Below, one piece after another: positions 1 to 64,000 of a stretch of DNA of 64,000 nucleotides. The notes below the pieces were generated by a model, which did no database searches, was not told where the DNA came from, and was given only the letters and a program-made list of their open reading frames with translations. Made by a program: the position numbers and the translations under genes. Origin of the DNA: an uncultured bacterium. GTDB lineage: Bacteria > Patescibacteriota > Minisyncoccia > Phycocordibacterales > DATDWN01. The stretch spans positions 10,243-74,242 of the forward strand of contig CAIOTC010000016.1 of the NCBI GenBank assembly GCA_903861205.1. The letters run 5' to 3'. How positions within the stretch are numbered: the first letter of the stretch is position 1; every line of letters starts with the position of its first letter.

Positions 1-1115
1 GACAACAAAGTATCAACGTAAAAATCAATAATATGTTTCGACCTTTTTAGACAATTTTTAAGTTCCTCCAAATCTTCCTTGGCCAAGTCCGCCGGATCTT
101 TGCCTTCCGGCATCTGGGCCACTTTGAGATCCATACCGAGAGAAAGGGCCAATTTCCCGCTTCTGTCCGAGGCGGCGAAACCTGCACTGTCGCCGTCGTA
201 CGACATAATGATGCGGTTGGAAAGCCGTCGCAGTTTGATGAGATGCTCTGCCGACAGCGCCGTACCGCTCGATGCCACCGTGTTTGTGATGCCGACCTGG
301 TGGAGCATGATGAGATCCATCTGACCCTCCACAAGAATCGAATAATCTTTGATCCGAATATCTTTCTTGGCTTTGTCGAGACCAAACAAAATTTCCGATT
401 TGTTGAAAAGTTGCGTCTCCGGACTGTTCAAATATTTTGGCGACTTATCGTCAGCAACCAAAATTCTGCCGGAAAACCCAACTACTCGGCCGGACGAATC
501 ATTAATCGGAAACATGATGCGTCCGCGAAAAGTATCGTAATAAGTAACTTGGTCGTGCGACGAAGTCGCCTCAACTTCTTTACCTTTTATCACTCCCACC
601 GCCAGCATGTCTTTCTTTGACACACCTTTTGAAAGCAAGAAATCGTGAAGCTCCCTCCAATCGTTCGGAGCGAAACCTATCCTGAAATTTTTAATAGTAC
701 TATCATTAACACCTCGTGAATGAAGATAGTCTAAAGCCTGGCTATTCTCCGAAAGCTGTTTTTCAAAGAAAAATAGCGCTTGTTCCAAAACTGAAAACAA
801 TCTGTCTTTTTCCGTTTTTTCCTCGCGGTTGAAGTGGTCAAGTGTGACTCCGGCTTTTTCGGCCAAAACCTTGAGCGAACCGACAAAATCAAGCCCTTCG
901 AATTCCTGAACAAATGTGAAAATGTCGCCTTTGGCGTGACAACCGAAACAGTAGTAATTTCCGCGATCAGGTGACACAAAAAACGACGGCGTTTTTTCGT
1001 TGTGGAACGGACACCTCCCCTTCCAGTTCGCGCCGGCCTTGTCCAACTTTATGTACGAACCGACGAGCGAAACAATGTCTATTTTTGATTTGATTTGATC
1101 GACGGAAGAAGACAT
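1..1115 (-). CDS. dnaG: DNA primase DnaG (partial; 3' end runs off the window start)
   Basis: Minus-strand ATG at 1115 opens MSSSVDQIKSKIDIVSLVGSYIKLDKAGANWKGRCPFHNEKTPSFFVSPDRGNYYCFGCHAKGD (CHC2 zinc finger), then a TOPRIM-like EGQMDLIMLHQVG...MSYDGDSAG. The frame stays open to position 1. Confidence 0.85.
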   Translation of the reverse strand, partial: MSSSVDQIKSKIDIVSLVGSYIKLDKAGANWKGRCPFHNEKTPSFFVSPDRGNYYCFGCHAKGDIFTFVQEFEGLDFVGSLKVLAEKAGVTLDHFNREEKTEKDRLFSVLEQALFFFEKQLSENSQALDYLHSRGVNDSTIKNFRIGFAPNDWRELHDFLLSKGVSKKDMLAVGVIKGKEVEATSSHDQVTYYDTFRGRIMFPINDSSGRVVGFSGRILVADDKSPKYLNSPETQLFNKSEILFGLDKAKKDIRIKDYSILVEGQMDLIMLHQVGITNTVASSGTALSAEHLIKLRRLSNRIIMSYDGDSAGFAASDRSGKLALSLGMDLKVAQMPEGKDPADLAKEDLEELKNCLKRSKHIIDFYVDTLL

Positions 1116-1120
1116 GGGAA

Positions 1121-1254
1121 TAATTTCCAATTAACAATTTCCAATTTCCAATAAATTTTTCAATGAATCAATTTGCAAACAAACACAATTTCCGTTTGTC
1201 TCATTGGAAAATTGTTAATTCATTGGAAATTGTAAATTGAAAATTGATAATTTA
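1121..1254. repeat. AT-rich palindromic intergenic repeat (ttccaat / attggaa arms) between rpoC and dnaG
   Basis: The 24-mer caatttccaataaatttttcaatg (1142-1165) is identical to 18326-18349. Inverted cattggaaa motifs follow. Confidence 0.6.
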
Positions 1255-4200
1255 CTATTGTTCCACCATTTCCCGATTCTCTGCATAGTATTCTGCCTGT
1301 TTGGTTTTTTTCATATCTTCGATCATCTTTTGTTTCTTGCTTCCAGCAAAACCTGAACCGGCAGGAATGAGTCGTCCGAGAATAACATTTTCCATCAATC
1401 CTGAAAGTTTGTCATCATTACCGCGAATGGCGCTCGAGATGAGCATACGAGTGGTGTGTTGGAACGAAGCGGCTGCCAAAAACGATTTGCGAGAAAGCGA
1501 GACGTCGGTAATACCCATGACCACGCCCTCGGCTTTGGCCTCCTGGCCTCCTGACAATCTGACGCGCGCATTTTCTTCGGCCAAAAACGCCGATTCGACG
1601 ATGTCGCCATACGAGAAGACAGTGTCGCCGGCATCTTTGATCAATTTTCTAGCGAACATCTGGCGAACAATCGTCTCGATGTGTTTGCGCGAAACCGTCT
1701 CTCCTTGGAGCTCATACGGTTTGTTGATTTCGTGAATAATATAGTCGACAGTTTTGTCTTTGCCGGCATATTTGAAGAGTTCGTCGATGTCGGCCGAACC
1801 GTCAGTGATGATGTCACCCTTTTTGATTTCATCGCCGACTTTGACCAAAATCACTCTGTTTGGCGGAATCGAATATTCGATTTGTTGTTTGTTTTTCACT
1901 CTGTCTTCCAAATTCGGAGTGATGACAATAATCTTTTCTTTGTTGGAAAGTTTGATGTCGGAAATAGTTCCGGAAACAGAAGAAACGACGGCCGGGCTTT
2001 TTGGTTTGCGCTTCTCGAAAAGTTCCTCGACGCGAGGCAAACCGGACGTAATGTCTCCGCCGACGGAAGCGGTGCCTCCGGTGTGGAAAGTACGCATGGT
2101 CAGCTGAGTTCCCGGCTCGCCGATAGCTTGTCCGGCAACCGTACCGACAGCTTCGCCGAGTTCAACCACTTTGTTTTTACCCAAATCAGCACCGTAACAT
2201 TTAACGCAAATTCCATTTTGAGTTTTACATGTGAGCGGCGAGCGAACCCAGACTTCGGAAACTTTTTCCGCTTCGATTTTTTGAGCGTCTTTTTTGGAAA
2301 GGAAAGTATCTTTTTTGAAAAGCATTTCGCCGGATGGAGAAACAACATCGGCCGCCAAAAATCTGCCGCGGATGTGTTTGCCGATGGAAATCTCGATGCC
2401 GGAAATGGCGTTTTTGCTGATCTTGATGCTATCTTTCGTTCCACAATCCTCCTCCGTAATAATAGTGTCCTGCGCCACAACGAAAAGTTTGCGCGTCAAA
2501 TATCCGGCCTTGGCGGTGTTGAGCGCGGTGTCGGTCAAACCTTTGCGCGAGCCGTGCGTAGTGATGAAATATTCGATCGGAGTCAATCCCTCTTTCGAGC
2601 ATGACAGAATCGGAAACTCGATTGTCTCGCCGGCGGTGTTGGTGATAAGGCCAATCATGCCTCCCATTTGAGTGATATTTCCCATCGAACCTCGAGCGCC
2701 GGAAAGAACCATGTCGGCCACAGAACCGTTGACTTCAAGTGTCGCCGGCATCAATTTTTCCACTTTGTCTTTGGCGCCGTGCCAAATTTCAGTCGTTTGT
2801 CGCAATTTTTCTTCCTTGGAAATCAGTCCAGCATTATAGTGTTCCATGACTGCATCAGATTTTCCTTTGGCTTCGCTAATGACACCTTTTTTGCCTTCCG
2901 GAACCATAATGTCATCAATGCCCCAGGTCACGCCGGAATGAGTGGCAAATTTAAATCCAAACGATTTTATTTTGTCGATAATCGGCGGAATATTTTCGAT
3001 GCCGTATCTTTCGATCAGCTCGTCGACAATGCCGGCCGTTTTCTTGCGGTCAATGGTTGTGTTGATGAAAGGATAATCGCTCGGCAAAACGCTGTTGAAC
3101 AAAAGTCGCCCAACAGTTGTCTCAAATAATTTTCCTTCAAAGCCGGCATACTTGACGGACTTGGTCGGCAAAACTTTTATTTTTGATCTGAACGAAATAA
3201 CGCCGAAATCGTAAGCGGTAATGGCGTTGTTCGGAGTGGCAAAAATCTTGCCTTCGCCAACTTCGCCCGGAACATCTTTGGTCATCCAGTAGCAACCGAG
3301 AACGATATCGAGAAGTTTGGCCACGATGGTCGGATCGCCGGAGCCAGGTTTCAAAAGATTTTTGTCCGAGGCCATGATTTCGCGAGCTTCGGTTTGAGCT
3401 TCGTCGGACAGCGGAACGTGCACAGCCATCTGGTCGCCGTCGAAGTCCGCGTTGAAAGCCGAGCAAACCATCGGGTGAAGTTGAATAGCATTACCCTCGA
3501 TCAGAATCGGTTGGAAAGCTTGAATGCCGAGTCGGTGCAAAGTCGGAGCGCGGTTGAGCAACACATATTTATCGGCGATGACTTCTTCAAGAATGGCCCA
3601 AACTTCCGGAATACCGTCTTCGATCAGTTTCGACGCTCCGCGAATGTTGTAAGCCAATTCTTTTTTCAAAAGTTGTGAAATGATGAATGGTTTGAAAAGT
3701 TCGAGGGCCATGTGTTTCGGCAAACCGCACTGATGCAGTTTCAAATCCGGACCGACAACAATAACCGAACGGCCGGAATAGTCCACTCTTTTTCCGAGCA
3801 AGTTCTGGCGGAAAATGCCGCGCTTGCCTTTGAGGTTGTCGGAAAGGGATTTGAGTGGTCGTCGCTGAGTAAGGTTAACGGCCGAACCGCTGTTGCCGTG
3901 ACGAATCGAGTTGTCGATGAGAGCGTCAACAGCCTCCTGCAAAATTCTTTTTTCGTTGCGCAAAATAACATCCGGAGCGTGAATATCCTTCAGTTTTTTC
4001 AGTCGGTTGTTTCGGTTAATCACTCGTCGGTACAAATCGTTAACGTCCGATGTGGCATAACGGCCTCCATCAAGCGGAACCATCGGGCGAAGCGCTGGAG
4101 GAATAACCGGAATGTGCGTGAGGAACATCCACTCCGGACGCGTGCCGGAATGAACCATGGCCGCGACAGTCGAGATGCGCTTGTTTATTTTGGCTGATTC

Positions 4201-4941
4201 CATGCTGCCGGCTTTTTCCAGATCGGTTTCAAGTTGCTTCAGCAGTTTGTGCATGTCCACTTTTTTGAAAATTTCGTAGATAGCTTCGGCGCCAATTCCC
4301 GCTTCGAACATCGTGCCGTATTTCATCGAAAAATTGTGATATTCCACTTCGTCGAGAACTCTGCCCTCCTGAATTGATTGAATTTCTGTTTTGGCAGTCA
4401 GCAACATTTCCTTGACCGCTTCTTTTGTTTTTTCATCCTGCAAAGATTTGACCTTGGCTTTGTATTCGGAATCCAAATCTTTCAGATATCTGGTGCGATC
4501 TTCCTCGGAAACTTTGGTGATGATGTAGCCAGCAAAATAAACCACTTTTTCAATTTCAATAGTTGGAATGCCGAGGACCAAAGAAATTCGCGATGGCATC
4601 GACTTCAAAAACCAGATGTGAGAGACGGGCGAAGAAAGCTCAATGTGTCCCATTCTTTCGCGTCTGACGATTGAGCGGGTAATTTCAACTCCGCACTTTT
4701 CGCAGACGATACCTTTAAATCTGATACCGCGATATTTTCCGCAGTAACACTCGTAGTCTTTGTCCGGACCGAAAATTTTCTCGTCGAAAAGACCGGCTTT
4801 CTCGCTGCGCTGGGTTCGATAGTTGATCGTTTCCGGTTTGGTCACCTCGCCGAAAGACCACTCCTTGATGCGTTCCGGAGAAGCGATCTTGAGAGCGATG
4901 GTTTCGAAATCGTTTGCGTTTTGTGATTTTGGTTTTATCAT
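1255..4941 (-). CDS. rpoC: DNA-directed RNA polymerase subunit beta'
   Basis: 1228-aa ORF. It has the beta' zinc-binding CYCGKYRG...CEKCGVE and the catalytic NADFDGDQMAVHVPLS motif. Confidence 0.95.
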   Translation of the reverse strand: MIKPKSQNANDFETIALKIASPERIKEWSFGEVTKPETINYRTQRSEKAGLFDEKIFGPDKDYECYCGKYRGIRFKGIVCEKCGVEITRSIVRRERMGHIELSSPVSHIWFLKSMPSRISLVLGIPTIEIEKVVYFAGYIITKVSEEDRTRYLKDLDSEYKAKVKSLQDEKTKEAVKEMLLTAKTEIQSIQEGRVLDEVEYHNFSMKYGTMFEAGIGAEAIYEIFKKVDMHKLLKQLETDLEKAGSMESAKINKRISTVAAMVHSGTRPEWMFLTHIPVIPPALRPMVPLDGGRYATSDVNDLYRRVINRNNRLKKLKDIHAPDVILRNEKRILQEAVDALIDNSIRHGNSGSAVNLTQRRPLKSLSDNLKGKRGIFRQNLLGKRVDYSGRSVIVVGPDLKLHQCGLPKHMALELFKPFIISQLLKKELAYNIRGASKLIEDGIPEVWAILEEVIADKYVLLNRAPTLHRLGIQAFQPILIEGNAIQLHPMVCSAFNADFDGDQMAVHVPLSDEAQTEAREIMASDKNLLKPGSGDPTIVAKLLDIVLGCYWMTKDVPGEVGEGKIFATPNNAITAYDFGVISFRSKIKVLPTKSVKYAGFEGKLFETTVGRLLFNSVLPSDYPFINTTIDRKKTAGIVDELIERYGIENIPPIIDKIKSFGFKFATHSGVTWGIDDIMVPEGKKGVISEAKGKSDAVMEHYNAGLISKEEKLRQTTEIWHGAKDKVEKLMPATLEVNGSVADMVLSGARGSMGNITQMGGMIGLITNTAGETIEFPILSCSKEGLTPIEYFITTHGSRKGLTDTALNTAKAGYLTRKLFVVAQDTIITEEDCGTKDSIKISKNAISGIEISIGKHIRGRFLAADVVSPSGEMLFKKDTFLSKKDAQKIEAEKVSEVWVRSPLTCKTQNGICVKCYGADLGKNKVVELGEAVGTVAGQAIGEPGTQLTMRTFHTGGTASVGGDITSGLPRVEELFEKRKPKSPAVVSSVSGTISDIKLSNKEKIIVITPNLEDRVKNKQQIEYSIPPNRVILVKVGDEIKKGDIITDGSADIDELFKYAGKDKTVDYIIHEINKPYELQGETVSRKHIETIVRQMFARKLIKDAGDTVFSYGDIVESAFLAEENARVRLSGGQEAKAEGVVMGITDVSLSRKSFLAAASFQHTTRMLISSAIRGNDDKLSGLMENVILGRLIPAGSGFAGSKKQKMIEDMKKTKQAEYYAENREMVEQ

Positions 4942-5025
4942 AATAGTTTTATAAGTTTAATAAGGTGTATAAGTTTAATAAGTTTTGCATTCTGACTTAT
5001 TCAACTTTTTAAACTTTTTCAACTT
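4942..5025. repeat. rpoB-rpoC intergenic hairpin element with multi-frame stop motif (gttgaaaaagtttaaaaagttgaataag on the coding strand)
   Basis: The motif overlaps the rpoB stop. Related copies follow infB (19931-19958) and rpsA (56008-56035). It is followed by inverted cttattaaact repeats. Confidence 0.5.
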
Positions 5026-8000
5026 CCCCTCCTCCTCTTTTAATTTGAACATCCAATGCCAGACCTCGCAGGTTGTTCAGAAGCACGTTAAATGACGCCG
5101 GTGTGTTGAGCTGGGTAATCGGTTCGCCTTTGACGATGGCGTCGAATGCCGCCGATCGTCCCAAAATGTCGTCCGACTTGATCGTCAAAATTTCCTGCAA
5201 AGTGTGAGCCGCGCCGTGTCCGAGAAGAGCCCAGACTTCCATTTCTCCGAATCGCTGTCCTCCGTTTTGAGCTTTTCCGCCGAGCGGTTGCTGAGTAATG
5301 AGTGAGTACGGTCCAATCGAACGCATGTGGATTTTGTCTTCCACCATGTGATGCAATTTCAAAATGTACATGTAGCCGACAGCAATATCTTTTTCGAATT
5401 TTTCTCCGGTGCGTCCGTCGTAAAGCGGAATTTTTCCATTCTCGGGAAAACCGGCTTTCTTCAATTCAGATTTTATTTCTTCATCCGTTGCTCCGACGAA
5501 TGGTGGAACAATAGCCTGGTAGCCGAGAGTGTTGGCCGCCAGTCCCAGGTGAATTTCCAAAATTTGTCCGAGGTTCATACGCGAAGGCACGCCAAGCGGT
5601 GTCAAAATGACATCGATCGGAGTTCCGTCCGCCATGTATGGCATGTCTTCCTCCGGCAAGATTCGCGAGATGACACCTTTGTTGCCGTGTCGTCCTGCCA
5701 ATTTGTCGCCGACAGAAATGTTTCTGACCTGCGCCACTTCTATATAAATTTGTTTGATGATTCCCGAATCAAGTTTGTCGCCTTTTTCGCGCGAGAAAAC
5801 TTGAACCTTGATGACACGTCCGCGCTTTCCGCCCTCCATTCTCTTTGACGTATCTTTGACGTCGCGGGCTTTGTCGCCGAAAAGCGATCGAAGTAGCCTC
5901 TCCTCCGGTGTCAGTTGTGTTTCGCCTTTCGGTGTGATTTTGCCGACCAGAATGTCGCCTGGACGAACCTCGGCTCCGACGCGAACGATGCCATCCTCGG
6001 CCAAGTTTTTCAGTTTCAGTTCACCGACGTTCGGAATGTCGCATGTCGTCACTTCCGGTCCGAGTTTGGTGTCGCGAACGTTGACCACGAATTCCTCGAT
6101 GTGAATTGAGGTGAATTTGCTGTTTTTGATAACGCGTTCAGAAAGAATAATAGCGTCTTCATAGTTTGATCCGCTCCATGACATGAAAGCCACCAGCATA
6201 TTTTGGCCGAGCGCGGTCTGGCCGTTTTCCGAAGCGGATGTGTCCGCCAAAACGTCGCCTTTCTTGACTTTGTCGCCGATCGAAACCGACGGTCGCTGAT
6301 GAAAACATGTAAAACCGTTTGTTCTTGAAAAATGAATCAGTTTATAAATAGTATCCTTGCCTTTGTTATCTTTGACGGTCACTTTGGTACTGTCGGCGCT
6401 TGTTACTATTCCGCTTTCGGCGGCAACAACCAAACGTCCGGTGTCTTTCAGGGCGTGAGTTTCCATGCCGGTAGCCACGAGCGGTGCTTCCGGAATGATG
6501 CACGGTGTGGCTTGCTTCTGCATGTTGGAAGCCATCAACGCTCTGGTTGAGTAGTCGTGATTGAGAAACGGAATCATCGACGTGGCAATCGAAAAGGCTT
6601 GATTGGTGGCCACATCCATGAAATCCACTTTGTTTTTTGGCGTCGTACTTGGATTTCCTTCGAAACGCACTTCAACTTCGTCCACCAAAATTTTTCCTTC
6701 ATCGTCATAAGGCGTGGCGGCGTGAGCGATGGCGAAGCTTTCCTCCTCCGACGCGTTCATATAAACAATCTCGTCGGTGATTTTTCCGTTTTTAACTTTG
6801 ACGTATGGAGTTTCAATCATGCCAAAATTGTTCAGTCGCGCATAAATAGCCAAACGCAAAACGAGACCGATGTTCGGGCCTTCCGGCGTGTGGATCGGAC
6901 AAATGCGTCCGTAGTGAGAATGGTGCACGTCGCGAACTTCAAAACCGGCGCGAGCGCGATTCAGTCCTCCGGCTCCGAGCGCGGAGAGCATTCGCAAATG
7001 TTCGATTTCGGCCAACGGATTTTCCTGTTGCATCAATTGAGCCAGCTGGTTGGTCGTGAAAAATTCTTTCATTCTGGCCTGAAGCGGTTTCGGAGAAATA
7101 AATTGGACAGGCAGTGTGACATCGGTATCGATGGTCGACATTCTGTTTTGAATGTTTCGTTTGATTTGCGCCATACCGGTGCGAATTTTTTGCTGGAAAA
7201 GTTCTCCGACAAAACGAACGCGTCGCGATCCGAGGTGATCGATATCGTCTTCCATCGCGCCGACTGTGTTATTAAGCAAAGCAATGTGAGAAACGATGGT
7301 CGTGACATCCTCGAGAGAAACTGTTTTTCGTTTCAACTCCTTTTCGCCCATGTCCTTGCCGAAGCGTTTGTTGAATCGGTATCGTCCGACAGGCGAAAGG
7401 TCGTATCTTTCGGTATCAAAAATGGAATTGACGAAATCGCGAGCATTTTCGGCCGTGGCCAAATCCCCGTCGCGAAGTCGTTTGTGTATGTCTATAAATG
7501 CGTCATCGAGCGTTTTGGCATGATCCTTGGCCAGCGTTTTTTCGATGGCTGTTTTGGTGTTTAGATCACCCTCAAAAAGTTTGACAATGTCTGTATCGGT
7601 GTGCGCGCCCAAAATACGCAGAAGTGCCGTGGCGGAAAACTTTCGCTTGCGGTCGATGCGAACGTAAATCAGTCCATCGGCGTCAGATTCGATTTCCACC
7701 CAAGCTCCGCGAGCCGGAATTATTTTGGCGCCAAAAAGTTTTCGCCCTTTGACTTCCGATGCGGTGAAAAATACTCCATATGATCGGGCCAGTTGGGGCA
7801 CAACCACGCGCTCGATGCCGGAAATAATGAAAGTTCCATGCGAAGTCATCAGTGGAAAATCAGCCATGAAAATTTCCTGCTCTTTGGTCGAGTTCAAAAT
7901 GAGATTTTTCAGGCGGACTTTGACTTTGAGCGGAGCTTCGTAGGAGAGTTTGTTGTCCTTGGCGTAATATTCGTCGTATTTTGGAGAGGCAAGCTCAAAA

Positions 8001-8209
8001 CCGGTGAAATCCAGCTGGAATTTCTTTTCCGAGTAGTCTTTGATCGAGGAAAATTCCTCGAAAACTTCTTTCAGTCCTTTTTCAATCAGCCACTTGAATG
8101 ATTCCACTTGCGGTTCAACAAAATTCGGCGCTTTGACAAAAGGCTCTTTGAACCTTCCAAAAAACTTTTGCGGTCGTGCACTTTGTGCGGTGTGTGTGGA
8201 TGTGGACAT
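5009..8209 (-). CDS. rpoB: DNA-directed RNA polymerase subunit beta
   Basis: 1073-aa ORF (GTG at 8230 or ATG at 8209, MSTSTHTAQ...). It has conserved beta-subunit blocks such as GGQRFGEMEVWALLGHGAAHTLQE. Confidence 0.95.
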   Translation of the reverse strand: MSTSTHTAQSARPQKFFGRFKEPFVKAPNFVEPQVESFKWLIEKGLKEVFEEFSSIKDYSEKKFQLDFTGFELASPKYDEYYAKDNKLSYEAPLKVKVRLKNLILNSTKEQEIFMADFPLMTSHGTFIISGIERVVVPQLARSYGVFFTASEVKGRKLFGAKIIPARGAWVEIESDADGLIYVRIDRKRKFSATALLRILGAHTDTDIVKLFEGDLNTKTAIEKTLAKDHAKTLDDAFIDIHKRLRDGDLATAENARDFVNSIFDTERYDLSPVGRYRFNKRFGKDMGEKELKRKTVSLEDVTTIVSHIALLNNTVGAMEDDIDHLGSRRVRFVGELFQQKIRTGMAQIKRNIQNRMSTIDTDVTLPVQFISPKPLQARMKEFFTTNQLAQLMQQENPLAEIEHLRMLSALGAGGLNRARAGFEVRDVHHSHYGRICPIHTPEGPNIGLVLRLAIYARLNNFGMIETPYVKVKNGKITDEIVYMNASEEESFAIAHAATPYDDEGKILVDEVEVRFEGNPSTTPKNKVDFMDVATNQAFSIATSMIPFLNHDYSTRALMASNMQKQATPCIIPEAPLVATGMETHALKDTGRLVVAAESGIVTSADSTKVTVKDNKGKDTIYKLIHFSRTNGFTCFHQRPSVSIGDKVKKGDVLADTSASENGQTALGQNMLVAFMSWSGSNYEDAIILSERVIKNSKFTSIHIEEFVVNVRDTKLGPEVTTCDIPNVGELKLKNLAEDGIVRVGAEVRPGDILVGKITPKGETQLTPEERLLRSLFGDKARDVKDTSKRMEGGKRGRVIKVQVFSREKGDKLDSGIIKQIYIEVAQVRNISVGDKLAGRHGNKGVISRILPEEDMPYMADGTPIDVILTPLGVPSRMNLGQILEIHLGLAANTLGYQAIVPPFVGATDEEIKSELKKAGFPENGKIPLYDGRTGEKFEKDIAVGYMYILKLHHMVEDKIHMRSIGPYSLITQQPLGGKAQNGGQRFGEMEVWALLGHGAAHTLQEILTIKSDDILGRSAAFDAIVKGEPITQLNTPASFNVLLNNLRGLALDVQIKRGGGEVEKV

Positions 8210-8587
8210 ATATATAGTGTAAATTAACACTGTTAATTAATTTGCAAAAACAAAAAACACACAAACGAAAATGAGCTCTTCCCCAAGAGCTTGTTTATTT
8301 TATTGGTCTTTAGCGATTGTTTCGCAAAATAGTATTTAAAATAGGGACCAATACCTGTTAATCCTCTTTTCTTCGGACGAAACTCAATCGGATGAAGTTA
8401 GGTTGAAGTATACTCTAAAGCTCCACCTCTTGTCAACCCTTTTATCACTTTATCGAAGTCAAGTCCAGCTTGTGCATATCTTTTTCGTTAAATAATGGCT
8501 AATAATATAAATATATTCGCATAATAATGATTGAAACCACTCAAATTAAGTCAACCAACTTATCCACATGTAATGCACAGGAGATTA

Positions 8588-8744
8588 GATTGCAATGTAT
8601 TTTTCCTCGACCGACCGTCGTCTCCTGCGGACGACGGTCTCTGATCCTCGGCCTGAACTTGTCAATGAGCCCCGCCCAAAAAGCGGGGTCGTTGACAAGT
8701 CCAAGCTTCAGGCCTGCGGAGCCGAGGAAAAATACATTGCAATC
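8588..8744. mobile_element. MITE-like palindromic element with 22-bp perfect terminal inverted repeats
   Basis: gattgcaatgtatttttcctcg (8588-8609) is the exact reverse complement of cgaggaaaaatacattgcaatc (8723-8744). Internal GC hairpins gaccgtcgtc/gacgacggtc and ccccgc/gcgggg. The TIR shares tcgaggaaaat with the 17614/52781 element. Confidence 0.5.
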
Positions 8745-8778
8745 GAATCTTCCGTGGTGAATTTGCATTCGCATTCAA

Positions 8779-8816
8779 GGTCTGGCCTTGGGAAATTGGG
8801 CATTAAAGGCCAGACC
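8779..8816. repeat. 38-bp hairpin repeat ggtctggccttgggaaattgggcattaaaggccagacc (copy 1), overlapping the MGMT 3' end
   Basis: 11-bp stem GGTCTGGCCTT/AAGGCCAGACC. A second copy (36/38 identical) sits at 16849-16886 inside iscS. Here it encodes the last five codons QRSGL and the TAA stop of the MGMT gene. Confidence 0.8.
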
Positions 8817-9081
8817 TTTGGAGAATTTTGCACCCCTCCTCTTCCAGTATTTTTCTTTTCTTTATAGTTCCCTTATTGTACCCGCCCAACTTCCCATCCG
8901 ACCGAATCACTCGGTGACACGGAATGTCCGGATCATGATTTGTATGCAAGATATTCCCCACAGCTCTAGACGCCAGTGGACTACCAGCTTTTTCCGCCAC
9001 TTCTTTATACGTTAAAACTTTTCCCTTCGGGATCTTCCTCACAACTTCAAAAACCCTTTCTGTAAATGTTTTCTTTGTCAT
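8803..9081 (-). CDS. Methylated-DNA-protein-cysteine methyltransferase (O6-alkylguanine alkyltransferase) DNA-binding/active-site domain protein
   Basis: 92 aa with the PCHRV active-site motif (HTNHDPDIPCHRVIRSDGKLGGY) typical of Ogt/MGMT C-terminal domains. Confidence 0.7.
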   Translation of the reverse strand: MTKKTFTERVFEVVRKIPKGKVLTYKEVAEKAGSPLASRAVGNILHTNHDPDIPCHRVIRSDGKLGGYNKGTIKKRKILEEEGCKILQRSGL

Positions 9082-9109
9082 AGAACCCTATATCATACCA
9101 ACATGAATT

Positions 9110-10813
9110 TTACAAAAACAACCTCACCAACCGAATTTTAAGATATGTAGATTTTTTCTTGTGTTTGGCCAGATAATTATAAATAGGTGCCAAAGTTTCG
9201 GTTTTGACTGTTTCAAATGCCTCGACAATATCGTCAAACTCACCGCGACGCAATTCCCTTTTGAGATAATCAACATCGGGGCACTGTTTTTTCTCTCTCA
9301 ATTTTTCAATGTGCGAAATAATGGTTTCCGGCGTGACCACTCGCCTGTCGGCAATTTCCGAAAGTGGCAGTTCTTGTTCCAAAAGTTCCTTGGTAAGCAT
9401 TTCCGTCGACTTTTTTGTTTTTTTCTCCAGCAATTTCACTTTCTTTTTTTCATCCGGCTCAATTTTACTCATAAATTCTCTCTGCTTTCCCAAAATTTCC
9501 TCGCCGGACATTAGAGTTAAATCGTTTTCCGCGTCCTCCGACAATTCTCTGAAATATTTGTCCTTTTCCAAAACTTCCGGATCAACACGCAGAGCCATTT
9601 CGTTGAAACCAATGAGCTTCATGCCGGCAAGCGATCGGACACGCGACAAGGCGACATATCCCATTCCAGCCACGAACGATTTCGACAAATCCACTTCCAT
9701 GGCATCAAGCGACATCCCCTGGCTTTTGTGCACGGTGATAGCCCAAGCCAAGCGAAGTGGAAACTGGGTAATTTCGGCTTTTGTTTTTCCATCCTCCTCG
9801 ATTTGCCATGACGTCGGCGAAACACTGATGAGCTCGCGACTGACCAGACGCACCTCAGGTTCGCCGTACTGATTGAAACGTTCCACCACGCCGAGCGTGC
9901 CGTTGACGTATTTTCCCTCCTGATGATTTTTGGTAAACATGACTTTGGCGCCGACTTTCAGCGACAAAACTTCCGGTGACAAACAATTTTTCTTCATCGT
10001 CTCCACCAAATGCCGCGAACCTGTCCAGATCATCTCGAAATCTTTTTGCTCGGCGGAAATGAGCGAGAGATATTTGTTGTTGATGATGTCCACATCAATA
10101 TTGTGTGTGAAAAGTTTTGTCGGCCCGGCTGCGACGAGACTCTCACCTGGTGTCCACGGCGTAGCAACGTTACACCCTGGTGTGAGTCCGGTCGCCTTTC
10201 TTTCCAACAGCTCACGAGTTTTATTACTAACTCTATTTTCCCTAATCTCATTTAAAATTTGCAAATATGCTTTGTCTTTTTGGCGGAACTGCTCGGAAAT
10301 ATAACAAACGGTAAAACCGGAATCCTGCCAGCTGTCCGCCTTGAAGGCAAACTGCGATTCTAAAATTTCTCCGCGTGTTACCGGTGGCAGTTGAAAAAAA
10401 TCTCCGCAGAGAACGATTTGCATTCCACCAAAAGGTTTTTCATTTCGTTTGAATTGCCGGCAAATCCAGTCGATCATATCGAGACGAAAATGGTGGAGCA
10501 TGGAAACTTCGTCGATAACCAAAACTTTAGCATTTTCAAAACGTTTGTAGAGATAGGCCTTTTGCATCATGTCGTCGATGTCGCGGTCGGTCAAAGTGTC
10601 GCGCACGCCAAGCCCCGACCACGAGTGAATGGTTTGCCCGCCGATATGAGTGGCCGCAATGCCCGTCGAGGCCGTAACCGCCACCGAAACCGCGTGCGAT
10701 TTGAGGTAGTCGATGTACTCGCGAAGCACATACGTTTTTCCGCTCCCCGCCGCGCCAGTCAAAAAAACATTCTTACCCATCTTCAAAATATCCAGCGCTT
10801 CTTTTTGTAACAT
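9110..10813 (-). CDS. PIF1-family ATP-dependent DNA helicase with C-terminal HTH-like extension
   Basis: Walker A FLTGAAGSGKT, VLVIDEVSML, CGDFFQLPPV, TVHKSQG. The C-terminal ~110 aa are basic and helical. Confidence 0.8.
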   Translation of the reverse strand: MLQKEALDILKMGKNVFLTGAAGSGKTYVLREYIDYLKSHAVSVAVTASTGIAATHIGGQTIHSWSGLGVRDTLTDRDIDDMMQKAYLYKRFENAKVLVIDEVSMLHHFRLDMIDWICRQFKRNEKPFGGMQIVLCGDFFQLPPVTRGEILESQFAFKADSWQDSGFTVCYISEQFRQKDKAYLQILNEIRENRVSNKTRELLERKATGLTPGCNVATPWTPGESLVAAGPTKLFTHNIDVDIINNKYLSLISAEQKDFEMIWTGSRHLVETMKKNCLSPEVLSLKVGAKVMFTKNHQEGKYVNGTLGVVERFNQYGEPEVRLVSRELISVSPTSWQIEEDGKTKAEITQFPLRLAWAITVHKSQGMSLDAMEVDLSKSFVAGMGYVALSRVRSLAGMKLIGFNEMALRVDPEVLEKDKYFRELSEDAENDLTLMSGEEILGKQREFMSKIEPDEKKKVKLLEKKTKKSTEMLTKELLEQELPLSEIADRRVVTPETIISHIEKLREKKQCPDVDYLKRELRRGEFDDIVEAFETVKTETLAPIYNYLAKHKKKSTYLKIRLVRLFL

Positions 10814-10865
10814 GCAAACATTGTATCAACCTTAAGTTCTCAAGTCTATTAAATTTAAATATTAT

Positions 10866-10895
10866 CAATCTACGCTATAGCTGAGATTGAGGAAT
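10866..10895. repeat. Left copy of direct repeat caatctacgctatagc..gattgaggaat flanking the Cas2-like ORF
   Basis: caatctacgctatagctgagattgaggaat. The right copy at 11306-11377 contains a perfect 22-bp palindrome. Confidence 0.6.
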
Positions 10896-11283
10896 TGTAA
10901 GATTTTGCTAATTTGAATGTTTTGAGTTTGTCTCCAATTTTTATTTCTTTCAAATATTCTAAAAAATCCTTAGGCAAAGGAGATGGTCCAACCCAGACAC
11001 TTTTCTGTATCATCACATATCCGAATCTTATCAGGTGTCGCCTAAACCAATCCCGTTCTTTCTTTTGATTTTCAGGAATATCATACATCAAAATTAAATT
11101 TTTCGGAGAACTTTTCTGAAATGGAGAATTGAAAGATGAATTATAATACGCTAGCTGTTTTTTAGTGATTGGAAAATTATTAGATGATTTTGATATTTGT
11201 TGATTCTGAGATTTATGTGATTTTTTCGAAACAGGAATTCCAAAAGCATTTACTCTTATTCCTTTGTAATAATAATTACTCAT
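10870..11283 (-). CDS. Cas2-like (VapD/Cas2 fold) small protein with low-complexity N-terminal extension; no CRISPR array nearby
   Basis: The C-terminal half NLILMYDIPENQKKERDWFRRHLIRFGYVMIQKSVWV...LKTFKLAKS matches the Cas2 pattern (beta1 YD[IV], KR..L.k.L..yG.R.Q.SVf, terminal l.fYRL). This is pattern recognition only. Confidence 0.35.
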   Translation of the reverse strand: MSNYYYKGIRVNAFGIPVSKKSHKSQNQQISKSSNNFPITKKQLAYYNSSFNSPFQKSSPKNLILMYDIPENQKKERDWFRRHLIRFGYVMIQKSVWVGPSPLPKDFLEYLKEIKIGDKLKTFKLAKSYNSSISAIA

Positions 11284-11305
11284 GTCTAAATTATACTACA
11301 TATTA

Positions 11306-11377
11306 CAATCTACGCTATAGCGTAGATTTGTATAAAAAAATGTTCTTCATTGGGTACCTCGATGAAGATTGAGGAAT
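11306..11377. repeat. Right copy of the direct repeat; contains the perfect palindrome aatctacgctatagcgtagatt (11307-11328)
   Basis: caatctacgctatagcgtagatt...gattgaggaat. It shares both ends with 10866-10895 but has about 40 extra bp between them. Confidence 0.6.
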
Positions 11378-11378
11378 A

Positions 11379-12122
11379 CTACGCTTGAATTCTTTTGAAA
11401 AACTCCGCGCCGATGTAGAGGCAAACGAAAGCGATAACAAAAAGAATAAGTGCATCAAGACCAAAAGAGAAAACATGTTGGCCGATGAGCGCTCCGCGAA
11501 TGCCGTCAACGGCATAGGACAAGGGATTGGCGTGCACTATTATATTAAACACCGTCGGCAATCCAACAATCGGAAAAAGCGCGCCGGAGAGAAAGAACAG
11601 TGGCATGACCAAAAAGTTGATGATGAGCGGAAAACTTTGCATGTCGTCGAGCTTGCTGGCAATCATTGTGCCGAACGCGGTGAAAAACAACGCCAGTAAA
11701 AACATGAAAACAATGGCCAGCGGAACTCCGGAAAGCGCCGGTTTAAATCCGGCCAAAAGCGTGATGAGCAAAACGATAATACCTTGAATAAAGGCCACCG
11801 TTGTCCCGCCTAGCGTTCGGCCGAGCATAATATTGAAACGCGACACCGGCGCAACAAGAGTTTCTTTCAAAAATCCGAATTGCTTGTCCCAAATAATTTC
11901 AATGCCGGAAAAAACGGCCGTGAACATGACAGTCATGGCAATAATACCCGGCGCTAAAAATTGGATGTAGCTTCCTTCGCCCGCTTTGGCAAAAGTGGAG
12001 CCAAATCCAAAACCGAAAGCAAAAAGAAAAAGCAGTGGTTGAGCCAGCGAGGCAAACATACGCTGTTTGCTTCTAACATATCTTTTCAATTGTCGTAACC
12101 ACAAAATGTAAATAGTAGACAT
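11379..12122 (-). CDS. ABC-2 type transporter permease
   Basis: Six predicted TM helices. The best start is ATG at 12122 (MSTIYILWLRQLKRY). The GTG-extended ORF to 12218 reads through the upstream repeat (FPRRRESRYLKLDSRLRGNDK) and is rejected. Confidence 0.7.
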   Translation of the reverse strand: MSTIYILWLRQLKRYVRSKQRMFASLAQPLLFLFAFGFGFGSTFAKAGEGSYIQFLAPGIIAMTVMFTAVFSGIEIIWDKQFGFLKETLVAPVSRFNIMLGRTLGGTTVAFIQGIIVLLITLLAGFKPALSGVPLAIVFMFLLALFFTAFGTMIASKLDDMQSFPLIINFLVMPLFFLSGALFPIVGLPTVFNIIVHANPLSYAVDGIRGALIGQHVFSFGLDALILFVIAFVCLYIGAEFFKRIQA

Positions 12123-12134
12123 TTTATTGTATTT

Positions 12135-12198
12135 GTCATTCCCGCGAAGGCGGGAATCTAATTTTAAATATCTGGATTCCCGCCTTCGCGGGAATGAC
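12135..12198. repeat. Composite REP-like palindrome: gtcattcccgcgaaggcgggaatc plus its inverted copy gattcccgccttcgcgggaatgac
   Basis: Each unit is itself a hairpin (ATTCCCGC / GCGGGAAT). The same family is at 54118-54207 and 56129-56190. Confidence 0.8.
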
Positions 12199-12205
12199 AG
12201 AAACA

Positions 12206-12994
12206 CTACCTGCCCCACATTCTATTTGTTAATCTTTTCGCATCCATACCCGTGCTTTCTTCGCGAATATGCTTCCCCGTCAATTCCAAAAAGGCATCTT
12301 CCAACGTGGCTGATTTGGTACTTTCTTTCAATTCTGCCGGCGTGCCAGAAGCCACGATGACACCCTGATCGATGATCGCCACTCTGTCGGCATTTTTGTC
12401 CGCCTCCTCCATGTAATGCGTGGTGAAAAAAACAGTCAGGCCTTCTTTTTGGTTGAGATTTTTTATATAACTCCACATGTGATTGCGCGTTTGAGGATCG
12501 AGACCAAGTGTCGGCTCGTCGAGAAACAGCACTTTCGGATGATGCAAAAGTCCGCGGGCAATTTCCAAACGACGCTTCATTCCGCCGGAAAAATCTTTGA
12601 CCAAACTGTCCTTCCTATCCCACAAATCGACAAGTTCGAGCAACTCCTGTATGCGCGGTTTGTAAACAGATTTCGGCACGGCGTACATGACAGCGTGCAG
12701 TTCCATGTTTTCGTATGCAGTCATTTCGGTATCGACGGACGGATCCTGAAAGACAATTCCGAACGAATGTCTAGCCTCGTCCGGATATTTGATGACATCA
12801 AAACCATTGAGCACGACAGACCCAGATGTAGGCTCGAGAAGCGTGGTCAACATTTTTATGCTCGTTGTTTTGCCGGCGCCATTGGGTCCCAGAAAAGCAA
12901 AATTCTCGCCTTGTTTGACGGAAAAAGTGATGTTGTTGACGGCTGTAAAATCTCCAAACTTTTTGGTGGCATCCTTGACTTCTATGATATTCAT
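12206..12994 (-). CDS. ABC transporter ATP-binding protein
   Basis: Walker A GPNGAGKTT, signature LSGGMKRRLEIA, Walker B LFLDEPTLGLD. It is the partner of the downstream permease. Confidence 0.9.
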   Translation of the reverse strand: MNIIEVKDATKKFGDFTAVNNITFSVKQGENFAFLGPNGAGKTTSIKMLTTLLEPTSGSVVLNGFDVIKYPDEARHSFGIVFQDPSVDTEMTAYENMELHAVMYAVPKSVYKPRIQELLELVDLWDRKDSLVKDFSGGMKRRLEIARGLLHHPKVLFLDEPTLGLDPQTRNHMWSYIKNLNQKEGLTVFFTTHYMEEADKNADRVAIIDQGVIVASGTPAELKESTKSATLEDAFLELTGKHIREESTGMDAKRLTNRMWGR

Positions 12995-13015
12995 CAAAGT
13001 ATCATATCACAAAAT

Positions 13016-13744
13016 CTAAAGTTTCGATGAAGAATTTTTTGACTTTTTCCACTTTTCTATCTCGGCGCGGTTTCCAGACAGTAATATTTTTGGCACTTTG
13101 TATTTTTTTCCTTTATATTCCAAAACTTCCGGACGAGTGTAAACGTCACTGCTCGCTGTGCGTGATTCCTCGAGTGAGTCAAAATTGCCGAGAACGCCCT
13201 CGACTTGGCGCGAAATACAATCAATCAAAATCATGGCTGGCAATTCCCCTCCGGTCAGCACAAAAGGTCCGACGGAAATTTCTTCCGTTTTGAAAATCTT
13301 TTTGACTCGCGCGTCAATCCCCTCGTACCTGCCGGAAATTAAAATGATGTCGGTGAATTTTGTCGCAACTTTTTTCGCATAGGTTGTATCAAATTGTTTG
13401 CCAGATGGAGAAAACCAAATAATAGAGATTCGAGATGAGAGTTTAGAGGTTAGAGATTTATTTTTTGTTTTTGTGTTTTTTCTAGACTCTTGTCTCTTGA
13501 CTCTTATCTCTATTTTCTTGAGCGCTGCTTCCACCGCTTTTACAACCGGAAGCGCTTGTATGACCATGCCTGGTCCGCCACTGTATGGCTTTTGGTCAAT
13601 ATGTCGAAATTTGTTGTCAGAAAAATCTCTCGGGTTGTAAAATTTTACCGAAATTTTCTTATCTTCAATGGCCCGCTTCAAAATCGACTCACCGAGGTAG
13701 GAGGTGAAACTGTCGGGAAATAATGTGATGATATGGAAATGCAT
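13016..13744 (-). CDS. trmD: tRNA (guanine37-N1)-methyltransferase TrmD carrying an in-frame low-complexity insertion
   Basis: MHFHIITLFPDSF...GRYEGIDARV...LTGGELPA are TrmD hallmarks. An extra about 35 aa (KKIEIRVKRQESRKNTKTKNKSLTSKLSSRISIIW) is encoded by an imperfect agag/ctct palindrome around 13425-13525. Confidence 0.85.
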   Translation of the reverse strand: MHFHIITLFPDSFTSYLGESILKRAIEDKKISVKFYNPRDFSDNKFRHIDQKPYSGGPGMVIQALPVVKAVEAALKKIEIRVKRQESRKNTKTKNKSLTSKLSSRISIIWFSPSGKQFDTTYAKKVATKFTDIILISGRYEGIDARVKKIFKTEEISVGPFVLTGGELPAMILIDCISRQVEGVLGNFDSLEESRTASSDVYTRPEVLEYKGKKYKVPKILLSGNRAEIEKWKKSKNSSSKL

Positions 13745-13840
13745 GAGAACAATTTGTAATTTTGTAATTTTTAATTTTTAAATAATTTTCAAATGTCCAA
13801 ATTTTTAAAAGAATACAATATTTTTGTGATTTAATCAAAT

Positions 13841-14196
13841 TCACCCTGTGATATTGCCCGGAGGGCACCCGTATCACAGGGTAAAATTTTTGCAAACAAA
13901 CAGACGGCCACGAATGGTCGTCTTTTTTAGCGGGAGTGGGGAGATTCTTACTGGAGGACTTCCCCACCCCTAATGGTTTCAACTCGGCTGCAGACCGAGG
14001 GCGGGCACCAGTAACCCCGCGCCAAGCGAAAACATAAAATTTTTTTATCCTCCGGAACATTTCGCAGTGCCGGTCGGACAGGCGTGTCGTAGGCCTAAAA
14101 TGGCCATCACTACCTTCCACTATCTATCCTAGCATACCCCACATTTTTTGTCAAGCGATTTTGGTGGAAAAATAAAAATACTTTTTCAAAATCAAA
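13841..14196. ncRNA. GC-rich, heavily structured intergenic segment where rimM would normally sit; candidate structured RNA of unknown class
   Basis: Nested perfect hairpins accctgtgata/tatcacagggt (13841-13881), gtggggag/cttccccac, ctcgg/ccgag and ggcc/ggcc. A plus-strand terminator-like hairpin (13902-13927) lies inside the span and a bidirectional terminator closes it at 14192-14224. No credible ORF. GC content is far above the local average. Confidence 0.3.
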
Positions 14197-14224
14197 AAAC
14201 ACGGCTTAAAACCGTGCTTTTTTG
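14192..14224. terminator. Bidirectional rho-independent terminator downstream of rpsP-khpA
   Basis: aaaaaacacggcttaaaaccgtgctttttttg: a CACGG/CCGTG stem with an A-tract 5' and a T-tract 3'. Confidence 0.7.
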
Positions 14225-14244
14225 ATAATCAAATTTTATTGAGA

Positions 14245-14568
14245 TTATAGTTTCAAATCGGCCATGGCTTCGTCAACGGTCTTGCTAGCTGAAACTGGTG
14301 ATTTAACTTCTCTCACCATTCCACCTTCCGGCTCGCTAATCTTTAGGTTAACGCGGGCGTTGTTTTTCATTCCAACAACGCGCAAAAGCGTTCTGATCGC
14401 TTTGGCGGTGTTGCCTTCTCGGCCAATAATTTTGCCCATATCAGCTCGGTTGACATCGAGTGTCATGAGCACGCCCATTTCGTCGACTGTTCTGGTAATC
14501 TTGACGTCTGCCGGATTCTCCACCAACGCTTTGACAACGAAATCCAAAAATTGTGTATCTTGTTCCAT
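14245..14568 (-). CDS. khpA: KH-domain RNA-binding protein (KhpA/YlqC family)
   Basis: VENPADVKITRTVDEMGVLMTLDVNRADMGKIIGREGNTAKAIRTLL is a KH GxxG motif. It sits in the conserved position after rpsP. Confidence 0.75.
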   Translation of the reverse strand: MEQDTQFLDFVVKALVENPADVKITRTVDEMGVLMTLDVNRADMGKIIGREGNTAKAIRTLLRVVGMKNNARVNLKISEPEGGMVREVKSPVSASKTVDEAMADLKL

Positions 14569-14628
14569 GAATTCTATCGTTATATTAATAAAGTCTTACT
14601 GCCTATAAGTATAGTATGAACGAAATCT

Positions 14629-15009
14629 CTATGCAACAGGTGTTTCTGTCGGCTCTTCTACTGGCGCTTCCGGAGCAGATTCCTCCGCCGCGACTTCCGC
14701 TTTGGTTTCCTCCGCAACAACTTCTTTCTTGATCGCCTTCTTCAGAGGCAATTTGTTTATTTTCTTGCCGGAAATTATTTTTTTGTCCACAAGCAGATTG
14801 TGAACGGTATCGGAAAGGCCTGCGCCTTTGGACATCCAGTGTGTTATTTTCTCTGTATCAAACTTTGCATCCTGTCCGTGTCGCGCATCGAAATTGCCCA
14901 GCACTTCCAAATATTTTCCGCTCTTAGTCGAGTTTTTCGAGTCAGTCAAAACGAGCCTGAATATCGGTTCGTGTATGCGTCCAACTCTTTGTAGTCGTAT
15001 TTTTAACAT
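14629..15009 (-). CDS. rpsP: 30S ribosomal protein S16 with Lys/Glu/Ala-rich C-terminal tail
   Basis: MLKIRLQRVGRIHEPIFRLVLTDS...LEVLGNFDARHG. The ORF track extends the N-terminus from a TTG at 15045. Confidence 0.9.
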   Translation of the reverse strand: MLKIRLQRVGRIHEPIFRLVLTDSKNSTKSGKYLEVLGNFDARHGQDAKFDTEKITHWMSKGAGLSDTVHNLLVDKKIISGKKINKLPLKKAIKKEVVAEETKAEVAAEESAPEAPVEEPTETPVA

Positions 15010-15049
15010 GTTTGCAATGGTATCAGAATAAAGCGTCGCGGTCAACCTG

Positions 15050-15871
15050 CTATTGGTTTACAATATTCTGCTCTTTATGAATAACAGCTACCGGTGTAAA
15101 CGATCCGGAAACGCCCGAGGACAATTTCATTCCCACCAAATCACCTGACAAATTGAAAAATGGACTGCCTGAAACCAAATCTTTGGTTGAAACATCCGAC
15201 TGAACCCCGGAAATATATTTGACCGTCGACGTTCCCGTGCCAGACTCCTTCATCACAAACGACGACACTCTGCCGACAGCCACGGCGTTTTGCGTTTCGC
15301 CGCCAAGGCCTACAACCGTTTGGCCAAGCTGTAAATCGGCAGAGGCGATAGTGGCCGGCGAGAAATCATATTTTGTTTTTTCCGGCAAATTTACTTTGAA
15401 GAAAATACTGTTCGTGTCTTTGTCGACGCCGAGCGGTACCAGCTTCCACTCGCTTCCGTCGCTCCAAACCGCGCTGTAAACGCTGTCAGCGACGATCGTT
15501 TGTCTGTCCGCCGCGATCAACCCATCTTTACTCACAACCACGCCAATACCGTAGAAAATTTTGGTACCAAGGGAATTCGTTTCGCTGATGCGGACAATAC
15601 TTTTGATGTTTTTGTTTATCGAGCTGATAATCATGTCCTCTTCCTTGACCACCACGGTCGTCACATCTTTCGACGGCGGATTGATGGCCGAGGAAATGCT
15701 GTCCGGCACAACAGTCTGGATGGTGCGTTCAACGACGTTGTTTATGTTGCGCGTCACTTCCACCGGCGCCTGCTGGAGAAGCGAGACAGTCATAATACCG
15801 GTGGCGATTGACGTCACAAAAGTGATGAGGAGAACGAGGAGAATTAGTTGGTGTCTGTTAAGATGTTCCAT
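15050..15871 (-). CDS. Membrane-anchored trypsin-like (S1C/HtrA-like) peptidase-domain protein, possibly catalytically degenerate
   Basis: N-terminal TM. GIGVVVSKDGLIAADRQTI aligns to the HtrA GSGFII..TNNHVV block with Q at the His position. LVSGSPFFNLSGDLVGM aligns to GNSGGPLVNLNGEVIG. No PDZ domain. Confidence 0.45.
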   Translation of the reverse strand: MEHLNRHQLILLVLLITFVTSIATGIMTVSLLQQAPVEVTRNINNVVERTIQTVVPDSISSAINPPSKDVTTVVVKEEDMIISSINKNIKSIVRISETNSLGTKIFYGIGVVVSKDGLIAADRQTIVADSVYSAVWSDGSEWKLVPLGVDKDTNSIFFKVNLPEKTKYDFSPATIASADLQLGQTVVGLGGETQNAVAVGRVSSFVMKESGTGTSTVKYISGVQSDVSTKDLVSGSPFFNLSGDLVGMKLSSGVSGSFTPVAVIHKEQNIVNQ

Positions 15872-15893
15872 TTTTGTGTTCGAATGAATTATA

Positions 15894-17168
15894 TCACATC
15901 ACAATTTTTTTCAAAGCTTTGACCAATACGTCAATGTCTTTTTTTGTCGTCGTTCGGCCGAGCGTGACGCGCAAACTGGAGGCGCTACAATTTTTGCGAC
16001 CAAGTTCGGAGATGACGTACGACGAAGAATTTTCTTTGCTCGTTTGACACGACGACGAATATGAAGTAGCGATGCCCTCCACATCCAAAGCGACGACGAT
16101 GTACTCACTGTCTGGCGCAGGCATATCAGCCATGGCTGAAAAACAAATATTGATGTTGTTTGGCAATCTGTCAGTCTGCGAGCCGTTCAGTTTGGCGTTC
16201 GGGAAAGCCTGGCAAATTTTTTCGATTCCGTAATCACGGATTTTTTGTAGTCGAGCCGATTCCGACTGGCGCAAATTTTCTGCCAGCTCTAGCGCTTTGG
16301 CCATGCCAACCATTCCCTCGACATTTTCCGTACCGCTGCGCAATCCGCCTTGCTGTCCACCGCCAAACATGATCGATTTTATTTTCACGCCCGTTCGCAC
16401 GTACAAAATTCCCACACCTCGCGGACCATGCATTTTGATACCATCGAGTGTCATCAAATCCACGCCAAGTTTTGCAACATCCAGCGGACAATACAAACCG
16501 GCTTGGCAGGCGTCAACATGAAAAATTGGAAATTTTTCATCAATTTTCAATTTACAATTTTTAATTTTTAATGAATTTTTTAATTTCTCAATTTTCCAAT
16601 TTTTAATTGCTTTTCCGATTTCTTTGATTGGCTGGATTGTGCCGATTTCGTTGTTGGCGTACATGACCGAAACCAAAACTGTGTTTTCTTTGATCGCAGC
16701 CAAAATATCTTTCGGCGAAACAAGTCCATCCTCCGAAACTCCAACGTAAGTTACTTCCCCACCGCGTCGTTCAATTTCCTTGCAAACTTCCAAAATAGCC
16801 GGATGCTCGATTCTGGTAGTAACAATGTGCGGAATGAATTTAGCACCCGAGGTCTGGCCTTGGGAAATTGGGCACCAAAGGCCAGACCTCTGGATCTCCT
16901 CAAACACACCCAAAAGCGCCAAGTTGTCCGACTCGGTTCCTCCGGAAGTGAAAATAATTTCGTTGGCTCGCGTGCCCAAAACCCTGGCGATTTTTTCTCG
17001 CGACTCCTTCATCACTTCCTTCGCCTTCATCCCCTCGCCATACAACGCTGACGGATTGGCAAAATTTTTCGCAGAATATTTCGCCATCGCCCCACTCACC
17101 TCTTTGGCCACAGGTGTAATCGACACATAATCCAAAAATATTCTTTTTTTGTTTTTTCGAGAAATCAT
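15894..17168 (-). CDS. iscS: Cysteine desulfurase (IscS/NifS family) with two in-frame repeat-derived insertions
   Basis: TSGGTESDN, HVDACQAG, HKMHGPRGVGILYV, GGGQQGGLRSGTENV. Best start is ATG at 17168 (MISRKNKKRIFLDY); the track extends from a TTG at 17291. Insert 1 (QRSGLWCPISQGQTSGA) is encoded by the 16849-16886 hairpin repeat. Insert 2 (NWKIEKLKNSLKIKNCKLKIDEK) is encoded by AT-rich repeat 16521-16616. Confidence 0.85.
   Translation of the reverse strand: MISRKNKKRIFLDYVSITPVAKEVSGAMAKYSAKNFANPSALYGEGMKAKEVMKESREKIARVLGTRANEIIFTSGGTESDNLALLGVFEEIQRSGLWCPISQGQTSGAKFIPHIVTTRIEHPAILEVCKEIERRGGEVTYVGVSEDGLVSPKDILAAIKENTVLVSVMYANNEIGTIQPIKEIGKAIKNWKIEKLKNSLKIKNCKLKIDEKFPIFHVDACQAGLYCPLDVAKLGVDLMTLDGIKMHGPRGVGILYVRTGVKIKSIMFGGGQQGGLRSGTENVEGMVGMAKALELAENLRQSESARLQKIRDYGIEKICQAFPNAKLNGSQTDRLPNNINICFSAMADMPAPDSEYIVVALDVEGIATSYSSSCQTSKENSSSYVISELGRKNCSASSLRVTLGRTTTKKDIDVLVKALKKIVM
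16849..16886. repeat. Hairpin repeat ggtctggccttgggaaattgggcaccaaaggccagacc (copy 2), in-frame inside iscS
   Basis: Differs from copy 1 only at cattaaagg versus caccaaagg. Those two changes remove the TAA that terminates the MGMT gene in copy 1. Confidence 0.8.
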
Positions 17169-17199
17169 TATGTCAATAGAATAACATGAAAAATGAGAC

Positions 17200-17228
17200 T
17201 TGACAAAAAATTGGTGGTGGGTAATATA
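17200..17228 (+). promoter_or_regulatory. Sigma70-type promoter for ORF 17245 (TTGACA, 17-nt spacer, AATATA), with GGAGG RBS at 17235-17239
   Basis: cTTGACAaaaaattggtggtgggtAATATAaaaatcGGAGGtaaatATG. Confidence 0.6.
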
Positions 17229-17244
17229 AAAATCGGAGGTAAAT

Positions 17245-17541
17245 ATGTCGACAAAAAACGTTCCATTGATAATGACGGACGAAATTGCCAAGGCACTTTA
17301 CAACGAACTTTCCATGTTTGGTCGTGTTCAAGTAACCGATGAGTTGGCATTTGTAGCTGCGAGATGGCAGAAAAACCGAATTATTCAAGAGCTAAAGGTT
17401 TTTTTAGCTCACCACCAAAAAAACTTGGATGAGTTGAATAGAAACCCAAGACCTCAGCTCGCGACAACAACGACCTATATAAAAGGAATTACTGAAGGAA
17501 AAATTGAAACGTTAAAATCTTTGATCGCTATCTTGGAATAA
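17245..17541 (+). CDS. Hypothetical protein (98 aa)
   Basis: Clean ORF with a consensus promoter and RBS and a downstream terminator. No motif recognised. Confidence 0.5.
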   Translation: MSTKNVPLIMTDEIAKALYNELSMFGRVQVTDELAFVAARWQKNRIIQELKVFLAHHQKNLDELNRNPRPQLATTTTYIKGITEGKIETLKSLIAILE

Positions 17542-17558
17542 AATGCAAACCTTCCCCA

Positions 17559-17583
17559 CCCGCCATCTCGGCGGGATTTTTTT
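17559..17583 (+). terminator. Rho-independent terminator (cccgcc atctc ggcggg then a T-run)
   Basis: GC stem immediately after the ORF 17245-17541 stop, followed by attttttt. Confidence 0.7.
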
Positions 17584-17613
17584 GCAAAATAAATTCGAAA
17601 ATGACACTAAACA

Positions 17614-17793
17614 AATTTTGTCGAGGAAAATCATTTTGGGCGCATTGCGGAATGCGTGAAGACATGAGCAGGAAGAAAAATCCCAGCAGGGATTTATTCT
17701 GGCGACCAAAATGATTTTCCTCGACAAAATTTGTGGTCTCGAATAGTTCGCTCACACCCGGTGATCACGTTGCTGCGCCGTGGACACCAGGTG
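17614..17793. mobile_element. MITE-like palindromic element, copy 1 (25-bp TIRs aaattttgtcgaggaaaatcatttt / aaaatgattttcctcgacaaaattt) plus adjacent cacccggtg...caccaggtg hairpin module
   Basis: Core 17614-17732, hairpin module 17755-17793. The core and hairpin module recur in inverse orientation at 52726-52969, with about 85-90% core identity. Confidence 0.7.
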
Positions 17794-17824
17794 AGAGCTC
17801 CGGTTTTGCAAATGTGAAGTTTAG

Positions 17825-18307
17825 ATGTATAATGACGCCATGGTCTTTGACCCGCTTATTTTGATATATGTGCTGGGAGCAATCATCATTTTGTTGCTCG
17901 GTTTCATTTTGCGCCTAGAAATCAAACTGCGACGACTCTCAGCGGGCAAAAACGGCAAATCGCTCGAGGACACCATTTTGGAAGCGCACAAAGCCATCGG
18001 CGATCTGCACGAGTTCCGCAAAGATTCGATCGAATATTTCAAAGACGTCGAAAAAAGATTGTCGCGAAGCATTCAGGCAGTGGAGACAATTCGCTTCAAC
18101 CCATTCAAGGGCACGGGCGAGGGTGGCAGTCAGAGTTTTTGCACGACATTTTCGAACGAGCGAGGCGATGGAGTGGTCATTTCCAGCCTTTACTCGCGCG
18201 ATCGCGTGAGCATCTTTTCAAAGCCGCTCCAAAAATTCGAAAGCACGTTTGAACTGACGCCGGAAGAAGCAGAAACGTTGGAGACAGCGAGAAAGAATCT
18301 TCAATAA
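17825..18307 (+). CDS. DUF4446-like membrane-anchored protein
   Basis: N-terminal TM then IRFNPFKGTGEGGSQSFCTTFSNERGDGVVISSL. The family assignment is from memory of DUF4446 architecture. Confidence 0.4.
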   Translation: MYNDAMVFDPLILIYVLGAIIILLLGFILRLEIKLRRLSAGKNGKSLEDTILEAHKAIGDLHEFRKDSIEYFKDVEKRLSRSIQAVETIRFNPFKGTGEGGSQSFCTTFSNERGDGVVISSLYSRDRVSIFSKPLQKFESTFELTPEEAETLETARKNLQ

Positions 18308-18420
18308 TTTTCAAGTAACAATTTTCAATTTCCAATAAATTTTTCAATGTCACAATGTTTCAATTGAAGAATTGTTTTATTGCTTCATTCATTGGAAATT
18401 GGAAATTGGAAATTTTTTAA
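18301..18420. repeat. AT-rich palindromic intergenic repeat (same family as 1121-1254)
   Basis: Shares the exact 24-mer caatttccaataaatttttcaatg (18326-18349) and inverted cattggaaattggaaattggaaat. Confidence 0.6.
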
Positions 18421-18425
18421 ATGCC

Positions 18426-19925
18426 ATGGTTACAACAGAATCGAACACAAAAACAGAACGCTCTCCGGTCGTGGCCATCATGGGTCATATTGATCATGGA
18501 AAAAGTACCATTCTCTCTTTCATTCGCAAGAACACCAAGGAGCTAAACGAAGCGGGTGGCATTACTCAACACGTCTCTGCTTACGAGGTCACTCACACTG
18601 ACGAATCCGGCGCCGTGCGCAAAATCACTTTTCTGGACACACCCGGTCATGAGGCTTTTTCCGGCATTCGCCGACGCGGGGCAAAGGTGGCCGACATTGC
18701 CGTACTGGTTGTTTCAGCCGAGGATGGCGTCAAACCGCAAACGCTCGAAGCGCTCAAATCAATTACCGACAGCAAAACACCCTACGTTGTAGCCATAAAC
18801 AAAATCGACAAACCGGATGCCAGCGTCGAACGAACAAAGCAATCGTTGGCCGAAAATTCAATATTCGTCGAAGGTTACGGCGGAGACATTCCGGTGGTGT
18901 CAGTTTCCGGAAAAACCGGCGAGGGCATCGGCGAGCTACTCGACATGATCTTGCTCGTGGCGACCATTTCAGAGCTCACCGGCGACCCTTCCCTGCCCGG
19001 CCAAGGCGTCATCATCGAAAGCAATCGCGACATAAAAAAGGGCATCTCGGCCGTCTGCGTTATCAAAAACGGCACTTTGAAAAAAGGAACTTTCATCGCC
19101 TCAAGCGGTGCTGTCGCCCCCGTGCGAATCATGGAAAATTATTTGGGCGAGCAAATTTCGGAGACGTCATTTTCCAGTCCGGTCAGAATTATCGGCTGGG
19201 ACAATTTGCCTATTGTCGGCAGCGAATTTATGACATTTGATACTCGCGAAGAAGCTACCAGCTACGCAAATAATGAAAAAAATAAAGCACAAGCTACAAC
19301 TGCGACAGAAAGAGATTCAGAGCACAAAATTCCACTCATCGTCAAAGCTGACACCAGCGGAAGCCTTGAAGCTGTCTTGCAAGAAATAAAAAAAATGGCG
19401 AACGATCGCGTTGGCGCGCAAGTTATTTTCTCCGGCATTGGAGAAATTTCGGAAAGCGATGTTAAACTGGCGGGCGGTTCGCAAAAAGCCGTGGTCATTG
19501 GTTTTAACACCAAAGTCAGTTCACTAGCCAAGCAAGTAGCCGAGAGATCCGAAATCCAGGTTGAAACATTCACCATTATTTACAAAATGAGCGAGTGGCT
19601 TTCGGAATTTCTGACAACGCAGACGCCGAAAAAATCAGTCGAGGAATCAACCGGCGAAGCAAAAGTTCTGAAAATTTTCAGCAAAATAAAAGACAAGCAA
19701 ATAATCGGATGTCGAGTGGAGACCGGATCCATTTCCGTTGGCTCCATTTTCAAAATCAAACGCCGCGACGAGGAAATCGGTCAGGGAAAAATAAAAGGAT
19801 TGGAATTGCAAAAAAACAAAACCGACCAAGTGAGCGAAGGCAAAGAATGCGGAGTGATGGCGGAAGCCAAAATCGAAATCGCCCCTGGAGATAAGATTGA
19901 AAGCTTTATTATTGTTGAAAAATAA
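18426..19925 (+). CDS. infB: Translation initiation factor IF-2 (compact form lacking the long N-terminal region)
   Basis: G domain GHIDHGKSTIL, DTPGHEAF, NKIDK. ATG at 18426 (MVTTESN); the track ORF starts at an upstream alternative start, 18372. Confidence 0.9.
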   Translation: MVTTESNTKTERSPVVAIMGHIDHGKSTILSFIRKNTKELNEAGGITQHVSAYEVTHTDESGAVRKITFLDTPGHEAFSGIRRRGAKVADIAVLVVSAEDGVKPQTLEALKSITDSKTPYVVAINKIDKPDASVERTKQSLAENSIFVEGYGGDIPVVSVSGKTGEGIGELLDMILLVATISELTGDPSLPGQGVIIESNRDIKKGISAVCVIKNGTLKKGTFIASSGAVAPVRIMENYLGEQISETSFSSPVRIIGWDNLPIVGSEFMTFDTREEATSYANNEKNKAQATTATERDSEHKIPLIVKADTSGSLEAVLQEIKKMANDRVGAQVIFSGIGEISESDVKLAGGSQKAVVIGFNTKVSSLAKQVAERSEIQVETFTIIYKMSEWLSEFLTTQTPKKSVEESTGEAKVLKIFSKIKDKQIIGCRVETGSISVGSIFKIKRRDEEIGQGKIKGLELQKNKTDQVSEGKECGVMAEAKIEIAPGDKIESFIIVEK

Positions 19926-20020
19926 ATTTAGTTGAATAAGTTTAAAAAGTTGAATAAGGAAATGCAAGAAACTTATACAACTTATTAAACTAAAGCGAAG
20001 CGTAACTTATTAAACTTGCC

Positions 20021-20341
20021 ATGAGCATACGAAACGAAAAAATTACCGGAATAATTCGCGACCTGGCCGCGCGTTTTTTGGAAGAGGAAAACAACGGCTC
20101 GTCACTCATTACCGTCACGTCCGTGGAGCTGTCAAAAGACGCCAAATATGCTACCATTTTATTTACGGTATTTCCCGATTCGCATCAGAAAACCGCGCTT
20201 GAATTCGCCAAGCGAAAACGCAGCGATTTCAAGAAATATGTCCGTGACAATTCAACTCTCGGCCGAATTCCACTGTTCGATTTCGCAATCGATTTCGGCG
20301 AAAAAAATAGGCAAAAAATAGACGGGTTGTTGAATCAGTAG
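20021..20341 (+). CDS. rbfA: Ribosome-binding factor A
   Basis: Conserved position after infB. RbfA-like 106 aa (RDLAARFLEEE...ITVTSVELSKDAKYATILFTV). Confidence 0.75.
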   Translation: MSIRNEKITGIIRDLAARFLEEENNGSSLITVTSVELSKDAKYATILFTVFPDSHQKTALEFAKRKRSDFKKYVRDNSTLGRIPLFDFAIDFGEKNRQKIDGLLNQ

Positions 20342-20374
20342 ATATTGTTAGACACTGAGTGTCTAACAAATTAA

Positions 20375-20446
20375 GGCCTGGTAGCCAAGTAGAAAGGCGT
20401 TCCTCTGCAAAAGGAATATGCGCGGGTGCGATTCCCGCCCAGGCCT
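20375..20446 (+). tRNA. tRNA-Cys (GCA)
   Basis: Acceptor ggcctgg/ccaggcc, anticodon loop ctGCAaa, T-arm gcgggtgcgattcccgc, discriminator U. CCA is not encoded. Confidence 0.75.
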
Positions 20447-20477
20447 CAGAAAAAGCAAAACTTTTTCTAACAAGTTT

Positions 20478-20559
20478 GCCCGAGTGGCGGAATTGGCATA
20501 CGCGCACGACTTAAGATCGTGTTCCGAAAGGAATGTGGGTTCGATGCCCACCTCGGGCA
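20478..20559 (+). tRNA. tRNA-Leu (TAA)
   Basis: Acceptor gcccgag/ctcgggc, E. coli-like D-arm tggcggaattggcatacgcg, anticodon stem cacga/tcgtg with loop ctTAAga, long variable arm ttccgaaaggaa, T-arm gtgggttcgatgcccac. The anticodon loop is uninterrupted, so there is no intron. Confidence 0.8.
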
Positions 20560-20612
20560 CTTTGAAAAGAAAAACTGTAAATGAAAATTTCTTTAAGATA
20601 TGGACTCATGAA

Positions 20613-21302
20613 ATGAGTTATGTTTTAGGCTATGTTGCGGCAGATGGATGTATATTCAAAGATAAAACAAGAGAAAATTCTTGGGTTTTTACTATAACCT
20701 CAAAAGACAAAAGCCATTTATATAAAATTAAAAAAGTATTAAGTTCAGAATATAAAATTTCTCAAAAACCAAACGGTACGGGTGGCATAGCTTACCATAT
20801 ACAGATTCGTAATAATACCCTTTGTAAAGATTTGTTAAATCTTGGTATTACACCCAAAAAAACTTACGATTTGAAACCACTTTTAATACCAACAAAATTT
20901 TTAAGTGATTTTGTACGTGGCTTTTTTGATGGCGATGGAAGTGTATATATTTATGAGGTTAATAATACACCACAAATCAAACTTGGATTTGTTAGTGTAA
21001 GCCTACCTTTTATTAAAGATTTAAATGATAAACTTTGTAAAAAATTAAAGATACCTCTCAAAATAATCCACTCTTATGAAATGAGTGGAAGAGCAACTAA
21101 ATACACTGTTGATTTTTATGTAGATGATAGTAAAAAATTTTACAAATATATTTATGGTAACGAACCAACCATTTATCTTTCTAGAAAAAGAAAAATATTT
21201 GAAAAATGGAATCGAATAAATAGAAGGTCTTATTCTAAAAAATCATATCCGTCTAAAATAGGATGGCACCTGAATTCAAGTAATGTAGAAATTACAAAAT
21301 AA
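20613..21302 (+). CDS. LAGLIDADG-family homing endonuclease (two-motif, free-standing between tRNA genes)
   Basis: MSYVLGYVAADGCIF (motif 1) and VRGFFDGDGSVYI (motif 2). The track ORF from 20418 overlaps both upstream tRNAs, so the start was trimmed to ATG 20613. Confidence 0.8.
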   Translation: MSYVLGYVAADGCIFKDKTRENSWVFTITSKDKSHLYKIKKVLSSEYKISQKPNGTGGIAYHIQIRNNTLCKDLLNLGITPKKTYDLKPLLIPTKFLSDFVRGFFDGDGSVYIYEVNNTPQIKLGFVSVSLPFIKDLNDKLCKKLKIPLKIIHSYEMSGRATKYTVDFYVDDSKKFYKYIYGNEPTIYLSRKRKIFEKWNRINRRSYSKKSYPSKIGWHLNSSNVEITK

Positions 21303-22943
21303 TTATGCTATAAATATATTATTGCACCCGTAGCTCAGCAGGTAGTAGCAGCTCGCTCTTAACGAGACGGTCGTTGGTTCGATTCCAACCGGGTGCACCA
21401 TAGTAGAATTTGGAGTATCAATTAGCTGTTTTAGCGTGTAAATATGGGCTGTTTTTGTGGTTCCAAATGCCGAATAGTCGTATAAAACGCCTTCTGGAAA
21501 AATCATCTCTTGAAACTTAATCTTATCGGTCAGTTTTACCTCGTACCAAAGCTTGTAAATGTTGACCATAAAGTACAGGCAGTAGTTGACGCAAGTTTCC
21601 ACATCAAATTCCTCGATCTGCAAGTCATTCCGGTTTAATCGGAGTACGGTTATTTTTTCTTTGATGCGATCCAGCTCCTCTTTGGCCGTCTCACTATCAA
21701 AGACATTTTGTTTGGTTAATTCAACGACTCTCACTTTCTCCTCCTCAACTTTCTCAATGTTCCGGTCGATGGTAGCTATGTCGGTATTGAGTTCAGTGTG
21801 CTTGCCTTCCCAATAATCAATAATTAAAGATCGGAACATGCCCATTTCCTCTTTCTTGGGAGCAAGCCGAGTAAGAAATTCCATGAAATGTTCCTCGAAC
21901 ACTTCTTTCTTGACGCTTTTCTTGTGGCACTTGGCACAGTGGTAATAGGCATAGCGACCGCCCAGCTGGCCTCGTGACCAGCTTCCGGTAAATCTGCCAC
22001 CGCACACGCACCGGGCAGTCACTCGGAGAGGAAAGTCTGGATTGAGTGCGCGTTTCGGATGGTTGGTGAGTCGGCCACTTTTAGTGCGTATATAAAACTG
22101 GACCCGTTCAAATAGTTCGGTAGTAATCAACGGCTCAAACACGCCCTGGTTTTCTTTGCCTTTATGCATGAAGGTGCCAGTATAGATTTTGCTTCGAAGC
22201 ATTTTGTGGATGACCTGCTGTCTGATTTTATTTCCTTTACCAGTAGTGAATCCTAACTGATTGGCCATTCTGGTGATCTCCGACTCTTTGTAAATTCCTT
22301 TGGCGTATTCCTCAAAAAGTTTTTTCACCATCGGCGCACGTTCCGGATCGGGTACGATAGTTTTATATCCGCCCGGCTTCATGACATTGTTATAGCCAAC
22401 CGGGGCGACCCATGAAATCTCTCCTTTGCTCACTCTTTTATTTATGCCGTCTTTGGTGCGTTCGCTTTTGGCATCGTTATCAAACTGGGCAAACGAGGCC
22501 ATGACGTTTTCCAAAAGTTTGCTCGTGGAGTTGTCACCGCCGATCGGTTCGGTCACCGAGTAAATTCTCACGCCATACTGGCTTAAGAGGGACCGGATCG
22601 CGACGTGGTCGGCCATGTTCCGGGCAATGCGATCTATTTTGTAAATTAGGACGGCATCTACTTTGCCTTTGTGTGTTCGGCAGTATTCCAAAAGTCTCAC
22701 TAGAGCTTTCCTATTCATGGTCTTGGCCGATTCACCGGCATCGATGAATGGTTCGCAGGCCAGTTTGAAGTGATGGTCAATAACCCATTTTCTGGAGAGA
22801 TCGACTTGCGACTCCAAGCTGAAGTTATGCTTGGCCTGTTCCTCGGTGGAGACACGTGCATAAATCACCGCTCGCATCGTTGTATTTTTTTGTTCAATCT
22901 GCTCATTCATAGGTTTTTCTTTGAAAGGGCTCGGCAACAACAC
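21303..22943 (-). CDS. Large serine recombinase (phage-integrase type)
   Basis: N-terminal resolvase catalytic block AVIYARVSTEEQ...SLESQ, a recombinase domain, and the zinc-ribbon CVCGGRFTGSW...YYHCAKCHKKS. The last about 25 codons are antisense to tRNA-Lys. Confidence 0.8.
   Translation of the reverse strand: MLLPSPFKEKPMNEQIEQKNTTMRAVIYARVSTEEQAKHNFSLESQVDLSRKWVIDHHFKLACEPFIDAGESAKTMNRKALVRLLEYCRTHKGKVDAVLIYKIDRIARNMADHVAIRSLLSQYGVRIYSVTEPIGGDNSTSKLLENVMASFAQFDNDAKSERTKDGINKRVSKGEISWVAPVGYNNVMKPGGYKTIVPDPERAPMVKKLFEEYAKGIYKESEITRMANQLGFTTGKGNKIRQQVIHKMLRSKIYTGTFMHKGKENQGVFEPLITTELFERVQFYIRTKSGRLTNHPKRALNPDFPLRVTARCVCGGRFTGSWSRGQLGGRYAYYHCAKCHKKSVKKEVFEEHFMEFLTRLAPKKEEMGMFRSLIIDYWEGKHTELNTDIATIDRNIEKVEEEKVRVVELTKQNVFDSETAKEELDRIKEKITVLRLNRNDLQIEEFDVETCVNYCLYFMVNIYKLWYEVKLTDKIKFQEMIFPEGVLYDYSAFGTTKTAHIYTLKQLIDTPNSTMVHPVGIEPTTVSLRASCYYLLSYGCNNIFIA
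21324..21400 (+). tRNA. tRNA-Lys (CTT), CCA encoded
   Basis: Acceptor gcacccg/cgggtgc, anticodon loop ctCTTaa, T-arm gttggttcgattccaac, then a-cca. It lies entirely inside the 3' end of the opposite-strand recombinase ORF. Confidence 0.75.
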
Positions 22944-22949
22944 ACTATG

Positions 22950-23174
22950 CTATCCCTCGGCACAAGCCAAGCTAATGTTACCCACAATGCTAAACCGGTA
23001 AGTAATCTCGATAGACACCTTGACCAAAACTGGATGCCTCTTTCGTTCGTGCCATACGTCGAACATGAAAGCGGCCATTTGGTAGTATTGGTTTCGCATG
23101 AGCTCAATTTCTTTGTCGCTTTTTGAAGCGTAGGATTTTGGCAGTAATTTTCTGCAAGCGTTGATCGTTAACAT
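22950..23174 (-). CDS. Hypothetical protein (74 aa) in phage-like cluster
   Basis: Same strand as, and contiguous with, the recombinase cluster. Confidence 0.3.
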   Translation of the reverse strand: MLTINACRKLLPKSYASKSDKEIELMRNQYYQMAAFMFDVWHERKRHPVLVKVSIEITYRFSIVGNISLACAEG

Positions 23175-23178
23175 ATAT

Positions 23179-23721
23179 TTATTTTATCTTTCCTTCCGCT
23201 ACCCAGTGCAAAACTTTCTCTTTGACCTCTTTTGAGTACTGGTCTCTGGAAAGTCGTAGTCGCATTTCGTACGGGATAAGATTCCAACGGTCTTCATGAG
23301 ATAGCTCTGCCAATTCCTGTTCGCTCACATGAATGGTTTCTTTCGGCTTGCCCTCGACTCGATCCAAAATCTCTTTGATAGCGGCCAACTTTACCCCGTC
23401 ACTAGAGCTACCCATCAGAGCTACGAGCATCTCGTTGGCTAGACGGAAATTCTGCTCTCTAATTCTTGCCCCGGCTCGGCGGACAACAGCCATTGTCTCA
23501 GTATGGATTTGATCCATTTCCTCCTCGTACATGCGATAGGCTTCATGTAATGTTCCAGCTTCTTTGAACCAGTCTTTGACACTTTGCTCGGTAAACTTGG
23601 CATTTCTACTTTTTGGCCCCTTCTTATTAAGAGTTTCGGCAATGCTTTGGTATGAATTACCTTTGTACTTCAGCTCAAATGCCAATTTGTGGTACTCAGA
23701 TAGATGTTTAATTCTTGGCAT
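23179..23721 (-). CDS. HTH DNA-binding protein (possible terminase small subunit or regulator), phage-like
   Basis: N-terminal HTH-like NSYQSIAETLNKKG, then a coiled-coil-rich remainder. Confidence 0.3.
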   Translation of the reverse strand: MPRIKHLSEYHKLAFELKYKGNSYQSIAETLNKKGPKSRNAKFTEQSVKDWFKEAGTLHEAYRMYEEEMDQIHTETMAVVRRAGARIREQNFRLANEMLVALMGSSSDGVKLAAIKEILDRVEGKPKETIHVSEQELAELSHEDRWNLIPYEMRLRLSRDQYSKEVKEKVLHWVAEGKIK

Positions 23722-23732
23722 AAAAAGTTGGG

Positions 23733-23945
23733 TTAAGTAGACCTTTTTAGGTGGTTATATCTATCAACCACGAGAATAATCGGCCTACTGGTGATTTTCT
23801 CGATAACATAATTAGTGGCAGACATTCTGACTCTCTCGTCTCTGCTATTTAGAAGTGAGATCATCGTCTCGGCCGCTTTGACTAAGTTTTTCTCGAATAT
23901 TTCATCGGATTGTTCTATCGGTGTTTTGCGTTGTGATTTTTTCAT
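23733..23945 (-). CDS. Hypothetical protein (70 aa)
   Basis: Small ORF inside the phage-like gene string. Confidence 0.3.
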   Translation of the reverse strand: MKKSQRKTPIEQSDEIFEKNLVKAAETMISLLNSRDERVRMSATNYVIEKITSRPIILVVDRYNHLKRST

Positions 23946-23953
23946 AGATTTAA

Positions 23954-24736
23954 TTATTGGTTAGTTTGTAATAAGAAATTAAAATACGCACCTTTCTTTT
24001 GGATCGACCTCTCCGGACTATCTCTCATCAGCTTGTATATTTGCTCGAGCTTCATCAGTCCATATTTCTTGAGAGCCGAAAGCATAAAGCTCATGTCTGT
24101 CTCCTCGAGGTATCGGGCGATCTCCAGACAACGTTCCTCTTCAAAGGTTCTAGGACTAAAACTTCTTACGGGACGACGACTCGATCGATTGTTTTTGTTT
24201 TCTTTCTCGTTATCGTTCTTAGGACTTCTGCCGAACGAACTTTTTTGATTGAATGAAAACCGCTCTACCAAAGCACTTTTATCACTTTCCAACTTCTGCC
24301 GAACATCACCGACTTCTGTCGGCACTTCTGCCGGTGATTGCTGGTCTATATCATTCTCACTTCTGCCGGACTTCTGTTTGCGACAGTGTTCAAGGTCTGT
24401 AAATGTGCCATTGGATAAAGGATAATTGGCAATATCCACATGGAAGGAACTTCTGCGACCTTGCTGTCCGGTAAACCATATCCACTCCTTACGTTTAAGG
24501 TTCAGCATCAATCGGTTGATGTGATTTTTGGAATACTTTTCTTTGAAATCTTTTGAAAGACCAGCGTAGCTCACATGAGCTTTGCCGTTCCGAGGATTGG
24601 CATTGATCCAAAGCCAGACGAGCACGGAGTATTCCTCAAACCGCAAATAGCCGTCTATAAGGGCGGTCTTTATGCTTCGAGGAAGCTTTACATAATCGTT
24701 ATTGTCTATTTCGAATGGTAGATTTTCCATATTCAT
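23954..24736 (-). CDS. Hypothetical protein, possible winged-helix replication or regulatory protein
   Basis: N-terminal wHTH-like region (YLRFEEYSVLVWLWINANPRNGKAHVSYAGLS...INRLMLNLKRKEWIWF), then a low-complexity Ser/Arg/Lys linker. Confidence 0.3.
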   Translation of the reverse strand: MNMENLPFEIDNNDYVKLPRSIKTALIDGYLRFEEYSVLVWLWINANPRNGKAHVSYAGLSKDFKEKYSKNHINRLMLNLKRKEWIWFTGQQGRRSSFHVDIANYPLSNGTFTDLEHCRKQKSGRSENDIDQQSPAEVPTEVGDVRQKLESDKSALVERFSFNQKSSFGRSPKNDNEKENKNNRSSRRPVRSFSPRTFEEERCLEIARYLEETDMSFMLSALKKYGLMKLEQIYKLMRDSPERSIQKKGAYFNFLLQTNQ

Positions 24737-24755
24737 ATTCCATGTTGGACCGGTT

Positions 24756-25016
24756 TTAGCTCATGGCATCGTTATACATGAGCGACTTCAGCTCTTTGAT
24801 TGCCGTCACGAACGATTTAGCGTTGACCTCGACTAAACCAGCAAAGAAAGCACTTACGAGCTGGGGGCGATCGGGTTCATTGGTAAAAATAAAATGAAAC
24901 CGGCGCGAATCGGCTTTGTCTATGCCCAGCAACTTATATCCCTTGGCCACAAGAAAAGCGGCCGCGTAGAAGTCGCTAGTAGTAAAATTTTTATCAGTTA
25001 CATTTTTCATACTCAT
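24756..25016 (-). CDS. DUF5659-like small phage-associated protein
   Basis: SDFYAAAFLVAKGYKLLGID...RFHFIF resembles the DUF5659 consensus as I recall it. Confidence 0.35.
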   Translation of the reverse strand: MSMKNVTDKNFTTSDFYAAAFLVAKGYKLLGIDKADSRRFHFIFTNEPDRPQLVSAFFAGLVEVNAKSFVTAIKELKSLMYNDAMS

Positions 25017-25020
25017 TGCT

Positions 25021-25058
25021 TATAAATTAAAAAACAGACTGCTTTCTTTCAGTCTGCT
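25021..25058 (-). terminator. Rho-independent terminator (cagactg / cagtctg stem, T-run on the minus strand) after ORF 25092-25802
   Basis: ggagagcagactgaaagaaagcagtctgttttttaattt read on the minus strand. Confidence 0.55.
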
Positions 25059-25091
25059 CTCCGGTCGCTGATTCACTTTTGATTCACCGAT

Positions 25092-25802
25092 TCACTTTGA
25101 GTGATTGACCCATACTCTGCCCGCATTCCACTTAAAGAGTTTCTCTATGCCGAGATTTTGCTTAGCTTTTTTATTCACAGCAAGCATGGCGTCATAGACG
25201 CTTCGCTTCGTATCTCTTGCCCAGTCGATCATATCTAGAATGTCTATTTCCTTTACCGGTGTACCTAATGCAACGCTGAACATTTTCCTGCAGAGGAAGT
25301 ATTGATTGGTGTTAATGGGTATCTGGCATCGAATACTACCAAAAAGAATTTGACCGGTTTCCTCGTTAAACTGCAGTTTACCTGTCACTGGTTTGTCTGC
25401 ACGACTAGGAATGACTTCCGCTTCGAGGTCGGAGAGATATTTGAGCAGGACGTTTTTGGCTGGCTTGGATATGACGAATCCGTCCTGATCCTGACGATAA
25501 TTAAGTATGGCCTTTATCTTTTTTAAGTCCTTGATGACCTGCTTTTGCTGTTCAATGCCAAAACCCGGGTAATAGAAATTAATAATTACCTTATCTACTC
25601 TGACTCCGGCATCTATACCAATACGTACCTGCTCAATCAGGTCTTTAATAAAAACTAATTTTCCATGCTCTTTTTTCATTTTCATTTTTGAGAGTGAATA
25701 AGGTCTATTTTTTAGCCTCCATTCACTAATCCTTGCATCATGTCTAAAACCCTTGCATTCCCTTACTTTATGCATTATAATGCTTGTACTGGACAAAAAC
25801 AA
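25092..25802 (-). CDS. Hypothetical protein (236 aa)
   Basis: No motif recognised. It is the last minus-strand gene of the phage-like block. Confidence 0.35.
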   Translation of the reverse strand: MFLSSTSIIMHKVRECKGFRHDARISEWRLKNRPYSLSKMKMKKEHGKLVFIKDLIEQVRIGIDAGVRVDKVIINFYYPGFGIEQQKQVIKDLKKIKAILNYRQDQDGFVISKPAKNVLLKYLSDLEAEVIPSRADKPVTGKLQFNEETGQILFGSIRCQIPINTNQYFLCRKMFSVALGTPVKEIDILDMIDWARDTKRSVYDAMLAVNKKAKQNLGIEKLFKWNAGRVWVNHSK

Positions 25803-25831
25803 GGTATTCTGTCCAACACAAGTAAAATAAT

Positions 25832-27115
25832 ATGCTTAAAAACATAGTTTCTAACCAAAAACTGCAAAAAGAGCAACTTTTAACTCTTTCGTATATAGGC
25901 CGAACCAAAGAGCCATTTGCTAGAAAATGGCTGGATTCAAATTTAATAAAAGTTGTTTTGGGACCTCGCCGAGCTGGGAAATCGGTATTTTCTCTTATGC
26001 TCTTAAGGGATCGTCCGTTCATGTATTTCAACTTTGATGATGAGGTGTTGTCGAGTGCAGGCGGAATAGCCACCGATGAATTAATGAAAGAACTGCACGC
26101 CGCGTATGGCCAAGTGAAAACCGTTCTGTTTGATGAAATACAAAATCTTCCAAATTGGGAACTCTTTGTTAACCGGCTACACCGGGAAGGATACAATCTC
26201 GTACTCACCGGATCGAACGCACATCTCCTCTCAAAAGAACTCGCCACGCATTTGACCGGCAGACACATGCCGATAGAAATACTGCCGTTTGATTTCAATG
26301 AATTTCTCCGCGCAAAGAAGTTTCAAATAAACGAAGAGTACATTGCTCTACCGCAACAGCGCGGCGAGCTTTTAAATCTCATGGAAAACTATCTTGTCAA
26401 CGGCGGATTTCCTGAAGTGGCGGTTAATAACGTTGATCCTAAAGATTATCTTGAAGTCTTGTTTGATGCTTTGGTTTTCAAAGATGTGGTTAAAAGGCAC
26501 AGGGTTAAATTTTCGACTCAAGTAGCAAATTTGGGAGGACATTTAATAAACAATTTTGCAAATCTATACACAATACGAAAGATTCTTGAAATTCTAAATT
26601 TAAAGAGCGCATCCACTATAGAGAAGTACATAAAATACTTAGAAGAAGCATACCTCATATTTTCTCTGCTCCGGTATTCGCCAAAATCCATACAACGGAT
26701 AAAGTCTCCCCGAAAAGTGTACGCAGTCGACAACGGTTTTATAACCGCAAAAGCAATTCAACACTCTCCGGACAAAGGCAAACTCATGGAGAATCTTGTT
26801 TTTACCGAGCTGGTAAAACGAGGAGTGAAGCCAAATCGGGAACTGTTTTACTACAAAACCCGAAATGACAAGGAGATTGATTTTGTTGTAAAAAAAGGGA
26901 CGGAAGTAACCGAATTGATACAGGTATGCTACGAGTCCATAAATTCTGACGTTGAGCAGAGAGAAACAAAGGCGTTAGTTGAAGCAAGCGGCGAATTAAA
27001 AGTAGAAAAACTTACCGTACTTACCTGGGATGAAAAGCGAGAGATAAAAAGGGACGGCAAAGTAATACAGCTCATACCTCTCTGGGAATGGTTGCTTGAA
27101 GAGACTCAAAAATAA
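25832..27115 (+). CDS. AAA-type ATPase with DUF4143-like C-terminal domain
   Basis: Walker A VVLGPRRAGKS, Walker B VLFDEIQ. The overall layout matches the widespread ATPase/DUF4143 family. Confidence 0.65.
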   Translation: MLKNIVSNQKLQKEQLLTLSYIGRTKEPFARKWLDSNLIKVVLGPRRAGKSVFSLMLLRDRPFMYFNFDDEVLSSAGGIATDELMKELHAAYGQVKTVLFDEIQNLPNWELFVNRLHREGYNLVLTGSNAHLLSKELATHLTGRHMPIEILPFDFNEFLRAKKFQINEEYIALPQQRGELLNLMENYLVNGGFPEVAVNNVDPKDYLEVLFDALVFKDVVKRHRVKFSTQVANLGGHLINNFANLYTIRKILEILNLKSASTIEKYIKYLEEAYLIFSLLRYSPKSIQRIKSPRKVYAVDNGFITAKAIQHSPDKGKLMENLVFTELVKRGVKPNRELFYYKTRNDKEIDFVVKKGTEVTELIQVCYESINSDVEQRETKALVEASGELKVEKLTVLTWDEKREIKRDGKVIQLIPLWEWLLEETQK

Positions 27116-27119
27116 ATTT

Positions 27120-27578
27120 ATGCCACAGGAAATCGCCATCAAAAACTTAATATTCGTGGATTGCGAGGGACACGGACCGGCACCGACATTGAATGATCCG
27201 GTGGGTTTTGAATTTGGCGCGGTCGCGTATCCCTCAAAGCAAACATTTCATGGAACTGGGGCGACAAAAGAAACGTTTGAGGATTTCGACAAATGGATTT
27301 CGTCCGTGGTAGAGAAAGGTTTCAGGCCTCTATTTGTCAGTGATAATCCGGCATACGACTGGCAGTTCATAAACTATTACTTCCACTTGCATCTCGGCAA
27401 AAACCCGTTCGGCCACTCGGCACGAAGGATCGGTGATTTTTATGCCGGACTTGTCGGTGACTTTACCAATGCGAGCTCATGGAAAAAGCTACGGGTTACG
27501 GCGCATGATCACAATCCGGTAAACGATGCTATGGGTAATCTCGAGGCATTCGAGAGGATACTAAGCGGAGAAAGATAA
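27120..27578 (+). CDS. DEDDh 3'-5' exonuclease domain protein (DnaQ-like)
   Basis: FVDCEGHG (Exo I), VSDNPAYDWQFI (Exo II), HDHNPVNDA (Exo III, H-x4-D). Starts TAAatttATG directly after the ATPase stop. Confidence 0.6.
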   Translation: MPQEIAIKNLIFVDCEGHGPAPTLNDPVGFEFGAVAYPSKQTFHGTGATKETFEDFDKWISSVVEKGFRPLFVSDNPAYDWQFINYYFHLHLGKNPFGHSARRIGDFYAGLVGDFTNASSWKKLRVTAHDHNPVNDAMGNLEAFERILSGER

Positions 27579-27583
27579 AATAT

Positions 27584-27775
27584 ATGCCAAAGGAAATCGC
27601 CAACAAAATCAAAGGAGAGACTTACTACAAATGCGCTCATTGCGGAGATGAGATTTTTTGGAACACCCATAAAAAATTTACTTACTGCAAGTGCAAGAAA
27701 ATCTGGGTTGATGGTTGCGAGGATTATGTCCGGGTTGGTGGCAACGAGGAAGACCGTAAGGTGATCAAAAAATAA
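27584..27775 (+). CDS. Small zinc-ribbon protein (CxxC...CxC)
   Basis: YYKCAHCGDEIFWNTHKKFTYCKCKK. It shares its first about 27 nt with the flanking genes. Confidence 0.5.
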   Translation: MPKEIANKIKGETYYKCAHCGDEIFWNTHKKFTYCKCKKIWVDGCEDYVRVGGNEEDRKVIKK

Positions 27776-27779
27776 ATTT

Positions 27780-30101
27780 ATGCCCAAAGAAGCCGCCAAC
27801 AATCAAAATCAGACATTCACCGAGCAGGACGCTCGTATTGTTATTAATCGTAAACTTCAGGATGCTGGATGGATTTTGGAGGGACCGGACAAAAATGTTC
27901 TGACTGAACAACACTCCGAAGCTGGTTTTATGGACTATCTCTTACTGGACCGGAATGGTCGTAATCTTGCGCTAGTAGAAGCAAAGAAAGATACGATTGA
28001 TCCATACACGGCAAAGAATCAGGCACGCGGTTATGCGGATGCAAACAAATGCAGGTATGTATTTCTCGCTAATTCCGAACAGCTGTATTTTTGGGACATT
28101 GAGGATGGTGATGCAAATCCGATTGAACGCTTTATTTCTCCTCAAGATTTGCAACGTCGGCACGACCTCAAGCTATCTCGCAAACCCATCTCATCAGTGC
28201 CACATGATACCAAGATTTCTGATCGGCCGTATCAAGTCGAAGCTTCAAATATCATTGCCAAAGAATACGACGAGGGCAAACGTTCGTTTCTTTTGGAAAT
28301 GGCAACGGGGACCGGTAAGACTCGATTAGCCGCGGCTATCATTGACCGTTTTCTTAAAGCTCATCAGGCAGAGCGAATACTTTTTATCGTTGATCGAATA
28401 GAACTTGCTAAACAAACGCTGGATGCTTTTCAAGTTGCCTTCAAAGATGACTACCGCGCTGTTCGTTATAAACCCGGCAAACATGCGGTATTTGGTGGGG
28501 CAAATATTGTTGTCGCTACAATCCAAAGTTTGAATATTCACTTCAAAAAAGATTTTACGCCTGGCTATTTCGATCTGGTTTTTAACGACGAAGCCCATCG
28601 ATCTATTTATGGTGAACTGCCACGTCAGGTGGTGGAATATTTTCAAGCAGTTCGGATAGGCCTTACCGCTACTCCAAACGATTTTCTCAAAAATATCGAT
28701 GTTGAGAAATTGCAGGACAATGATCCACTGAAGCTGGAGTATCGCTACACGCGCGATACTTACAAGCACTTCGGATGCGAAATGAGCACCCCCACGTTCC
28801 GCTATACCATTCAGGATGGTGTTCGCGAGGGGTTCTTGGTTGCTCCCAAAATTGCCCGAATGGTTTCTTTAATTACTAAAGAAGCAGTATCCGAGGAGGG
28901 TTGGAAAATTGAGATAGACGGAGAAGATTACACATATAGAATCTCTCAGCTTGAAAAACAGGTACTCATACCAAAGCGCAATGAGCTTATCTGCCGACAG
29001 TTTTTGGAGAACGCACTAAAAACTCCGGACGGTGCAATTGGTAAATCGATTATTTTTGCGGTCTCACAAAATCATGCTGTTGCTCTTGCTCGAGAACTGA
29101 ATCGTCTAACTCCTGAACATAATGGCAAATTTGCGGAAGTCATCACCTCTCGTGTTAAAGGAGCTTCTGATCTCGCTAAACAATTCCGCAAAGATGAAAA
29201 CTTCTATCCTCGCGTGGCGGTAAGTGTAGACATGCTCACAACTGGCTTTGATTGTCCGGAAGTATTGAATATCGTCCTTGCTCGTCCGATCGCCTCGCCG
29301 ACCTCATACATTCAGATCAAGGGTCGCGGCACTCGCAAATACACCTTTCCGGACGGGACTGAGAAAAAGCAATTTCTAATCCACGACTTTTGTGAAGTAG
29401 TTAAATATTTTGAGGAAGAATATGACTTTGAAGCCCCTCTCCCAACTCCAACCGGCGGTACTGGGACCGGCGGAGGAACGCCGCCCCCACCTCCACCGCC
29501 CGTGGAAGTAAAAACGTATGAAGGTGCAGATGTGCTGGCTTTTACCGAGATGATGGAGATCGGCCCGGAGGGAGAAAAAGTTGATCGTCTAAGCTACATC
29601 ACAAAGTGGGAGAAAACCATCAAACAGGTTATTGCCGAAAACCCCGGCTTTGAAGAAAAAATCAAAGTGGGCGGTGAAGACGAAGAAATAAGCGAGTACT
29701 TGAGAGTAAATGTGTTTGATAAACCCACTGAATTTTTCAATGAACGCAATCTTTCGCGTGCTTATAGAGTATTTGCTGACCTATTGGATTATGTTCGGGC
29801 TGGACTTGGCATTGAAAAGCTACCAACGAGAGAAGAGCAACTCACAGAACTTATTGAGAGCATTAAAGCTGACCATGATCTTGATCTCGAGCAAGCACGG
29901 CTATTAAAAATTCTCGTTCGTCAGCTAAGTCAGAGCCCTCGTCTTATCACGCAGTTTGAGCAGGGCGATTATTCATTCCTTGATCAGCCGCCGTTTACGC
30001 AATTCGGTGGCACGCGTATGTATGTGTCCCGTTTTGATGGCAAGATAAAACCGGTATTTGAAGCCGTGCGAACCAGTCCGGCTTTTACCATAGTCCAATA
30101 A
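27780..30101 (+). CDS. hsdR: Type I restriction enzyme R subunit (HsdR)
   Basis: N-terminal PD-(D/E)xK nuclease MDYLLLDRNGRNLALVEAKK. SF2 helicase motifs EMATGTGKT, FNDEAHR, LTATP. A Pro/Gly linker PTPTGGTGTGGGTPPPPPPP and a C-terminal region follow. Confidence 0.85.
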   Translation: MPKEAANNQNQTFTEQDARIVINRKLQDAGWILEGPDKNVLTEQHSEAGFMDYLLLDRNGRNLALVEAKKDTIDPYTAKNQARGYADANKCRYVFLANSEQLYFWDIEDGDANPIERFISPQDLQRRHDLKLSRKPISSVPHDTKISDRPYQVEASNIIAKEYDEGKRSFLLEMATGTGKTRLAAAIIDRFLKAHQAERILFIVDRIELAKQTLDAFQVAFKDDYRAVRYKPGKHAVFGGANIVVATIQSLNIHFKKDFTPGYFDLVFNDEAHRSIYGELPRQVVEYFQAVRIGLTATPNDFLKNIDVEKLQDNDPLKLEYRYTRDTYKHFGCEMSTPTFRYTIQDGVREGFLVAPKIARMVSLITKEAVSEEGWKIEIDGEDYTYRISQLEKQVLIPKRNELICRQFLENALKTPDGAIGKSIIFAVSQNHAVALARELNRLTPEHNGKFAEVITSRVKGASDLAKQFRKDENFYPRVAVSVDMLTTGFDCPEVLNIVLARPIASPTSYIQIKGRGTRKYTFPDGTEKKQFLIHDFCEVVKYFEEEYDFEAPLPTPTGGTGTGGGTPPPPPPPVEVKTYEGADVLAFTEMMEIGPEGEKVDRLSYITKWEKTIKQVIAENPGFEEKIKVGGEDEEISEYLRVNVFDKPTEFFNERNLSRAYRVFADLLDYVRAGLGIEKLPTREEQLTELIESIKADHDLDLEQARLLKILVRQLSQSPRLITQFEQGDYSFLDQPPFTQFGGTRMYVSRFDGKIKPVFEAVRTSPAFTIVQ

Positions 30102-30105
30102 ATTT

Positions 30106-31584
30106 ATGGCACTTCAATTCACAAATTCAGATATAAAACAAAAAGTAGATCGCATTATGGACGAGCTTTTTGCTGGTGGCGTAAATAACCCCATGACTGC
30201 TATTGAGCAAGTGAGCTATCTGATGTTTTTAAAATCTCTAACTGAACTTGATGAACACCAGCAGAAGATCGCTGAACTATCCGGCAAAAAATACGAGAGT
30301 ATATTTAACGGTAAAATCAGCAAATTCGGCTGGCGTGTTTTGAGCCGATTGTCCGGAGATGAACTGTATAACACGCTCACAGAAGTGTTTGAACATTTAC
30401 ATGAACTGCCAAATCTTACCCAAACTGGCAAGACGCTTTTTCGGCAGGCGCATCTTAAAATCTACAATCGACCAACACTCAAGTCGGTAGTGAGTATTAT
30501 CGACGGAATGGATTTCAACAACACTGAAAAATATGACACCGATGTTAAGGGCGACATGTATGAGTATCTTTTAAATCGTATCGCGGTCTCCGGTACAAAT
30601 GGCCAATTTCGCACACCACGCCATATTATCAAGATGATGATTGAGCTGGTAAAACCAAAACCCTCGGACCTCATTCTCGATCCTGCTTGTGGTACAGCTG
30701 GTTTTCTTATTGAAGCCTACAAATATATTCTCCGTGCCAACACGAGCGAAGAAGAGCTCTCTAGTGGCCATGACACCGGAGACAAGCTCACACAAGCCCA
30801 GCACGAATTTTTACGCACGAAGGCTATCAACGGTTTCGATAACGATGCCGACATGATTAAGGTGGCGATTATGAACCTCTATCTCCATGATCTTTCTCAG
30901 TCCAACGTTCTAAATTTTGATCCCCTTACTCTTCCTGAAGAGAAGAAGCGCAAGTATGACCTCGTGCTCGCTAACCCTCCATTTGCCGGGACTATCAATT
31001 CCGAAGCAATTCAGGAGGATATAAGCCTGACCACCTCAAAAACCGAATTACTCTTTTTGAAATACATGTATGACCATTTGGTGGATGGCGGTCGCTCGGC
31101 GGTAATCGTTCCCGAAGGAGTTTTGTTTGGTTCAACCGGAGCACACAAGAAAATGCGTGAGCTTTTGGTGGATACCTGCAAAATTGATGCCGTTGTCAGC
31201 TTGCCGTCCGGAGTCTTTAAGCCATACGCCGGAGTGAAGACGGCGATTATTTTCTATACCAAAGGCGGTAAAACCGACAAAGCTTGGTTTTACGAAGTTA
31301 TTGGTGACGGATTCACCCTTGATGATAAACGCCAGCCGGACGAGAAAAATAATAATCTCAAGGACTTGCCGACGGCATACGAGAAAAAAGAAGTCAGTCC
31401 TTGCAGTTGGTTTGCCGCGCGCGAGCAGATTATTGCCGAGGATTACAATCTTACCGCTTCACGCTACAAGCCGGTAACAGTTGACCAAACAAGTCATCGC
31501 GATCCGAAAGAGATCATCGCCGAAGTTCAAGAACTTGAAGCTGAGATTGTCGATGGACTTAAAAAGCTTGGCAACAAAATATGA
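30106..31584 (+). CDS. hsdM: Type I restriction-modification methyltransferase subunit (HsdM, N6-adenine)
   Basis: Motif I LDPACGTAGFL, motif IV LANPPFAG. Confidence 0.9.
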   Translation: MALQFTNSDIKQKVDRIMDELFAGGVNNPMTAIEQVSYLMFLKSLTELDEHQQKIAELSGKKYESIFNGKISKFGWRVLSRLSGDELYNTLTEVFEHLHELPNLTQTGKTLFRQAHLKIYNRPTLKSVVSIIDGMDFNNTEKYDTDVKGDMYEYLLNRIAVSGTNGQFRTPRHIIKMMIELVKPKPSDLILDPACGTAGFLIEAYKYILRANTSEEELSSGHDTGDKLTQAQHEFLRTKAINGFDNDADMIKVAIMNLYLHDLSQSNVLNFDPLTLPEEKKRKYDLVLANPPFAGTINSEAIQEDISLTTSKTELLFLKYMYDHLVDGGRSAVIVPEGVLFGSTGAHKKMRELLVDTCKIDAVVSLPSGVFKPYAGVKTAIIFYTKGGKTDKAWFYEVIGDGFTLDDKRQPDEKNNNLKDLPTAYEKKEVSPCSWFAAREQIIAEDYNLTASRYKPVTVDQTSHRDPKEIIAEVQELEAEIVDGLKKLGNKI

Positions 31585-31585
31585 T

Positions 31586-32758
31586 ATGGCAACAAAATGG
31601 AAACAATTCAATCTGTCGGATATCACTACAATCTCTGAGCATAGAGTATCTCATTTCGATGGAGAAAAAGACTATATTGCGACTGGTGATATATATTTGA
31701 ACAAAATTATCGGTAATCAGCGAGTGAGTTACGAGAATCGGCCAAGTCGTGCCGATTTAATCATGAGTGAAAACGATGTGCTGTTTGCCAAAATGAAAGA
31801 TACGGTAAAAGTTTTGGTCGGCTCAAAAGATACCTCGGATAAGATATTTTCGACTGGTTTCTACATCCTAACGCCGCACAAAGATGTTTCGAAAGAATTC
31901 CTATATTTCAATTTTCTGTCTGATGATTTCAATCGCCAAAAGAATTTACTCTGCACCGGGGCAACAATGTCTGGCTTGAATAATGTTGGGTTAAAAAAAA
32001 TAACTCTTCAACTTCCTGTAAAAAGTGACGGAAGTCCTGACATTGATGAGCAGAAACGGATCGTCGCTATGCTTGAAGAAGCGGAAACATTAAAAAAGAA
32101 ACGTGCTGAAGCAGATCAGAAAATGAATGAGTTGGCCCCAGCACTTTTCTCAGAGATGTTTAGTGGAAATAAATTCGATGATCCTAAGCTGGGGACATAT
32201 ATTACGAACTTAACGAGTGGTGCTCGTGGATGGGCAAAGTATTACACTGGCGTGCCTGGCTACAAATATATTCGTATTCAGAATGTAAAAAACGCTAAGT
32301 TACATTTCGATGACGTGCAATATGTTGAGGTGCTGGATTCTGCCGAATCAAAAAGGATAAAAGTACAAGAGGGTGATCTGCTTATCAGTATTACGGCTGA
32401 TCTGGGTCGTACTGCTGTAGTTGATAGAAAAACCGCAAATGAAGGTGCCTATATAAACCAGCACATTGCACTGGTACGGCTTAATAATGAGTACAACCCT
32501 CTGTTTGTAGCTCACTATCTTGAAAATGATGGCAAGGGACAATTTTTGAAATACGGACAAGCCGCCTCAAAAAAGGGCTTAAATTTTGACTCTATAAGAT
32601 CACTCAGGATTCCGAAACCACCTATTGAATTGCAAAACAGTTTTGTAGATAAGGTAAACGAAATTGAGATGCAAAAAGAGAAGCAAAAACAATCCGCCAT
32701 TCAGCTGGAAGTTCTTTTCTCATCGCTATTGTCGAGAACTTATAGTGGTCAATTATAA
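31586..32758 (+). CDS. hsdS: Type I restriction-modification specificity subunit (HsdS, two target-recognition domains)
   Basis: ATG at 31586 overlaps the hsdM TGA (ATGATATGG). Repeated TRD/coiled-coil architecture and the conserved C-terminal SRTYSGQL. Confidence 0.8.
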   Translation: MATKWKQFNLSDITTISEHRVSHFDGEKDYIATGDIYLNKIIGNQRVSYENRPSRADLIMSENDVLFAKMKDTVKVLVGSKDTSDKIFSTGFYILTPHKDVSKEFLYFNFLSDDFNRQKNLLCTGATMSGLNNVGLKKITLQLPVKSDGSPDIDEQKRIVAMLEEAETLKKKRAEADQKMNELAPALFSEMFSGNKFDDPKLGTYITNLTSGARGWAKYYTGVPGYKYIRIQNVKNAKLHFDDVQYVEVLDSAESKRIKVQEGDLLISITADLGRTAVVDRKTANEGAYINQHIALVRLNNEYNPLFVAHYLENDGKGQFLKYGQAASKKGLNFDSIRSLRIPKPPIELQNSFVDKVNEIEMQKEKQKQSAIQLEVLFSSLLSRTYSGQL

Positions 32759-32760
32759 TT

Positions 32761-33657
32761 ATGTCGACTATATCTGCAACAAGAAGAGGATTTTTATATC
32801 AAGATCGTTTTGCAACCGCGACCTATCTTGAGCAGTGGCAAAGTAAGAATATCAAGCAGTTTTTCATTGATTATCCATTACCAAATCAAAAATCAATTGA
32901 TGTCCGGCATATTGATGTTTTGGATCAAGAAAATGTATATGAGGTAAAATCTGGCGAAGAATTCAAAAAAGATAAGCGCAAAAAAGAGTCATCAGGGATA
33001 AGAGATGCACTAATAAACTTAAAAGAATATTTTGATTCAAGAAATTCATGTTTACTAAATTTAGTGATTCGAAAGGGTTTTAGAGGCAACATAACCACTT
33101 ATTGGGATCATATAACACAAGTTCAGACGCATTCTTTTTCACTACCGCAAACAAAAACTCAAGTTACGTGGTTGTTCAATAAATTACTATTACCTGGAAT
33201 TAATTCCCATAAAGAATTATTTGATTTTTGTAAAATCGTAAAAGTTGCTGACTTTGCTGACGACGAACCGAATAATGGCAATGATCCATTCCCAGATATT
33301 GATGACTTTGTTATGGGGAAAATAACGGATATAACGAAGGAATTTAACGCACAAGTGTCTTGTGTTGAATATCCAGATCAAATTTTGATGAATGACTTAT
33401 ATCACAAATGTAGATTATATGCTGGAACAGGAGAGGATGTGCATGAGATTTTTACTTCTATCATAATTGATTTTATTACACACAGAGTTTTTCTAGATGC
33501 AAACTATACCCCCAATTCAAATAGAGGTAAGAGTAGAGATGACATAAAGAAAGAAATCGATAAAAAAGTCAATCAATATTTGAATGGAAACTTGGCGGCG
33601 AATATGAATAGTACGAACGCAGATCCACGTCTTACAAACGAAGGAAAAACACCATGA
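32761..33657 (+). CDS. Uncharacterised protein with predicted PD-(D/E)xK-like nuclease core
   Basis: N-terminal helix RRGFLYQDRFATATYLEQW, then hydrophobic strand plus D (HIDVLDQ) and E-V-K (NVYEVKSGEE). Start is 3 nt after the hsdS stop; stop overlaps the next start (ATGA). Confidence 0.4.
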   Translation: MSTISATRRGFLYQDRFATATYLEQWQSKNIKQFFIDYPLPNQKSIDVRHIDVLDQENVYEVKSGEEFKKDKRKKESSGIRDALINLKEYFDSRNSCLLNLVIRKGFRGNITTYWDHITQVQTHSFSLPQTKTQVTWLFNKLLLPGINSHKELFDFCKIVKVADFADDEPNNGNDPFPDIDDFVMGKITDITKEFNAQVSCVEYPDQILMNDLYHKCRLYAGTGEDVHEIFTSIIIDFITHRVFLDANYTPNSNRGKSRDDIKKEIDKKVNQYLNGNLAANMNSTNADPRLTNEGKTP

Positions 33658-36600
33658 AAAAAATAACGAGCGGACAAGCTAATATAGCAGGAATAAATGC
33701 ACAAGCATGGGCTTCGATGTCTCTGTTTTTACAGTATTTGCGTGATCCACGATTTTCGCATATTCATCTCGAAGTACCTAACTTTCAAGACTTTAATCTT
33801 GTTTTTAATGATGGTCATAAAATTATTTGCGAATCAAAGGATAGAAAAGTTAATTTTAATTACGGACATTTAAGGCCTATCTTAGAGAATATAAACAGGA
33901 GCAAGGCTATTGGTGATCAAGATGAAATTCTTATCGTGTGTCGTAACGCAAATAAAAGCTTAATCTCTGACGTGGAGCATGTAAAGTATTTTGAAGAACT
34001 AAAAAATAAATTTAAGAAAAAAGGTTATGCCGGGACAGAAATTGCATTGCTTCCGAAGGTAAAATTTTGGGTAGTGCCACCCTCTTTTAATTCAGAGGTA
34101 ATTTATTCTTTATTTTCGGAATTAATAAATTTTTGGCTTCCTCCCGAGGATGTCAAGAGATTTATTGACAGTATTTTGATCCAAAAGATTTACAAAGGCT
34201 CGGCAAGTGGGGCTACTTATAGTCGTTCCGATATTCTTAAAGAAATAGAAGAATTCAAAAAAGAAGTTCAGAAAGGGAGTGATTATTTCAATTTACGAAC
34301 AAAGAAAGATAAGCAATTCAAGGAGCTAGAAAAGATTGTTAAGAGCAATGGAAAAGTCACTCTAGGGAGCCGTTCGCTTTCTGCTTTTTCAACCCGATGG
34401 GATTTAATGTCATTTGCGATGGATAGACTCAAGGCTAGGAGCGATCTTGATTTAAAAAAATGGGGTGATCTATGGCAGTTGAACCGGGTTTATTATTTTA
34501 CCTTCGGTATTTTCCACGTCTTTGAAGCCAACCTACAAACAGACAAAAATCGGAAGTATATTTTGGGCTATATAAAAAAATACACAAAAACAATCCGAGG
34601 TTTTTACCGATCTGATTTTTTTGATGTGGATGTCGTAAAGATTGTCACCAAAATTATAGAGGGGCCTGATGGTGAAAAATACTTCAATGATGCTTTTGCT
34701 ATCATCAAGGATTTAATCACTTTTAACGAAAAGGAGTTTTTCTATCTTAAGGATAGCGGTTATGATCGTGGCGAATGGGAAAAAGGAGAACTTTGTAAGC
34801 TCCTACATAAGATTTACACCCGTGCAGATGCGGTTCTGAAGCAAAAGATTTTCGATCTGCTTGTTTCGGGATTTAATGTCACAGAGGACGACGGAGAATT
34901 CATTCACCATGCACCGACTGATGTGTACGGGATACTTCGTGAATGGCTGGATGACGATTTCAAGGGCAGATTTAAGAAAATAGTGAAACTCGCCAGCGAT
35001 CAATATCAGCGTTACTACAAGAAATTTGGTAGCAAAATTGAGTTTAAGGGCTGGGAACATATGGGTGGAGGCACATCCTTTGGTCCGGGTGGCCACCATG
35101 TTGGGGATCGCCATTTTGTCGGCTTTATCCTTGCACCAGCTATTCGTAAATATTACGACACGGATAAAATTAAGGGGTGGAATTTTATCAAACAGCAGTG
35201 CATTACCACAACAGCAAAGGTCAGCAAAACGAGACCGGATTTTCTTAATCGCTCAGTATACGAAATAGTCTTAAGCCGTTATGCAGATTCCAATAAGAAA
35301 ATATCAAATGAGGCGTTTGGCATCTTGAAAGAGTTTATTCTTTCCAGAAGAGGCATACCCCACAAGACCGACTTAATCTACCAAGCGGTCGTTGGTTCTG
35401 ATATGCCGGATGAAAAAAAATGGAGACTGGTTGAAATTACCACTAAGAAATATGGGATACCGGTCAATCCTTTTGCCGAGCTGATAGTCACTGATCTTGC
35501 AAAGAAGAGTTACGGACCGGCAAAAACCACACTGAAGCAGTGGTTTGCCGATCCAAAGTATTATAAGAACTTCAGATTTGATCTCGACTCAGTTTCGAGT
35601 ATTAAGGCGCTCCTTGATAGCGACCTAACTTTTGCTGTCGAATTATTCAAGGCACTTATCACAAGTGACTATATAAAAAATGGAAAGAGCGACCACTTTG
35701 GTGCTTATACTGTCGCGGCTTTGTTAAACGATATCATCAGGAGAGATTACGCTATGGGATTGTCCATAATTCGCCTACTGGAGAAGGAGGAGAAGTTGAG
35801 CGATGACCAGCAAATTATTTATTCATTCAGCCTGTTCAACCATCACGGAAACGATGATTCAGATGATCAGGAATTGTTATTAAAAACATATGATGAAGTA
35901 GTTGACCCATTCTTAAAAAAATACAGCGATGATATCTCTAAAATCTGCCAAAGATTAACAGATGCCAATTGCAGAGAAGCTTTTGTTCAGTTTGCGGCTA
36001 GACTGGCGGTCAAGAAAAAAATGGCAGATGCATTAAGGATTGTTCGTACTTTCGTAAACGATCCCGATCCATATCTCCCAGGCAAAGACCCCCATGACCT
36101 CGAAGATAAATACAATGAGCATAAGAGCGTGATGGAAGGTAAAGAGCCGAGCTCAATTAGGTCGGTTCGTGGTTGGTGTGGTTGGGTTCTTATGAAATGT
36201 TCCGTTCTTGATGGACGAGATCAGGTTCCAGAAGTTATTGAGCTTACTAAAAAGTTAATCAACGATGAAAATTACTATGTGATTCACATGGCTTGTTTTG
36301 CTCTCGGTCAAATAGCAAGAAATCGCCTTACTGTTTTACCGTCTGATAAAAACACACTCTTTTTTAATGATGATAAAGAAAAAGCTCTCCGCATGGCTAA
36401 AGAAGTTGAGGTCATTGCTTTCGGCCTTTTGGACAGTCTTATTTCGTGGCTACCGTTAGTGCAGAAAGCTATGACCAAGAGTGTTTTGCATGTATTTGAC
36501 CCACTCAGAGCACTCAACGAAAAAGACTCGCTTAGACTTATAACCGCCCTCGCCAAACTTCCAGCTGACGCGACGGAGGAATCTGCCCCATTATTTGTTT

Positions 36601-37295
36601 TTTGTGCTGAATTCAGAAAAAATGCTTATAAGGACTGGCGATTTGGTATGCCTGGGTTATATGACGATCTTGGGCCGGAAAAATATGATGAGAAGAAATT
36701 TAAAGCTATTTTGATGGACACTATCAAAGAGCTACAAAAGAAGGACTCGGACAATTGTTTCCGGTTTGCTTCATCTGTTGAGCATGCAATGAGAGAAGCC
36801 TCACCAGAAAACGGCGAGCTCGAAAAGAATACAGAGATTGCTCTTGAATATCTCGATCTACTTTCAAATGTTTATGCCCATAATGTTTTCAACTTGATCT
36901 ATCAGATTATGGAGACAAAATTCGGTACTCCGGATAAATATGTTGAGAAGTGGTATAGCTTATTGATCAAATGTTTGAGTGTTGAAAAAGGATTCTACGA
37001 AGAGCAGGCTAAAAAAGGCAACATGGCAAATGTCTATTGGTATCCTGCTCTATATCACTCTCGAATAATGGAGTTAGTCCATGAAAAGCTTGGTCAAGAC
37101 AAATTTATGCAAGCGGCCAAGATATTCTTTTCTTTCCCGAAAGAACTCGATCTCCACGAGACAGCTAACTTGGTTTCAATTATCCAAGAGCTAGCGAAAA
37201 CCGATAAAGATGCAAAGGCGATTATAAAAACACTTATCGATAAAAATCCGAGCAAATATTGGTCGTTGAAAGATAAATCTAAAAAATCAAAATGA
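33654..37295 (+). CDS. Large (1213 aa) uncharacterised protein: N-terminal module paralogous to ORF 32761 fused to about 1100 aa of alpha-helical repeat-like sequence
   Basis: The N-terminus SGQANIAGINAQAWASMSLFLQYL...NLVFNDGHKIICESKDRK repeats the helix / D / E-x-K layout of the preceding ORF. The remainder has no recognisable catalytic motif. ATGA overlaps at both ends. Confidence 0.4.
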   Translation: MKKITSGQANIAGINAQAWASMSLFLQYLRDPRFSHIHLEVPNFQDFNLVFNDGHKIICESKDRKVNFNYGHLRPILENINRSKAIGDQDEILIVCRNANKSLISDVEHVKYFEELKNKFKKKGYAGTEIALLPKVKFWVVPPSFNSEVIYSLFSELINFWLPPEDVKRFIDSILIQKIYKGSASGATYSRSDILKEIEEFKKEVQKGSDYFNLRTKKDKQFKELEKIVKSNGKVTLGSRSLSAFSTRWDLMSFAMDRLKARSDLDLKKWGDLWQLNRVYYFTFGIFHVFEANLQTDKNRKYILGYIKKYTKTIRGFYRSDFFDVDVVKIVTKIIEGPDGEKYFNDAFAIIKDLITFNEKEFFYLKDSGYDRGEWEKGELCKLLHKIYTRADAVLKQKIFDLLVSGFNVTEDDGEFIHHAPTDVYGILREWLDDDFKGRFKKIVKLASDQYQRYYKKFGSKIEFKGWEHMGGGTSFGPGGHHVGDRHFVGFILAPAIRKYYDTDKIKGWNFIKQQCITTTAKVSKTRPDFLNRSVYEIVLSRYADSNKKISNEAFGILKEFILSRRGIPHKTDLIYQAVVGSDMPDEKKWRLVEITTKKYGIPVNPFAELIVTDLAKKSYGPAKTTLKQWFADPKYYKNFRFDLDSVSSIKALLDSDLTFAVELFKALITSDYIKNGKSDHFGAYTVAALLNDIIRRDYAMGLSIIRLLEKEEKLSDDQQIIYSFSLFNHHGNDDSDDQELLLKTYDEVVDPFLKKYSDDISKICQRLTDANCREAFVQFAARLAVKKKMADALRIVRTFVNDPDPYLPGKDPHDLEDKYNEHKSVMEGKEPSSIRSVRGWCGWVLMKCSVLDGRDQVPEVIELTKKLINDENYYVIHMACFALGQIARNRLTVLPSDKNTLFFNDDKEKALRMAKEVEVIAFGLLDSLISWLPLVQKAMTKSVLHVFDPLRALNEKDSLRLITALAKLPADATEESAPLFVFCAEFRKNAYKDWRFGMPGLYDDLGPEKYDEKKFKAILMDTIKELQKKDSDNCFRFASSVEHAMREASPENGELEKNTEIALEYLDLLSNVYAHNVFNLIYQIMETKFGTPDKYVEKWYSLLIKCLSVEKGFYEEQAKKGNMANVYWYPALYHSRIMELVHEKLGQDKFMQAAKIFFSFPKELDLHETANLVSIIQELAKTDKDAKAIIKTLIDKNPSKYWSLKDKSKKSK

Positions 37296-37804
37296 CAATC
37301 TTTTACATCATCATCGGCATTATCATAGTCACCGCTATAGTAATCGCTATCTCGCGTGGAGGTCTTGCTGATGTAGAGGAAAAAGCTAAATATCGCTATA
37401 ACCGCAAGAACTTTTTTCTTACTCGAGCGGAGCATGAATGCTACGACGCTCTCGTCGAAGCTGTCGGTGCCGAGTATCACATCTTTGCCCAAGTGCATTT
37501 GCCTACTTTGGTCGATCATACAGTTCGAGGACAGGACTGGCGTGCGGCTTTGGCGCATATCAATCGGAAGTCTGTTGATTTTGTGCTTTGTGACAAAGCA
37601 TATCTCTCGCCAAAACTTGCTATCGAGCTTGATGATAAATCGCACGAACGCGCGGACCGGCAGGAACGTGATCGTGAAGTAGAACGTATCTTGCGTGAAG
37701 CCGGTGTATCGCTCTTGAGACTTGAAAATCGCGGCAGTTTTAGCCCCAGCGAATTGGCTCAAAAAATCAAAGAGACACTTAACCCCAAGTCGACATCATT
37801 ATGA
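37292..37804 (+). CDS. Membrane-anchored DUF2726-like (nuclease-related) protein
   Basis: N-terminal TM. YRYNRKNFFLTRAEHECYDAL...IFAQVHL...DFVLCDK...AIELDDKSH matches the DUF2726 pattern. ATGA overlap with the upstream gene. Confidence 0.5.
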   Translation: MTIFYIIIGIIIVTAIVIAISRGGLADVEEKAKYRYNRKNFFLTRAEHECYDALVEAVGAEYHIFAQVHLPTLVDHTVRGQDWRAALAHINRKSVDFVLCDKAYLSPKLAIELDDKSHERADRQERDREVERILREAGVSLLRLENRGSFSPSELAQKIKETLNPKSTSL

Positions 37805-38274
37805 AAATCAACAACACATTCAAACTCATCATTTCGCTTATTATCCCGCAGTTGGCAGGAGGACTGGGTAGCTACTTTACCATCGGTTCGGTGAAAGATT
37901 GGTATCCGGTGCTGGAGAAGCCCGTTCTCAATCCACCGGCATGGATATTCGGACCGGTTTGGACGACGTTGTTTCTTTTGATGGGCTATGCACTTTATCT
38001 TGTCTGGAAGGACGAGAGTGGAAAAAGCAAAGGCCTGGCCTATTGGGCTTTTGGAATTCAAATGGTTTTAAACGCGCTATGGTCGATCATCTTTTTCGGC
38101 CTGCATAGCCCGGGCGGAGCACTTTTTGAGATGATTTTTCTTTGGCTAGCCATTCTCGCCACGATCATCGCTTTTGCTAAAATATCAAAACCGGCCGCAT
38201 GGCTCCTCGTGCCCTATATTCTCTGGGTCAGCTTTGCCGGGTATCTTAACTACGCCATCTGGGCATTAAATTAA
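37801..38274 (+). CDS. tspO: TspO/MBR family tryptophan-rich sensory protein
   Basis: Five TM helices with Trp/Pro-rich loops (NPPAWIFGPVWTTLF...AYWAFGIQMVLNALWSIIFF). ATGA overlap with the upstream gene. Confidence 0.75.
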   Translation: MKINNTFKLIISLIIPQLAGGLGSYFTIGSVKDWYPVLEKPVLNPPAWIFGPVWTTLFLLMGYALYLVWKDESGKSKGLAYWAFGIQMVLNALWSIIFFGLHSPGGALFEMIFLWLAILATIIAFAKISKPAAWLLVPYILWVSFAGYLNYAIWALN

Positions 38275-38275
38275 A

Positions 38276-38452
38276 ATGAGCACCGACGATCCAATCAAAG
38301 GCGAGCCTAGCGAAGAAGCTCCGGACGAGGATGTTAAGGATCTGATGGAAAGTCACGATCTCGATAAGGACACGGCCGAGCGCGTGCAAGAAATCATGGA
38401 CGATCTTGGTGTGGACGAGGACGACGCCGTTGAGATCGAGGAAAACTCATAA
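38276..38452 (+). CDS. Small acidic protein (58 aa), hypothetical
   Basis: ATG 2 nt after the tspO stop. MSTDDPIKGEPSEEAPDEDVKDLMESHDLDKDTAERVQEIMDDLGVDEDDAVEIEENS. Below the ORF-track size cutoff. Confidence 0.4.
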   Translation: MSTDDPIKGEPSEEAPDEDVKDLMESHDLDKDTAERVQEIMDDLGVDEDDAVEIEENS

Positions 38453-38457
38453 GACAT

Positions 38458-38664
38458 ATGCCAGAAACAAAAAAGAGCAACAAAAAGGAATGGAGACCTC
38501 GCACATTGCCTAAAGGCATGACAGTTAAGCAGATGGAGGAAATTTTTACTGATCGCTTGGCCAATCTGATTGTCCGACTTTTGGATTACCGGCACGAGCA
38601 GAAACTCAAGGCTCAAACCACGGGAGAAAGTAAGCCGGAAGATAACAATAAAAATCATGCTTAG
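38458..38664 (+). CDS. Small basic hypothetical protein (68 aa)
   Basis: ORF with an ATG 5 nt after the previous stop. Confidence 0.35.
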   Translation: MPETKKSNKKEWRPRTLPKGMTVKQMEEIFTDRLANLIVRLLDYRHEQKLKAQTTGESKPEDNNKNHA

Positions 38665-38845
38665 CGTTGAACGAGTAAAAGAGTTGATAAACGATCCGAA
38701 GCTCTCCGATAAGGAGGTTGAGGAAATTCGGGATCAGCTGTACATGCTTTCCGAGATTATGTTCGAACAGTGGCAGGCGGAAAGGATAAAAGCTAAAAAA
38801 GCCGAGCAAAAAGACAATGAGAAAAAAGAGGAACCCAAAATTTAA
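38657..38845 (+). CDS. Small hypothetical protein (62 aa)
   Basis: MLSVERVKELINDPKLSDKEVEEIRDQLYMLSEIMFEQWQAE. The ATG overlaps the previous stop. Confidence 0.35.
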   Translation: MLSVERVKELINDPKLSDKEVEEIRDQLYMLSEIMFEQWQAERIKAKKAEQKDNEKKEEPKI

Positions 38846-38997
38846 GGTTGAAGTGGAATACAGGGAGGTGCCGGATAAGAAAGACCGGGTGCGCCAGCTT
38901 TGGGATTTATTGGTTGTCTTACCCGATCCGGATAAAGCACCAAAAGAAACCGGTGAGTCGAGCAAGTAAGGCTGGCAGAATTTACTATGTCACTACG

Positions 38998-39027
38998 TTG
39001 ATATAGTAAGGCCGGTTACTATATCAA
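38998..39027. promoter_or_regulatory. 12-bp perfect inverted repeat ttgatatagtaa-ggccgg-ttactatatcaa upstream of ORF 39034; operator-like
   Basis: The arms are exact reverse complements around a 6-bp centre, 7 bp before the ATG of the zinc-ribbon protein. Confidence 0.35.
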
Positions 39028-39033
39028 TCGAGT

Positions 39034-40128
39034 ATGATAGAAGTCGCAAATACAGCTAAAGACACTTTGCATAGCGATGAATACGATCGAGAGACGGTTG
39101 AGGAATGCCGTCGGCTTGAACAGCGTTTTAGTGATAAGGAAAAAGAGGGAGACAAACCAGCCCCTTGGTACGGCTTAACTCGTGATCTAGCCCTTTATGC
39201 TTTGCGTGGCGAGAGATATCGCCGGAAGGAAGAAACCATCGCCCGACGTAGGAATGCGATGGCTGAATATCACGAGAAGCTGGACAAAGCAAAACCGGCA
39301 TCAATTGTGTATTGTCTGGCATGCCGATCGCAGATGAATGTTGTTGAGAAGGATTTACGAGGGTTTGGTAAAAAAGAACAAATTCTATTCTATTTTCGCT
39401 GTCCGGAGTGCAACGAGATGAGACGATTCTTTGATAACGGTGAGGAATACCGGCCAGCTCCACCATCGTGCATTAAATGCAGTACTCCGGTTGATCAGAC
39501 GTTCAAACGAGAAGGTTCTAAGCTGATCCATTCTTACACATGCGCCAAGTGTGGCTACCACGAGGACGACGTTATTGATCTCGATGAGAAACCGAAGGCT
39601 CCCAAAATTGATAAAGACTTCATCAAAGACCGAGAGAAGTATTGCATGAGTAAAAAGGAGGGCGACGATTACGTTAACTGGATAGTCCTCATGGAGCTTC
39701 CGCAGACAAAAGAAATGCTGGAAAGATATTCAGACGATCCTAAAGCCGACGTTATAAGCCAGATTAAAAAATTAAACATCGCTCAAGTTGAGGCTCTTTT
39801 GAAACCGGCCGTTGAGAAGGAAAAGTATCAGGACCTAGTTTTCGGCAAGCCAGAAATATATCAAGGGACTGTTATCTTGCCGTTTACGATTCAAGATACT
39901 TCGGCCGATAGGAACGACTACGACAGCCAGCTTTTTCTTAAACGTTTGATCGACGAGGCACTCGGCGAGACTAACTGGCGTGCCATGAGCGATGACTTTG
40001 GTTATAAGCTTGGATTGCTTAACGGACGGATACGAGGCGTGGAGAGTGAGAAGGACTTGGCCGAGTTGGCAAGGGTGCGACAGAAAAAACAGGACAAAGT
40101 ATCCGGTTCGGTTGAGGACAAAAGTTAA
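39034..40128 (+). CDS. Multi-zinc-ribbon hypothetical protein (364 aa)
   Basis: Four CxxC pairs (CLACRS, CPECNE, CIKCST, CAKCGY). No other motif recognised. Confidence 0.45.
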   Translation: MIEVANTAKDTLHSDEYDRETVEECRRLEQRFSDKEKEGDKPAPWYGLTRDLALYALRGERYRRKEETIARRRNAMAEYHEKLDKAKPASIVYCLACRSQMNVVEKDLRGFGKKEQILFYFRCPECNEMRRFFDNGEEYRPAPPSCIKCSTPVDQTFKREGSKLIHSYTCAKCGYHEDDVIDLDEKPKAPKIDKDFIKDREKYCMSKKEGDDYVNWIVLMELPQTKEMLERYSDDPKADVISQIKKLNIAQVEALLKPAVEKEKYQDLVFGKPEIYQGTVILPFTIQDTSADRNDYDSQLFLKRLIDEALGETNWRAMSDDFGYKLGLLNGRIRGVESEKDLAELARVRQKKQDKVSGSVEDKS

Positions 40129-40511
40129 GCAATTATGACTCGGTGCAATTTGCTTAACATTGTTTGAGTTAAGCAAATCGTCCCACGTTCTCAAATTTGG
40201 TTTTACGGCTCGTCAGTGTCTCAATTGGTGCAAAGCTCTTACTCTCGGCACAAAGCTCGCCACAAGGGCAAACACGTGGCAACAACCGGGGCGTTTATTT
40301 GGGAGCCGATGTGGTCTGGAATGATCCCGATTTTTCTGATAAAATTACGGTTGTAAAAGGCAGGTTCCATGTGTTTAGGCATAAAGCGTTGAAAAGTCCG
40401 GAATTATGCCTGCCTCCGGGAGGACGACCGTTAAAAGGTCTTTAATCTCTCGGATATTTCGGAGAATTCCGTTCCAATTCAATTCCTTGATGGGCACTAG
40501 CATTTTTTATT

Positions 40512-40594
40512 GGGCGAGTGGTGCAACTGGCTAGACACGCTAGTCTTAGGAACTAGTGGAGTAATCCTTGGAGGTTCGAATCCTCTCTCGCCCA
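40512..40594 (+). tRNA. tRNA-Leu (TAG)
   Basis: Acceptor gggcgag/ctcgccc, anticodon stem ctagt/actag with loop ctTAGga, long variable arm, T-arm gaggttcgaatcctc, discriminator A. Confidence 0.7.
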
Positions 40595-40627
40595 CAAAAT
40601 TTGAAACCGCGAAAGCGGTTTTAATTT

Positions 40628-40670
40628 TGTGGACGAGAGCAAAGCATTGCTTTGCGAAGAGGATTCGAAC
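40628..40670 (-). repeat. Inverted partial copy of the tRNA-Leu(TAG) 3' end (T-arm plus acceptor) interrupted by a short hairpin; candidate att-site remnant
   Basis: The minus strand reads gttcgaatcctct[tcgcaaagcaatgctttgc]tctcgtccaca, against gttcgaatcctctctcgcccaca in the tRNA. A small hairpin aaaccgc-gaaa-gcggttt lies between the two. Confidence 0.45.
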
Positions 40671-40849
40671 GACGGAGCGGGTACCAGCTTAGCAAAGCTG
40701 GTCGCGAGTCGGTGCCCAGCCTAAAATTTTCTGGCGAGAAAATTTTAAGGCGAGGGAGACATCCCCCTCGCCCACTGGACAAAATAACTTTTTGTGATAC
40801 AATGCACCCCAGAGTGTCGTTCTTTGACACTTGAAAGGAAAGGACAAAA

Positions 40850-42151
40850 ATGGCAACAACACCGCCAAGTCTTCCGCCGCCCAACACTCCAGTTGTGGCT
40901 ATTAGTTATGCTGCTGGAATTTCCGCGACAGCGTTGGTAACCAACTTGGTCTTCCTCGCTTTATCGGCGTCGATGATCTTCACAGGAGTATTTCTTGGAC
41001 AACATAAGTCCATCTCAACTCTTGTCACGATTAACGTGTTCTCGCTAGGTATTACGCTTTTGCTTTTGCAAGCAATACATCTCGGATTGAGTTTGCAGAT
41101 AGTACTGGAAAATCGTTCTGCCATGCTGCTCCGATTCGGAGCATACGCCGGAAACGTAAAACCTGGTCTGGTATATGTTATGTGGCCGCTCTATCAACTG
41201 ATTTCGGTTACAAAAAACATGATCGAGTTCGATATTCCGGATTCGCCAGAAAAAATATTTCACGGTGATCTCACCGAAGACACCAGTGACGGTGTTGTGC
41301 CAAAAGGCTACACACCGGCATTAAGAATTACATTTGCACCTCCGCAACCACTTGAAAAGGACAAGGATGGCTACGAGGTGACTATCAAGGATCCAATCAA
41401 GGGCGGTCAGGAGACAAAATCACTGATCATTCCCAAAGATGATGCCTATTACAAACGAAACACGACGGAAATTGAAGCCTCAGTCGGTTTTTGTGTGACA
41501 AACCTGCGAACTTTCTACGAAAAAATTGGGAGTGTAGACAACGCCAGCCGCAGCATGAACGATCATGCTGTCTCCGGTCTGAACAGTCGACTTCCAAAAT
41601 TCACATTAGCCGAAGCTTTGCTCCGACTCGACGAATTTGCCTTCGGTATGATAGAGGATCTGACTCAGTACTCCAACGATTGGGGTATCTGCGTGGTTTT
41701 CTTCCGCTTCAAACACCCCGGCGTTAGCCACACCTTAAACGCTGCTGTGTCCGGTGTCGCTGTTGCGGGCGAAAACCTGAAGACAACAAGGCTCGCGGCC
41801 GAAGGAATAAAAACAACGTTGACACAAACCGGTCTTGGCAAAGCAAATGCTGAGTTCGATCTCCTGTCAGCTAGAGGTCATGCATTAAAAGAAATGGCCG
41901 ATGTCGCGGCTACTCCCGGTGGCGCGCTCGCAATGACCGTCAACGCAACGCAGGAAGCATTAGTTGCGGCAAAAACCGTGATCGTTCCGACTGATAACAT
42001 CATGGGAATGATTGCCGGAGCATCAGGAATGCTCAAAAATATTCCGGATATACCAACCGCAAATCAGGATCAAACTCCTCCGAAAAAAGAGCAGGAGTAT
42101 GGAGCTGACGTGAAGAAATACGGTGGCAAGAAAGGAAAGGATAAGAAATGA
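40850..42151 (+). CDS. SPFH/Band-7 domain membrane protein
   Basis: N-terminal TM helices, then LRFGAYAGNVKPGLVYVMWPLYQLISVTKNMIEFDIP, the SPFH beta-region pattern. Lys-rich C-terminal tail. Confidence 0.55.
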   Translation: MATTPPSLPPPNTPVVAISYAAGISATALVTNLVFLALSASMIFTGVFLGQHKSISTLVTINVFSLGITLLLLQAIHLGLSLQIVLENRSAMLLRFGAYAGNVKPGLVYVMWPLYQLISVTKNMIEFDIPDSPEKIFHGDLTEDTSDGVVPKGYTPALRITFAPPQPLEKDKDGYEVTIKDPIKGGQETKSLIIPKDDAYYKRNTTEIEASVGFCVTNLRTFYEKIGSVDNASRSMNDHAVSGLNSRLPKFTLAEALLRLDEFAFGMIEDLTQYSNDWGICVVFFRFKHPGVSHTLNAAVSGVAVAGENLKTTRLAAEGIKTTLTQTGLGKANAEFDLLSARGHALKEMADVAATPGGALAMTVNATQEALVAAKTVIVPTDNIMGMIAGASGMLKNIPDIPTANQDQTPPKKEQEYGADVKKYGGKKGKDKK

Positions 42152-43323
42152 TTCCAATCCTAATCTTGATCGCTTTTGTGGCAGTGATTATCATTGCTAT
42201 ACGTAGATTTTTTCCAAAACTTGGATCGACGGAGGACCTTGATTCAAAACCAAAGCCCCCGTCTCAAAACAAACAAAACGAGGATGAGACTAAAGCGCCT
42301 GCAAAAACTCCACCAAAGCCTCGGTGGAAAACTTCGTGGAACTCTACATGGGCCAAAATCCAAGAAAATTGGCAGGTGCTAGCTGGTATAGTAATATGCC
42401 ACGTACTTCTGTTGATTTTCTTTTACCGCCGATTTGAGTGGTATAGAGATCTCTTTTGGTGCTGGCTCTATTGGTTTGATCACCTAGTGATTCTTGTCGC
42501 TCTTGTGTTTTTTCGCAAGCGCGACGATAAAGGCAAACCAACCAAAGAATTGCATGCGTTTGGAAGTTTAATGCTGGTTCTGCTTCTCATCGGAAATTGC
42601 TTTGCCTTGGCAGAGTGGAACTGGGGACCGCACGAAACTTGGTGGATGTTCAGCCCTTCGGCCTCACATTCTCCAAGCGTTCAAAACGAAAGGGCCCCCG
42701 AATCTCCCGTAATCTCCGCCAAGTTGTCAGCCGCGAATCCGGATGGCGAAATCAGGGTGCGGGAGTTCTGGGACAAAAATCCGCCAAAGGGTCCGGTGAT
42801 CGAAATCGCAAACGTCGCCTGGATGGAATCGGACTTTCAACAGTTCAATCCGACTGATAGGACAGAGCCGTTTATCCATGTGAACGATGACGGGAGTAAG
42901 GATATCGGAGTTTACATGATCAACGACGTCCAGTGGAAAAAAGAACTTGCTTCGCCGAAAATTCCACCCGAGATCAGGTCATACGATTTGACAACTTGGG
43001 AAGGAAATTTGGCGGCAGCACATTACCTCGAAAATAAGTACGGGGCAAAGAACTGGAGCACGTACGACGATGTCAGGCTCAGATTGTCTGGTGAGCCATA
43101 CACTAGAACCGCTCCGGTGGATGGTTGGAGTAAGCGTGTTTACGCTCACCCAGATATTGTCGTAAACATTTACGTCGACGGCGATGTGGTAGTTCGAAAC
43201 GACAAAGGCCAATTTTTCAAGGGCGGGCCAAAAATATTTCAAAACTATGGTCTGTCGAAATGGGTTCAGTACCAGTCCGCAACCGGACAGCCAGTAACAT
43301 TGTCCATAAAACCTTTCAAGTAA
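42148..43323 (+). CDS. Membrane protein with C-terminal lytic transglycosylase (VirB1/SLT-like) domain
   Basis: ANVAWMESDFQQFNP...GSKDIGVYMINDVQW matches the family-1 SLT/VirB1 ES-x-F-x-P...D-x-G-L-M-Q-I-N block. N-terminal TM segments. Confidence 0.5.
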   Translation: MIPILILIAFVAVIIIAIRRFFPKLGSTEDLDSKPKPPSQNKQNEDETKAPAKTPPKPRWKTSWNSTWAKIQENWQVLAGIVICHVLLLIFFYRRFEWYRDLFWCWLYWFDHLVILVALVFFRKRDDKGKPTKELHAFGSLMLVLLLIGNCFALAEWNWGPHETWWMFSPSASHSPSVQNERAPESPVISAKLSAANPDGEIRVREFWDKNPPKGPVIEIANVAWMESDFQQFNPTDRTEPFIHVNDDGSKDIGVYMINDVQWKKELASPKIPPEIRSYDLTTWEGNLAAAHYLENKYGAKNWSTYDDVRLRLSGEPYTRTAPVDGWSKRVYAHPDIVVNIYVDGDVVVRNDKGQFFKGGPKIFQNYGLSKWVQYQSATGQPVTLSIKPFK

Positions 43324-43330
43324 AACAAAA

Positions 43331-43366
43331 CCACGCAACCCGAACGGGATGCGTGGCTTTTTTTAT
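43331..43366. terminator. Bidirectional rho-independent terminator (ccacgca...tgcgtgg with flanking A/T runs)
   Basis: Lies between the convergent ORF 42148-43323 (+) and the pilin array (-). Confidence 0.65.
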
Positions 43367-43377
43367 TTTTTATTTTC

Positions 43378-43644
43378 CTACAACGTCAGGTTACTCGGCT
43401 TTGGGATCCCGAATGATGTCAGAACAAAATTTATGATGCCGTAGACCGAAAACATAATGACCATGCCGACAATCCCATATATTATTGCGTCTCTTGCCTC
43501 CGTTCTCTTGCTGTCGCCGGCTTCCAAGTTTAAAAACTTGAAAATGCCGTAAACAAAATACAAGAAAGAAAGCGCAAACAAAAGCAAGATGAGTGGATTT
43601 AGGATTAAATCACTGACCTTTTGAAGAAATGGGACAATTGACAT
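43378..43644 (-). CDS. VirB2/TrbC-like pilin-family small membrane protein (paralog 1, no signal peptide)
   Basis: Two hydrophobic helices around the charged loop EAGDSKRTEARDAIIYG. Same family as the five upstream ORFs. Confidence 0.4.
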   Translation of the reverse strand: MSIVPFLQKVSDLILNPLILLLFALSFLYFVYGIFKFLNLEAGDSKRTEARDAIIYGIVGMVIMFSVYGIINFVLTSFGIPKPSNLTL

Positions 43645-43657
43645 GCAGGATTATGGA

Positions 43658-44020
43658 TTATTGCAATGGAACCTGAGGGAGAGATCCGGGTATGGCAGTA
43701 CCCGTCAAGCCAGTTGCATTAACAAGAAACGTAACCAGACCGAATATTGCGATAATAACAACCAAACCGATAATACCCCAGAGCATAGCTTGCTTGCCTT
43801 CTTTTCGTTTTTCCTCATCACCGGCGTTCATAACGAATTTGACCACACCGTAGATGAAGTAGACGATAGCGACAGCGAACAAAATTGGAATGATTGTGCT
43901 GTTTATAAAGGTCAGTATCGTACCGCCAAAACTAGTTAAACTGCCAGCTACAGCTGACGGTGCCTGTGCAAGAGCCAAAACTGGACCAAATGCCAACAAA
44001 CCATAAATAATTTTTTTCAT
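43658..44020 (-). CDS. VirB2/TrbC-like pilin-family protein (paralog 2)
   Basis: Signal peptide MKKIIYGLLAFGPVLALA, then TM-loop-TM with NAGDEEKRKEGKQAMLWGI. Confidence 0.45.
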   Translation of the reverse strand: MKKIIYGLLAFGPVLALAQAPSAVAGSLTSFGGTILTFINSTIIPILFAVAIVYFIYGVVKFVMNAGDEEKRKEGKQAMLWGIIGLVVIIAIFGLVTFLVNATGLTGTAIPGSLPQVPLQ

Positions 44021-44145
44021 TTGTTAATTAATTATTAATAAAACTAATAATAGTAAACCTCAAAACACACCGACCACTTTTGATAAAGTTATGTATAAAT
44101 TATAATACTTGCCGGACTGCAAGACAAGAGACCTGTGGATAGCGA

Positions 44146-44523
44146 TTAACAACCTGGAATAGTCCATGATTCGGCTACATTGCAATTTGGATTACCACTT
44201 CCCACGCTTGGCTTTATACCTGTTGTATTTCCAATAAATGTCAAAATACCATAAATGGAAACAATGACAAAAAGCGCCACGATGCCCCAAAGCATGCGCT
44301 GTTTGCCTTCCTCGCGAGCATCCTTGTCATCGGCATGCAAAATAAATTGCGCCATACCCCAGAAAAAGAAAATCAGGGCTATACCGAAAACAATCGGAAT
44401 GGTCAGATTAATTAATTTTGTTGCTGATGTCAGCAAATCCGTCAGGCCTTGCAGGGCGGCGAAGGAAACGACTGGTGTGATAATGCTCAAAACAAAAGCG
44501 ATTGATATTATATTTTTTTTCAT
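44146..44523 (-). CDS. VirB2/TrbC-like pilin-family protein (paralog 3)
   Basis: Signal peptide, then IPIVFGIALIFFFWGMAQFILHADDKDAREEGKQRMLWGIVALFVIV. Confidence 0.45.
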   Translation of the reverse strand: MKKNIISIAFVLSIITPVVSFAALQGLTDLLTSATKLINLTIPIVFGIALIFFFWGMAQFILHADDKDAREEGKQRMLWGIVALFVIVSIYGILTFIGNTTGIKPSVGSGNPNCNVAESWTIPGC

Positions 44524-44536
44524 ATTAATAAATAAG

Positions 44537-44971
44537 TTACTTAATTTTTATTTGTGGCACAATCCCGCCAGTGTTGTCGATAAAGCGATTATCCGGAGTT
44601 GTCTGGTTACTTCCAGGCAAAAGCGGTTTGACAATGTCGTTTTTGCCGAAAAATTCGTTGGAAACTATGCCCAGAATACTGCGAACCGAAACAAGAACAA
44701 ACAGCACGACCGCGCCCCAGATCATATATTGCCTGCCGGTTTTTAATTCGTCTTTGTTGCCGGCGTTTATGAGAAATTTGGTCAAACCCCAGAAAAAAGC
44801 GATAAAACAGAGAACGTAAAGAATCGGAATGACCAAGTAGATCAGGTTAGTGGCTTCCTCGACAACGCCTTTAAACGTCATGCCACCGGTCGAAAGACTG
44901 AAATCGGCAAAAAGCGGAAGCGGAGTCAAGAAAAACAAAAATAATAAATATTTTTTCATTTTAATGGGCAA
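44537..44971 (-). CDS. VirB2/TrbC-like pilin-family protein (paralog 4)
   Basis: Signal peptide, then IPILYVLCFIAFFWGLTKFLINAGNKDELKTGRQYMIWGAVVLFVLV. Confidence 0.45.
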   Translation of the reverse strand: MPIKMKKYLLFLFFLTPLPLFADFSLSTGGMTFKGVVEEATNLIYLVIPILYVLCFIAFFWGLTKFLINAGNKDELKTGRQYMIWGAVVLFVLVSVRSILGIVSNEFFGKNDIVKPLLPGSNQTTPDNRFIDNTGGIVPQIKIK

Positions 44972-45377
44972 TAAAAGAATTAACTGTGGTTTGAACGACC
45001 GCCGATATTCCGGCCGCGCCGAGCAGAACCCCCGCGCCTATGAGCGCCCACAACAAATTACGATTTGCATCCTCGATGGCTTTTGGATTGCCTTGGGCTT
45101 GAACATATTTCCAACCGGCCCAGATGATATAGCAGACCACCGCCACCGCGGCGATAGGCATGATGATGTTGTTTAGGATGGCCGTGATAAGTCCCAGAAG
45201 AGTGCTGCAATCCTGGCCGTCGCATTTGAGAGGGTTTGATATGGTGATTTGTTGGTTAACAGGAGTAGGGTTGTTATCGCCCGCTGGATTGAGTTGGCCT
45301 TGGGAATAAGCGACAAAAGGCAAAATAAAAAATACAAGTGTTGAACAAAACAATAAAATTCCTTTAAATTTTTTCAT
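44961..45377 (-). CDS. VirB2/TrbC-like pilin-family protein (paralog 5, divergent, Cys-containing N-domain)
   Basis: Signal peptide, then IMPIAAVAVVCYIIWAGWKYVQAQGNPKAIEDANRNLLWALIGAGVLL. Confidence 0.4.
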   Translation of the reverse strand: MKKFKGILLFCSTLVFFILPFVAYSQGQLNPAGDNNPTPVNQQITISNPLKCDGQDCSTLLGLITAILNNIIMPIAAVAVVCYIIWAGWKYVQAQGNPKAIEDANRNLLWALIGAGVLLGAAGISAVVQTTVNSFIAH

Positions 45378-45388
45378 AAATAATTTAT

Positions 45389-45856
45389 TTACTTCATAAG
45401 ATTAGTTACTTTACTCGGATCCACCAGCGCCGTGACGATTAGGTTCACGATGAGCCATGCCGCCAGAACCCAGCCGATGCCCCAGGCCACCTTTTCGAAC
45501 ATTGCATTTGCTTTGGTTCTTTTGGCTGGTTCGCCGCCGGATGTCATATATTGCCAACCTGCCCAAGCGATAATGACCACCGAAAAGGCCAGAGCCAGGG
45601 CAACGACTGTGTTGATGACATTTTTGACGGCTTGGATGAGCTGAAAAAAGCTATCGCATGGCACTTCCTTACCGCTTTGTTGGCAACCGGTCACGATCCC
45701 GGACTGAAATGTCACTGTTCCTTGAGTCGGTCCGACTGGAATATTCTGGGCATATAAAACAAACGCTGGTACAAAAAACATTAGAAAAAATAACCCGCTA
45801 ATTATTATATTTATTTTGTATTTATTCGTAGCCATTCGTAGATTCGAATCATTCAC
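45389..45856 (-). CDS. VirB2/TrbC-like pilin-family protein (paralog 6)
   Basis: Signal peptide, then VVALALAFSVVIIAWAGWQYMTSGGEPAKRTKANAMFEKVAWGIGWVLAAWLIV. Confidence 0.4.
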   Translation of the reverse strand: MNDSNLRMATNKYKINIIISGLFFLMFFVPAFVLYAQNIPVGPTQGTVTFQSGIVTGCQQSGKEVPCDSFFQLIQAVKNVINTVVALALAFSVVIIAWAGWQYMTSGGEPAKRTKANAMFEKVAWGIGWVLAAWLIVNLIVTALVDPSKVTNLMK

Positions 45857-45868
45857 AGATTCGTATAT

Positions 45869-47155
45869 TTATTTTAAAAGCAATGAATCAATGCTACTGT
45901 TCGCATTCCCCAACGCCTCCGAAACCCTGGCCTGACCGCTTGTGATTGATTCAATCATATCACGAAATGTGTTCCCGGTAGCTGTGGAATCCGGATCAAG
46001 CCATGATCGGCTGACTAGTGCCGAGCTGTAAAAAACCGAGCGGAAAGGATCGCTGGGCTTGTTGGCTAAAAGGTCGCGCCTCACCGGTGGCAGATTGGTC
46101 GCCGCTTCCATCGCGGTCTGGGCCGCCGGTTCTGTGAGCGCTATAATGACGCTGAAAGCCGCACTGGCCGATTTGGACTGTTTGACGATGGCCCCGGCGT
46201 ACATGTGAGCAAAATCTATTTTTGTTTTGGACTGGCGATCTTGCGGAATGTTGGTTACGTCAAAATTCAGATTCGGATTTTTCTGCTGGATGGAAAAAAT
46301 CTCGCTGGCAAAACCGACATAAAGCGACAAATTGCCGGAGAGGAAAAAGTTGAGCGATGACGGCAACGAGCGGTTCCACGAATACGCGGCCGATGTCGGA
46401 TTGGAAAATTGAGTGTAGTAATCCAGCGCGGCCTGACCCGGCAGGACCTGACTGTTTAATTGTGATGACAAAACGGACAAATACGCGCCGTTTGTGTAAC
46501 TGACTATCGGCGTGCCGGCCTGCAGAAACAAAAGCGACAAAATGGCCTTGGCGTTCGTCACATTGTTGTATTCGCCAAAGGAAATCGCGCTTTGCATGAC
46601 GTTTCCGGAGCTGTCGCGCCTGGTCATGGTCTTAACCAGTCCGTAAATTTCGTCCCAATATTTTGGCGGTTGCGAGACCAGGTTGTTTGTAAAAATGTCG
46701 CGATTCCAATACATGACCAGCGGATCAATCGCCAAAGGAACGGCCATAACACCCTCGTCTTTCAAAAACATTTCGCCTTCCTGAATAAATTGATCTTTGA
46801 AAGTTCGCTCGGAATAGGTGGCGTACGGAATGGTTAAAAACTTGTTGCGGTTTTTGTAAATGGAATCTTCGCGCAAGATAACCGCGTCCGGACCGGCGCC
46901 ATCAGCCAGTGCCTCGACAAAATCAGCGTCGAAACTGTCAGCGTCTTTTTTGACGTAATTGACCGTGACATATTTATTGCCTGAAATGGACGAAGCTTTG
47001 TAAGCCGCGTTGAAAGCTTGGCCTGGAATCGTTCCCCAAATAGTAATGTTAGCAGTAGTTTGTCCCGCGCCGGCTTTGTACATGGCAAAAAGAACAATAC
47101 CAACGACGAAGCAAACGGAGAAAATGGCGATAACAGCGATTTTAAAATTGGACAT
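45869..47155 (-). CDS. Membrane-anchored extracellular solute-binding-protein-like protein
   Basis: N-terminal TM, then a 400-aa periplasmic-type domain with the general look of ABC family-1 substrate-binding proteins. Weak call. Confidence 0.35.
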   Translation of the reverse strand: MSNFKIAVIAIFSVCFVVGIVLFAMYKAGAGQTTANITIWGTIPGQAFNAAYKASSISGNKYVTVNYVKKDADSFDADFVEALADGAGPDAVILREDSIYKNRNKFLTIPYATYSERTFKDQFIQEGEMFLKDEGVMAVPLAIDPLVMYWNRDIFTNNLVSQPPKYWDEIYGLVKTMTRRDSSGNVMQSAISFGEYNNVTNAKAILSLLFLQAGTPIVSYTNGAYLSVLSSQLNSQVLPGQAALDYYTQFSNPTSAAYSWNRSLPSSLNFFLSGNLSLYVGFASEIFSIQQKNPNLNFDVTNIPQDRQSKTKIDFAHMYAGAIVKQSKSASAAFSVIIALTEPAAQTAMEAATNLPPVRRDLLANKPSDPFRSVFYSSALVSRSWLDPDSTATGNTFRDMIESITSGQARVSEALGNANSSIDSLLLK

Positions 47156-47257
47156 GATAATAGTTTATAAAGTTAAAAGTCCTTAAAGTCTATAAAGTCA
47201 GGAATCTAAAAATTTTTGCATTTTCTTTATAGACTTTTGACTTTACGGACTTGTGAC

Positions 47258-47785
47258 TTATAGTTTCTTAAATATTATACCATAATGGTGGCTCCCCGCA
47301 GAGATCTCGCGGTCCATATGAAAACCATTTTTCTCCATCATTTCCAAAACGGTTTCTTTTTTGACCACTACATCGGGTTTTGGCCCAATTCCGCCGAACG
47401 AATCCGCCCAATCCACAACCAAAACTCGTCCGGCCGGTTTCAAAATGCGCTTGATTTCCGCGACGGCCGATTGTTTGTTTTCCAGCTGAAAAAGGACGTT
47501 GCAAATCAGCGCCAAATCGATCGATGCGTCACGCAAATGCGTTCCGCCGACTTTTTCGATGTCGCCCCAAATGACTTCGACGTTGTATAGTCCCTCGCGG
47601 ACAGCGTTATTTTTTATTTTGGTCAGCAAATCTTTCTGCGCGTCAATAGCGTAAACCCGGCCGGTGGCGATCAGCGCCTTGGCCGCCGACATAGTATAAA
47701 ATCCCGATCCGGCGCCGAGATCGGCAATTTCCATACCAACCTGAATCCCGCACTGCTCGATATTTTTTTGAGGATCCGAGAACAT
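47258..47785 (-). CDS. Class I SAM-dependent methyltransferase
   Basis: Motif I IADLGAGSGFYT. Post-I acidic residue and RILKPAGRVLVVDW. Confidence 0.75.
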   Translation of the reverse strand: MFSDPQKNIEQCGIQVGMEIADLGAGSGFYTMSAAKALIATGRVYAIDAQKDLLTKIKNNAVREGLYNVEVIWGDIEKVGGTHLRDASIDLALICNVLFQLENKQSAVAEIKRILKPAGRVLVVDWADSFGGIGPKPDVVVKKETVLEMMEKNGFHMDREISAGSHHYGIIFKKL

Positions 47786-47848
47786 GACTATATTATACCA
47801 CCCAATTTCCTAATTCAAAAATTTTCTGTTGAAAAGTTTAAATACGAA

Positions 47849-47892
47849 GGACTGCCCTTTGTATTTTTGGGTAATTGCTACAAAGGGCAGTC
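47849..47892. repeat. REP-like hairpin upstream of the RAYT gene (ggactgccctttgta ... tacaaagggcagtc)
   Basis: Perfect 15/14-bp inverted arms with a 15-bp loop. The unit tacaaagggcagtc recurs at 48579. Confidence 0.7.
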
Positions 47893-47910
47893 TTTTGTAT
47901 AATTATTGGT

Positions 47911-48567
47911 ATGAATAACAGAGACTACAAAGAATTTGCTTCCGGAGGTGTTTATCACATTTTTAACCGAGGTAATAATAAGGAAAACATTTTTCTTAAT
48001 GAAAATGATTATGGAGCCTTTCTTTTTAGATTAGCAATCTCTTTGGGTTTCGATATGAACGATCTTAAAAATTATAAGCTGATGTATTTTCCCTACTCAC
48101 GGATGGCAATTTCTGAAACTAGCAAAAACAATTTTAAGTTACATTCTTTTTGTCTCATGCCAAACCATTTTCACTTGGTTATCGAGCAATGTAAGGACGT
48201 GCCCGTATCAAAGCTAATTTCAAAAACTTGCACAAGTTATTCGATGTATTTTAATAAAAAATACACCAGAGTTGGGCACTTATTTCAAGATCGATTCAAA
48301 GCAGTTTTAATAGATAACAACCCCCAACTAATGTGGACATCATCATACATTCACATGAACCCGGTCAAAGACGGATTAGTAAAATCACCCGAAGATTATG
48401 TTTGGAGTAGTTACAGAGACTACACTGAAGAAAGAAATTTACCTATTGTGTCAAAAGAATTTTTACTGGAATTATTTGGTGGTGAAAAATTTTTAAAAAA
48501 AGAAACTTTGGCTTATTTTTCCAAAGAAAACTCTGCTATGATTGATATTCTTGATGATGATAATTAG
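47911..48567 (+). CDS. REP-associated tyrosine transposase (RAYT; IS200-like Y1 HUH transposase)
   Basis: HUH motif FCLMPNHFHLVIE and catalytic Tyr region SSYIHMNPVKDGLV...YVWSSYRDY. Flanked on both sides by REP-like hairpins. Confidence 0.75.
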   Translation: MNNRDYKEFASGGVYHIFNRGNNKENIFLNENDYGAFLFRLAISLGFDMNDLKNYKLMYFPYSRMAISETSKNNFKLHSFCLMPNHFHLVIEQCKDVPVSKLISKTCTSYSMYFNKKYTRVGHLFQDRFKAVLIDNNPQLMWTSSYIHMNPVKDGLVKSPEDYVWSSYRDYTEERNLPIVSKEFLLELFGGEKFLKKETLAYFSKENSAMIDILDDDN

Positions 48568-48578
48568 AAAACCATAAT

Positions 48579-48618
48579 TACAAAGGGCAGTCCTTTGTAA
48601 CTTTGTAACCTTTGTACA
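48579..48618. repeat. REP-like hairpins downstream of the RAYT gene (tacaaagggcagtcctttgta, then repeated ctttgta units)
   Basis: acaaagg-gcagtc-cctttgt palindrome sharing the unit with 47879-47892. Confidence 0.65.
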
Positions 48619-48672
48619 GAAAGCAAAAAAGTGGAAAAGAAAAAGTGCCGGTTCCCCGACACTCTGATTTGC

Positions 48673-49011
48673 TTATTTATTTGGACAAGAACATTGTTCC
48701 AAATTTTCACTGGGTTGCCCAGATTCTATACCATGACAATCCTGACAAAAAGTTCTTTTGCACATATTGCATTTATGATCTTCCACTTCACCAATCCTGC
48801 AAACCGGGCAACTTCCTTCGCACCAACATTTTACCGCAACAACCTCCTTTTTTGGTTTGTGGCAATGGCAATTACAAAAAACTGTTCTGCCCCCGCCATC
48901 ATCGAATTCGTGCAAACAGTTTTCGTGTTTGTTTAAGTTGCATTTCCGCGAGATCCACTCATCTTTGTCGTTTAAAGGCATGGCAATCCTTTCCGTTACC
49001 GATATTAGCAA
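48673..49011 (-). CDS. Cys/His-rich small protein (zinc-binding, hypothetical)
   Basis: CNLNKHENCLHEF...CNCHCHKP...CWCEGSCPVCRIG...HKCNMCKRTFCQDCHG. The opposite-strand ORF 48612-49286 has no motifs and runs into gyrA, so it is rejected. Confidence 0.4.
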   Translation of the reverse strand: MLISVTERIAMPLNDKDEWISRKCNLNKHENCLHEFDDGGGRTVFCNCHCHKPKKEVVAVKCWCEGSCPVCRIGEVEDHKCNMCKRTFCQDCHGIESGQPSENLEQCSCPNK

Positions 49012-49015
49012 AATG

Positions 49016-52000
49016 TTATAGGCAAATCAAACTGGCGATCGAGTCGCCGTCGCGGAGCTTCATGATGCGGACGCCTTGGGTCTGGCGGCCGAGAACCGGC
49101 ACTTCCTTGGCGTCGACGCGGATGACTTGCGATTTTTTGGACATGGCTACGATTTCCACTTCCTCGCCTTCGAAAACTTTGGCCGAAATGAGCGGGCCGG
49201 TTTTGGCGGTAACATTAGCCGTTTTGATACCGGAGCCACCGCGGTTTTGGATTTTGTATTCGTCGACATCCGAGCGCTTGCCGTAGCCGTTTTGCGAAAT
49301 AACCATCAGTGTCGGCACGTCAGACTCCTTGAGCACCACCTCGGAAGCAATAACGTAGTCTCCCTTGCCGAGCTTCATACCGCGTACGCCCATGGCTGTT
49401 CGGCCCATCTCACGGATGTCAGACTCTTTGAAATGAATCGATTGCCCCTTGGCCGTGACCACGATATTGGTGTCACCTTTCTTGACAAAGCTGGCAGAAA
49501 TAAGTTCATCACCCGCGTCGAGCTTGATAGCGATAATGCCGGAAATGCGCACATCGTGGAAGCTAGCCGCACTACATTTTTTGGCCACGCCGTGTTTAGT
49601 AACCATAAGAAGCGAAGCGTCGGATTTTTTGATTTCTTTCGGCATCGGCAAAATGGAGGTGATTTTCTCGCCTTCGGACAGTGGCAAAAAGTTCTGAACG
49701 GATTTGCCACGCGTCGCTCGCCTTCCCTCCGGAATATCATACATTTTGGTTTGGTAAGCCTTGCCTTTGTCGGTGAAGAAAAGCAAATCGCTGTGCGTCG
49801 AAGTGATGAGAAGCGTCGTCACAAAATCCTCTTCCTTTGTATCAAGATCCACCACGCCAACTCCCCCGCGTCGCTGTTTGCGGAATTCGTCCGGGTTGGT
49901 GCGTTTGATGTAACCACCGGCCGTCAGCACCAGCGCGTTTTCCTCGTCGGCGATCAAATCCTCCACCGACAAAACCGCTGCGCCGCCTTTGATGATTTTC
50001 GTTTTGCGCTCATCGCCGTATTTTTCCTTAATCTGTTTGCATTCGTCTTTGATGATGGCTAAAATTTTCTTGGCGCTGCCCAAAATGGCTTTCAATTCCT
50101 CAATCAAAAGTTGCACCGCTTTGAGTTCGTCCTCCACTTTTTTGCGTTCCAGTCCGGCCAAGCGCTGCAATTTCATTTCCAAAATAGCCGTGGCTTGGAT
50201 AGCCGAGAATTTAAACTCTTTCATCAAATTCCTGTGTGCTTCAGGCGTGTCTTTGCTGGCGCGGATCAGTTTGATGATAGCGTCGATATGATCGAGTGCT
50301 TTTTTGAGGCCGAGCAAAATGTGCTCACGCTCCAGCGCCTTTTTCAAATCATATTCCGTGCGGCGTTTGATAATTTCCTTTCGGTGGATGATAAATTCCT
50401 CCAAAATTCCCTTGAGCGACAATGTTTGTGGCACGCCGTTAACCAGCGCCACCATGTTGTAATGAAAAGCTTCCTCGAGCTGAGTGTGTTTGTACAAATA
50501 ATTCAAAACGGTCTGCGGATGAGCAGTGCCTTTGAGGTCGAGGACCACGCGAATATCCTCGGCCGATTCGTCGCGGATATCCTTGATGCCTTCCAATTTT
50601 TTGTCGTGAATGAGGTCGACAATTTTGACAATCAGATCGGATTTGTTGACGCGAAACGGAATGGAAGTGATGATAATCTGAAACTGGCCGGCTTTGTTTT
50701 CCACAATCTCGGCCGTTCCGCGCACCACCACGCCACCACGACCGGTCGAGTAAGCGTGTGCAATATCTTTTGCATTGAAAGCGATACCGCCGGTCGGAAA
50801 ATCCGGACCTTTGACAAATTGCAAAAGGTCTTCGTTGGTCGCGTCGGGATTATCGACAAGGTGTGTCAGCGCGTCCATCACTTCGCCCAGATTGTGTGGC
50901 GGAATGTTCGTGGCCATACCGACGGCGATTCCCAGTCCGCCGTTAAAGAGCAAATTGGGCACTCGGCTCGGCAAAACGGTCGGCTCTTTGCGCGTACCTT
51001 CGTAGTTCGGAATCCAATCCACCGTTTCCTTGTCGATGTCAGCCAAAAGTTCGCTGGTGATGCGGGACATTTTGGCCTCGGTATACCTGTCAGCCGCCGC
51101 ACCATCACCGTCGATCGAGTTGTGGACAAATACTCCCGCAGATAAAGCAAAGTTATGGGTGTCATCAACAGTCAAATCATAAACGTCTTCTTTCGCATCT
51201 AAAAATTCCACCCCAATAACCTTGTGATTATAGAATACATCCTTAGAAATTCGCGAGACACCGCCATTTGAATAATATTTAGGAAAAGCAGACCCCCATT
51301 TTGGAGCACTTCCGTAAGGGTACACTTCGTTTCTGTATTTTTCATATAAAATCTCGTCGATCAAACCTTCTTTCTCAATAACTCTTTTGCATATTGCCAA
51401 AAATTTTTTCTTGCCTGTCAGATTTGTGGTGTGATTCTTGTTTCCCTTCAAAATTTTATCGTGCATTAACACTCGATATTCCGGATCTTGCCACAATCTT
51501 TTCAGAGTTTTTGTAATGCGTTTACTTATAATTTCCCTTAGCTCAGGATGATTCTTGTAGTGATTTTTATTCACACGGCTAAGAGTTTCTCTCATATATT
51601 CGGCGTATTTCTCATCTTGCCAATTTTCAATATTTCTAGCTGACAGGCGCGCAGAATAAGCATCTCGATTTTTCTGATCAGACCAAAAATTTTCTCTTCC
51701 CTCTTTCAATCTCTGAACATATGTCTGATCATTTTTATGACGGTTCTTGGAAAGATTGGCATGCATCATCCAGTGGTCTTTCCAATGCATTCTTTGAATA
51801 TTGTCTGGATTTGAATTTAATTTATTGAAATCTTTGTGATGTCTGACTCGGCCGGCTGAAAGAGAATATTCCCCCATTATTATATTTAACTTATCGGCAA
51901 GGTGATGGGCAAAATCCCATTTATCATTTTTCGGCTGGAGTATCATTGGATATCCGATAAGTTCTGGTTTTGCATCAGATATGGCGGATAGTTTTTTGTA

Positions 52001-52657
52001 CAAAGGCATAAGAGAATCTCCTGTTTTTAATTCTTTAGCCTCCTTATATTTTCCGTCACGAAGCATAAATCTGTGATTTGTAGTGCAACGAATCTCTTTT
52101 CCATTATCAAGAACCACTCTCATAATTTCCGCGTTTTTGATCGTCAAACGAGGATTTCTTATTTTAGCGATTTTTATCAATCCGTTACTACCGACAGTAT
52201 ACGTGTAATTTTTTCTTCCTTGCTTTTCTTCTTCAATTAAATCGCTGAACGATAACGCGCGACCATCCGAAAGTTCCACCTTTGTATCTTTCGTAAAACA
52301 ACCAAAATTTCCCTGGCCGATGACCAACTTGTACCTCATCGAAAAATCCTGCGCCAAAACAACCAGCGCGCCGTAAGCGGCGGCTGTGCCGTGAGGATGA
52401 TAGTTACCGGTCACATCTCCGATGATTTTGGCCGATTTTCTGGTTTTCCCGCCGGCGGTCAGGCCGAGTTCGTGCATGGTGTAAAGGATCCTGCGTTGAA
52501 CGGGTTTCAGTCCGTCGCGAACGTTCGGTAAAGCGCGGTCGGTAATAACCGACATGGAATAGTCGAGAAAAGACTTCTTCATCTCGTCCGTAATTTCCCG
52601 GGGAATAACGTTGATATGGGCGGGTTTTATCGGTTCTGATTCTTCCTTTTTGGCCAT
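49016..52657 (-). CDS. gyrA: DNA gyrase subunit A interrupted by a 394-aa intein
   Basis: GyrA blocks [24 protein letters not shown], then GQGNFG | intein | [18 protein letters not shown], and the C-terminal beta-pinwheel repeats. Extein length is about 819 aa. Confidence 0.9.
51119..52300 (-). other. GyrA intein (mini-intein splicing blocks plus HNH homing-endonuclease domain)
   Basis: Begins with Cys ([13 protein letters not shown]), ends VFVHN followed by the +1 Ser. Internal HNH motif [31 protein letters not shown]. Confidence 0.8.
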
Positions 52658-52725
52658 AGAATAAAAAGCTTAGTGGCTTCATTATATCATATCCACACAT
52701 TGAATTCAAAGCTTTTTGGAGCACT

Positions 52726-52969
52726 CACTCGGTGTATGTTGGTAATCCAACTTCACCGAGTGCGGGCAAACTTATATCGCAAATTTCTTACGAGAAAACT
52801 CATTTTGGTCGCCAGAATAAATCGCTGCTGCGATTTTTCTTCCTGCTCGTGTCTTCACGCACTCCGCAATGCGCCCAAAATGAGTTTTCTCGCCAAAATT
52901 TGCTTAGTGGTGAATCGAAAAATTTTTTCTCACCCGGTGTCGGCGGCGAAGCAACGCAGTCACCGGGTG
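52726..52969. mobile_element. MITE-like palindromic element, copy 2 (inverse orientation of 17614-17793) with flanking hairpin modules
   Basis: Core 52781-52902 with TIRs aaatttcttacgagaaaactcatttt / aaaatgagttttctcgccaaaattt. Hairpins cactcggtg...caccgagtg (52726-52762) and cacccggtg...caccgggtg (52931-52969). Confidence 0.7.
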
Positions 52970-52977
52970 TGGAAAAA

Positions 52978-53313
52978 TTATTGAGTAGTTGAAGCAGTCG
53001 CTTCAGGAGTTGTTGTCGCCAGATTATAATAATCCGCTCCACCGTAAAGACTGGAGCCAAGTTGTTTAATTTTGGAAATTTGCTCGCCGATGGCCGAGGT
53101 GCTTTGGGACAAAATAGCGGTGAATGTCGAAAACGGACTTGTTTCGCTCGCCGAGATACGGTCAGAAATACTTTTTTCCTGTCCAAACTGCGGATAAATG
53201 GCCGTAATCCAAACAACAAAAATAATTCCAACGCACAAAAAAGAAACGAGAAAAGCAATCCGCTTTTTCGCCCCATCCGGCTTCTGTCTCAATTTTTCCA
53301 AGTAGTTGAACAC
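52978..53313 (-). CDS. Small membrane protein, hypothetical
   Basis: One TM helix (IAFLVSFLCVGIIFVVWITAIY), then a Ser/Thr-rich tail. Confidence 0.35.
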   Translation of the reverse strand: MFNYLEKLRQKPDGAKKRIAFLVSFLCVGIIFVVWITAIYPQFGQEKSISDRISASETSPFSTFTAILSQSTSAIGEQISKIKQLGSSLYGGADYYNLATTTPEATASTTQ

Positions 53314-53319
53314 AATAAT

Positions 53320-53410
53320 AATTTAGAATTTTTAATTTAGAATTTAAAATAAATTTAAAATGATTAAATTTAAAAATTATAAATTCTAAATTTATTTTAA
53401 ATTATAAATT
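53320..53410. repeat. AT-rich tandem/palindromic repeat (aatttagaat / attctaaatt units)
   Basis: Nearly palindromic across its centre. Related tracts at 54067-54105 and 58669-58768. Confidence 0.5.
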
Positions 53411-54070
53411 CTAAATTTGTTGCAAAACCGTCACCTCCCCTTCCTTGCCCTCCAAATCTTTCTTTTTGATCGTCAATTTGTCCAGCGATTCTGCTTTTTC
53501 CTCGCCGGCTTCTTTTAGGAATTTTTTCAGCGCGTCCTTTTCGCCGACTTCACCGTAATGGCTGGGAATAATCAGTTTCGGTTCAAATTGCAGAGCCAAC
53601 TTGTGCGCCACGGCCGGTGACAAAACTCCGTCGCCTCCGATCGGCACGAACAAAATATCCACGCCGTCGATTGCCTCCACCACATTAGCCGGAATTTTTT
53701 CATCGCCGAGCGCGCCAAAAAAACAGAGGGTAATGCCTTCCAGATTTATCGTATATATAGTATTGATTCGCTCCTCGCCTCCGTAGGACGATTTGGACAA
53801 AAAGCCTTTGATAAAAACTCCGCGCACTTCGTATTCGCCGGGACCGTTTATGATGAAGGATTCTTTTTCTCCGCGAGATGTCACGTCCGTGCCGTTGTGT
53901 TCAGGGCTGTTCAAAAGCGAAACGAGCGTAATGTCACTGCCAAACCGCGTGCTCTTGACCGGCGAATCTTTGGAAATCGGATTAACCGCCAAAGTGGTGT
54001 CGCCGAATGTAACCTTAAAAAAGTCTGCGCCGTGGTAAGTGATGATCATAATGTGCTTATTATATAGCAC
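53411..54070 (-). CDS. MBL-fold metallo-hydrolase (UPF0173/YtkL-like)
   Basis: MIITYHGADFFKV start region, then conserved His/Asp blocks ILFVPIGGDGVLSP...IIPSHYGEVG. Confidence 0.6.
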   Translation of the reverse strand: MLYNKHIMIITYHGADFFKVTFGDTTLAVNPISKDSPVKSTRFGSDITLVSLLNSPEHNGTDVTSRGEKESFIINGPGEYEVRGVFIKGFLSKSSYGGEERINTIYTINLEGITLCFFGALGDEKIPANVVEAIDGVDILFVPIGGDGVLSPAVAHKLALQFEPKLIIPSHYGEVGEKDALKKFLKEAGEEKAESLDKLTIKKKDLEGKEGEVTVLQQI

Positions 54071-54117
54071 AAAATTTTAAATTTCAAATTCTAAATTTTA
54101 AATGAATTTTTAGTTCT

Positions 54118-54207
54118 GTCATTCCCGCATAACTTTCTGTCATTCCCGCGAAAGCGGGAATCCAGACCCTGTTCAATCACCCAGATTTCCGCCTACGCGG
54201 GAATGAC
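54118..54207. repeat. REP-like gtcattcccgcg family, locus 2 (one partial plus an inverted pair of units)
   Basis: gtcattcccgcgaaagcgggaatc (54139-54162) and gatttccgcctacgcgggaatgac (54184-54207). Confidence 0.75.
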
Positions 54208-54278
54208 ACAAAACACAAAACAAAAGCCGTCATCCCGAAGGGTAACGGCTGTGCAGGGCCTAAACCTTGCGTATTAGA

Positions 54279-54641
54279 TTACTCGTGATCTGCGTCAGGA
54301 ACATATTCCCCGGACGCAATCATGTTCAGAACAGCCTCTTCGCCGAGCAACTCGTGCATATGCTTCTTTTGGCAGAGATCGTCTGTGCACGCCGGCTTAC
54401 CGTGAAGTTCCTTCTTACGAAGACAAGCCTGGGCTTCGTTCCAAAGTGGATTGCTCTTCCTCACGTCAGTGTAATTCTCGTCGCAGATAGACGTGACGTT
54501 CACATCCGCCGCGAAGGCCGGCTTTGCTCCGCAGAAGCGACAAGATTCAGTTGAATCGGCACACTGTTGCTTCGAGTAATAAACTGCCAATTCTCTGCCA
54601 CGAACCGAGAGATTCTGATGCCAGATCTGTATGCTTTCCAT
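54279..54641 (-). CDS. Cys-rich hypothetical protein
   Basis: The ORF from ATG 54641 (MESIQIWHQNL...) has nine Cys in 120 aa. No family recognised. Confidence 0.3.
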   Translation of the reverse strand: MESIQIWHQNLSVRGRELAVYYSKQQCADSTESCRFCGAKPAFAADVNVTSICDENYTDVRKSNPLWNEAQACLRKKELHGKPACTDDLCQKKHMHELLGEEAVLNMIASGEYVPDADHE

Positions 54642-54841
54642 TTGTACTCTCCTACACACTATTATACACCTAAACGATTTTATTGTCAAGTAGCAAAAAG
54701 TCCTTATTTTTGTTATACTTTTCGCCAGTTCTTATTAACAATAATAACGCTAAATTCACCTCGCTCATTTAAAATGAGTTGCGAATCTTTTTGGGACTTA
54801 CTCAAAAACATTACGAGATGAACCATTATTATTAAATTATT

Positions 54842-56005
54842 ATGATTAAAAAATTAAAGGACGACGAGGTAATAAATCCTACTTCGCCAGAGGCTACGCA
54901 GGACGAGTCCGAAAAGGCTCGGAAAGAAAATTTGATGGACAAGGTGCTAAACTCGAGCGCCAATCCCCCGTCGGTTGATGATGTTATCGAAGGCACAGTT
55001 ATCGGCATAGAAAAATCAAAAGTTTACATTGATATACCGCCGTTCGGGACGGGTATTATTTTTGGCCGTGAATACATCAACGCTCGCGACATTATCAAGA
55101 AAATCAACATTGGTGACAGCGTGGCCGGCAAGGTGGTCAGCGTCAGCAACAAAGACGGCTACATTGAAATTTCATTAAAGGAGGCTCGCCAAGCGCTCAT
55201 CTGGAGCGAAGCCGAGGACGCTATCCGCGACAAGAAAATTTTCGAACTTCCGGTGATCGAGGCCAACAAAGGCGGTTTGATTTTGGTTTGGCAGGGCATT
55301 TCCGGTTTCTTGCCGGCTTCCCAGCTCAAAACCGAGCACTACCCGCGTGTAGCTGACGGCGATAAAGACAGAATTTTGGAAGAATTGCGCAAATTGGTCG
55401 GACAGAAAATTTCGGTGGCTATCATTGGCGCATCACCAAAGGAAGGCAAGCTCATTTTCTCCGAGAAAAATCCGGAGCAGAAAAATAAAGATCATATTAT
55501 CGGCAAGTACGCTCTCGGCGACGAGCTGACCGGCGAAGTGACCGGCATGGTTGACTTCGGTGTGTTCGTTAAACTCGAGGAAGGCTTGGAGGGACTGGTG
55601 CACATCTCGGAAATCGACTGGGCGCTGGTGGAGAATCCAAAACTACTCTTCCATATCGGTGAGAAAGTGAAAGTCAAAATAATCGAAATCAAGGAAGGTA
55701 AAATTTCCCTGTCCATCAAAGCCCTGAAAGAAAATCCGTGGCATGACGCCGAGAAGAAATATAAAAAAGATGATGTGGTGGATGGCGTAGTCATCAAATT
55801 CAACAAACACGGCGCACTGGCCTCGATCGAGGAAGGCATCGCCGGCTTGGTCCACATTTCCGAATTCGGCTCGGATGAAAAACTGCACTCAACACTCGAA
55901 CTTGGCAAATCGTACAAATTCAAAATCACACTCTTTGATGCAAAGGAGCAGAAGATGACACTGAGTTTCATTGATCCAAGCAAGAAAGCAGAAGAAGTTA
56001 AATAA
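54842..56005 (+). CDS. rpsA: 30S ribosomal protein S1 (four S1 domains)
   Basis: Four repeats of the S1 fold: GTVIGIEKSKVYIDI, GKVVSVSNKDGYIEISLK, GEVTGMVDFGVFVKL, GVVIKFNKHGALASI. Confidence 0.8.
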   Translation: MIKKLKDDEVINPTSPEATQDESEKARKENLMDKVLNSSANPPSVDDVIEGTVIGIEKSKVYIDIPPFGTGIIFGREYINARDIIKKINIGDSVAGKVVSVSNKDGYIEISLKEARQALIWSEAEDAIRDKKIFELPVIEANKGGLILVWQGISGFLPASQLKTEHYPRVADGDKDRILEELRKLVGQKISVAIIGASPKEGKLIFSEKNPEQKNKDHIIGKYALGDELTGEVTGMVDFGVFVKLEEGLEGLVHISEIDWALVENPKLLFHIGEKVKVKIIEIKEGKISLSIKALKENPWHDAEKKYKKDDVVDGVVIKFNKHGALASIEEGIAGLVHISEFGSDEKLHSTLELGKSYKFKITLFDAKEQKMTLSFIDPSKKAEEVK

Positions 56006-56036
56006 GTTTAAAAAGTTGAATAAGTAAAAATCATTC

Positions 56037-56072
56037 GCCTTGGACGGCGAATGATTTTTTGTAAAAGAAAAA
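56037..56072. terminator. Rho-independent terminator after rpsA (atcattcgcc ttggac ggcgaatgat then a T-run), preceded by the multi-frame stop motif
   Basis: 10-bp perfect stem. The 5' A-tract could also let it act on the minus strand. Confidence 0.7.
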
Positions 56073-56128
56073 CGCAAGGACTGTCCATGCGAGTTTGAAA
56101 TTTTTCCGTCACTAGAATATTAATTCAT

Positions 56129-56190
56129 GTCATCCCCGCGAATACGGGGATCCAGTCCAAACTCTAGATTCCCGCATTCGCGGGAATGAC
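56129..56190. repeat. REP-like gtcattcccgcg family, locus 3
   Basis: gtcatccccgcgaatacggggatc (56129-56152) and gattcccgcattcgcgggaatgac (56167-56190). Confidence 0.75.
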
Positions 56191-56219
56191 AAAATCGCGC
56201 AAGTGGCTCGCCGAAATTT

Positions 56220-56573
56220 TTATTTTTTATCTTCCCAATATGGTTTAAAATATTCTTGTTCCTTTTTTATAAAAACATTAGCCTCATCTTCAGTTACAAA
56301 AGTTACACCATTGATTTGACCTGATCTGTGATAATAATTTACCTTTGCATATTGAACTGTACCATCACTTTCGGTGACTTTGACTACCGCATCATCGTCA
56401 CGACTAGTGCCAGTTTCTGGTTCCGTTCCTGTATCGTACACACACTCAATTTTATAATCACCTTGATCCTCTGGTTCACAATAATTGCCAACGATAACAC
56501 CTTCCAATAAAACTGATTTAATTTTAGCAAGATTTTCAGGTAACTTTTCTTCCTCTGATCCTTCAAAATTCAT
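56220..56573 (-). CDS. Acidic hypothetical protein (117 aa)
   Basis: No motif recognised. Confidence 0.35.
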   Translation of the reverse strand: MNFEGSEEEKLPENLAKIKSVLLEGVIVGNYCEPEDQGDYKIECVYDTGTEPETGTSRDDDAVVKVTESDGTVQYAKVNYYHRSGQINGVTFVTEDEANVFIKKEQEYFKPYWEDKK

Positions 56574-56633
56574 AGATTTATAATTAAGTATTAATAATTA
56601 TATTTTAACACCGACACAGATTTTTACAAACCA

Positions 56634-57248
56634 CTAGTTAAACTCTGTCATCGCTGAACCAAGACCAGATTCTACGAAAGTGGTTAGTGCTACGGAGACT
56701 TTTTTGGAAAGTTTTTTGAGGACCAACATTTCTTCGGGTTTGAATTTGCCGAGAATGACTTTCATCACTTTTTCCTCGCCTTGGGGTTTGCGAAGTTTGC
56801 CGGTGGGAGATGTCGGTGAAATGCCGATGCGAATGCGGGCGAATTTTTCGGTTTTGAGCGCTTTGATGATTGACTCGAGACCTTTGTGTCCACCAGATGA
56901 TTTGTTGAAAGAAATTTTGGATGAGCCGAATGGCAAATCCAAGTCGTCATAAACGACCACCAGTTTCTCCGCTGCTTTCTCCACCTTCTTTTTGTCCCAG
57001 GTGACACCTGGGACCAACAAGGGTTTGACTGATTTGCCGGAATTATTCATAAAAGTGTCGGGCAAAAGCAAGGTTGCCGAAGTTTTGCCGATTTTTACCT
57101 TGGCTGTTTGACCATTCAGCTTCTTGTCGTACTTCCACTCGGCTTTCATTTCCTTGGCGAAAAATTCTATCATCATTCGCCCGGTGTTATGACGCGTCCC
57201 AACGTATTCCTCGCCCGGATTGCCCAAACCAACAAAAATGTATGTCAT
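56634..57248 (-). CDS. pth: Peptidyl-tRNA hydrolase
   Basis: MTYIFVGLGNPGEEYVGTRHNTG, the canonical Pth N-terminal motif. Confidence 0.85.
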   Translation of the reverse strand: MTYIFVGLGNPGEEYVGTRHNTGRMMIEFFAKEMKAEWKYDKKLNGQTAKVKIGKTSATLLLPDTFMNNSGKSVKPLLVPGVTWDKKKVEKAAEKLVVVYDDLDLPFGSSKISFNKSSGGHKGLESIIKALKTEKFARIRIGISPTSPTGKLRKPQGEEKVMKVILGKFKPEEMLVLKKLSKKVSVALTTFVESGLGSAMTEFN

Positions 57249-57362
57249 CCTGATAGTAGAAAATGGCATCGCTCTTCGAGCGAAATGTCATTTCAATAAT
57301 TATTTTCTATTAATTTAAATTTGTTACATAACCACGTAGTCAATGTAATTAATGCCATTTTC

Positions 57363-57433
57363 ACTACGGGATGAACCCTGTAGTGAAGTTAGTGTCTTAT
57401 TTCCTGTGCGGTATTCCGCACAACACTAACTTC
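57363..57433. other. Nested perfect hairpins upstream of pth (cactacggg...ccctgtagtg; gaagttagtgt...acactaacttc enclosing tgtgcgg...ccgcaca)
   Basis: Stems of 10, 11 and 7 bp within 70 nt in an otherwise AT-rich spacer. Regulatory or terminator function is unresolved. Confidence 0.4.
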
Positions 57434-57502
57434 TACTACCGGGTCATATAATATATAGTATCAAAAACAATTTTTAAAAACAAAGCCGCCTATTTGAGAC
57501 GG

Positions 57503-57793
57503 CTAGTGAAAAATGATGTGAAAAGCGCAAACGCCTTTTTTGACTTCTCTCATCCCATGTTCGAGACACCTTAAATTCAATCTTCGAATTTCGGCCAGAG
57601 GCATTATTTTCAAAATAATTTCTATTTCACCGTACTCGGACAGACCAAACCCCCATTCACGCTGGTCGTCCGGAATGTTGGTAAGCCCGTTGGCCACCAC
57701 CCATCTTTTTTCCAATTTACCCTTATATTCAAAGCTAAGTTCGGCAAAAACCAGTTCAACTTTTCTTGTGCGTCTCATACAACTCTCCGACAA
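57503..57793 (-). CDS. Hypothetical protein (about 90 aa)
   Basis: No motif recognised. Confidence 0.3.
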   Translation of the reverse strand: MSESCMRRTRKVELVFAELSFEYKGKLEKRWVVANGLTNIPDDQREWGFGLSEYGEIEIILKIMPLAEIRRLNLRCLEHGMREVKKGVCAFHIIFH

Positions 57794-57855
57794 TAGAATA
57801 CCGCGAACCCCAAAACTGTCAACCCGTCCAAAAAAGTGGCACGACGATGTTTAAA

Positions 57856-57964
57856 AAAAATAAAAAATCTTGCTTGCTTGCATTTTTTCGGAGACTCCGG
57901 ACGCCGGCGGGCGGAGGCTTGAGGAATTTTTCAGCAGAAAAATATCCGTGCTCCGAAAAAATGC
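57856..57964. repeat. 26-bp perfect inverted repeat tcttgcttgcttgcattttttcggag / ctccgaaaaaatgcaagcaagcaaga separated by 57 bp
   Basis: Arms are at 57856-57881 and 57939-57964 with exact reverse-complementarity. The spacer contains a GC-rich ccggacgccggcgggcgg. It lies about 90 bp upstream of lepB. Confidence 0.7.
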
Positions 57965-58050
57965 AAGCAAGCAAGAAATTTTTTTTGAAAATCGTCATAC
58001 CACGCCAAACTCTATTGTGTCAAGCCAATCAATACTGTATACTTGATTTC

Positions 58051-58668
58051 ATGAATGACGAACAAATCATTGAACCTATTGCACAAAACGAGAAAAAACC
58101 AAGTGGACTGATGAGCTTGCTAAAGGAAGTTCTGATTTTTGCAGTCATCGCTTTTTGTATCATCCTACCCTTCCGCGCTTTTGTAGCCGAGCCTTACATC
58201 GTCTCCGGCGCTTCAATGGATCCGACGTTCGCTACCGGCCACTATCTCATTGTGGACAAAATTTCGCATGAGCTAGGCGCACAACTGCAGAGAAATTCCG
58301 TCGTTATTTTTCAATTTCCAAAAAGCGCCAATATTCCTTCCGAAGACGGCAAAAACCTGATAAAACGCGTTATCGGCCTGCCCGGCGACACCGTAATCGA
58401 GACCGGAAACACCGTCACCATCAAAAACGCGTCAAATCCCGACGGCTTCGTTTTGGACCAATCATACGTCACTCACCCGCTGCCGGGATCTTTTGCCATC
58501 ACACTGAAACCGGGCGAATATTTTGTCATGGGCGACAATCGCGCCGAAAGTTTTGACTCGCGAAGCTGGGGAGTTTTGCCATCAAGCGATGTTATCGGAC
58601 GGCCGATTCTGCGACTATGGCCGCTTTCGGAAATAGGAGTTTTGCCGGGACAGGACAATACAAAATAA
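58051..58668 (+). CDS. lepB: Signal peptidase I
   Basis: SGASMDPTF (Ser box), KRVIGLPGD, GDNRAESFDSR. The track ORF from TTG 57766 reads through the inverted repeat, so the start was trimmed to ATG 58051. Confidence 0.85.
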   Translation: MNDEQIIEPIAQNEKKPSGLMSLLKEVLIFAVIAFCIILPFRAFVAEPYIVSGASMDPTFATGHYLIVDKISHELGAQLQRNSVVIFQFPKSANIPSEDGKNLIKRVIGLPGDTVIETGNTVTIKNASNPDGFVLDQSYVTHPLPGSFAITLKPGEYFVMGDNRAESFDSRSWGVLPSSDVIGRPILRLWPLSEIGVLPGQDNTK

Positions 58669-58768
58669 TTTTTAATTTTTAATTTAAAATTTTTAATGAA
58701 TTTTCAATGTCAAATTTTTAAATTCAATAAAAATTCTAAATTTTAAATTTTAAATTTTTATATTTACA

Positions 58769-59968
58769 ATGCCCAAAATCTCGGAAAAGGAAAATCAAAA
58801 ACCCTACCTGGCTTGCGAGTGCGACAAAATCGGAGAAACCGCCATCAGTTACGGTTTTAGCGTTGTCACCGCTCCCCATATCGCGCCGGAAGACATTTCC
58901 AAAGCCAAGCAATTCAAAGAATTTGACATTTACGAAGATTGCGAGGAAAAAGTGGCCTTGATGAAATGGTTTGAGCAGAACAGCTTGGCCTCGGAACCTC
59001 TGCCAATGATGGTTCATTACAAAAAACCTCTCCACGGCAGCGCGGCCAAAAAGAAACCAAGTGAAGAAATGTATGGTTTTGAAATAATGGGAAGCACTCG
59101 CTCGACCTCCGAAGCCGTCCTCATCAAAACCGCGCTATCGCTCCTGTCCGACCTCGGTTATAAAGATTTGTATGTCGATATAAACAGCATGGGCGACAAA
59201 GAATCGATCGCCAAATTTGACCGCGAACTCGGAAGCTACTACCGCAAGCACGGTAGCGAATTGCCGGCCAAAATGCGAGAATCTTTCAAAAAAAATCCAT
59301 ATTTATTTTTGGCAAATAATTCTCCCGAGTCGGAAGTTTTCGTCCAAGGCGCTCCGCAAACCATCGCCACTTTGTCGGATTTGAGCCGAGCGCATTTCAA
59401 GGAAGTTTTGGAATATCTCGAATCGTTCGACTGCGTTTACAAAATCCGCCACAACCTATTGTCGAACAAAACTTTCGCCTCCGGAACAGTTTTTGAAATC
59501 AGACAGATGACCGAAAATCCAAAGGAAGATTCTTTGCTGGCCTACGGTTATCGCTACAACTACCTGGCCAAAAAAATCGGCGGCAAAAAAGACGTGCCAA
59601 GCGTCGGACTGACCGTCATCGTCAAAAAAACCGACATTGCCAGCAAAAAAGTTGTCATTAAAAAATTGAAAAAGCCGTGCCTGTATTTGGTCCAACTAGG
59701 GAGCACTGCTAAACTGAAAGCGCTCAATGTTGTTGAAACTTTGCGCAAAAATCGAATCACCATTTGCCACTCCATCACCAAGGACAAAATCGGCGGACAG
59801 CTTTCCGGCGCCGACTACATGCACGCCTCGCACTTGCTCATTATCGGACAAAAGGAAGCCATTGAAAACACTGTGGTCGTCCGCAACGCAGTGACCCGCG
59901 AACAAGAAACAGTTTGCGTTTCCGAGCTGGCTGAATTTTTGAAACAATTGGATAAGGGAACGAAGTGA
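58769..59968 (+). CDS. Histidyl-tRNA synthetase-like class II protein with anticodon-binding domain and degenerate motif 2
   Basis: HisRS-like motif 1 region (ISYGFSVVTAPHIAPE), motif 3-like YGYRYNYLAKKIGGKKDVPSVGL (cf. GGGRYDGL...PAVGF), and a C-terminal HGTP-anticodon-like domain. Motif 2 Arg residues are replaced: HYKKPLHGSAAKKKPSEEMYGFE where HisRS has fRYErPQ.GRyReFhQ. Confidence 0.45.
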   Translation: MPKISEKENQKPYLACECDKIGETAISYGFSVVTAPHIAPEDISKAKQFKEFDIYEDCEEKVALMKWFEQNSLASEPLPMMVHYKKPLHGSAAKKKPSEEMYGFEIMGSTRSTSEAVLIKTALSLLSDLGYKDLYVDINSMGDKESIAKFDRELGSYYRKHGSELPAKMRESFKKNPYLFLANNSPESEVFVQGAPQTIATLSDLSRAHFKEVLEYLESFDCVYKIRHNLLSNKTFASGTVFEIRQMTENPKEDSLLAYGYRYNYLAKKIGGKKDVPSVGLTVIVKKTDIASKKVVIKKLKKPCLYLVQLGSTAKLKALNVVETLRKNRITICHSITKDKIGGQLSGADYMHASHLLIIGQKEAIENTVVVRNAVTREQETVCVSELAEFLKQLDKGTK

Positions 59969-60016
59969 ACACTTATGCCGAGGTAAGGGCACACTTATGC
60001 AAAGCTAATTCGAGGC

Positions 60017-60053
60017 AAAAAAATAAAGCTCGCACATTTCTGTGCGAGTTTTT
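60017..60053. terminator. Rho-independent terminator (ctcgcaca tttc tgtgcgag then a T-run) after ORF 58769-59968
   Basis: 8-bp perfect stem with an A-tract upstream and a T-tract downstream. Confidence 0.7.
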
Positions 60054-60067
60054 CCACCGAAGCAGTC

Positions 60068-60373
60068 TCAGTTCTCAAATCTGAAAACCAAGTCTTTTGT
60101 GCAAACAGAATCTTTCTGTTGGGTTGCGCCTTTGGCAAACGGGATGGTAATTCCTGAAATTACATATACATCCCACGTGTCATGCCTGAGAGATTTTATA
60201 GGCAACGTTGCCAAAAACTCTGTCAGATTGTGACCGTCGCCAGATTGATTTTTTACGGCAGACCATCTGGCCGAACTATATTCAAAGTAGGCCCTCAATC
60301 CACTTTCAAACTGAATATACATTGGTTCTCCCAAAATAGCGTGCAAAGTTGCTTTTTGTTCAGCAATTCTCAT
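60068..60373 (-). CDS. Hypothetical protein (101 aa)
   Basis: No motif recognised. Confidence 0.3.
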   Translation of the reverse strand: MRIAEQKATLHAILGEPMYIQFESGLRAYFEYSSARWSAVKNQSGDGHNLTEFLATLPIKSLRHDTWDVYVISGITIPFAKGATQQKDSVCTKDLVFRFEN

Positions 60374-60459
60374 ATAAAGAACCTCCGCCAGTTATTATCC
60401 ACACTTTCGCTTCTCTGTCAATATCTCGCTTATTTTAAAAAAATGTTATTATATTTTAT

Positions 60460-62283
60460 ATGGAAACACAAAATTTAGAAAATCAGCGACACTCGCTTTC
60501 GCATCTCATGAGTATGGCGGTTTCCGAGCTGTACCCAAATGTCGGACTCGGTGTTGGACCAGTTATTGAAAACGGTTTTTATCAGGACTACGATTTGCCG
60601 GAAGTTATCACACCGGAAATTTTGCCGAAATTGGAAAAACGGATGAGAGAACTGATCAAAAAAGACATCAAATTCGAACAGCACGACATGAATTTTGACC
60701 AAGCGCTTGACCTTTACAAAAACGACCCATACAAAACAGAACTGGTGAACGACCTGAAAGCTCGTGGCGAGGAAAAAGTCAGTTTTTATAAATCAGGGAG
60801 TTTTGACAATCTATGCGCGGGTCCTCACGTCGAATCAACCAAAGAAATCGATCCAAACGCTTTCAAACTGACAACCATTGCTGGCGCATATTGGCGAGGC
60901 GATGAGAAAAACAAAATGCTCACTCGCATTTACGGTTTGGCTTTCGAGTCAAAGGAAAAGTTGGATGAATATATCACTCGACAGGAAGAGGCCAGAAAGC
61001 GCGACCACAGAGTTTTGGGTAAAGAACTTGGGCTTTTCGTGTTCTCCGACTTGGTGGGCAAAGGACTGCCAACATTTGGACCAAAAGGCGCCACAATCAA
61101 AAGAATACTGGAGCGCTTCACCATCGATGAAGAATTGAAGCGTGGTTATCATCATATCGTTACTCCAGACTTGGCTAAAGTTGATCTTTATAAAAAGTCC
61201 GGACACTACCCATACTACAAAGACACCATGTACCCTGTAATGAAAATTGACGAGGAAGAATTGATTCTCCGCCCGATGACTTGTCCCCACCATTTCATGT
61301 TCTACAAATCAGAGCCGCACAGCTATCGAGATTTGCCGTACCGCATAGGCGAAATCGCTCACCAATACCGCTACGAAAAAAGTGGCGAGCTGTCCGGACT
61401 GACTCGTGTCAGAATGTTTTGCCTGGCTGACGCTCACATTATCGCCGCAAAAGACCAGGCCAAACAAACGATTAAAGAAGTTCTCGAGTTGATTGATTTT
61501 ATAAACGAAACGCTTGGGTTGGTCAAAGGTGTCGATTACCGTTATCGCCTCTCGCTAGGTGATCTTTCCGACACAAAAAAATATTACAAGGATGACGCCT
61601 CGTGGAATTATGCCGAAAATGTTTTGCGTGAAGTTCTGACAGAAGTCAAAGCGCCATTCTATGAAGCCAGTAATGAAGCCGCTTTTTACGGTCCGAAAAT
61701 TGATATTCAAGTGAAAAAAGTTGATGGCAAAGAAGAAACCGCGTTCACTGTCCAATATGACTTTGTTATGCCAGAACGTTTTGATTTGTCATTCACTAAC
61801 AAAAATGGAGAGGAGGAAAAACCGATTGTCATTCACCGTTCTTCAATCGGCTGTCTGGAAAGAACGATGGCTTTCTTGATTGAGAAATACGCCGGGAATT
61901 TCCCTCTTTGGCTCTCGCCGGTGCAGGTCAAAGTCATTCCTGTGCGCGAAACGCACAACGAGTACGCGGAGAAAATTCATGACGCACTTTTGGAAGCCGG
62001 CGTGCGAAGCGAGTTCGACGATCGCGATCAAAACCTCGGCAAAAAAGTGCGCGAAACGAAAAACGAACACGTGCCATACTGGATTGTCATCGGCGATAAG
62101 GAGGTGGAGTCCGACACGGTTACTTTGGAATCCCGCGACGCCGGCCGAAGCGTTAGCGGAGGTGCATCAGATGAACAATCTGAAAGTAAGAAAGCAAACA
62201 AAAATAACAACGAGTCTGATGCCCAAATGAAATTATCTGAACTTTTGGAAAAATTAACTAAGGAAATCAAGGAGAAAAAGTAA
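60460..62283 (+). CDS. thrS: Threonyl-tRNA synthetase (no TGS domain; N-terminal editing-type domain present)
   Basis: RDHRVLGKELGLF, motif 2 HQYRYEKSGELSGLTRVRMF, motif 3 region, and a C-terminal anticodon-binding domain with an acidic/Lys-rich tail. Confidence 0.85.
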   Translation: METQNLENQRHSLSHLMSMAVSELYPNVGLGVGPVIENGFYQDYDLPEVITPEILPKLEKRMRELIKKDIKFEQHDMNFDQALDLYKNDPYKTELVNDLKARGEEKVSFYKSGSFDNLCAGPHVESTKEIDPNAFKLTTIAGAYWRGDEKNKMLTRIYGLAFESKEKLDEYITRQEEARKRDHRVLGKELGLFVFSDLVGKGLPTFGPKGATIKRILERFTIDEELKRGYHHIVTPDLAKVDLYKKSGHYPYYKDTMYPVMKIDEEELILRPMTCPHHFMFYKSEPHSYRDLPYRIGEIAHQYRYEKSGELSGLTRVRMFCLADAHIIAAKDQAKQTIKEVLELIDFINETLGLVKGVDYRYRLSLGDLSDTKKYYKDDASWNYAENVLREVLTEVKAPFYEASNEAAFYGPKIDIQVKKVDGKEETAFTVQYDFVMPERFDLSFTNKNGEEEKPIVIHRSSIGCLERTMAFLIEKYAGNFPLWLSPVQVKVIPVRETHNEYAEKIHDALLEAGVRSEFDDRDQNLGKKVRETKNEHVPYWIVIGDKEVESDTVTLESRDAGRSVSGGASDEQSESKKANKNNNESDAQMKLSELLEKLTKEIKEKK

Positions 62284-62284
62284 T

Positions 62285-62503
62285 ATGGAAATTTCATTCA
62301 CCCATCATGCAAAATATCGCATAATGGAAAGAAACATTTCTGTTTTGAACGTCAGACAAACAATCAAACATCCCGATAGTCAAAGAATAGACGAGTATGG
62401 TATGATAGTCGCGAGAAAGAAAATAGCTGGAAAACTTTTGGAAGTAGTTTATCGTATTAAAGGCAGTAAACGTATTGTAATAACCGCATATTATGAAAAT
62501 TGA
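62285..62503 (+). CDS. DUF4258-like small protein (putative toxin of a two-gene pair)
   Basis: FTHHAKYRIMERNISVLNVRQTI...VVYRIKGSKRIVITAYY fits the DUF4258 pattern. The start is 2 nt after the thrS stop. Confidence 0.45.
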   Translation: MEISFTHHAKYRIMERNISVLNVRQTIKHPDSQRIDEYGMIVARKKIAGKLLEVVYRIKGSKRIVITAYYEN

Positions 62504-62708
62504 ATATGACAAAACAGCAGACGCTGTCTACATAAGAATAAAAAAAGGGGTTGTTAAAAAAACAGCCCGTCTTTCAAACTTGATAAATGCTGATTTGGAT
62601 AAAAATGGCAAAGTACTGGGAGTGGAAATATTAAAGGCTTCTCTAAAACTTTCAAAAGATAAAAATCTAAAATCTATCTTGAGTATTCCAGTTTCCGTGA
62701 CTATTTAG
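62493..62708 (+). CDS. DUF2283-like small protein (partner of the DUF4258 gene)
   Basis: MKIEYDKTADAVYIRIKK...DLDKNGKVLGVEILKAS is the typical DUF2283 signature. Overlaps the upstream gene by 11 nt. Confidence 0.5.
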   Translation: MKIEYDKTADAVYIRIKKGVVKKTARLSNLINADLDKNGKVLGVEILKASLKLSKDKNLKSILSIPVSVTI

Positions 62709-62710
62709 TT

Positions 62711-64000
62711 TTAAATATCTAGTGTCGCTTTTGTTGCATTCGACTGAATGAAAGATTTTCGAGACGGCACGTCGGTGCCCATGAGCATGTCAAAAACTTT
62801 GTCAGCAGAAACGGTGTCCTCGATTGTCACTTGTTTCAAAATGCGTCGCGCCGGATCCATGGTCGTTTCCCACAGTTCATCGGCGTTCATTTCTCCGAGA
62901 CCTTTGTAGCGCTGAATCATCACTTTTGTAGTTTTCGGTTTGCCGGAAGCAGTATTCGGTGAATTTTCTTCCGTTTCTTCTTCATTCTCATTTTCGCTTT
63001 CTGAAACGGTCAGATCTTCTGTCTTGGTTTTATCGAGGCCATGTTTTTTCTTGAAAACTTCCATGTCGCCCTCGGTGTAAACATAGTGAATCTCCTTGCC
63101 CATTTTTATTTTGTAAAGCGGCGGTTGAGCGATGTAAATATAACCGGCATCCAAAATCGGTCGGAAAAATCTGTAGAACAGCGTCAAAATCAAAGTGCAA
63201 ATGTGCGCGCCGTCCACGTCGGCATCGGCCGCGATGATTATTTTGTGATAACGGATTTTGGACAGGTCGAATGTGTCGCCGATAGCTGTACCAAGCGCCA
63301 CTACGATATTTTTGATCTGCTCCGACTCGAGCATTCTATCCAGTCGCGCCCGTTCGATGTTCAAAATTTTTCCGCGCAGTGGCAGAATGGCTTGCGTTCG
63401 TCTGTCGCGTCCGGTCTTGGCCGTACCGCCGGCCGAATCTCCCTCCACAATAAACAGCTCCGATTCACTGGCAGATTTCGACTGGCAGTCGGCCAGCTTG
63501 CCGGGCAAGGTCATGCCCTCCAGCGCGCCTTTGCGCAAGACGGAATCCTTGGCCGCTTTGGCCGCTTTGCGAGCCTTGAGAGCTAGCACCACCTTGTTTA
63601 TGATTGCTTTGGCGTCGTCCGGATTTTCCTCCAAAAAGTAGTTGAACGCCTCGGAAAAAACCGTGTTGACGGAGGCCTGCGCCTCGACCGTACCGAGCTT
63701 GGCCTTGGTTTGGCCCTCGAATTGAATCTCCTGAAGTTTGACCGAAATAACCGCAGTCAGTCCCTCCAGCACGTCATCGCCGGTGAAGTTGTCCTCGCTT
63801 TCTTTGATCAAATTATTTTTTCGGCCATATGCGTTCAGCGTACGAGTCAGGGCCGTTTTGAAACCAGTGACATGCGTGCCACCTTCTGACGTGTAAATGT
63901 TATTGGCGAAAGGCAAGATGCGCGATGAAATGTCATCAACGTACTGAAGCGACACTTCGACCGATTCCCATTCGTTCGTTTTCTTTTCGATGTAAAAAAC
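62711..64000 (-). CDS. gyrB: DNA gyrase subunit B (partial; 5' part beyond window end)
   Basis: TOPRIM block LFIVEGDSAGGTAK, GKILNIERARLDRM, and the C-terminal tail domain. The frame is still open at 64000 (..VFYIEKKTNEWESVEVSLQYVDD). Confidence 0.85.
   Translation of the reverse strand, partial: VFYIEKKTNEWESVEVSLQYVDDISSRILPFANNIYTSEGGTHVTGFKTALTRTLNAYGRKNNLIKESEDNFTGDDVLEGLTAVISVKLQEIQFEGQTKAKLGTVEAQASVNTVFSEAFNYFLEENPDDAKAIINKVVLALKARKAAKAAKDSVLRKGALEGMTLPGKLADCQSKSASESELFIVEGDSAGGTAKTGRDRRTQAILPLRGKILNIERARLDRMLESEQIKNIVVALGTAIGDTFDLSKIRYHKIIIAADADVDGAHICTLILTLFYRFFRPILDAGYIYIAQPPLYKIKMGKEIHYVYTEGDMEVFKKKHGLDKTKTEDLTVSESENENEEETEENSPNTASGKPKTTKVMIQRYKGLGEMNADELWETTMDPARRILKQVTIEDTVSADKVFDMLMGTDVPSRKSFIQSNATKATLDI

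Follow-up and report, generated by a model that had tools for sequence, protein, structure and literature searches.

The gene and its palindromes

The locus studied here raises a simple question: why does a gene for a small Cas2-like protein stand between two copies of a palindromic repeat in a bacterium of the Patescibacteriota, with no CRISPR system in view? The window denotes the whole stretch of 64,000 nucleotides that was analysed, and a scan of these 64 kb found neither a CRISPR repeat-spacer array nor cas1, in keeping with what the original prediction had recorded. The features of the locus, in which the gene and its product are termed CAS2L and the palindromic element PAL, are as follows.

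9110..10813, minus strand: PIF1-like helicase gene, the downstream neighbour, outside the unit; a promoter-like TACAAT lies 6 nt before its ATG
10866..10889, minus strand: downstream PAL, on the gene strand CAATCTCAGCTATAGCGTAGATTG, of the asymmetric 'CA...GT' form
10870..11283, minus strand: CAS2L gene, 137 aa, ATG start, TAG stop at 10870-10872
10884-10895 and 11366-11377: exact copies of AGATTGAGGAAT, the second starting right after the permease stop codon
11290..11295, minus strand: TATAAT -10 box that precedes the CAS2L ATG by 6 nt
11306..11329, minus strand: upstream PAL, on the gene strand AAATCTACGCTATAGCGTAGATTG, a putative operator that ends 22 nt before the ATG
11379..12218, minus strand: ABC-2 permease gene, the upstream neighbour, outside the unit

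The perfect 22-nt palindrome predicted for the right-hand repeat was confirmed as AATCTACGCTATAGCGTAGATT at 11307-11328; with up to three mismatches it occurs in the 64 kb only here and at the left-hand repeat, and 100 shuffles gave no match. As single-stranded DNA, the upstream PAL folds into a hairpin of -8.8 kcal/mol (z = -5.1). The repeat said to flank the gene on both sides is real, CAATCTACGCTATAGC.GAGATT being equal at 21/23 positions between 10866-10888 and 11306-11328, but its layout differs from the description: the right copy is split, with the 12-mer 37 nt past the palindrome, and the left copy lies over the end of the gene itself, where the downstream PAL takes in the TAG stop and the five codons (ISAIA) before it. 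Read together, 11366-11377 and 11306-11329 form a 30-nt direct repeat of the CAS2L 3' end with an interruption of about 37-43 nt, which may be the trace of a duplication or recombination at PAL. An intrinsic terminator at the 3' PAL was discarded, for a T-run is missing there and nothing like a terminator was detected. The conserved ISAMA/ISAIA tail was likewise rejected as a peptide motif, because elsewhere the same DNA lies past the stop codon, behind an earlier stop or in other reading frames.

A PaaX-type Cas2-like protein

The minus-strand ORF at 10870-11283 is a real gene, as first described. Its product consists of a conserved N-terminal beta-hairpin (YYKGxRVNAFGxPV), a variable basic linker at about residues 21-45 and a PaaX-type Cas2-like domain at residues 61-126. 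The proposed resemblance to Cas2 and VapD was upheld by profile searches, in which CAS2L matched PaaX_M (PF20803; 55.5 bits, E=6.4e-15, residues 64-126) and CRISPR_Cas2 (28.4 bits against a cutoff of 23.8, E=2e-6) in Pfam, scored 32.5 bits with TIGR01573 (Cas2; cutoff 24.5) and matched the PADLOC Cas2 models at 2e-8. TIGR02277 (PaaX), whose cutoff is 264 bits, gave only 21. The Pfam search of CAS2L showed no HTH and no PaaX_C domain; a Y1_Tnp match in Pfam was also absent, and the family alignment shows no HUH motif. Structure prediction led to the same fold: the AlphaFold model has a b-a-b-b-a-b arrangement over residues 61-124, preceded only by the beta-hairpin and a disordered linker, and its best Foldseek matches are Cas2, PaaX and VapD, with Cas2 structures found at probabilities of 0.95-1.0, yet with E ~0.01.

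Asp68, E76, R77, W79, R81, R82, Q93, S95 and W97 are invariant in the family alignment. D68 closes strand 1 (LIxMYDIP), is shared by all of 60 sequences and corresponds in the alignment to the Asp of Cas2 6jhz. The N-terminal 60 residues had been taken as low complexity, but they are more than that: the variable basic linker is confined to residues ~21-45, and residues 1-20 (YYKGxRVNAFGLPV) and 47-61 are conserved in the family, with Y6, K7, G8, G15, P17 and F51 invariant. A weak tblastn match at 41204-41422, inside the 433-aa ORF 40850-42151, was considered as a second Cas2-like gene in the window and set aside as chance.

Distribution and genomic context

The CAS2L family comprises more than 2,300 proteins with 55-69% full-length identity and is widespread in Patescibacteria, often with two or three old copies per Paceibacteria genome. 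Within one MAG the paralogues are 62-73% identical, compared with 80-88% to orthologues elsewhere, and most copies are old paralogues that are vertically inherited in stable contexts. For closer comparison we used 81 loci from Paceibacteria MAGs, picked by protein similarity only. The unit of gene plus palindromes is kept in them between housekeeping genes, for example rpsG-fusA, and its neighbours encode S7, EF-G, FolD, SecDF, SMC, RNase III, DnaE and TopA. In L125 this rpsG-fusA gap holds a HicAB-like pair.

None of the 81 loci has cas genes, CRISPR arrays or a recurrent cas-like neighbour cluster beside CAS2L, and a conserved small partner ORF of the antitoxin kind was not found among the 82 CAS2L genes, which have 72 distinct neighbour pairs. 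Relatives were absent from IMG/VR, INPHARED and PLSDB, and a phage or plasmid origin was rejected. We found no description of the CAS2L/PAL pair in the published literature.

Palindromes bracket the gene throughout the family

CAS2L genes are universally bracketed by palindromes. Exactly two PWM-positive PALs surround the gene in 69/81 loci, with no match in 294 kb of shuffled DNA. Among the five loci with fewer than two PWM-positive sites, the four complete ones have variant palindromes at both ends (CTCCACCATGGTGGAG in L078, AGTTCGCCATGGCGAACT in L071 and L079, and ATTCGTGCGCGATAGCGCACGAAT in L075), and in the fifth, L035, the contig ends downstream of the gene. Rare variant arms are present in both copies of one locus, and PAL pairs of the same locus are more alike than PALs across loci (12.4 versus 10.7 of 16 variable positions), a similarity reached in 0/5000 permutations. 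The outer arms also co-vary and may be up to 50 nt long. Bracketing by PAL-type or other palindromes extends to relatives with a wHTH and PaaX_M (L154, L055, L091, L113), which links the protein family to palindromic DNA sites.

PAL centres are symmetric (CATG or TATA) in 100 cases, of mixed Y/R type (TATG/CATA) in six and TATC/GATA in 22. A hairpin loop has no need of a symmetric centre, which thus agrees with a symmetric dimer that recognises duplex DNA. Asymmetric flanking PALs share one polarity, 46 being of the 'CA..GT' form and five of the mirror form; L052 and L053 are among the few loci with inverted PALs. The common asymmetric PAL makes a weak hairpin: it has a 2x2 internal loop, an A-A mismatch and a folding energy of -4.6 kcal/mol; 5/200 shuffles fold as well, and G-U pairing rescues the mismatches on neither strand. 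PAL-to-PAL distances (382-478 nt) were also considered for helical phasing; they only track gene length and carry no such signal.

A PAL at the -35 position

A TATAAT match of at least 5/6 lies 5-9 nt before the ATG in 61/67 family loci, against 5% in the control, and a Shine-Dalgarno-like motif occurs in 2/67. The CAS2L gene of the window has no Shine-Dalgarno sequence, and its mRNA is therefore probably leaderless. Since the upstream PAL ends 22 nt before the ATG, its centre would fall near -35 of the promoter that drives the gene, and the same spacing recurs across the family, with the PAL end at 22-24 nt before the ATG in 56/65 loci. As judged from these motifs and distances, the arrangement indicates a leaderless promoter with PAL at its -35 position.

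Solo palindromes, insertion and duplication

PAL is also dispersed, and inserting in character. A scan that started from PAL searched a very large database for an exact 20-mer, and a few isolated matches may thus be chance; it placed 74/123 matches in stretches without a CAS2L gene, at recurrent places. These solo PALs border stop codons, lie at the margins of variable accessory genes or stand as in-frame insertions of 18-27 nt in housekeeping genes, with about one copy for every 60-90 kb of the DNA sampled. They follow the stop codon of a co-oriented gene in 25/31 cases, and some stand 5-13 nt ahead of a downstream ATG; their distance to downstream starts is not fixed, and many are found within coding regions. 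In-frame insertions were found in genes for RNase HI, UvrC, MiaA, cysteine desulfurase and a DGR-type reverse transcriptase. Rfam gave no family at the locus, nor at a recurrent PAL context, which proved to be a reverse-transcriptase gene. A PAL is also seen in a CRISPR spacer (L182), which may be a coincidence. A comparison of PAL conservation inside genes with that of the flanks was discarded, as those loci had been selected by exact 20-mer match. One in-frame insertion lies in the window.

16121..16144, minus strand: third PAL, degenerate, on the gene strand GTTTTTCAGCCATGGCTGATATGC, inside the cysteine desulfurase gene 15894-17291 (minus strand)

This third PAL adds SAMADM after NINICF of the cysteine desulfurase. 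The insert is missing in about 115/120 orthologues, and other orthologues carry, at the same codon, stem-loop insertions with 5-nt loops. The original prediction had allowed that the palindrome might be a common intergenic repeat unrelated to the gene. It is indeed dispersed, but it is not unrelated, for it brackets the members of the family and its arms co-vary within a locus.

The palindrome-bounded unit itself appears to behave as a unit of duplication. L045 and L060, from one MAG, hold copies that are 95% identical, with 444 nt of homology stopping at the PALs, a pair that could equally be explained by gene conversion. B-type CAS2L copies are found in several different contexts, and comparison of L003 with L010 suggests that a gene plus PAL was inserted precisely at a PAL. 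An extra gene is bounded by PALs in 6/81 loci (an S51 peptidase, a HAD hydrolase, an AAA_18 kinase and three of unknown function). An integron-like cassette array was considered for these genes and is weakened, as the accessory genes occur both with and without an extra PAL. No linked recombinase was found at CAS2L loci.

A proposed protein/site pair and its alternatives

We propose, and would half expect to see upheld, that CAS2L and PAL form a protein/site pair of a REP/RAYT-like kind, in which the gene is autoregulated by way of PAL. CAS2L would be a dimer-type protein of the PaaX/Cas2 fold and the dedicated partner of 24-30-bp palindromic elements, the two flanking PALs being its cognate sites. 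Occupancy of the PAL at -35 of the leaderless promoter would shut the gene off, and the downstream PAL would mark the 3' edge of the unit. Since the same PAL occurs as solo copies elsewhere, the locus looks like the 'master' of a REP/RAYT-like system, one that would be built on a Cas2-fold protein in place of an HUH transposase. While the fold and family of the protein, the bracketing, the promoter geometry and the dispersed, inserting nature of PAL are established, we infer that it is CAS2L that binds PAL and that CAS2L also cuts or mobilises the element. The binder could instead be a different protein, since CAS2L has no winged helix, the domain by which relatives of PaaX type would contact DNA. 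Against the proposal stand the low density of solo PALs, unlike that of classical REPs, the predominance of old copies in stable contexts, the accessory neighbours that are PAL-bounded only in some cases, and the shared polarity of flanking PALs. It is tempting to go further and see in CAS2L an enzyme that recognises, cuts and spreads miniature palindromic elements, a non-HUH analogue of REPIN-RAYT in Patescibacteria, but this extended form we hold to be rather unlikely.

The position of PAL at -35, with its fixed spacing and dyad-symmetric centre, would also suit CAS2L as a transcription factor and nothing else, namely an autoregulated mini-PaaX repressor with PAL as operator, for which the other PALs would be a small regulon or roadblocks, dispersed by some other cause. 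The nearest relatives are indeed of PaaX type, some of them with weak wHTH matches, and some solo PALs precede a downstream ATG by 5-13 nt. Nevertheless, we find this possible but doubtful: the CAS2L family has no HTH, the solo PALs keep no fixed distance to start codons and often lie in coding regions, and operators are not expected to show a PAL at the 3' end of every gene, arms that co-vary to 50 nt or insertion polymorphism. Another reading turns to RNA, with PAL as a hairpin and CAS2L as a Cas2/VapD-like endoribonuclease or RNA binder that would process or stabilise transcripts, including the 3' end of its own mRNA and read-through. RNase activity has been reported for Cas2 and VapD proteins. 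The polarity of asymmetric PALs on the gene strand (46 to 5), the position of solo PALs after stop codons (25/31), the outer arms and the stem-loops inserted at one codon of cysteine desulfurase all speak for such hairpins, and same-polarity PALs with co-varying outer arms are better matched by a hairpin of one strand than by a site in duplex DNA that is symmetric, which weighs against our main proposal. Yet the upstream PAL stands ahead of the presumed start of transcription, the symmetry of the palindrome extends through its centre, Rfam offers no match, and the asymmetric form folds poorly, without G-U rescue on either strand. An RNA role is thus quite improbable in our judgement.

CAS2L could also be a toxin of the VapD kind: a selfish gene that causes addiction and travels on a small cassette, whose bounding sites would be used by a host recombinase. 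In favour of this are the Foldseek match to VapD, the multiple copies per genome, the location in variable hot spots and the HicAB-like pair in the same rpsG-fusA gap of L125. The mobile-cassette part of the original prediction survives insofar as the palindrome-bounded unit duplicates; the toxin part fares poorly, as there is no conserved adjacent antitoxin gene, sequences are highly conserved, copies are mostly old vertical paralogues, and viral, phage and plasmid collections hold no relatives, all of which makes a toxin very unlikely. Finally, the Cas2 profile score above the NCBIfam cutoff and the palindromic flanking repeats could recall a decayed CRISPR-Cas relic, that is, an orphan cas2 with two degenerate repeats, as had been suggested. 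This is barely conceivable, being effectively refuted by the lack of an array or cas neighbours and by a conserved architecture, identical in 81 loci between housekeeping genes and never beside cas genes or arrays; moreover, the 'spacer' between the repeats is the CAS2L gene itself, and PaaX_M scores far above Cas2. The locus is unrelated to CRISPR adaptation.

Significance

Because the Cas2 profile score exceeds the NCBIfam cutoff, PGAP names the family Cas2. Thousands of Patescibacteria proteins are thus auto-named 'CRISPR-associated endonuclease Cas2' without CRISPR context, and CRISPR surveys of Patescibacteria should leave the CAS2L family out. The pairing of a conserved protein with a DNA site is easy to handle in vitro (137 aa, 24 bp), in bacteria whose regulatory and mobile-DNA biology is little known. 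If CAS2L acts on PAL, it would be an instance, outside CRISPR, of specific pairing between a Cas2-fold protein and palindromic repeats, and if this is true, the pairing could represent the ancestor type behind the Cas2-repeat association of CRISPR.

Comparison with known systems

PaaX repressors, which combine a wHTH, a Cas2-like middle and a C-terminal domain, are close to CAS2L in that PaaX_M is its best profile match and a palindrome covers its own promoter, as expected under autoregulation, with binding putative. In contrast to them, CAS2L has 137 rather than ~300 aa, lacks the N-terminal winged helix and PaaX_C, has no paa genes nearby, and shows a second site at the 3' end of every gene. 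With Cas2 and VapD it has in common a ferredoxin-like fold, a Q-SVW motif and the 'YDI' strand that bears the metal-binding Asp; Cas2 dimers in the Cas1-Cas2 complex bind ~23 bp of duplex DNA. Unlike these proteins, CAS2L has no cas1, array or antitoxin, and has an extra conserved N-terminal segment.

The in-frame insertions tolerated by housekeeping proteins recall Rickettsia palindromic elements. Short in-frame palindromes in essential genes are rare, and these elements are to our knowledge the only well-known parallel. PAL is much shorter, however, at 18-30 nt instead of 100-150 nt, and a protein gene of its own is always linked to it. The few loci with single accessory genes bounded by the palindrome are reminiscent of integron attC and Acinetobacter pdif sites, but no tyrosine recombinase is linked, and most accessory neighbours of the unit lack an extra site.

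The closest analogue is the REP/REPIN-RAYT system (REPtrons), where a small gene is flanked by a short palindromic repeat of which further copies are scattered over the genome, and where, as here, inheritance is mostly vertical at stable positions and the repeat sequence tracks the gene (PMC3116915, PMC3337134, PMC3733652). The two differ in the protein, as CAS2L has a Cas2/PaaX_M fold, with neither the HUH motif nor the Y1 transposase domain, and in the repeat: PALs share one polarity whereas REPtron repeats are inverted, their copy number is low against tens to hundreds, and PAL is symmetric through its centre, with copies that stand in frame inside genes.

The Cas2-like gene and its flanking palindrome

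In agreement with the original prediction, a minus-strand ORF of 137 aa, here termed CAS2L, is present at 10870-11283, and the repeats said to flank it (10866-10888 and 11306-11328) were recovered as 23-mers identical at 21 of 23 positions, with a perfect 22-nt palindrome at 11307-11328. Since the gene reads right to left, it is the perfect copy that precedes the start codon, and the last codons and the stop are covered by the imperfect one. Allowing up to three mismatches, this palindrome, hereafter PAL (24-30 bp), was found at only these two sites in the window, and at none in 100 shuffles. The neighbours of the gene encode an ABC-2 permease and a PIF1-like helicase, and the features of the locus are:

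10866-10889: downstream PAL
10870-11283, minus strand: CAS2L gene
10884-10895 and 11366-11377: exact copies of the 12-mer AGATTGAGGAAT
11185-11224: 16-nt tandem repeat, 2.4 copies
11306-11329: upstream PAL

With the upstream palindrome, the second 12-mer, which follows the stop of the permease gene, forms a 30-nt direct repeat of the 3' end of the gene, interrupted by about 40 nt, which we read as the probable scar of a duplication or recombination at PAL. Separately, the 16-nt tandem repeat falls in the part encoding a variable basic linker, and may be the cause of the length of 137 aa, as against 125-130 aa in most relatives.

The proposed resemblance to Cas2 and VapD was borne out by profiles and predicted structure. 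The protein matches Pfam PaaX_M, the 'PaaX central Cas2-like domain' (E=6.4e-15, residues 64-126), Pfam CRISPR_Cas2 (E=1.9e-6), the PADLOC Cas2 models (about 2e-8) and the NCBIfam cas2 model TIGR01573 (32.5 bits; cutoff 24.5), the last being the reason why relatives are named 'CRISPR-associated endonuclease Cas2' at NCBI. In an AlphaFold model, built from a 60-sequence alignment (mean pLDDT 76.5), a beta-hairpin at the N-terminus (residues 4-11) is followed by a disordered basic linker (21-39) and then a b-a-b-b-a-b fold (61-124). The top PDB matches of this model by Foldseek are Cas2 (5zyf, 6qxt, 5xvn), E. coli PaaX (8a39) and VapD (3ui3), with probabilities of 0.95-1.0, yet modest E-values of about 0.01. 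In the profile alignment, LIVMYDIP...QKSVW of the family aligns with the strand-1 Asp and Q-SV motif of Cas2, and Asp68 is invariant in the family alignments. The N-terminus, previously taken to be of low complexity, holds conserved segments instead, namely, YYKGxRVNAFGLPV and the region around Y47-K61. We have virtually no doubt that this is a real gene encoding a PaaX-type Cas2 fold.

Family distribution and genomic context

Relatives in a large protein database number 2,334. The best of these (55-69% identity over 92-100% of the length, 120-140 aa) come from MAGs of Paceibacteria, Nomurabacteria and Zambryskibacteria. After clustering at 50%, 17 representatives score below 1e-30 and 1,773 below 1e-3, the distant ones including proteins of 160-225 aa in which the same domain is preceded by a longer N-terminus; some of these match a winged helix weakly. 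Among the species-representative genomes scanned, 324 encoding stretches were found, and several MAGs carry two or three copies on separate contigs. Copies within one MAG are mostly 62-73% identical, whereas each has an 80-88% counterpart in another MAG, and therefore they are old, vertically inherited paralogues. No relatives were found in viral contigs, phage records or plasmids.

Neighbour clustering of 81 loci revealed no universal partner gene, and 65 of 80 family genes share the orientation of their upstream neighbour. Recurrent positions, for which some neighbour identities come from motif reading, are the gap between rpsG (S7) and fusA (EF-G) (about 19 loci), the gap from folD to a PAP2 phosphatase or secDF (about 11) and the region downstream of smc (about 9); others adjoin thrS, argS with a PIF1 helicase, dnaE or topA. 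Accessory genes apparently have a hot spot in the rpsG-fusA spacer. At L125 (150-1480; L-numbers denote loci or contigs from other genomes or metagenomes) this gap lacks a family gene and holds, by sequence reading, a HicB/HicA-like pair and a PAL whose central ATG starts a 105-aa minus-strand ORF.

Tandem Repeats Finder detected nothing CRISPR-like in the 64 kb, as had been stated for repeat arrays, and no cas gene cluster occurs among the neighbours of the 81 loci. CAS2L is almost certainly not a CRISPR component. Members of the family are labelled 'DNA-binding transcriptional regulator PaaX' at JGI, and neither public name, Cas2 or PaaX, is backed by context or domain architecture.

PAL brackets the family genes

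A position weight matrix derived from the sites was applied to all 81 loci. Exactly two sites bracket the gene at 69 loci, three or four sites occur at 7, and fewer than two at 5, with no match in 294 kb of shuffled sequence. One of the five poor loci, L035, ends at a contig edge, and the other four have variant palindromes at both ends: CTCCACCATGGTGGAG at L078, AGTTCGCCATGGCGAACT at L071 and L079, and ATTCGTGCGCGATAGCGCACGAAT at L075, where the downstream copy is extended to a 50-nt palindrome. Of 16 variable positions, 12.4 are common to both sites of the same locus (64 loci), versus 10.7 for sites from different loci; none of 5,000 permutations reached the former value, to which kinship among loci adds, and the rare variant pairs support the same point. 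Both palindromes are very probably cognate to the gene. The seemingly conserved C-terminal tail, ISAMA* or ISAIA*, is encoded by PAL, and at other loci the same DNA lies past the stop or behind an earlier one. Since it is untranslated there, conservation is at the DNA level, which rules out a peptide motif.

Relatives with a longer N-terminus follow the same arrangement. The gene of a 188-aa PaaX_M protein (E=1e-19) at L154 has ACATCAATATTCAGCTATAGCGTATAATTGATGT upstream and ACATCAATATCAAGCTATAGCGTAAAGTTGATGT downstream; PAL follows the stop of such genes at L091 and L113; and a 160-aa relative at L055 (864-1346), with TATACT 7 nt before its ATG, is bracketed by a palindrome unrelated to PAL, CAGACGGCCGTCTG. 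These cases show that bracketing by a cognate palindrome is shared by a broader set of small patescibacterial PaaX_M proteins. The L055 flanking palindrome, TTTCAGACGGCCGTCTGAAA, includes the 10-mer GCCGTCTGAA, which we take to be the Neisseria DNA uptake sequence, a likeness that is probably coincidence.

Mobility of the bracketed unit was considered as well. Two copies in MAG MFWB01, L045 and L060, encode proteins 95% identical, and their DNA homology (444 nt, 93%) begins with the promoter, immediately inside of the upstream palindrome, and continues for about 10 nt past the downstream palindrome, between unrelated flanks. Either transposition of the unit or gene conversion among paralogues would explain this pattern. 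The rpsG-fusA subtype of the protein is not confined to that gap (L045, L051, L061), and at L003, compared with L010, a gene plus PAL looks inserted precisely at a PAL. At six loci one extra gene beside the unit is bounded by an extra PAL (an S51 peptidase, a HAD hydrolase, an AAA_18 kinase and three of unassigned function). A strict cassette model is not supported, because these accessory genes are also found in sister loci that lack the extra PAL.

Solo copies and insertion into genes

A metagenome contig scan for the 20-mer ATATCAGCYATRGCGTAAAT found at least 120 stretches. Of the 123 matches listed, 38 mark the 3' end of a family gene, 11 adjoin one at some other position, and 74 come from stretches (1-15 kb) without a family gene. 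Since the match had to be exact over 20 nt in so large a database, isolated matches in GC-rich contigs (L102, L111) may be due to chance, whereas the recurrent contexts are not. Among the matches listed, 16 loci (L082-L183) have a solo PAL, in either orientation, in a reverse-transcriptase gene (RVT_1, 316-394 aa), in frame and in the same loop (HIYAMADIC or THISHGVNV) before LGNLTSQ, a motif we presume to be typical of diversity-generating retroelements. Solo copies are also found inside genes for M24 peptidase (6 loci), RNase HI (4), MiaA (3), UvrC and TruB, and 2-8 nt past the stops of tandem 580-aa paralogues of unassigned function. Every PAL within a gene is translated as ..ISHGVN.. or, in the inverse orientation, ..IYAMADI.., apparently because the remaining checked frames hold stops.

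Three observations accompany these. The tandem paralogues just named, 555-590 aa in length (L179, L181 and about 12 other metagenome loci), carry CxxC motifs at either end and match nothing in Pfam; PAL comes 2-8 nt after each stop, the next gene starting 5-7 nt past PAL. At L184 a perfect 34-nt palindrome unrelated to PAL, GTGACACAAATTCTGCAC|GTGCAGAATTTGTGTCAC, lies in frame by a degenerate PAL in the reverse-transcriptase gene; these genomes seem to harbour coding palindromic insertions of more than one family. Finally, L182, a 9.2-kb metagenome contig, carries a genuine CRISPR array (at least 64 repeats of GTCGCTCCCCCCACGGGGAGCGTGGATTGAAAT, GC-rich and unlike Patescibacteria) in which one spacer, gcccgcagctGCATATCAGCCATGGCGTAAATCA, contains the exact PAL 20-mer; some other organism may have taken this spacer from PAL-bearing DNA, or the match may be due to chance in so large a database.

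The matrix detected a third PAL in the window, at 16 bits (shuffles gave 0.4 sites of at least 8 bits per window):

15894-17291, minus strand: cysteine desulfurase ORF
16121-16144, minus strand: degenerate PAL within it, adding SAMADM after NINICF

The 120 closest orthologues were chosen by protein similarity (55-68% identity), and about 115 of them have NINICF-PG-LDAEF and no insert. Extra residues at the NINICF codon occur only in the window protein and four others, and in the DNA of three of these each insert is a different short stem-loop (TCAGCC-acatc-GGCTGA, TGCGCC-tcgtc-GGCGCA and CCTGCCT-acgc-AGGCAGG). PAL is therefore truly an insert here, at a hot-spot codon, and its copies decay.

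Site anatomy and promoter geometry

The upstream consensus is ACATATACGCCATGGCGTATATGT, with perfect 24-mers at 25 of 63 sites, and the downstream consensus is ACATATCAGCCATGGCGTAAATGT. Centres are CATG (73), TATA (27), TATC/GATA (22) or mixed (6); the centre pair co-varies, although it would occupy the loop of a hairpin. This symmetry through the centre favours recognition of the duplex, presumably by a dimer. The arms pair at least 3 bases past the 24-mer at 52% of sites, versus 12.6% of re-paired controls, with differing outer sequences (TAC/GTA, CCC/GGG, ATCC/GGAT), and asymmetric sites, read along the gene strand, are 'CA...GT' in 46 cases versus 5 of the mirror 'AC...TG'. Co-varying outer arms and fixed polarity favour instead a putative strand-specific hairpin. 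Folded as ssDNA, the upstream PAL of the window reaches -8.8 kcal/mol (z = -5.1) and the downstream one -4.6.

In 56 of 65 loci the distance from the end of the upstream PAL to the ATG is 22-24 nt. A sequence agreeing with TATAAT at 5 or more of its 6 positions precedes the ATG by 5-9 nt in 61 of 67 loci (5% at random positions), and a Shine-Dalgarno-like motif was seen in 2 of 67. The order in the window is PAL-taatatgtag-TATAAT-ttagac-ATG. From this geometry we infer a leaderless mRNA, with PAL at the position of the -35 element, the classical location of an autoregulatory operator; having no -35 match, the promoter is missed by a consensus scan. The upstream PAL is probably the operator of this putative leaderless promoter. 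In the window a -10-like box 6 nt from the ATG, unaccompanied by a Shine-Dalgarno sequence, precedes both the PIF1-like helicase (10820-10848, minus strand) and the family gene (11290-11295), and this genome may make frequent use of leaderless starts.

Interpretation and comparison with known systems

That CAS2L itself binds PAL is a reading we favour by a small degree, while its cutting or spreading PAL seems doubtful. The chief alternative is that CAS2L is simply an autoregulated repressor resembling PaaX, its operator sequence having been scattered by some other process. Such a repressor would suit the operator-like placement of the upstream PAL and the symmetry of its centre, and the co-varying outer arms would sit less easily with it. 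A literature search found no description of the CAS2L family or of PAL elements. The closest known arrangement to CAS2L and PAL is REP/RAYT, in which a single, vertically inherited gene is flanked by a palindromic repeat thought to be mobilised by it (PMC3116915, PMC3337134, PMC3733652), but the two differ in fold, repeat polarity, copy number and in-frame insertions.

Follow-up and report, generated by a model that had tools for sequence, protein, structure and literature searches.

How might an imperfect palindrome have come to lie, in frame, within an essential gene? The question is raised by trmD in a 64,000-nt stretch of DNA (analysed as a whole and hereafter called the window) from an uncultured member of the Patescibacteriota, whose iscS gene also carries in-frame repeat segments (Table 1). 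We consider, with a probability of roughly 0.6, that the additional segment of trmD is translated and represents the in-frame expansion of a surface loop that tolerates insertions, and that this expansion was produced by the dynamics of repeats at the DNA level and not by selection for a new protein function. The expansion comprises two inverted arrays of 7-nt repeats that flank an A-rich centre, and it is situated between helix 3 and the strand leading to the SPxGK part of the trefoil knot.

Table 1. Positions of trmD, iscS and the repeat features in the 64-kb window.
Feature	Position	Strand	Remarks
trmD CDS (tRNA m1G37 methyltransferase), 242 aa	13016-13744	minus	PF01746 E = 8e-35; solved TrmD structures E = 1e-41; AlphaFold model resembles TrmD crystal structures
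trmD insertion, 5′ arm (mRNA sense)	13481-13514	minus	purine-rich 7-nt array, AGAGNNN type, encodes IEIRVKRQESR; inverted repeat I1
trmD hairpin loop, A-rich	13455-13480	minus	encodes KNTKTKNK; unpaired in minimum-energy fold
trmD insertion, 3′ arm	13421-13454	minus	pyrimidine-rich 7-nt array, CTCTNNN type, encodes SLTSKLSSRISI; inverted repeat I1
Insertion-spanning peptides			predicted from sequence: IEIRVK...SSRISIIWF, LWCPISQGQTSGAK, IEKLKNSLK
iscS/nifS-type cysteine desulfurase CDS	15894-17168	minus	PF00266 E = 8e-57; solved cysteine desulfurases E = 5e-75
IscS site 1 insertion, GC-rich hairpin	16846-16893	minus	encodes LWCPISQGQTSGAKF, +13 aa net; 19-nt arms, 89% complementary
IscS site 2 insertion, AT-rich 7-nt array	16521-16616	minus	in-frame; net gain IEKLKNSLKIKNCKLKID, ~16539-16592, +14 aa
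IscS site 3 insertion SAMADMPAP, +6 aa	16113-16139	minus	perfect 12-nt palindrome CAGCCATGGCTG at 16127-16138; comparison with L173, L174
Second GC-hairpin copy	8777-8822	.	93% over 45 nt to 16850-16894; overlaps last codons and stop of small MGMT-like ORF 8803-9081 (minus)
Intergenic AT-rich hairpin, inverted 7-nt arrays (AATTTCC ... ATTGAAA)	1116-1258	.	z = -4.15; TRF period 7 at 1122-1152, 1222-1252; alignment A3
AT-rich heptamer array directly upstream of trmD start codon	13745-13822	.	TRF period 7 at 13751-13781; aligns with AT-rich family
Intergenic AT-rich heptamer hairpin filling DUF4446 gene-infB spacer	18308-18426	.	z = -3.9; TRF period 7
Intergenic AT-rich heptamer palindrome	53305-53425	.	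inverted repeats I1 and I2; TRF period 7; alignment A3
AT-rich heptamer array upstream of ORF 53411-54070 (minus)	54060-54120	.	TRF period 7 at 54072-54103; alignment A3
Intergenic AT-rich heptamer hairpin	58662-58768	.	z = -3.3; TRF period 7, 13.9 copies

Residues 75-106 of TrmD have no counterpart in the solved structures of the enzyme, and this part of the protein amounts to 32 aa, versus 8 in E. coli TrmD. An earlier reading of these letters by themselves (the sequence-only reading) had described an in-frame imperfect palindrome here, and our analysis bears this out: the arms of the inverted repeat, 34 nt each and 26 nt apart, are 71% complementary, and the in-frame hairpin at 13421-13514 has a predicted RNA folding energy of -24.1 kcal/mol, against -12.1 +/- 2.9 for dinucleotide shuffles (z = -4.1, 0 of 200 as good). 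The figure of about 35 extra residues given with it was too large. A 35-aa peptide is encoded by 13415-13519, but the net gain is about 20 aa relative to the basal 15-aa loop of close relatives and about 24 aa relative to E. coli, and the corresponding net gains in IscS are 14 and 13 aa. TRF detected a period of 7 in both arms (3.6 copies at 13487-13511 in the 5′ arm and 5.1 copies at 13423-13458 in the 3′ arm), and the period-7 self-match of the insertion is 0.65 (p = 0.002). This periodicity is the most informative feature of the segment, and it had previously been overlooked.

One might suppose that the segment is an ordinary lineage-specific low-complexity loop, rich in K, R and S, whose hairpin and period are incidental to its amino acid composition. 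The TrmD loop is variable and Lys-rich in all Paceibacteria; the second iscS insertion does not form a hairpin that is significant for its composition (z = -1.2); and the resampling of codons for the same peptide recovers most of the energy of the trmD hairpin (z = -2.0, 10 of 300), so that nucleotide-level and peptide-level causes of this hairpin are not fully separable. However, three does not divide the period of 7, and the signal is specific to that period, 6 and 9 showing no enrichment. Eight period-7 arrays occur in the window, together with none of period 6 or of periods 8-12, and none in shuffled sequences. Across 87 loci, the GGPGM-SPxGK segment of TrmD makes up 1.8% of the DNA and contains 11 of the 18 period-7 arrays, with 0 of 42 arrays of period 4, 3 of 24 of period 5 and 1 of 13 of period 6. 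Among 31 expanded TrmD loops of relatives, 17 have 7 as their leading period, and many expanded loops fold into hairpins. Hairpins were found in 9 of 26 expanded loops, versus 0 of 26 and 1 of 26 control segments of the same length from the same genes (Wilcoxon p = 1e-4 and 9e-4), and the trmD hairpin of the window folds better than all shuffles made within its arms (0 of 300 match it). Moreover, the same architecture is present in non-coding spacers. The period-7 and control statistics therefore largely refute the low-complexity explanation, which we regard as very improbable.

Could the segments be missing from the mature proteins, as an intron, an intein or a translational bypass would be, or could they be artefacts of assembly? 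The oddity of hairpins within essential genes speaks for this, and nothing else does. First, the identical TrmD protein is encoded on eight contigs from separate assemblies (fetched by exact-protein look-up, and hence identical by construction), so the insertion is not an assembly artefact. Second, the lengths of the insertions are multiples of three and, on the sense strand, only the frame in use is open. Third, homologous insertions are conserved at the peptide level in orthologues. Fourth, an intein or a group I or II intron would need far more sequence than these segments provide, and Rfam returned tRNAs alone at the gathering threshold and, around trmD, nothing credible at a relaxed one. 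We rejected the intein, the intron and the assembly artefact on the grounds of the eight contigs and the open frame, and we give hardly any probability to this class of explanation as a whole. The earlier claim of three separate repeat segments kept in frame in two essential genes holds, in that all of them are in-frame insertions relative to orthologues, and the extra surface loops of TrmD and IscS are apparently translated. Judging from the AlphaFold models, the insertions would lie at the surface, where the fold tolerates them, as extensions of helices or strands and as loops of low confidence. In TrmD, the peptide of the 5′ arm is modelled as an extension of helix 64-89, residues 92-102 have a pLDDT below 50 while the core is confident, and the 3′ arm continues into the conserved strand IIWFSPSGK. 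In IscS, whose core is likewise confident, the pLDDT falls below 50 at residues 99-108 (site 1), 206-210 (site 2) and 356-360.

The insertions in iscS are informative because they have relatives elsewhere in the window. The GC-rich hairpin at site 1 (fold z = -4.2) had been taken for a repeat element, and this is confirmed by its second copy (Table 1), although it was not found in 174 other loci or in viral contigs. At site 2, the peptide NWKIEKLKNSLKIKNCKLKIDEK is encoded by 16533-16601, and TRF reports a period of 7 over 16540-16608 (9.9 copies). The net gain of 14 aa relative to the closest orthologues corresponds to 42 nt, or exactly six 7-nt units, and it begins at an ancestral AAATTGG that was already unit-like. 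The assignment of this insertion to the AT-rich intergenic family also stands: its DNA is identical at 22 of 22 positions to intergenic 1227-1248 (0.01 such matches expected), it matches 18306-18365 over 60 nt at 82% and 58667-58704 over 38 nt at 87%, it has at least six related intergenic members in the window, and the seven-member alignment of the array with the family contains 25 invariant columns. Both main IscS insertions (sites 1 and 2) are absent from the syntenic relatives L173 and L174. In L173, the closest of these (IscS 74% identical), the spacer at the site of the 119-nt element 18308-18426 measures only 24 nt. Because their nearest relatives lack them, the two main IscS insertions are recent, and they plausibly stem from the same kind of process as that of trmD. 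The IscS loops that bear them carry differing insertions in many Paceibacteria; these hot spots are defined by a protein alignment and the two syntenic relatives, iscS being present in only three of the fetched loci.

Within the window, 20 of 28 strong hairpins fall in the non-coding 16% of the DNA, the number expected in total being 5.3, and coding hairpins outside iscS are near the level of chance. The heptamer units are not uniform, being AATTTYC/ATTGRAA-like in the intergenic arrays and iscS, AGAGNNN/CTCTNNN in trmD, and different again in relatives. Members of the intergenic family contain stops in all six frames, the exception being the array upstream of trmD, which is shorter and open in a single frame. 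We also considered ATTGGAA arrays as a special shared motif and rejected it: the exact 24-mer occurs in 8 viral contigs, but permuted units occur in 11 and 3, and TAACTGA in 67, which indicates that arrays of arbitrary heptamers are generically common. The proposal of a genome-wide invasion of coding sequence by repeats thus divides by scale. In the window it fails, since only 2 of about 52 genes are affected and hairpins are mostly intergenic; at the scale of the lineage it is supported by the differing insertions in the same TrmD and IscS loops of many Paceibacteria, and by two hairpins in the TrmD loops of other species, which recur in the non-coding DNA of yet other genomes.

These observations bring forward the alternative that the trmD insertion is what decay has left of a mobile palindrome, of the Rickettsia palindromic element (RPE), MITE or REP type, which entered the loop from elsewhere by transposition or recombination; the iscS insertions plausibly arrived in this way. 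In its favour are the second copy of the GC hairpin, the 22/22 match of the AT-rich insertion to an intergenic copy and the lack of both insertions in the nearest relatives. It is further supported by the TrmD loops of other Paceibacteria: the hairpins of L013 and L006 recur in the non-coding DNA of L020, L012 and L043; the units GAATTAA and AAATTTC are common to TrmD loops and to the intergenic arrays of related genomes; and the peptides encoded by some loops, among them ITPPTPLTTRGE and FRLKAGMT, are of the kind that GC-rich palindromic repeats typically give. The shared units and the IscS match favour copying from elsewhere over growth purely in place. However, the trmD element of the window is single, no second copy being present in the 64-kb window or in the loci of relatives (about 1.2 Mb in all), and it has no sequence similarity to the other repeat families of the window. 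Architecture, namely inverted 7-nt arrays, is all that it has in common with them. Inspection of the DNA on either side of 16846-16893, 8777-8822 and 13421-13514 revealed no direct repeats, and neither target-site duplications nor terminal inverted repeats distinct from the arms were seen for the trmD element. In addition, the heptamer units vary between lineages while the period persists, which suggests turnover in place. A mobile relic is therefore a reading that we consider rather unlikely for trmD, though not negligible.

The comparison with orthologues, which had been suggested as a check, gave a divided answer: the main IscS insertions and one intergenic element are missing from the closest syntenic relatives, as invasion would have it, whereas the trmD insertion is older and without similarity to the intergenic repeats. 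TrmD proteins that are 73-83% identical outside the loop possess a homologous version of the insertion, which, together with the lack of a second copy in 64 kb, argues against a recent invasion. The copy in trmD is an old one, passed down in its sub-clade and reshaped there. The basal 15-aa loop is present in about 40 of 120 orthologues; the remainder have at least six unrelated insertion types, with a patchy distribution that is interleaved on the TrmD tree.

Might the insertion have been retained because it is useful, either as an mRNA hairpin that slows or regulates translation or stabilises the message, or as a basic helix-loop arm that aids the binding of tRNA or a partner? Its retention across the sub-clade is consistent with this, as are the K/R-rich left arm modelled as an extension of a confident helix and the compensatory two-base changes between the arms (AGAGAT/ATCTCT in the window versus AGAAGT/ACTTCT in L086). 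Nevertheless, RNAalifold gave a negligible consensus structure for nine homologous insertions (-0.36 kcal/mol, with a positive covariation term), and we therefore do not claim a selected RNA element. L172 and L169 have lost the hairpin, those of L084, L085 and L171 are weak, and two TrmDs that are 85-88% identical outside the loop (P0023 and P0025) keep the basal 15-aa form. The low pLDDT at the centre of the insertion and the lack of a matching Rfam family also count against a function, and we consider that selection of this kind is unlikely.

We therefore return to expansion by DNA-level repeat dynamics. Replication slippage would add or delete heptamer units, with the frame kept only by steps of three units (21 nt, or 7 aa). 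The inverted second arm may have arisen, and may stay partly complementary, through short-range template switching, or through the capture of, or conversion from, an intergenic heptamer-array hairpin. Purifying selection would then purge copies with stops, frameshifts or non-permissive positions, such that only copies in surface loops survive, the insertions themselves being presumably neutral. We further speculate, and hold it as a tentative view that is more doubtful than the expansion itself, that an active DNA-level process in the Paceibacteria makes hairpins from inverted heptanucleotide arrays, mostly in intergenic DNA, and time after time founds and reshapes loops in coding sequence. 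On this view, the loop between helix 3 and strand 4 of TrmD would behave as a coding minisatellite that changes in 21-nt steps, with template switching, or conversion against intergenic copies, preserving the complementarity of its arms. If this is true, new protein loops in these reduced genomes would have a general source in such a process, and its products would be a previously undescribed class of repeats.

Genes are normally assumed to be closed to repeats with a unit length that three does not divide. In the present case, in-frame arrays of 7-nt units have been maintained, and one loop of TrmD bears the record of many gains that were independent of each other. The case shows the dynamics of non-coding repeats lengthening essential proteins without breaking them, in a highly reduced and little-studied bacterial lineage. 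It provides a natural system for the study of insertion-tolerant protein sites, of the origin and upkeep of hairpins in coding DNA, and of repeats as raw material for protein features. Such insertions also explain length variation and low-complexity segments in the proteins of Patescibacteria, and they can confuse gene calling, alignment and structure prediction. Our literature search, which was incomplete in coverage, turned up no paper that treats either palindromes in frame or arrays of heptamers in Patescibacteria.

How do these elements compare with known systems? REP elements are mobilised by the RAYT transposase. The 45-nt GC-rich hairpin resembles REP elements (PMC3733652) in being a short, repeated, imperfect palindrome with one copy at the 3′ end of a gene; it differs in having only two copies in the 64-kb window, one of which is coding, and in lacking the GTAG/CGTC tag at its ends. 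In the mitochondrial genes of Nematomorpha, perfect coding inverted repeats of up to 284 bp extend over conserved protein regions, and both arms are translated (PMC6649704). The likeness lies in inverted repeats within functional protein-coding genes, but those described here are short, imperfect and confined to variable surface loops.

A closer parallel is offered by the RPEs, small palindromic repeats that are found between genes and also in frame within unrelated housekeeping genes, where they are translated at positions compatible with the fold (PMC10969869). The GC hairpin and the AT-rich insertion of IscS are RPE-like, in that they are repeated, in frame, absent from the nearest orthologues and located in surface loops of low confidence. 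However, RPEs are about 100-150 bp long and conserved in sequence and peptide, whereas the elements described here measure about 40-95 nt, and the trmD, GC-rich and AT-rich elements are mutually unrelated, those of trmD and the AT-rich family being 7-nt arrays. Further differences are that the trmD copy is single in 64 kb, that other lineages have unrelated sequences at the same TrmD site (at least six unrelated peptides), and that the host is a Patescibacterium and not an intracellular alphaproteobacterium.

Template switching is known to create and maintain hairpins by copying nearby sequence as its reverse complement, and one event can be enough to form a hairpin or to re-establish pairing, with compensatory changes of several bases at once, even in coding sequence (10.1101/2021.04.15.439925; PMC8604942). 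Such events would fit the unique, non-repeated hairpins and the change from AGAGAT/ATCTCT to AGAAGT/ACTTCT, but they would not by themselves account for the 7-nt periodicity.

For this periodicity, the nearest precedent is provided by heptanucleotide repeats. The STRR repeats of cyanobacteria are simple-sequence repeats of this kind. Among the long simple-sequence repeats of prokaryotes, those with heptanucleotide units are the most abundant, and slippage of the polymerase has been proposed as their cause (PMC4679880, summarising earlier work). In Beggiatoaceae and cyanobacteria, TAACTGA arrays repeat one conserved unit in direct orientation; they are mostly intergenic, often directly upstream of start codons and said to be rare in genes (PMC4679880). 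The elements of the window resemble these repeats in being tandem 7-nt arrays that are mostly intergenic, some directly upstream of start codons, and in the stop-codon constraint on coding copies, since every 21 nt of such an array expose the unit in each of the three frames. In contrast to the TAACTGA and STRR arrays, those described here are inverted pairs that form hairpins, their units vary by locus and lineage, and they lie inside essential genes, recurring at one and the same loop of TrmD.

The window belongs to a Patescibacteria (Parcubacteria/Paceibacteria) genome; the source names attached to TrmD homologues are Candidatus Zambryskibacteria, Paceibacterota or Patescibacteria, and the gene order infB, DUF4446, iscS, trypsin-like, rpsP, KH, trmD is common to the window and two relatives, loci L173 and L174. 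Are the extra in-frame segments reported in trmD and at two places in iscS real? Comparison with solved structures confirmed them: TrmD residues 75-106 have no counterpart in solved TrmDs (E. coli TrmD has 8 residues there), and IscS has extra segments at both places relative to solved desulfurases. Their sizes had been overstated. The claimed 35 or so extra TrmD residues are a 35-aa loop that replaces the basal 15-aa loop of close relatives, a net gain of about 20 aa, and the IscS gains are 14 aa at the AT-rich array (site 2, 16521-16616) and 13 aa at the GC-rich hairpin (site 1, 16846-16893). Because eight independently assembled contigs encode exactly the window's TrmD, an assembly artefact is ruled out as the source of the trmD insertion.

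The trmD insertion is an inverted repeat (13421-13514; 34-nt arms, 71% complementary, 26 nt apart) that folds at -24.1 kcal/mol, against -12.1 +/- 2.9 in dinucleotide-preserving shuffles (z = -4.1). The fold also beats shuffles done separately inside each arm (0/300 as good) and is therefore more than a purine-rich half opposite a pyrimidine-rich half. Tandem Repeats Finder revealed a feature that the sequence-only reading had missed, a period of 7 in both arms, so that in the fold 4-bp AGAG/CTCT cores pair with three unpaired bases between them. All AT-rich intergenic elements of the window have the same period. A stricter count, limited to arrays of 4 or more copies that match at 80% or better, gave eight of period 7 in the window and zero of period 6 and of periods 8-12, and shuffled sequence had none. 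Inverted heptamer arrays around an A/T-rich centre are thus an architecture common to the AT-rich family and the trmD insertion, which have no sequence similarity to each other; a search of the whole window and of about 1.2 Mb from relatives found no second copy of the trmD insertion.

Genes and period-7 arrays of the window (arrays from Tandem Repeats Finder)
Feature	Position	Strand	Copies	Pfam
trmD	13016-13744	minus		PF01746
Cysteine desulfurase gene (iscS)	15894-17168	minus		PF00266
trmD array	13423-13458		5.1
trmD array	13487-13511		3.6
iscS site-2 array	16540-16608		9.9
AT-rich intergenic arrays	1122-1152, 1222-1252
AT-rich intergenic array	13751-13781
AT-rich intergenic arrays	18306-18336, 18391-18414
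AT-rich intergenic array	53320-53417
AT-rich intergenic array	54072-54103
AT-rich intergenic array	58667-58758

The proposal that the second iscS insertion belongs to the AT-rich family held up, and site 2 is a true member: it matches 1227-1248 at 22/22 positions (0.01 expected) and 18306-18365 over 60 nt at 82%, and a seven-member alignment with the family has 25 invariant columns. The gain of 42 nt equals six units and starts at an ancestral AAATTGG that is already unit-like. A third IscS site (16113-16139, SAMADMPAP, +6 aa relative to L173 and L174) includes a perfect 12-nt palindrome, CAGCCATGGCTG (16127-16138), and has different insertions in other orthologues. The final codons of a small MGMT-like ORF (8803-9081, minus strand), with its stop codon, come from a second copy of the GC hairpin at about 8777-8822; the repeat may thus have reshaped the C-terminus of that protein.

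Does this amount to a genome-wide invasion of coding sequence, as had been suggested? The window does not show one, because trmD and iscS are the only two of its roughly 52 genes with insertions of this kind. It has 28 strong hairpins, defined by a stem of at least 11 with no more than one mismatch, where 5.3 would be expected; 20 of them lie in the non-coding 16%, and the remaining 8, two of which are in iscS, are in coding sequence, where about 4.4 would be expected. It is the repeated appearance of such insertions in different species that speaks for a general process.

The window contains several other repeats. A third family of palindromes, GTCATTCCCGCGAAGGCGGGAATC and its complement (12125-12208, 54114-54212, 56128-56191), lies in intergenic spacers; it pairs 26/27 bp at 12132-12201 and, read through, yields PRRRESR/DSRLRGNDK-type peptides and inflates ORF 11379-12218. 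A palindrome of the MITE type, about 124 bp long, occurs twice (17611-17734, 52782-52901), with 33-nt arms, 97% and 84% complementary, and a 58-nt centre; its arm start ACAAATTTTGTCGA recurs in the iscS-trypsin spacer of L174. At 653 nt, the window's iscS-DUF4446 spacer is longer than those of L173 and L174 (45-51 nt). A long inverted repeat at 57858-57986 (36-nt arms, 92% complementary, 57 nt apart) includes CTTGCTTGCTTGC. Intergenic hairpins made of period-9 arrays (4941-5025, 19927-19994, 55995-56029; units TAATAAGTT, ACTTTTTCA, AGTTGAAAA) are located directly past gene ends on the rpoB and infB sides; as array hairpins with a different unit length, they constitute a second family of this type. 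The KH-trmD spacer (13823-14244; about 500 nt, 498 nt in L173) has a 14-bp hairpin (13840-13885), a plus-strand terminator-like stem (13902-13923) and no Rfam match, and possibly contains a small RNA or small gene that has escaped recognition.

Across the lineage, the TrmD loop is a hot spot of insertion. The basal loop (ALS.IKRKKNAK.KI) is kept in about 40 of 120 orthologues, and the others have at least six unrelated insertion types. Where DNA was available, 9/26 non-redundant expanded loops had a hairpin z of -2.5 or below, against 0/26 and 1/26 same-length control segments of the same genes (Wilcoxon p = 1e-4 and 9e-4). Seven was the strongest period (2-12 tested) in 17 of 31 expanded loops, exceeding shuffles at p < 0.01 in 15. 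In 87 loci, the GGPGM-to-SPxGK segment, 1.8% of the DNA, holds 11/18 period-7 arrays; the corresponding counts are 0/42 for period 4, 3/24 for period 5 and 1/13 for period 6. The units vary with lineage (AGAGTCA, GAATATA, TAGAAGT, GAGTTAA, AAAAGCT, AATTAAG and others), and GAATTAA and, in L169, AAATTTC also occur in non-coding arrays of related genomes. Other lineages have short perfect or GC-rich hairpins at the loop instead; those of L013 and L006 turn up again in the non-coding DNA of further genomes, in one case directly past a stop codon, like a terminator. FRLKAGMT in the loops of orthologues P0063 and P0086 resembles a translated GTCATTCCCGCGAAGGCGGGAATC-like element. Some orthologues (P0026, P0063, P0120) have a second insertion site after the GRYEGID...KK motif, and period-7 arrays lie inside TrmD outside the main loop at L058:5732-5769 and L047:2199-2226.

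The two main IscS insertions and the 119-nt hairpin at 18308-18426 are recent gains in the window lineage, since L173 (syntenic, IscS 74% identical) and L174 lack both insertions and L173 has a 24-nt spacer in place of the hairpin. The trmD insertion is older: relatives 73-83% identical outside the loop share a homologous version of it (IE.R.KR.E.RKN...S.L.SR.SI). Its distribution is patchy, as the TrmDs closest outside the loop, P0025 (88%) and P0023 (85%; the L174 protein), carry the basal loop; it must have been gained repeatedly, lost repeatedly, or both.

The trmD hairpin is probably not selected as an RNA structure. Synonymous-codon resampling of the same peptide recovers much of its fold energy (window z = -2.0, 10/300), RNAalifold gives only -0.36 kcal/mol for nine homologous insertions, and L172 and L169 have lost the hairpin. 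The arms do co-vary, from AGAGAT/ATCTCT (window) to AGAAGT/ACTTCT (L086, L168) in the outer stem, with changes non-synonymous on both sides; template switching generates compensatory changes of this multi-base type (10.1101/2021.04.15.439925). In the TrmD AlphaFold model, which matches crystal structures, helix 64-89 passes through the 5' arm (KKIEIRVKRQESRK), pLDDT is below 50 at residues 92-102, and strand 106-117 starts within the 3' arm. In the IscS model, the three insertions fall on low-confidence segments (99-108, 206-210, 356-360) of an otherwise confident core. We infer that the insertions are translated, because on their sense strand the used frame alone is stop-free and homologous insertions are conserved as peptides; intergenic members have stops in 6/6 frames, except a shorter array upstream of trmD with one open frame.

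DNA-level repeat growth filtered by selection is the best-supported explanation. Heptamer slippage would change array length, staying in frame only in 21-nt steps, and would act together with inverted copying or the capture of an intergenic heptamer hairpin. Among long prokaryotic simple-sequence repeats, heptanucleotide units are reported to be the most abundant class, polymerase slippage has been proposed as their cause, and Beggiatoaceae carry TAACTGA arrays directly upstream of start codons (PMC4679880). Viral contigs L175-L182 (42-68% GC) have exact ATTGGAA arrays, mostly at or directly before a start codon; the one in L182 is paired with an inverted array, as in the spacers of the window. 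We rejected a special meaning for this unit because permuted-unit controls were equally frequent (ATTGGAA in 8 contigs, two permuted units in 11 and 3); arrays of arbitrary heptamers are common, in agreement with PMC4679880.

The original observation stands, and its interpretation in part. A literature search found no report of such in-frame heptamer or palindromic insertions in Patescibacteria. As far as the outcome goes, the nearest counterpart is the Rickettsia palindromic element, inserted in frame in housekeeping genes (PMC10969869), although, unlike that element, the window's insertions lack a conserved sequence, a conserved peptide and the corresponding length. That inverted repeats can be functional when translated is clear from the palindromes in coding sequence of Nematomorpha mitochondria (PMC6649704). 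The trmD and iscS insertions combine two known kinds of element, in-frame palindromic repeats and heptanucleotide repeats.

Follow-up and report, generated by a model that had tools for sequence, protein, structure and literature searches.

The 500-nt gap between khpA and trmD in the DNA analysed here (64,000 nt, hereafter the window) holds a core segment of non-coding DNA that may form the body of a small non-coding transcription unit. This unit would be independent and lineage-specific, would lie on the minus strand, in the sense of the operon, and would be driven by a promoter that we term P1. This is the best explanation we can offer, and we hold it tentatively, at slightly less than an even chance. 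The predicted transcript body coincides with the variable core of the gap (13842..14121, minus strand) and runs from hairpin H7 to hairpin H1, with a predicted transcription start site at ~14120 ± 2. The segment is probably transcribed, as the conservation of P1 across lineages suggests; we infer the strand from P1 and by analogy with the cores found in two groups of related genomes (types A and B), and likewise the ends of the RNA and the function of the segment. Judged from the comparison with relatives, it would not belong to a conserved structured-RNA family and would at best be a lineage-specific RNA.

Gene order at the khpA-trmD locus

Every gene between 1255 and 17291 of the window lies on the minus strand. 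The order at the locus is rpsP (15045..14629, Pfam S16, with a probable true ATG at 15010), khpA (14568..14245, Pfam KH_KhpA-B), the 500-nt gap, trmD (13744..13016, Pfam tRNA_m1G_MT) and then an ABC ATPase gene. The named homologues of the TrmD protein belong to MAGs of Candidatus Zambryskibacteria, Parcubacteria and Patescibacteria, which places the source of the window among Parcubacteria/Zambryskibacteria-like CPR bacteria. A first-pass annotation of this DNA had described the segment as occupying the slot where rimM normally lies, a description that does not hold for this clade. Synteny was compared across 80 Paceibacteria species representatives, ~73-75 of which had khpA on the fetched locus; in all of these khpA lies upstream of trmD and rimM is absent from the slot. 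As rimM is missing from this position across the clade (~75 relatives), nothing in the gap "replaces" it. A six-frame Pfam search of the gap (E <= 10) found no remnant of RimM or of its PRC-barrel, and a rimM gene or pseudogene remnant was rejected on these two grounds.

The khpA-trmD gap measures 0-200 nt in ~47 relatives, and the larger gaps are occupied by unrelated genes, which encode membrane proteins, NUDIX proteins or toxin-antitoxin pairs. The spacers of relatives also host other small hairpin elements: one of ~120 nt with a long hairpin, one of 81 nt with two hairpins, and hairpins that form three-way junctions. They lead us to see the spacer as a dynamic region; none of these elements is present in the gap of the window.

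Conserved flanks enclose unrelated cores

The TrmD proteins served to find closer relatives. The contigs derive from ENA assemblies ERZ18625568, ERZ18626762 and ERZ27313089. In six contigs of the same species (L001-L006) the gap is 100% identical over all 500 nt, so that these copies show no covariation, and no other homologue of the core was found in any of the searches. Searches of the gap against 107 related loci with blastn and nhmmer matched the flanks and not the core. Some relatives have short gaps (67 nt in L090, which shows the same synteny, and 152 nt in L087), and five have long non-coding gaps whose ends align to the window: L094, L096, L097 and L098, with 357-498 nt, and L095, with ~360 nt after correction of the trmD start. 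The shared 5' flank of ~120 nt comprises the khpA terminator and the motif TTGACA-17-TGnTA...T; the shared 3' flank consists of ATTTGATTA..AAAAATTATTGTATTGT, 6 nt and the trmD ATG. Identity is ~74-85% in the 5' flank and 75-95% in the short 3' flank, well above the 37-57% found between these lineages at the four-fold degenerate sites of khpA and trmD, which indicates that both flanks are under purifying selection. The four-fold sites are near saturation, so that an unconstrained segment would be expected to be unalignable.

Between these flanks the cores differ by group. The core of the window is 278 nt long and GC-rich; that of type A (L094, L095 and L096) has ~200 nt, and that of type B (L097 and L098) has ~185 nt and is A-rich with two GC hairpins. 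Types A and B span exactly the promoter-to-terminator interval, and each closes with a strong terminator on the sense strand that carries U6-7. No homology was found among the three cores, whose local and semi-global alignments score no better than those of shuffled sequences and whose shared k-mers are at chance level. The identity of the type A core between L094 and L095 (202/202, with flanks at ~78%) was at one point read as an island of selection; this reading is retracted. Windowed alignment shows that, a single 120-nt patch at P2 (the trmD promoter) aside, the two contigs do not differ over more than 1 kb downstream. This pattern marks a recombination mosaic whose breakpoint falls within the conserved P1, and it is silent on constraint in the core.

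These comparisons bear on the central proposal of the first-pass annotation, that the segment is a structured RNA candidate. Its description as non-coding, hairpin-dense and terminator-bounded stands, and P1 makes transcription likely; membership of a conserved structured-RNA family does not stand. Alignment of the spacer yielded neither conservation nor covariation in the core, the sister cores being unrelated and the six conspecific contigs identical, and on this point the proposal is essentially refuted.

Two conserved putative promoters

P1 (14126..14154, minus strand) consists of TTGACA, 17 nt and TGc-TAGGAT, an extended -10 arrangement that scored 10/12 plus the TG in the promoter scan; as a pattern it is written GCTTGACAAAAAATNTGNNGTNTGCTA. 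In the window, L094, L095 and L097 the -35 box and the TGn do not vary, nor do T1, A2 and T6 of the -10 box (positions 1, 2 and 6); the other three positions of that box (3-5) do, and similarity among the lineages ends 1-2 nt past it. Invariance at the key positions, with similarity that ends just after the -10 box, is the signature of a working promoter. By its hexamers, spacing and conservation P1 is a putative sigma-70-type promoter. A 13-mer of P1 (CTTGACAAAAAAT) recurs in a promoter-like site before an ORF at 17199 that bears a Shine-Dalgarno (SD) sequence. A metagenome scan with the P1 pattern recovered one further L094-type contig only.

The trmD promoter, P2 (13810..13838, minus strand; pattern TTTGATTANNNNNAAAAATTATTGTATTGT), consists of TTGATT, 17 nt and TATTCT. 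Its counterpart in relatives is TTGATT-17-TATTGT, placed 6 nt before the trmD ATG in a leaderless-type layout. P2 is kept in L101, where khpA is not upstream, and in L099, and is in this respect independent of khpA and P1. The window's rpsP has a similar leaderless-type layout, with TTGACC-17-TACCAT lying 7 nt from the ATG at 15010. In the window itself P2 is separated from the trmD ATG by an inserted AT-rich repeat unit (13745..13808) that relatives lack; a copy at 58667-58722 matches it at 86% identity over 59 nt, and there are further partial copies. On the plus strand, no promoter reached the threshold of the promoter scan.

Hairpins, folding and base composition

Folding confirmed the multiple stems that had been noticed in the gap, which comprise seven hairpins (H1-H7) and the khpA terminator. 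H1 (13840-13885, minus strand) is a long terminal hairpin with 11 perfect pairs, or 14 on the minus strand with a G.U; it occupies the position of the terminator in core types A and B, with its U-tract lost in the window (GAAUUUGAUU). H2 (stem at 13902-13923, extending to 13929 with its tail) has on the plus strand 9 bp including one G.U, followed by TTTTTT, and is there a canonical intrinsic terminator, in agreement with the plus-strand terminator-like hairpin first reported at 13902-13927. Read on the minus strand, the stem has an A.C mismatch and GTTTGTTTG comes after it, the tail on this sense strand reading GUUUGUUUG; the calculated energies are -13.1 kcal/mol (plus) and -9.1 kcal/mol (minus). 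H3 (13932-13970), present on both strands, has a 10-bp GC-rich stem and a structured 18-nt loop, with energies of -24.0 kcal/mol (plus) and -19.7 kcal/mol (minus). The remaining hairpins are H4 (13983-14000), H5 (14001-14022), H6 (14046-14080) and H7 (14092-14105). The khpA intrinsic terminator (14192..14224, minus strand) is bidirectional, with an A-tract, a GC hairpin and a T-tract, and separates the segment from rpsP-khpA as had been proposed; its hairpin and T-tract are also kept in L094, L095 and L097. With the A.C mismatch in H2 and the lost U-tract of H1, the sense strand of the window core is without a canonical terminator, and read-through from P1 into trmD is thus possible. As H2 is a textbook terminator on the plus strand only, room is also left for a short antisense RNA.

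The 500-nt gap folds with z = -4.2 on the minus strand and -4.6 on the plus strand, and none of 100 dinucleotide shuffles was as stable. In both the minimum free energy and the centroid structure the hairpins form locally, one after another, and no long-range rod appears. The total folding energy is nearly equal on the two strands (-106.7 vs -105.4 kcal/mol) and indicates neither; the energies of individual hairpins are mixed, H2 and H3 favouring the plus strand and H1 and H4-H6 the minus strand. A strand call from hairpin energies or G.U asymmetry was dropped because of these mixed signals. The segment had also been described as much more GC-rich than its surroundings. The core (13842-14119) has 52.9% GC vs 43.8% for the window and falls in the top 3.8% of 280-nt windows, and to that extent the description is right, although the contrast holds mainly against the AT-rich ends of the spacer, and the GC of neighbouring genes reaches 0.47-0.52. 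After correction by GC regression the core ranks 57th of 1824 windows in folding (z -2.2), and several other intergenic stretches of the window exceed it in structure. GC-rich hairpin clusters are common in the intergenic DNA of CPR bacteria and are not by themselves evidence for a conserved structured RNA.

Coding potential of the gap

No Pfam domain was found in any of the six frames of the gap. A 143-aa ORF (14120..13689, minus strand) starts with a GTG situated 5 nt past the -10 box of P1. That this start coincides with the predicted transcription start site, and that gene callers annotate the ORF in some contigs, would suit a leaderless protein-coding gene. This reading is scarcely credible: the ORF runs through P2 and the AT-rich repeat and overlaps trmD by 56 nt, its codon-usage score of -0.12 lies in the range of wrong frames (0.067 or more in real genes), its sole match among 1.84 billion representative proteins is to itself, it has no Pfam match, and L094, L095 and L097 have no counterpart. 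The initial view that the gap has no plausible ORF, and that the 143-aa frame overlapping the trmD start is compositionally odd, is borne out by these results.

Two small ORFs on the minus strand are speculative. The one at 14045..14107 encodes 20 aa (MAILGLRHACPTGTAKCSGG), is preceded by GGAAGG and has a codon score of 0.03, which is uninformative at such a length; the other (ORF2, 13979..14035) encodes an 18-aa hydrophobic, uncharged peptide (MFSLGAGLLVPALGLQPS) with GGAGGA 12 nt upstream. Neither has a counterpart in core types A and B. For the same reason a leader peptide that senses m1G37, suggested by the CUN/CCN codons of ORF2 (6 of 18), was rejected.

Searches for known RNA families

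At gathering thresholds, a search of the whole window with Rfam 15 returned only 4 tRNAs, all of them elsewhere. In E-value mode (E <= 10, relaxed filters) the region 13600-14400 gave only sub-threshold noise; RNase P, SRP, tmRNA and 6S RNA had no match over this region. ARAGORN found no tRNA or tmRNA in the gap. No riboswitch, T-box or ribosomal-protein leader was matched by Rfam in the window, L094 or L097, and searches of L094, L097 and 20 related loci in both modes identified no known family either. Weak matches to rli38 and to the L20 leader in the Rfam searches were set aside as noise, made up of AT-rich sequence plus a terminator. Attempts in the first-pass annotation to place the segment among RNase P, SRP, tmRNA or tRNA had failed as well, and the Rfam scan that it proposed has now been run and assigns the segment to no described RNA family. 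Phage sequences were searched by blastn with all three core types, and plasmid sequences with the core of the window; one 25-nt chance match was the only result. Three scans of viral contigs produced one candidate, L104, which was rejected as a 20-mer chance match in a high-GC phage ORF.

A divergent member of a known RNA class (6S, SRP, RNase P, tmRNA, a riboswitch or a TIGR-type array) is largely refuted by these searches and seems to us very improbable. CPR RNAs can be atypical, and TIGR stem-loop arrays are found in CPR bacteria without conservation of their repeats (PMC12045711). Rfam is nevertheless empty at E <= 10, in the relatives too, and sister lineages carry unrelated sequence in the same slot, where a housekeeping RNA would not be so replaced. 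The fold, a chain of local hairpins, is not the rod of 6S RNA with its closing stem and large central bubble. TIGR-Tas systems consist of tandem stem-loops, whose loops hold two 8-12-nt spacers and box C/D motifs, with an adjoining gene for a Nop-domain Tas protein (PMC12045711). The loops of the segment measure 4-18 nt, against at least ~28 nt needed for two such spacers plus boxes (our own arithmetic from that description), and Nop, RT, Cas and TnpB domains are absent among the 42 window ORFs scanned.

Repeats and mobile elements

A 10-nt direct repeat (TAATCAAATT, 13832..13841 and 14226-14235) brackets the reported segment exactly; we estimate that ~0.5 such pairs are expected by chance in AT-rich DNA, and the pair is not significant on its own. 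The window is rich in palindromic elements, with several palindromic repeat families, and encodes a Y1 (IS200-like) transposase (47875-48567) with flanking hairpins of its own. These hairpins are unrelated to the core, and a link to the transposase was rejected. No second copy of any core hairpin was found in the 64 kb or in the 107 related loci, and the segment has no terminal inverted repeats; an element of the MITE, REP or PATE type was discarded on both counts.

A model for the locus and its alternatives

In the explanation that we prefer, khpA transcription would end at the bidirectional terminator (14224..14192), and P1 (14154..14126), ~40 nt beyond it, would start an RNA at ~14120. This RNA would pass through the chain of GC-rich hairpins and stop at H2, after ~195-225 nt, or at H1, after ~280 nt, and trmD would be transcribed separately from its own conserved promoter P2 (13838..13810). 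Selection acts on the promoter, on the position of the terminator and on P2, and the RNA body is without conserved sequence. What persists among the lineages is P1, a hairpin-rich body with a hairpin at its end, and P2 downstream. In the stretch from khpA/P1 to the trmD promoter the hairpins would act in cis, by stopping and buffering transcription, and would stabilize the RNA; this cis role is more plausible than a conserved trans-acting fold. The segment may be either an orphan, fast-evolving sRNA or a transcribed cis-acting buffer, and both readings fit; the unrelated bodies in sister lineages are as consistent with the lack of a function as with a fast-evolving one. The greater stability of H2 and H3 on the plus strand counts against this explanation, as do the missing canonical terminator on the sense strand and the gain and loss of small hairpin elements in the spacers of relatives.

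The core may instead be non-functional filler. The spacer would then be an indel hot spot and the core the debris of hairpin insertions or of template-switch hairpins, with P1 kept for another reason, such as read-through transcription of trmD. The slot is indeed highly variable in ~75 relatives, some of which have nearly nothing there and others long hairpin elements or genes for membrane proteins, NUDIX proteins or toxin-antitoxin pairs. The window itself shows an insertion, the AT-rich repeat unit that separates P2 from trmD, alongside several families of palindromic repeats and a transposase of the Y1 (IS200-like) type. The unalignable bodies of the cores fit the same picture. We consider this unlikely, though deserving of serious weight: the core hairpins lack second copies in the 64 kb and the 107 related loci and terminal inverted repeats are absent, the variable part is the exact promoter-to-terminator interval in three lineages, which is unexpected of random insertions, and the purifying selection on P1 needs explaining. 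P1 might also be the promoter of trmD itself and the segment its long, structured 5' leader, with H2 and H1 as attenuators setting read-through to trmD. The conserved P1, the lack of a canonical terminator on the sense strand of the window before trmD, and the leaderless-style promoters, which suggest unusual expression signals in the clade, all agree with a leader. It is nonetheless improbable in our judgement, because core types A and B close with strong U-tract terminators just before P2, P2 is conserved independently of khpA and P1 (L101, L099), and a leader that senses a ligand or tRNA would be expected to be conserved, whereas no riboswitch or T-box model matches and no leader peptide is common to the core types.

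Type I toxin-antitoxin pairs with convergent RNAs that overlap at their 3' ends have the architecture of txpA/RatA and bsrG/SR4 of B. subtilis. A convergent sense/antisense pair of this kind would have an mRNA from P1 that encodes the 18-aa peptide and a ~100-nt plus-strand sRNA, formed by H1, an AU-rich linker and the H2 terminator, that overlaps its 3' end. ORF2 is uncharged and hydrophobic with GGAGGA 12 nt upstream, H2 is a canonical terminator on the plus strand only (G.U vs A.C on the minus strand), and the succession of stem-loop, AU-rich linker and terminator is a classic sRNA layout. The promoter scan, however, gives no convincing plus-strand promoter, and the peptide is very short, unconserved and missing from core types A and B, with an uninformative codon score and no family-level match, so that we think such a pair quite improbable. 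In a proposal of much the same small probability, the interval from P1 to the terminator would be a "socket", a site of swappable RNA cassettes in Zambryskibacteria-like CPR at which unrelated structured RNAs are exchanged at exact transcript boundaries. If true, this would imply not neutral drift but a hypervariable RNA whose role is specific to the lineage, such as serving an effector from another locus as its guide, decoy or defence RNA.

Taking the lineage-specific transcription unit as the preferred reading, the locus has implications beyond this genome. To our knowledge, regulatory RNAs of CPR/Patescibacteria are almost unknown, and if the segment is transcribed it would be among the very few candidate sRNA loci described for these bacteria. 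The comparative pattern would be a clean natural example of how sRNA-type genes turn over with their expression signals kept: selection maintains P1 and the leaderless-type trmD promoter and leaves the transcript body free to change. The rpsP-khpA-trmD cluster of these reduced genomes falls into units with separate predicted promoters, and it lacks rimM.

Relation to known systems

Like TIGR-Tas arrays (PMC12045711), the segment belongs to a CPR genome and strings together tandem hairpins that differ from one another and show no conserved repeat; unlike them, it has loops too short for dual spacers, no recurring box C/D-like motif and no gene for a Nop-domain (Tas) protein among the 42 ORFs. 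With REP/REPIN sequences, MITEs and the Rickettsia palindromic elements it shares the character of short GC-rich intergenic palindromes, in a host that has such families and a Y1 transposase, but it is single-copy in the 64 kb, lacks terminal inverted repeats and is unrelated to the families found in the window and its relatives. The resemblance to type I toxin-antitoxin systems such as txpA/RatA and bsrG/SR4 lies in a small hydrophobic ORF with an SD sequence and in a terminator on the opposite strand at its 3' side; the differences are that the peptide has only 18 aa and no charged tail, and that the segment shows no antisense promoter in the scan and no conservation or family match.

Another comparison is with intergenic transcription insulators and complex or bidirectional intrinsic terminators. 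The segment has several GC hairpins with A- or T-tracts, of which H2 and the khpA terminator hairpin (H8) are bidirectional in design, with a ribosomal-protein operon on one side and a gene that has its own promoter on the other. An insulator, however, can do without a promoter, and an insulator role alone leaves the conserved P1 unexplained. A further comparison is with orphan, species-specific bacterial sRNA genes, in which a sigma-70 promoter, a structured body and a terminator hairpin occupy an intergenic region. The window copy differs from them in having no clean sense U-tract terminator, and the locus differs in that promoter and position are kept between lineages whose bodies share nothing. 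Like such genes, it would be a stand-alone unit with a strong predicted promoter, a hairpin body of ~200-280 nt and a terminal hairpin, situated between two unrelated transcription units, with a body that turns over fast among relatives.

Structured elements of the window

No other stretch of the window is as structured as a multi-branched element of approximately 190 nt located upstream of rpoB (8575-8760, and 8777-8818), which has a minimum free energy of -110 kcal/mol and is closed by a perfect 22 bp stem, GATTGCAATGTATTTTTCCTCG...CGAGGAAAAATACATTGCAATC; it has no Rfam match at the gathering threshold. At 17611-17735, a perfect 28-bp inverted repeat surrounds two inner hairpins, one of which is AAATCCC-AGCA-GGGATTT. 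In four relatives (loci L052, L058, L060 and L079), the khpA-trmD gap holds three-way hairpin elements in which one hairpin has an analogous AGCA/CAGC loop and a differing stem (AATCCC, AATTCC and AATTTT). Together with the element in the window, these could form a family of structured elements with compensatory changes; it has no Rfam match.

Hairpin elements in related loci

Two further hairpin elements recur in loci fetched from relatives, designated by L numbers. An 81-nt two-hairpin element, AGGTGAGAAGTGAT.TTATCACTTCG...GTGAAAGGTGTACTG, is present at differing loci in three or four genomes (L007 3726-3807; L106 232-309; L107 86-161; L105 2246-2326 and 2363-2445), the two L105 copies standing in tandem within the khpA-trmD gap. 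The copies are 86-90% identical, and they may represent either a small mobile element or an RNA family. Several relatives carry, directly 3' of khpA, a long-hairpin element about 120 nt in length whose ends are AGAACTTTCA.ATTTGG...CCAAATCTGAAAGTTCT (copies at L007 2280-2390; L009 2788-2909; L087 2860-2900; L093 1745-1856; L094 2325-2445; L106 2154-2277 and 2373-2498), with the second L106 copy placed between the trmD promoter and its ATG. The window contains no copy of this element.

Leaderless-type promoters and AT-rich repeats

Only 6-7 nt separate promoter-like hexamers from the ATG of rpsP in the window (15010-15045) and from that of trmD in relatives (L094 2790-2825; L097 2440-2477), and there is no Shine-Dalgarno sequence; this suggests that leaderless mRNAs are common in the clade. 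An AT-rich repeat family with AAATTTTTAAA / AATTACAAAATTAC units (13745-13808, 58660-58760, 53334-53403, 54070-54110 and 16556-16608) is dispersed over intergenic regions of the window, and the unit at 13745-13808 stands between the trmD promoter and the trmD ATG. The family also seems to occur within the class-V aminotransferase ORF, as 'KLKNSLKIKNCKLKI'.

Protein-coding features and mobile elements

TrmD carries a low-complexity insertion rich in lysine, arginine and serine (13430-13510, residues ~78-105), the length and sequence of which differ in every relative. Near the khpA-trmD locus is a PaaX-middle/Cas2-like domain protein (10870-11283); in L018 the khpA-trmD gap is filled by an ORF (2428-2832) that, by eye, may resemble it. 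For four large ORFs, Pfam gave no match at E <= 1e-5: 33654-37295 (1213 aa), 39034-40128 (364 aa), 42148-43323 (391 aa) and 45869-47155 (428 aa).

A cluster of mobile and defence genes occupies 20418-23721, 27780-32758 and 49016-52657; it includes a LAGLIDADG ORF with tRNA genes on either side, a large serine recombinase adjoining tRNA-Lys, a fragment of a recombinase, and the R, M and S components of a type I restriction-modification system. An intein is present in GyrA. A palindromic repeat, ATTCCCGC...GCGGGAAT, occurs at 12138-12196, 54142-54210 and 56130-56195, with a 22 bp stem in the copy at 12137-12196; the spurious ORFs 'SFPRRRES...LDSRLRGND' are the product of these repeats.

A 230 aa Y1 transposase ORF (IS200-like, PF01797; 47875-48567) has ACAAAGGGCAGTC hairpin repeats on both sides (47850-47892 and 48575-48620), which is how RAYT and IS200/IS605-type elements are laid out. 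The window also has a palindromic element of 42 nt, RAGGTCTGGCCTTGGGAAATTGGGCA..AAAGGCCAGACCTY, that occurs twice, at 8777-8818 and, within the class-V aminotransferase ORF (15894..17291), at 16849-16890. The latter is apparently read in frame as ...GLWCPISQGQTSG..., and this gene-internal palindrome recalls the Rickettsia palindromic elements inserted in genes.
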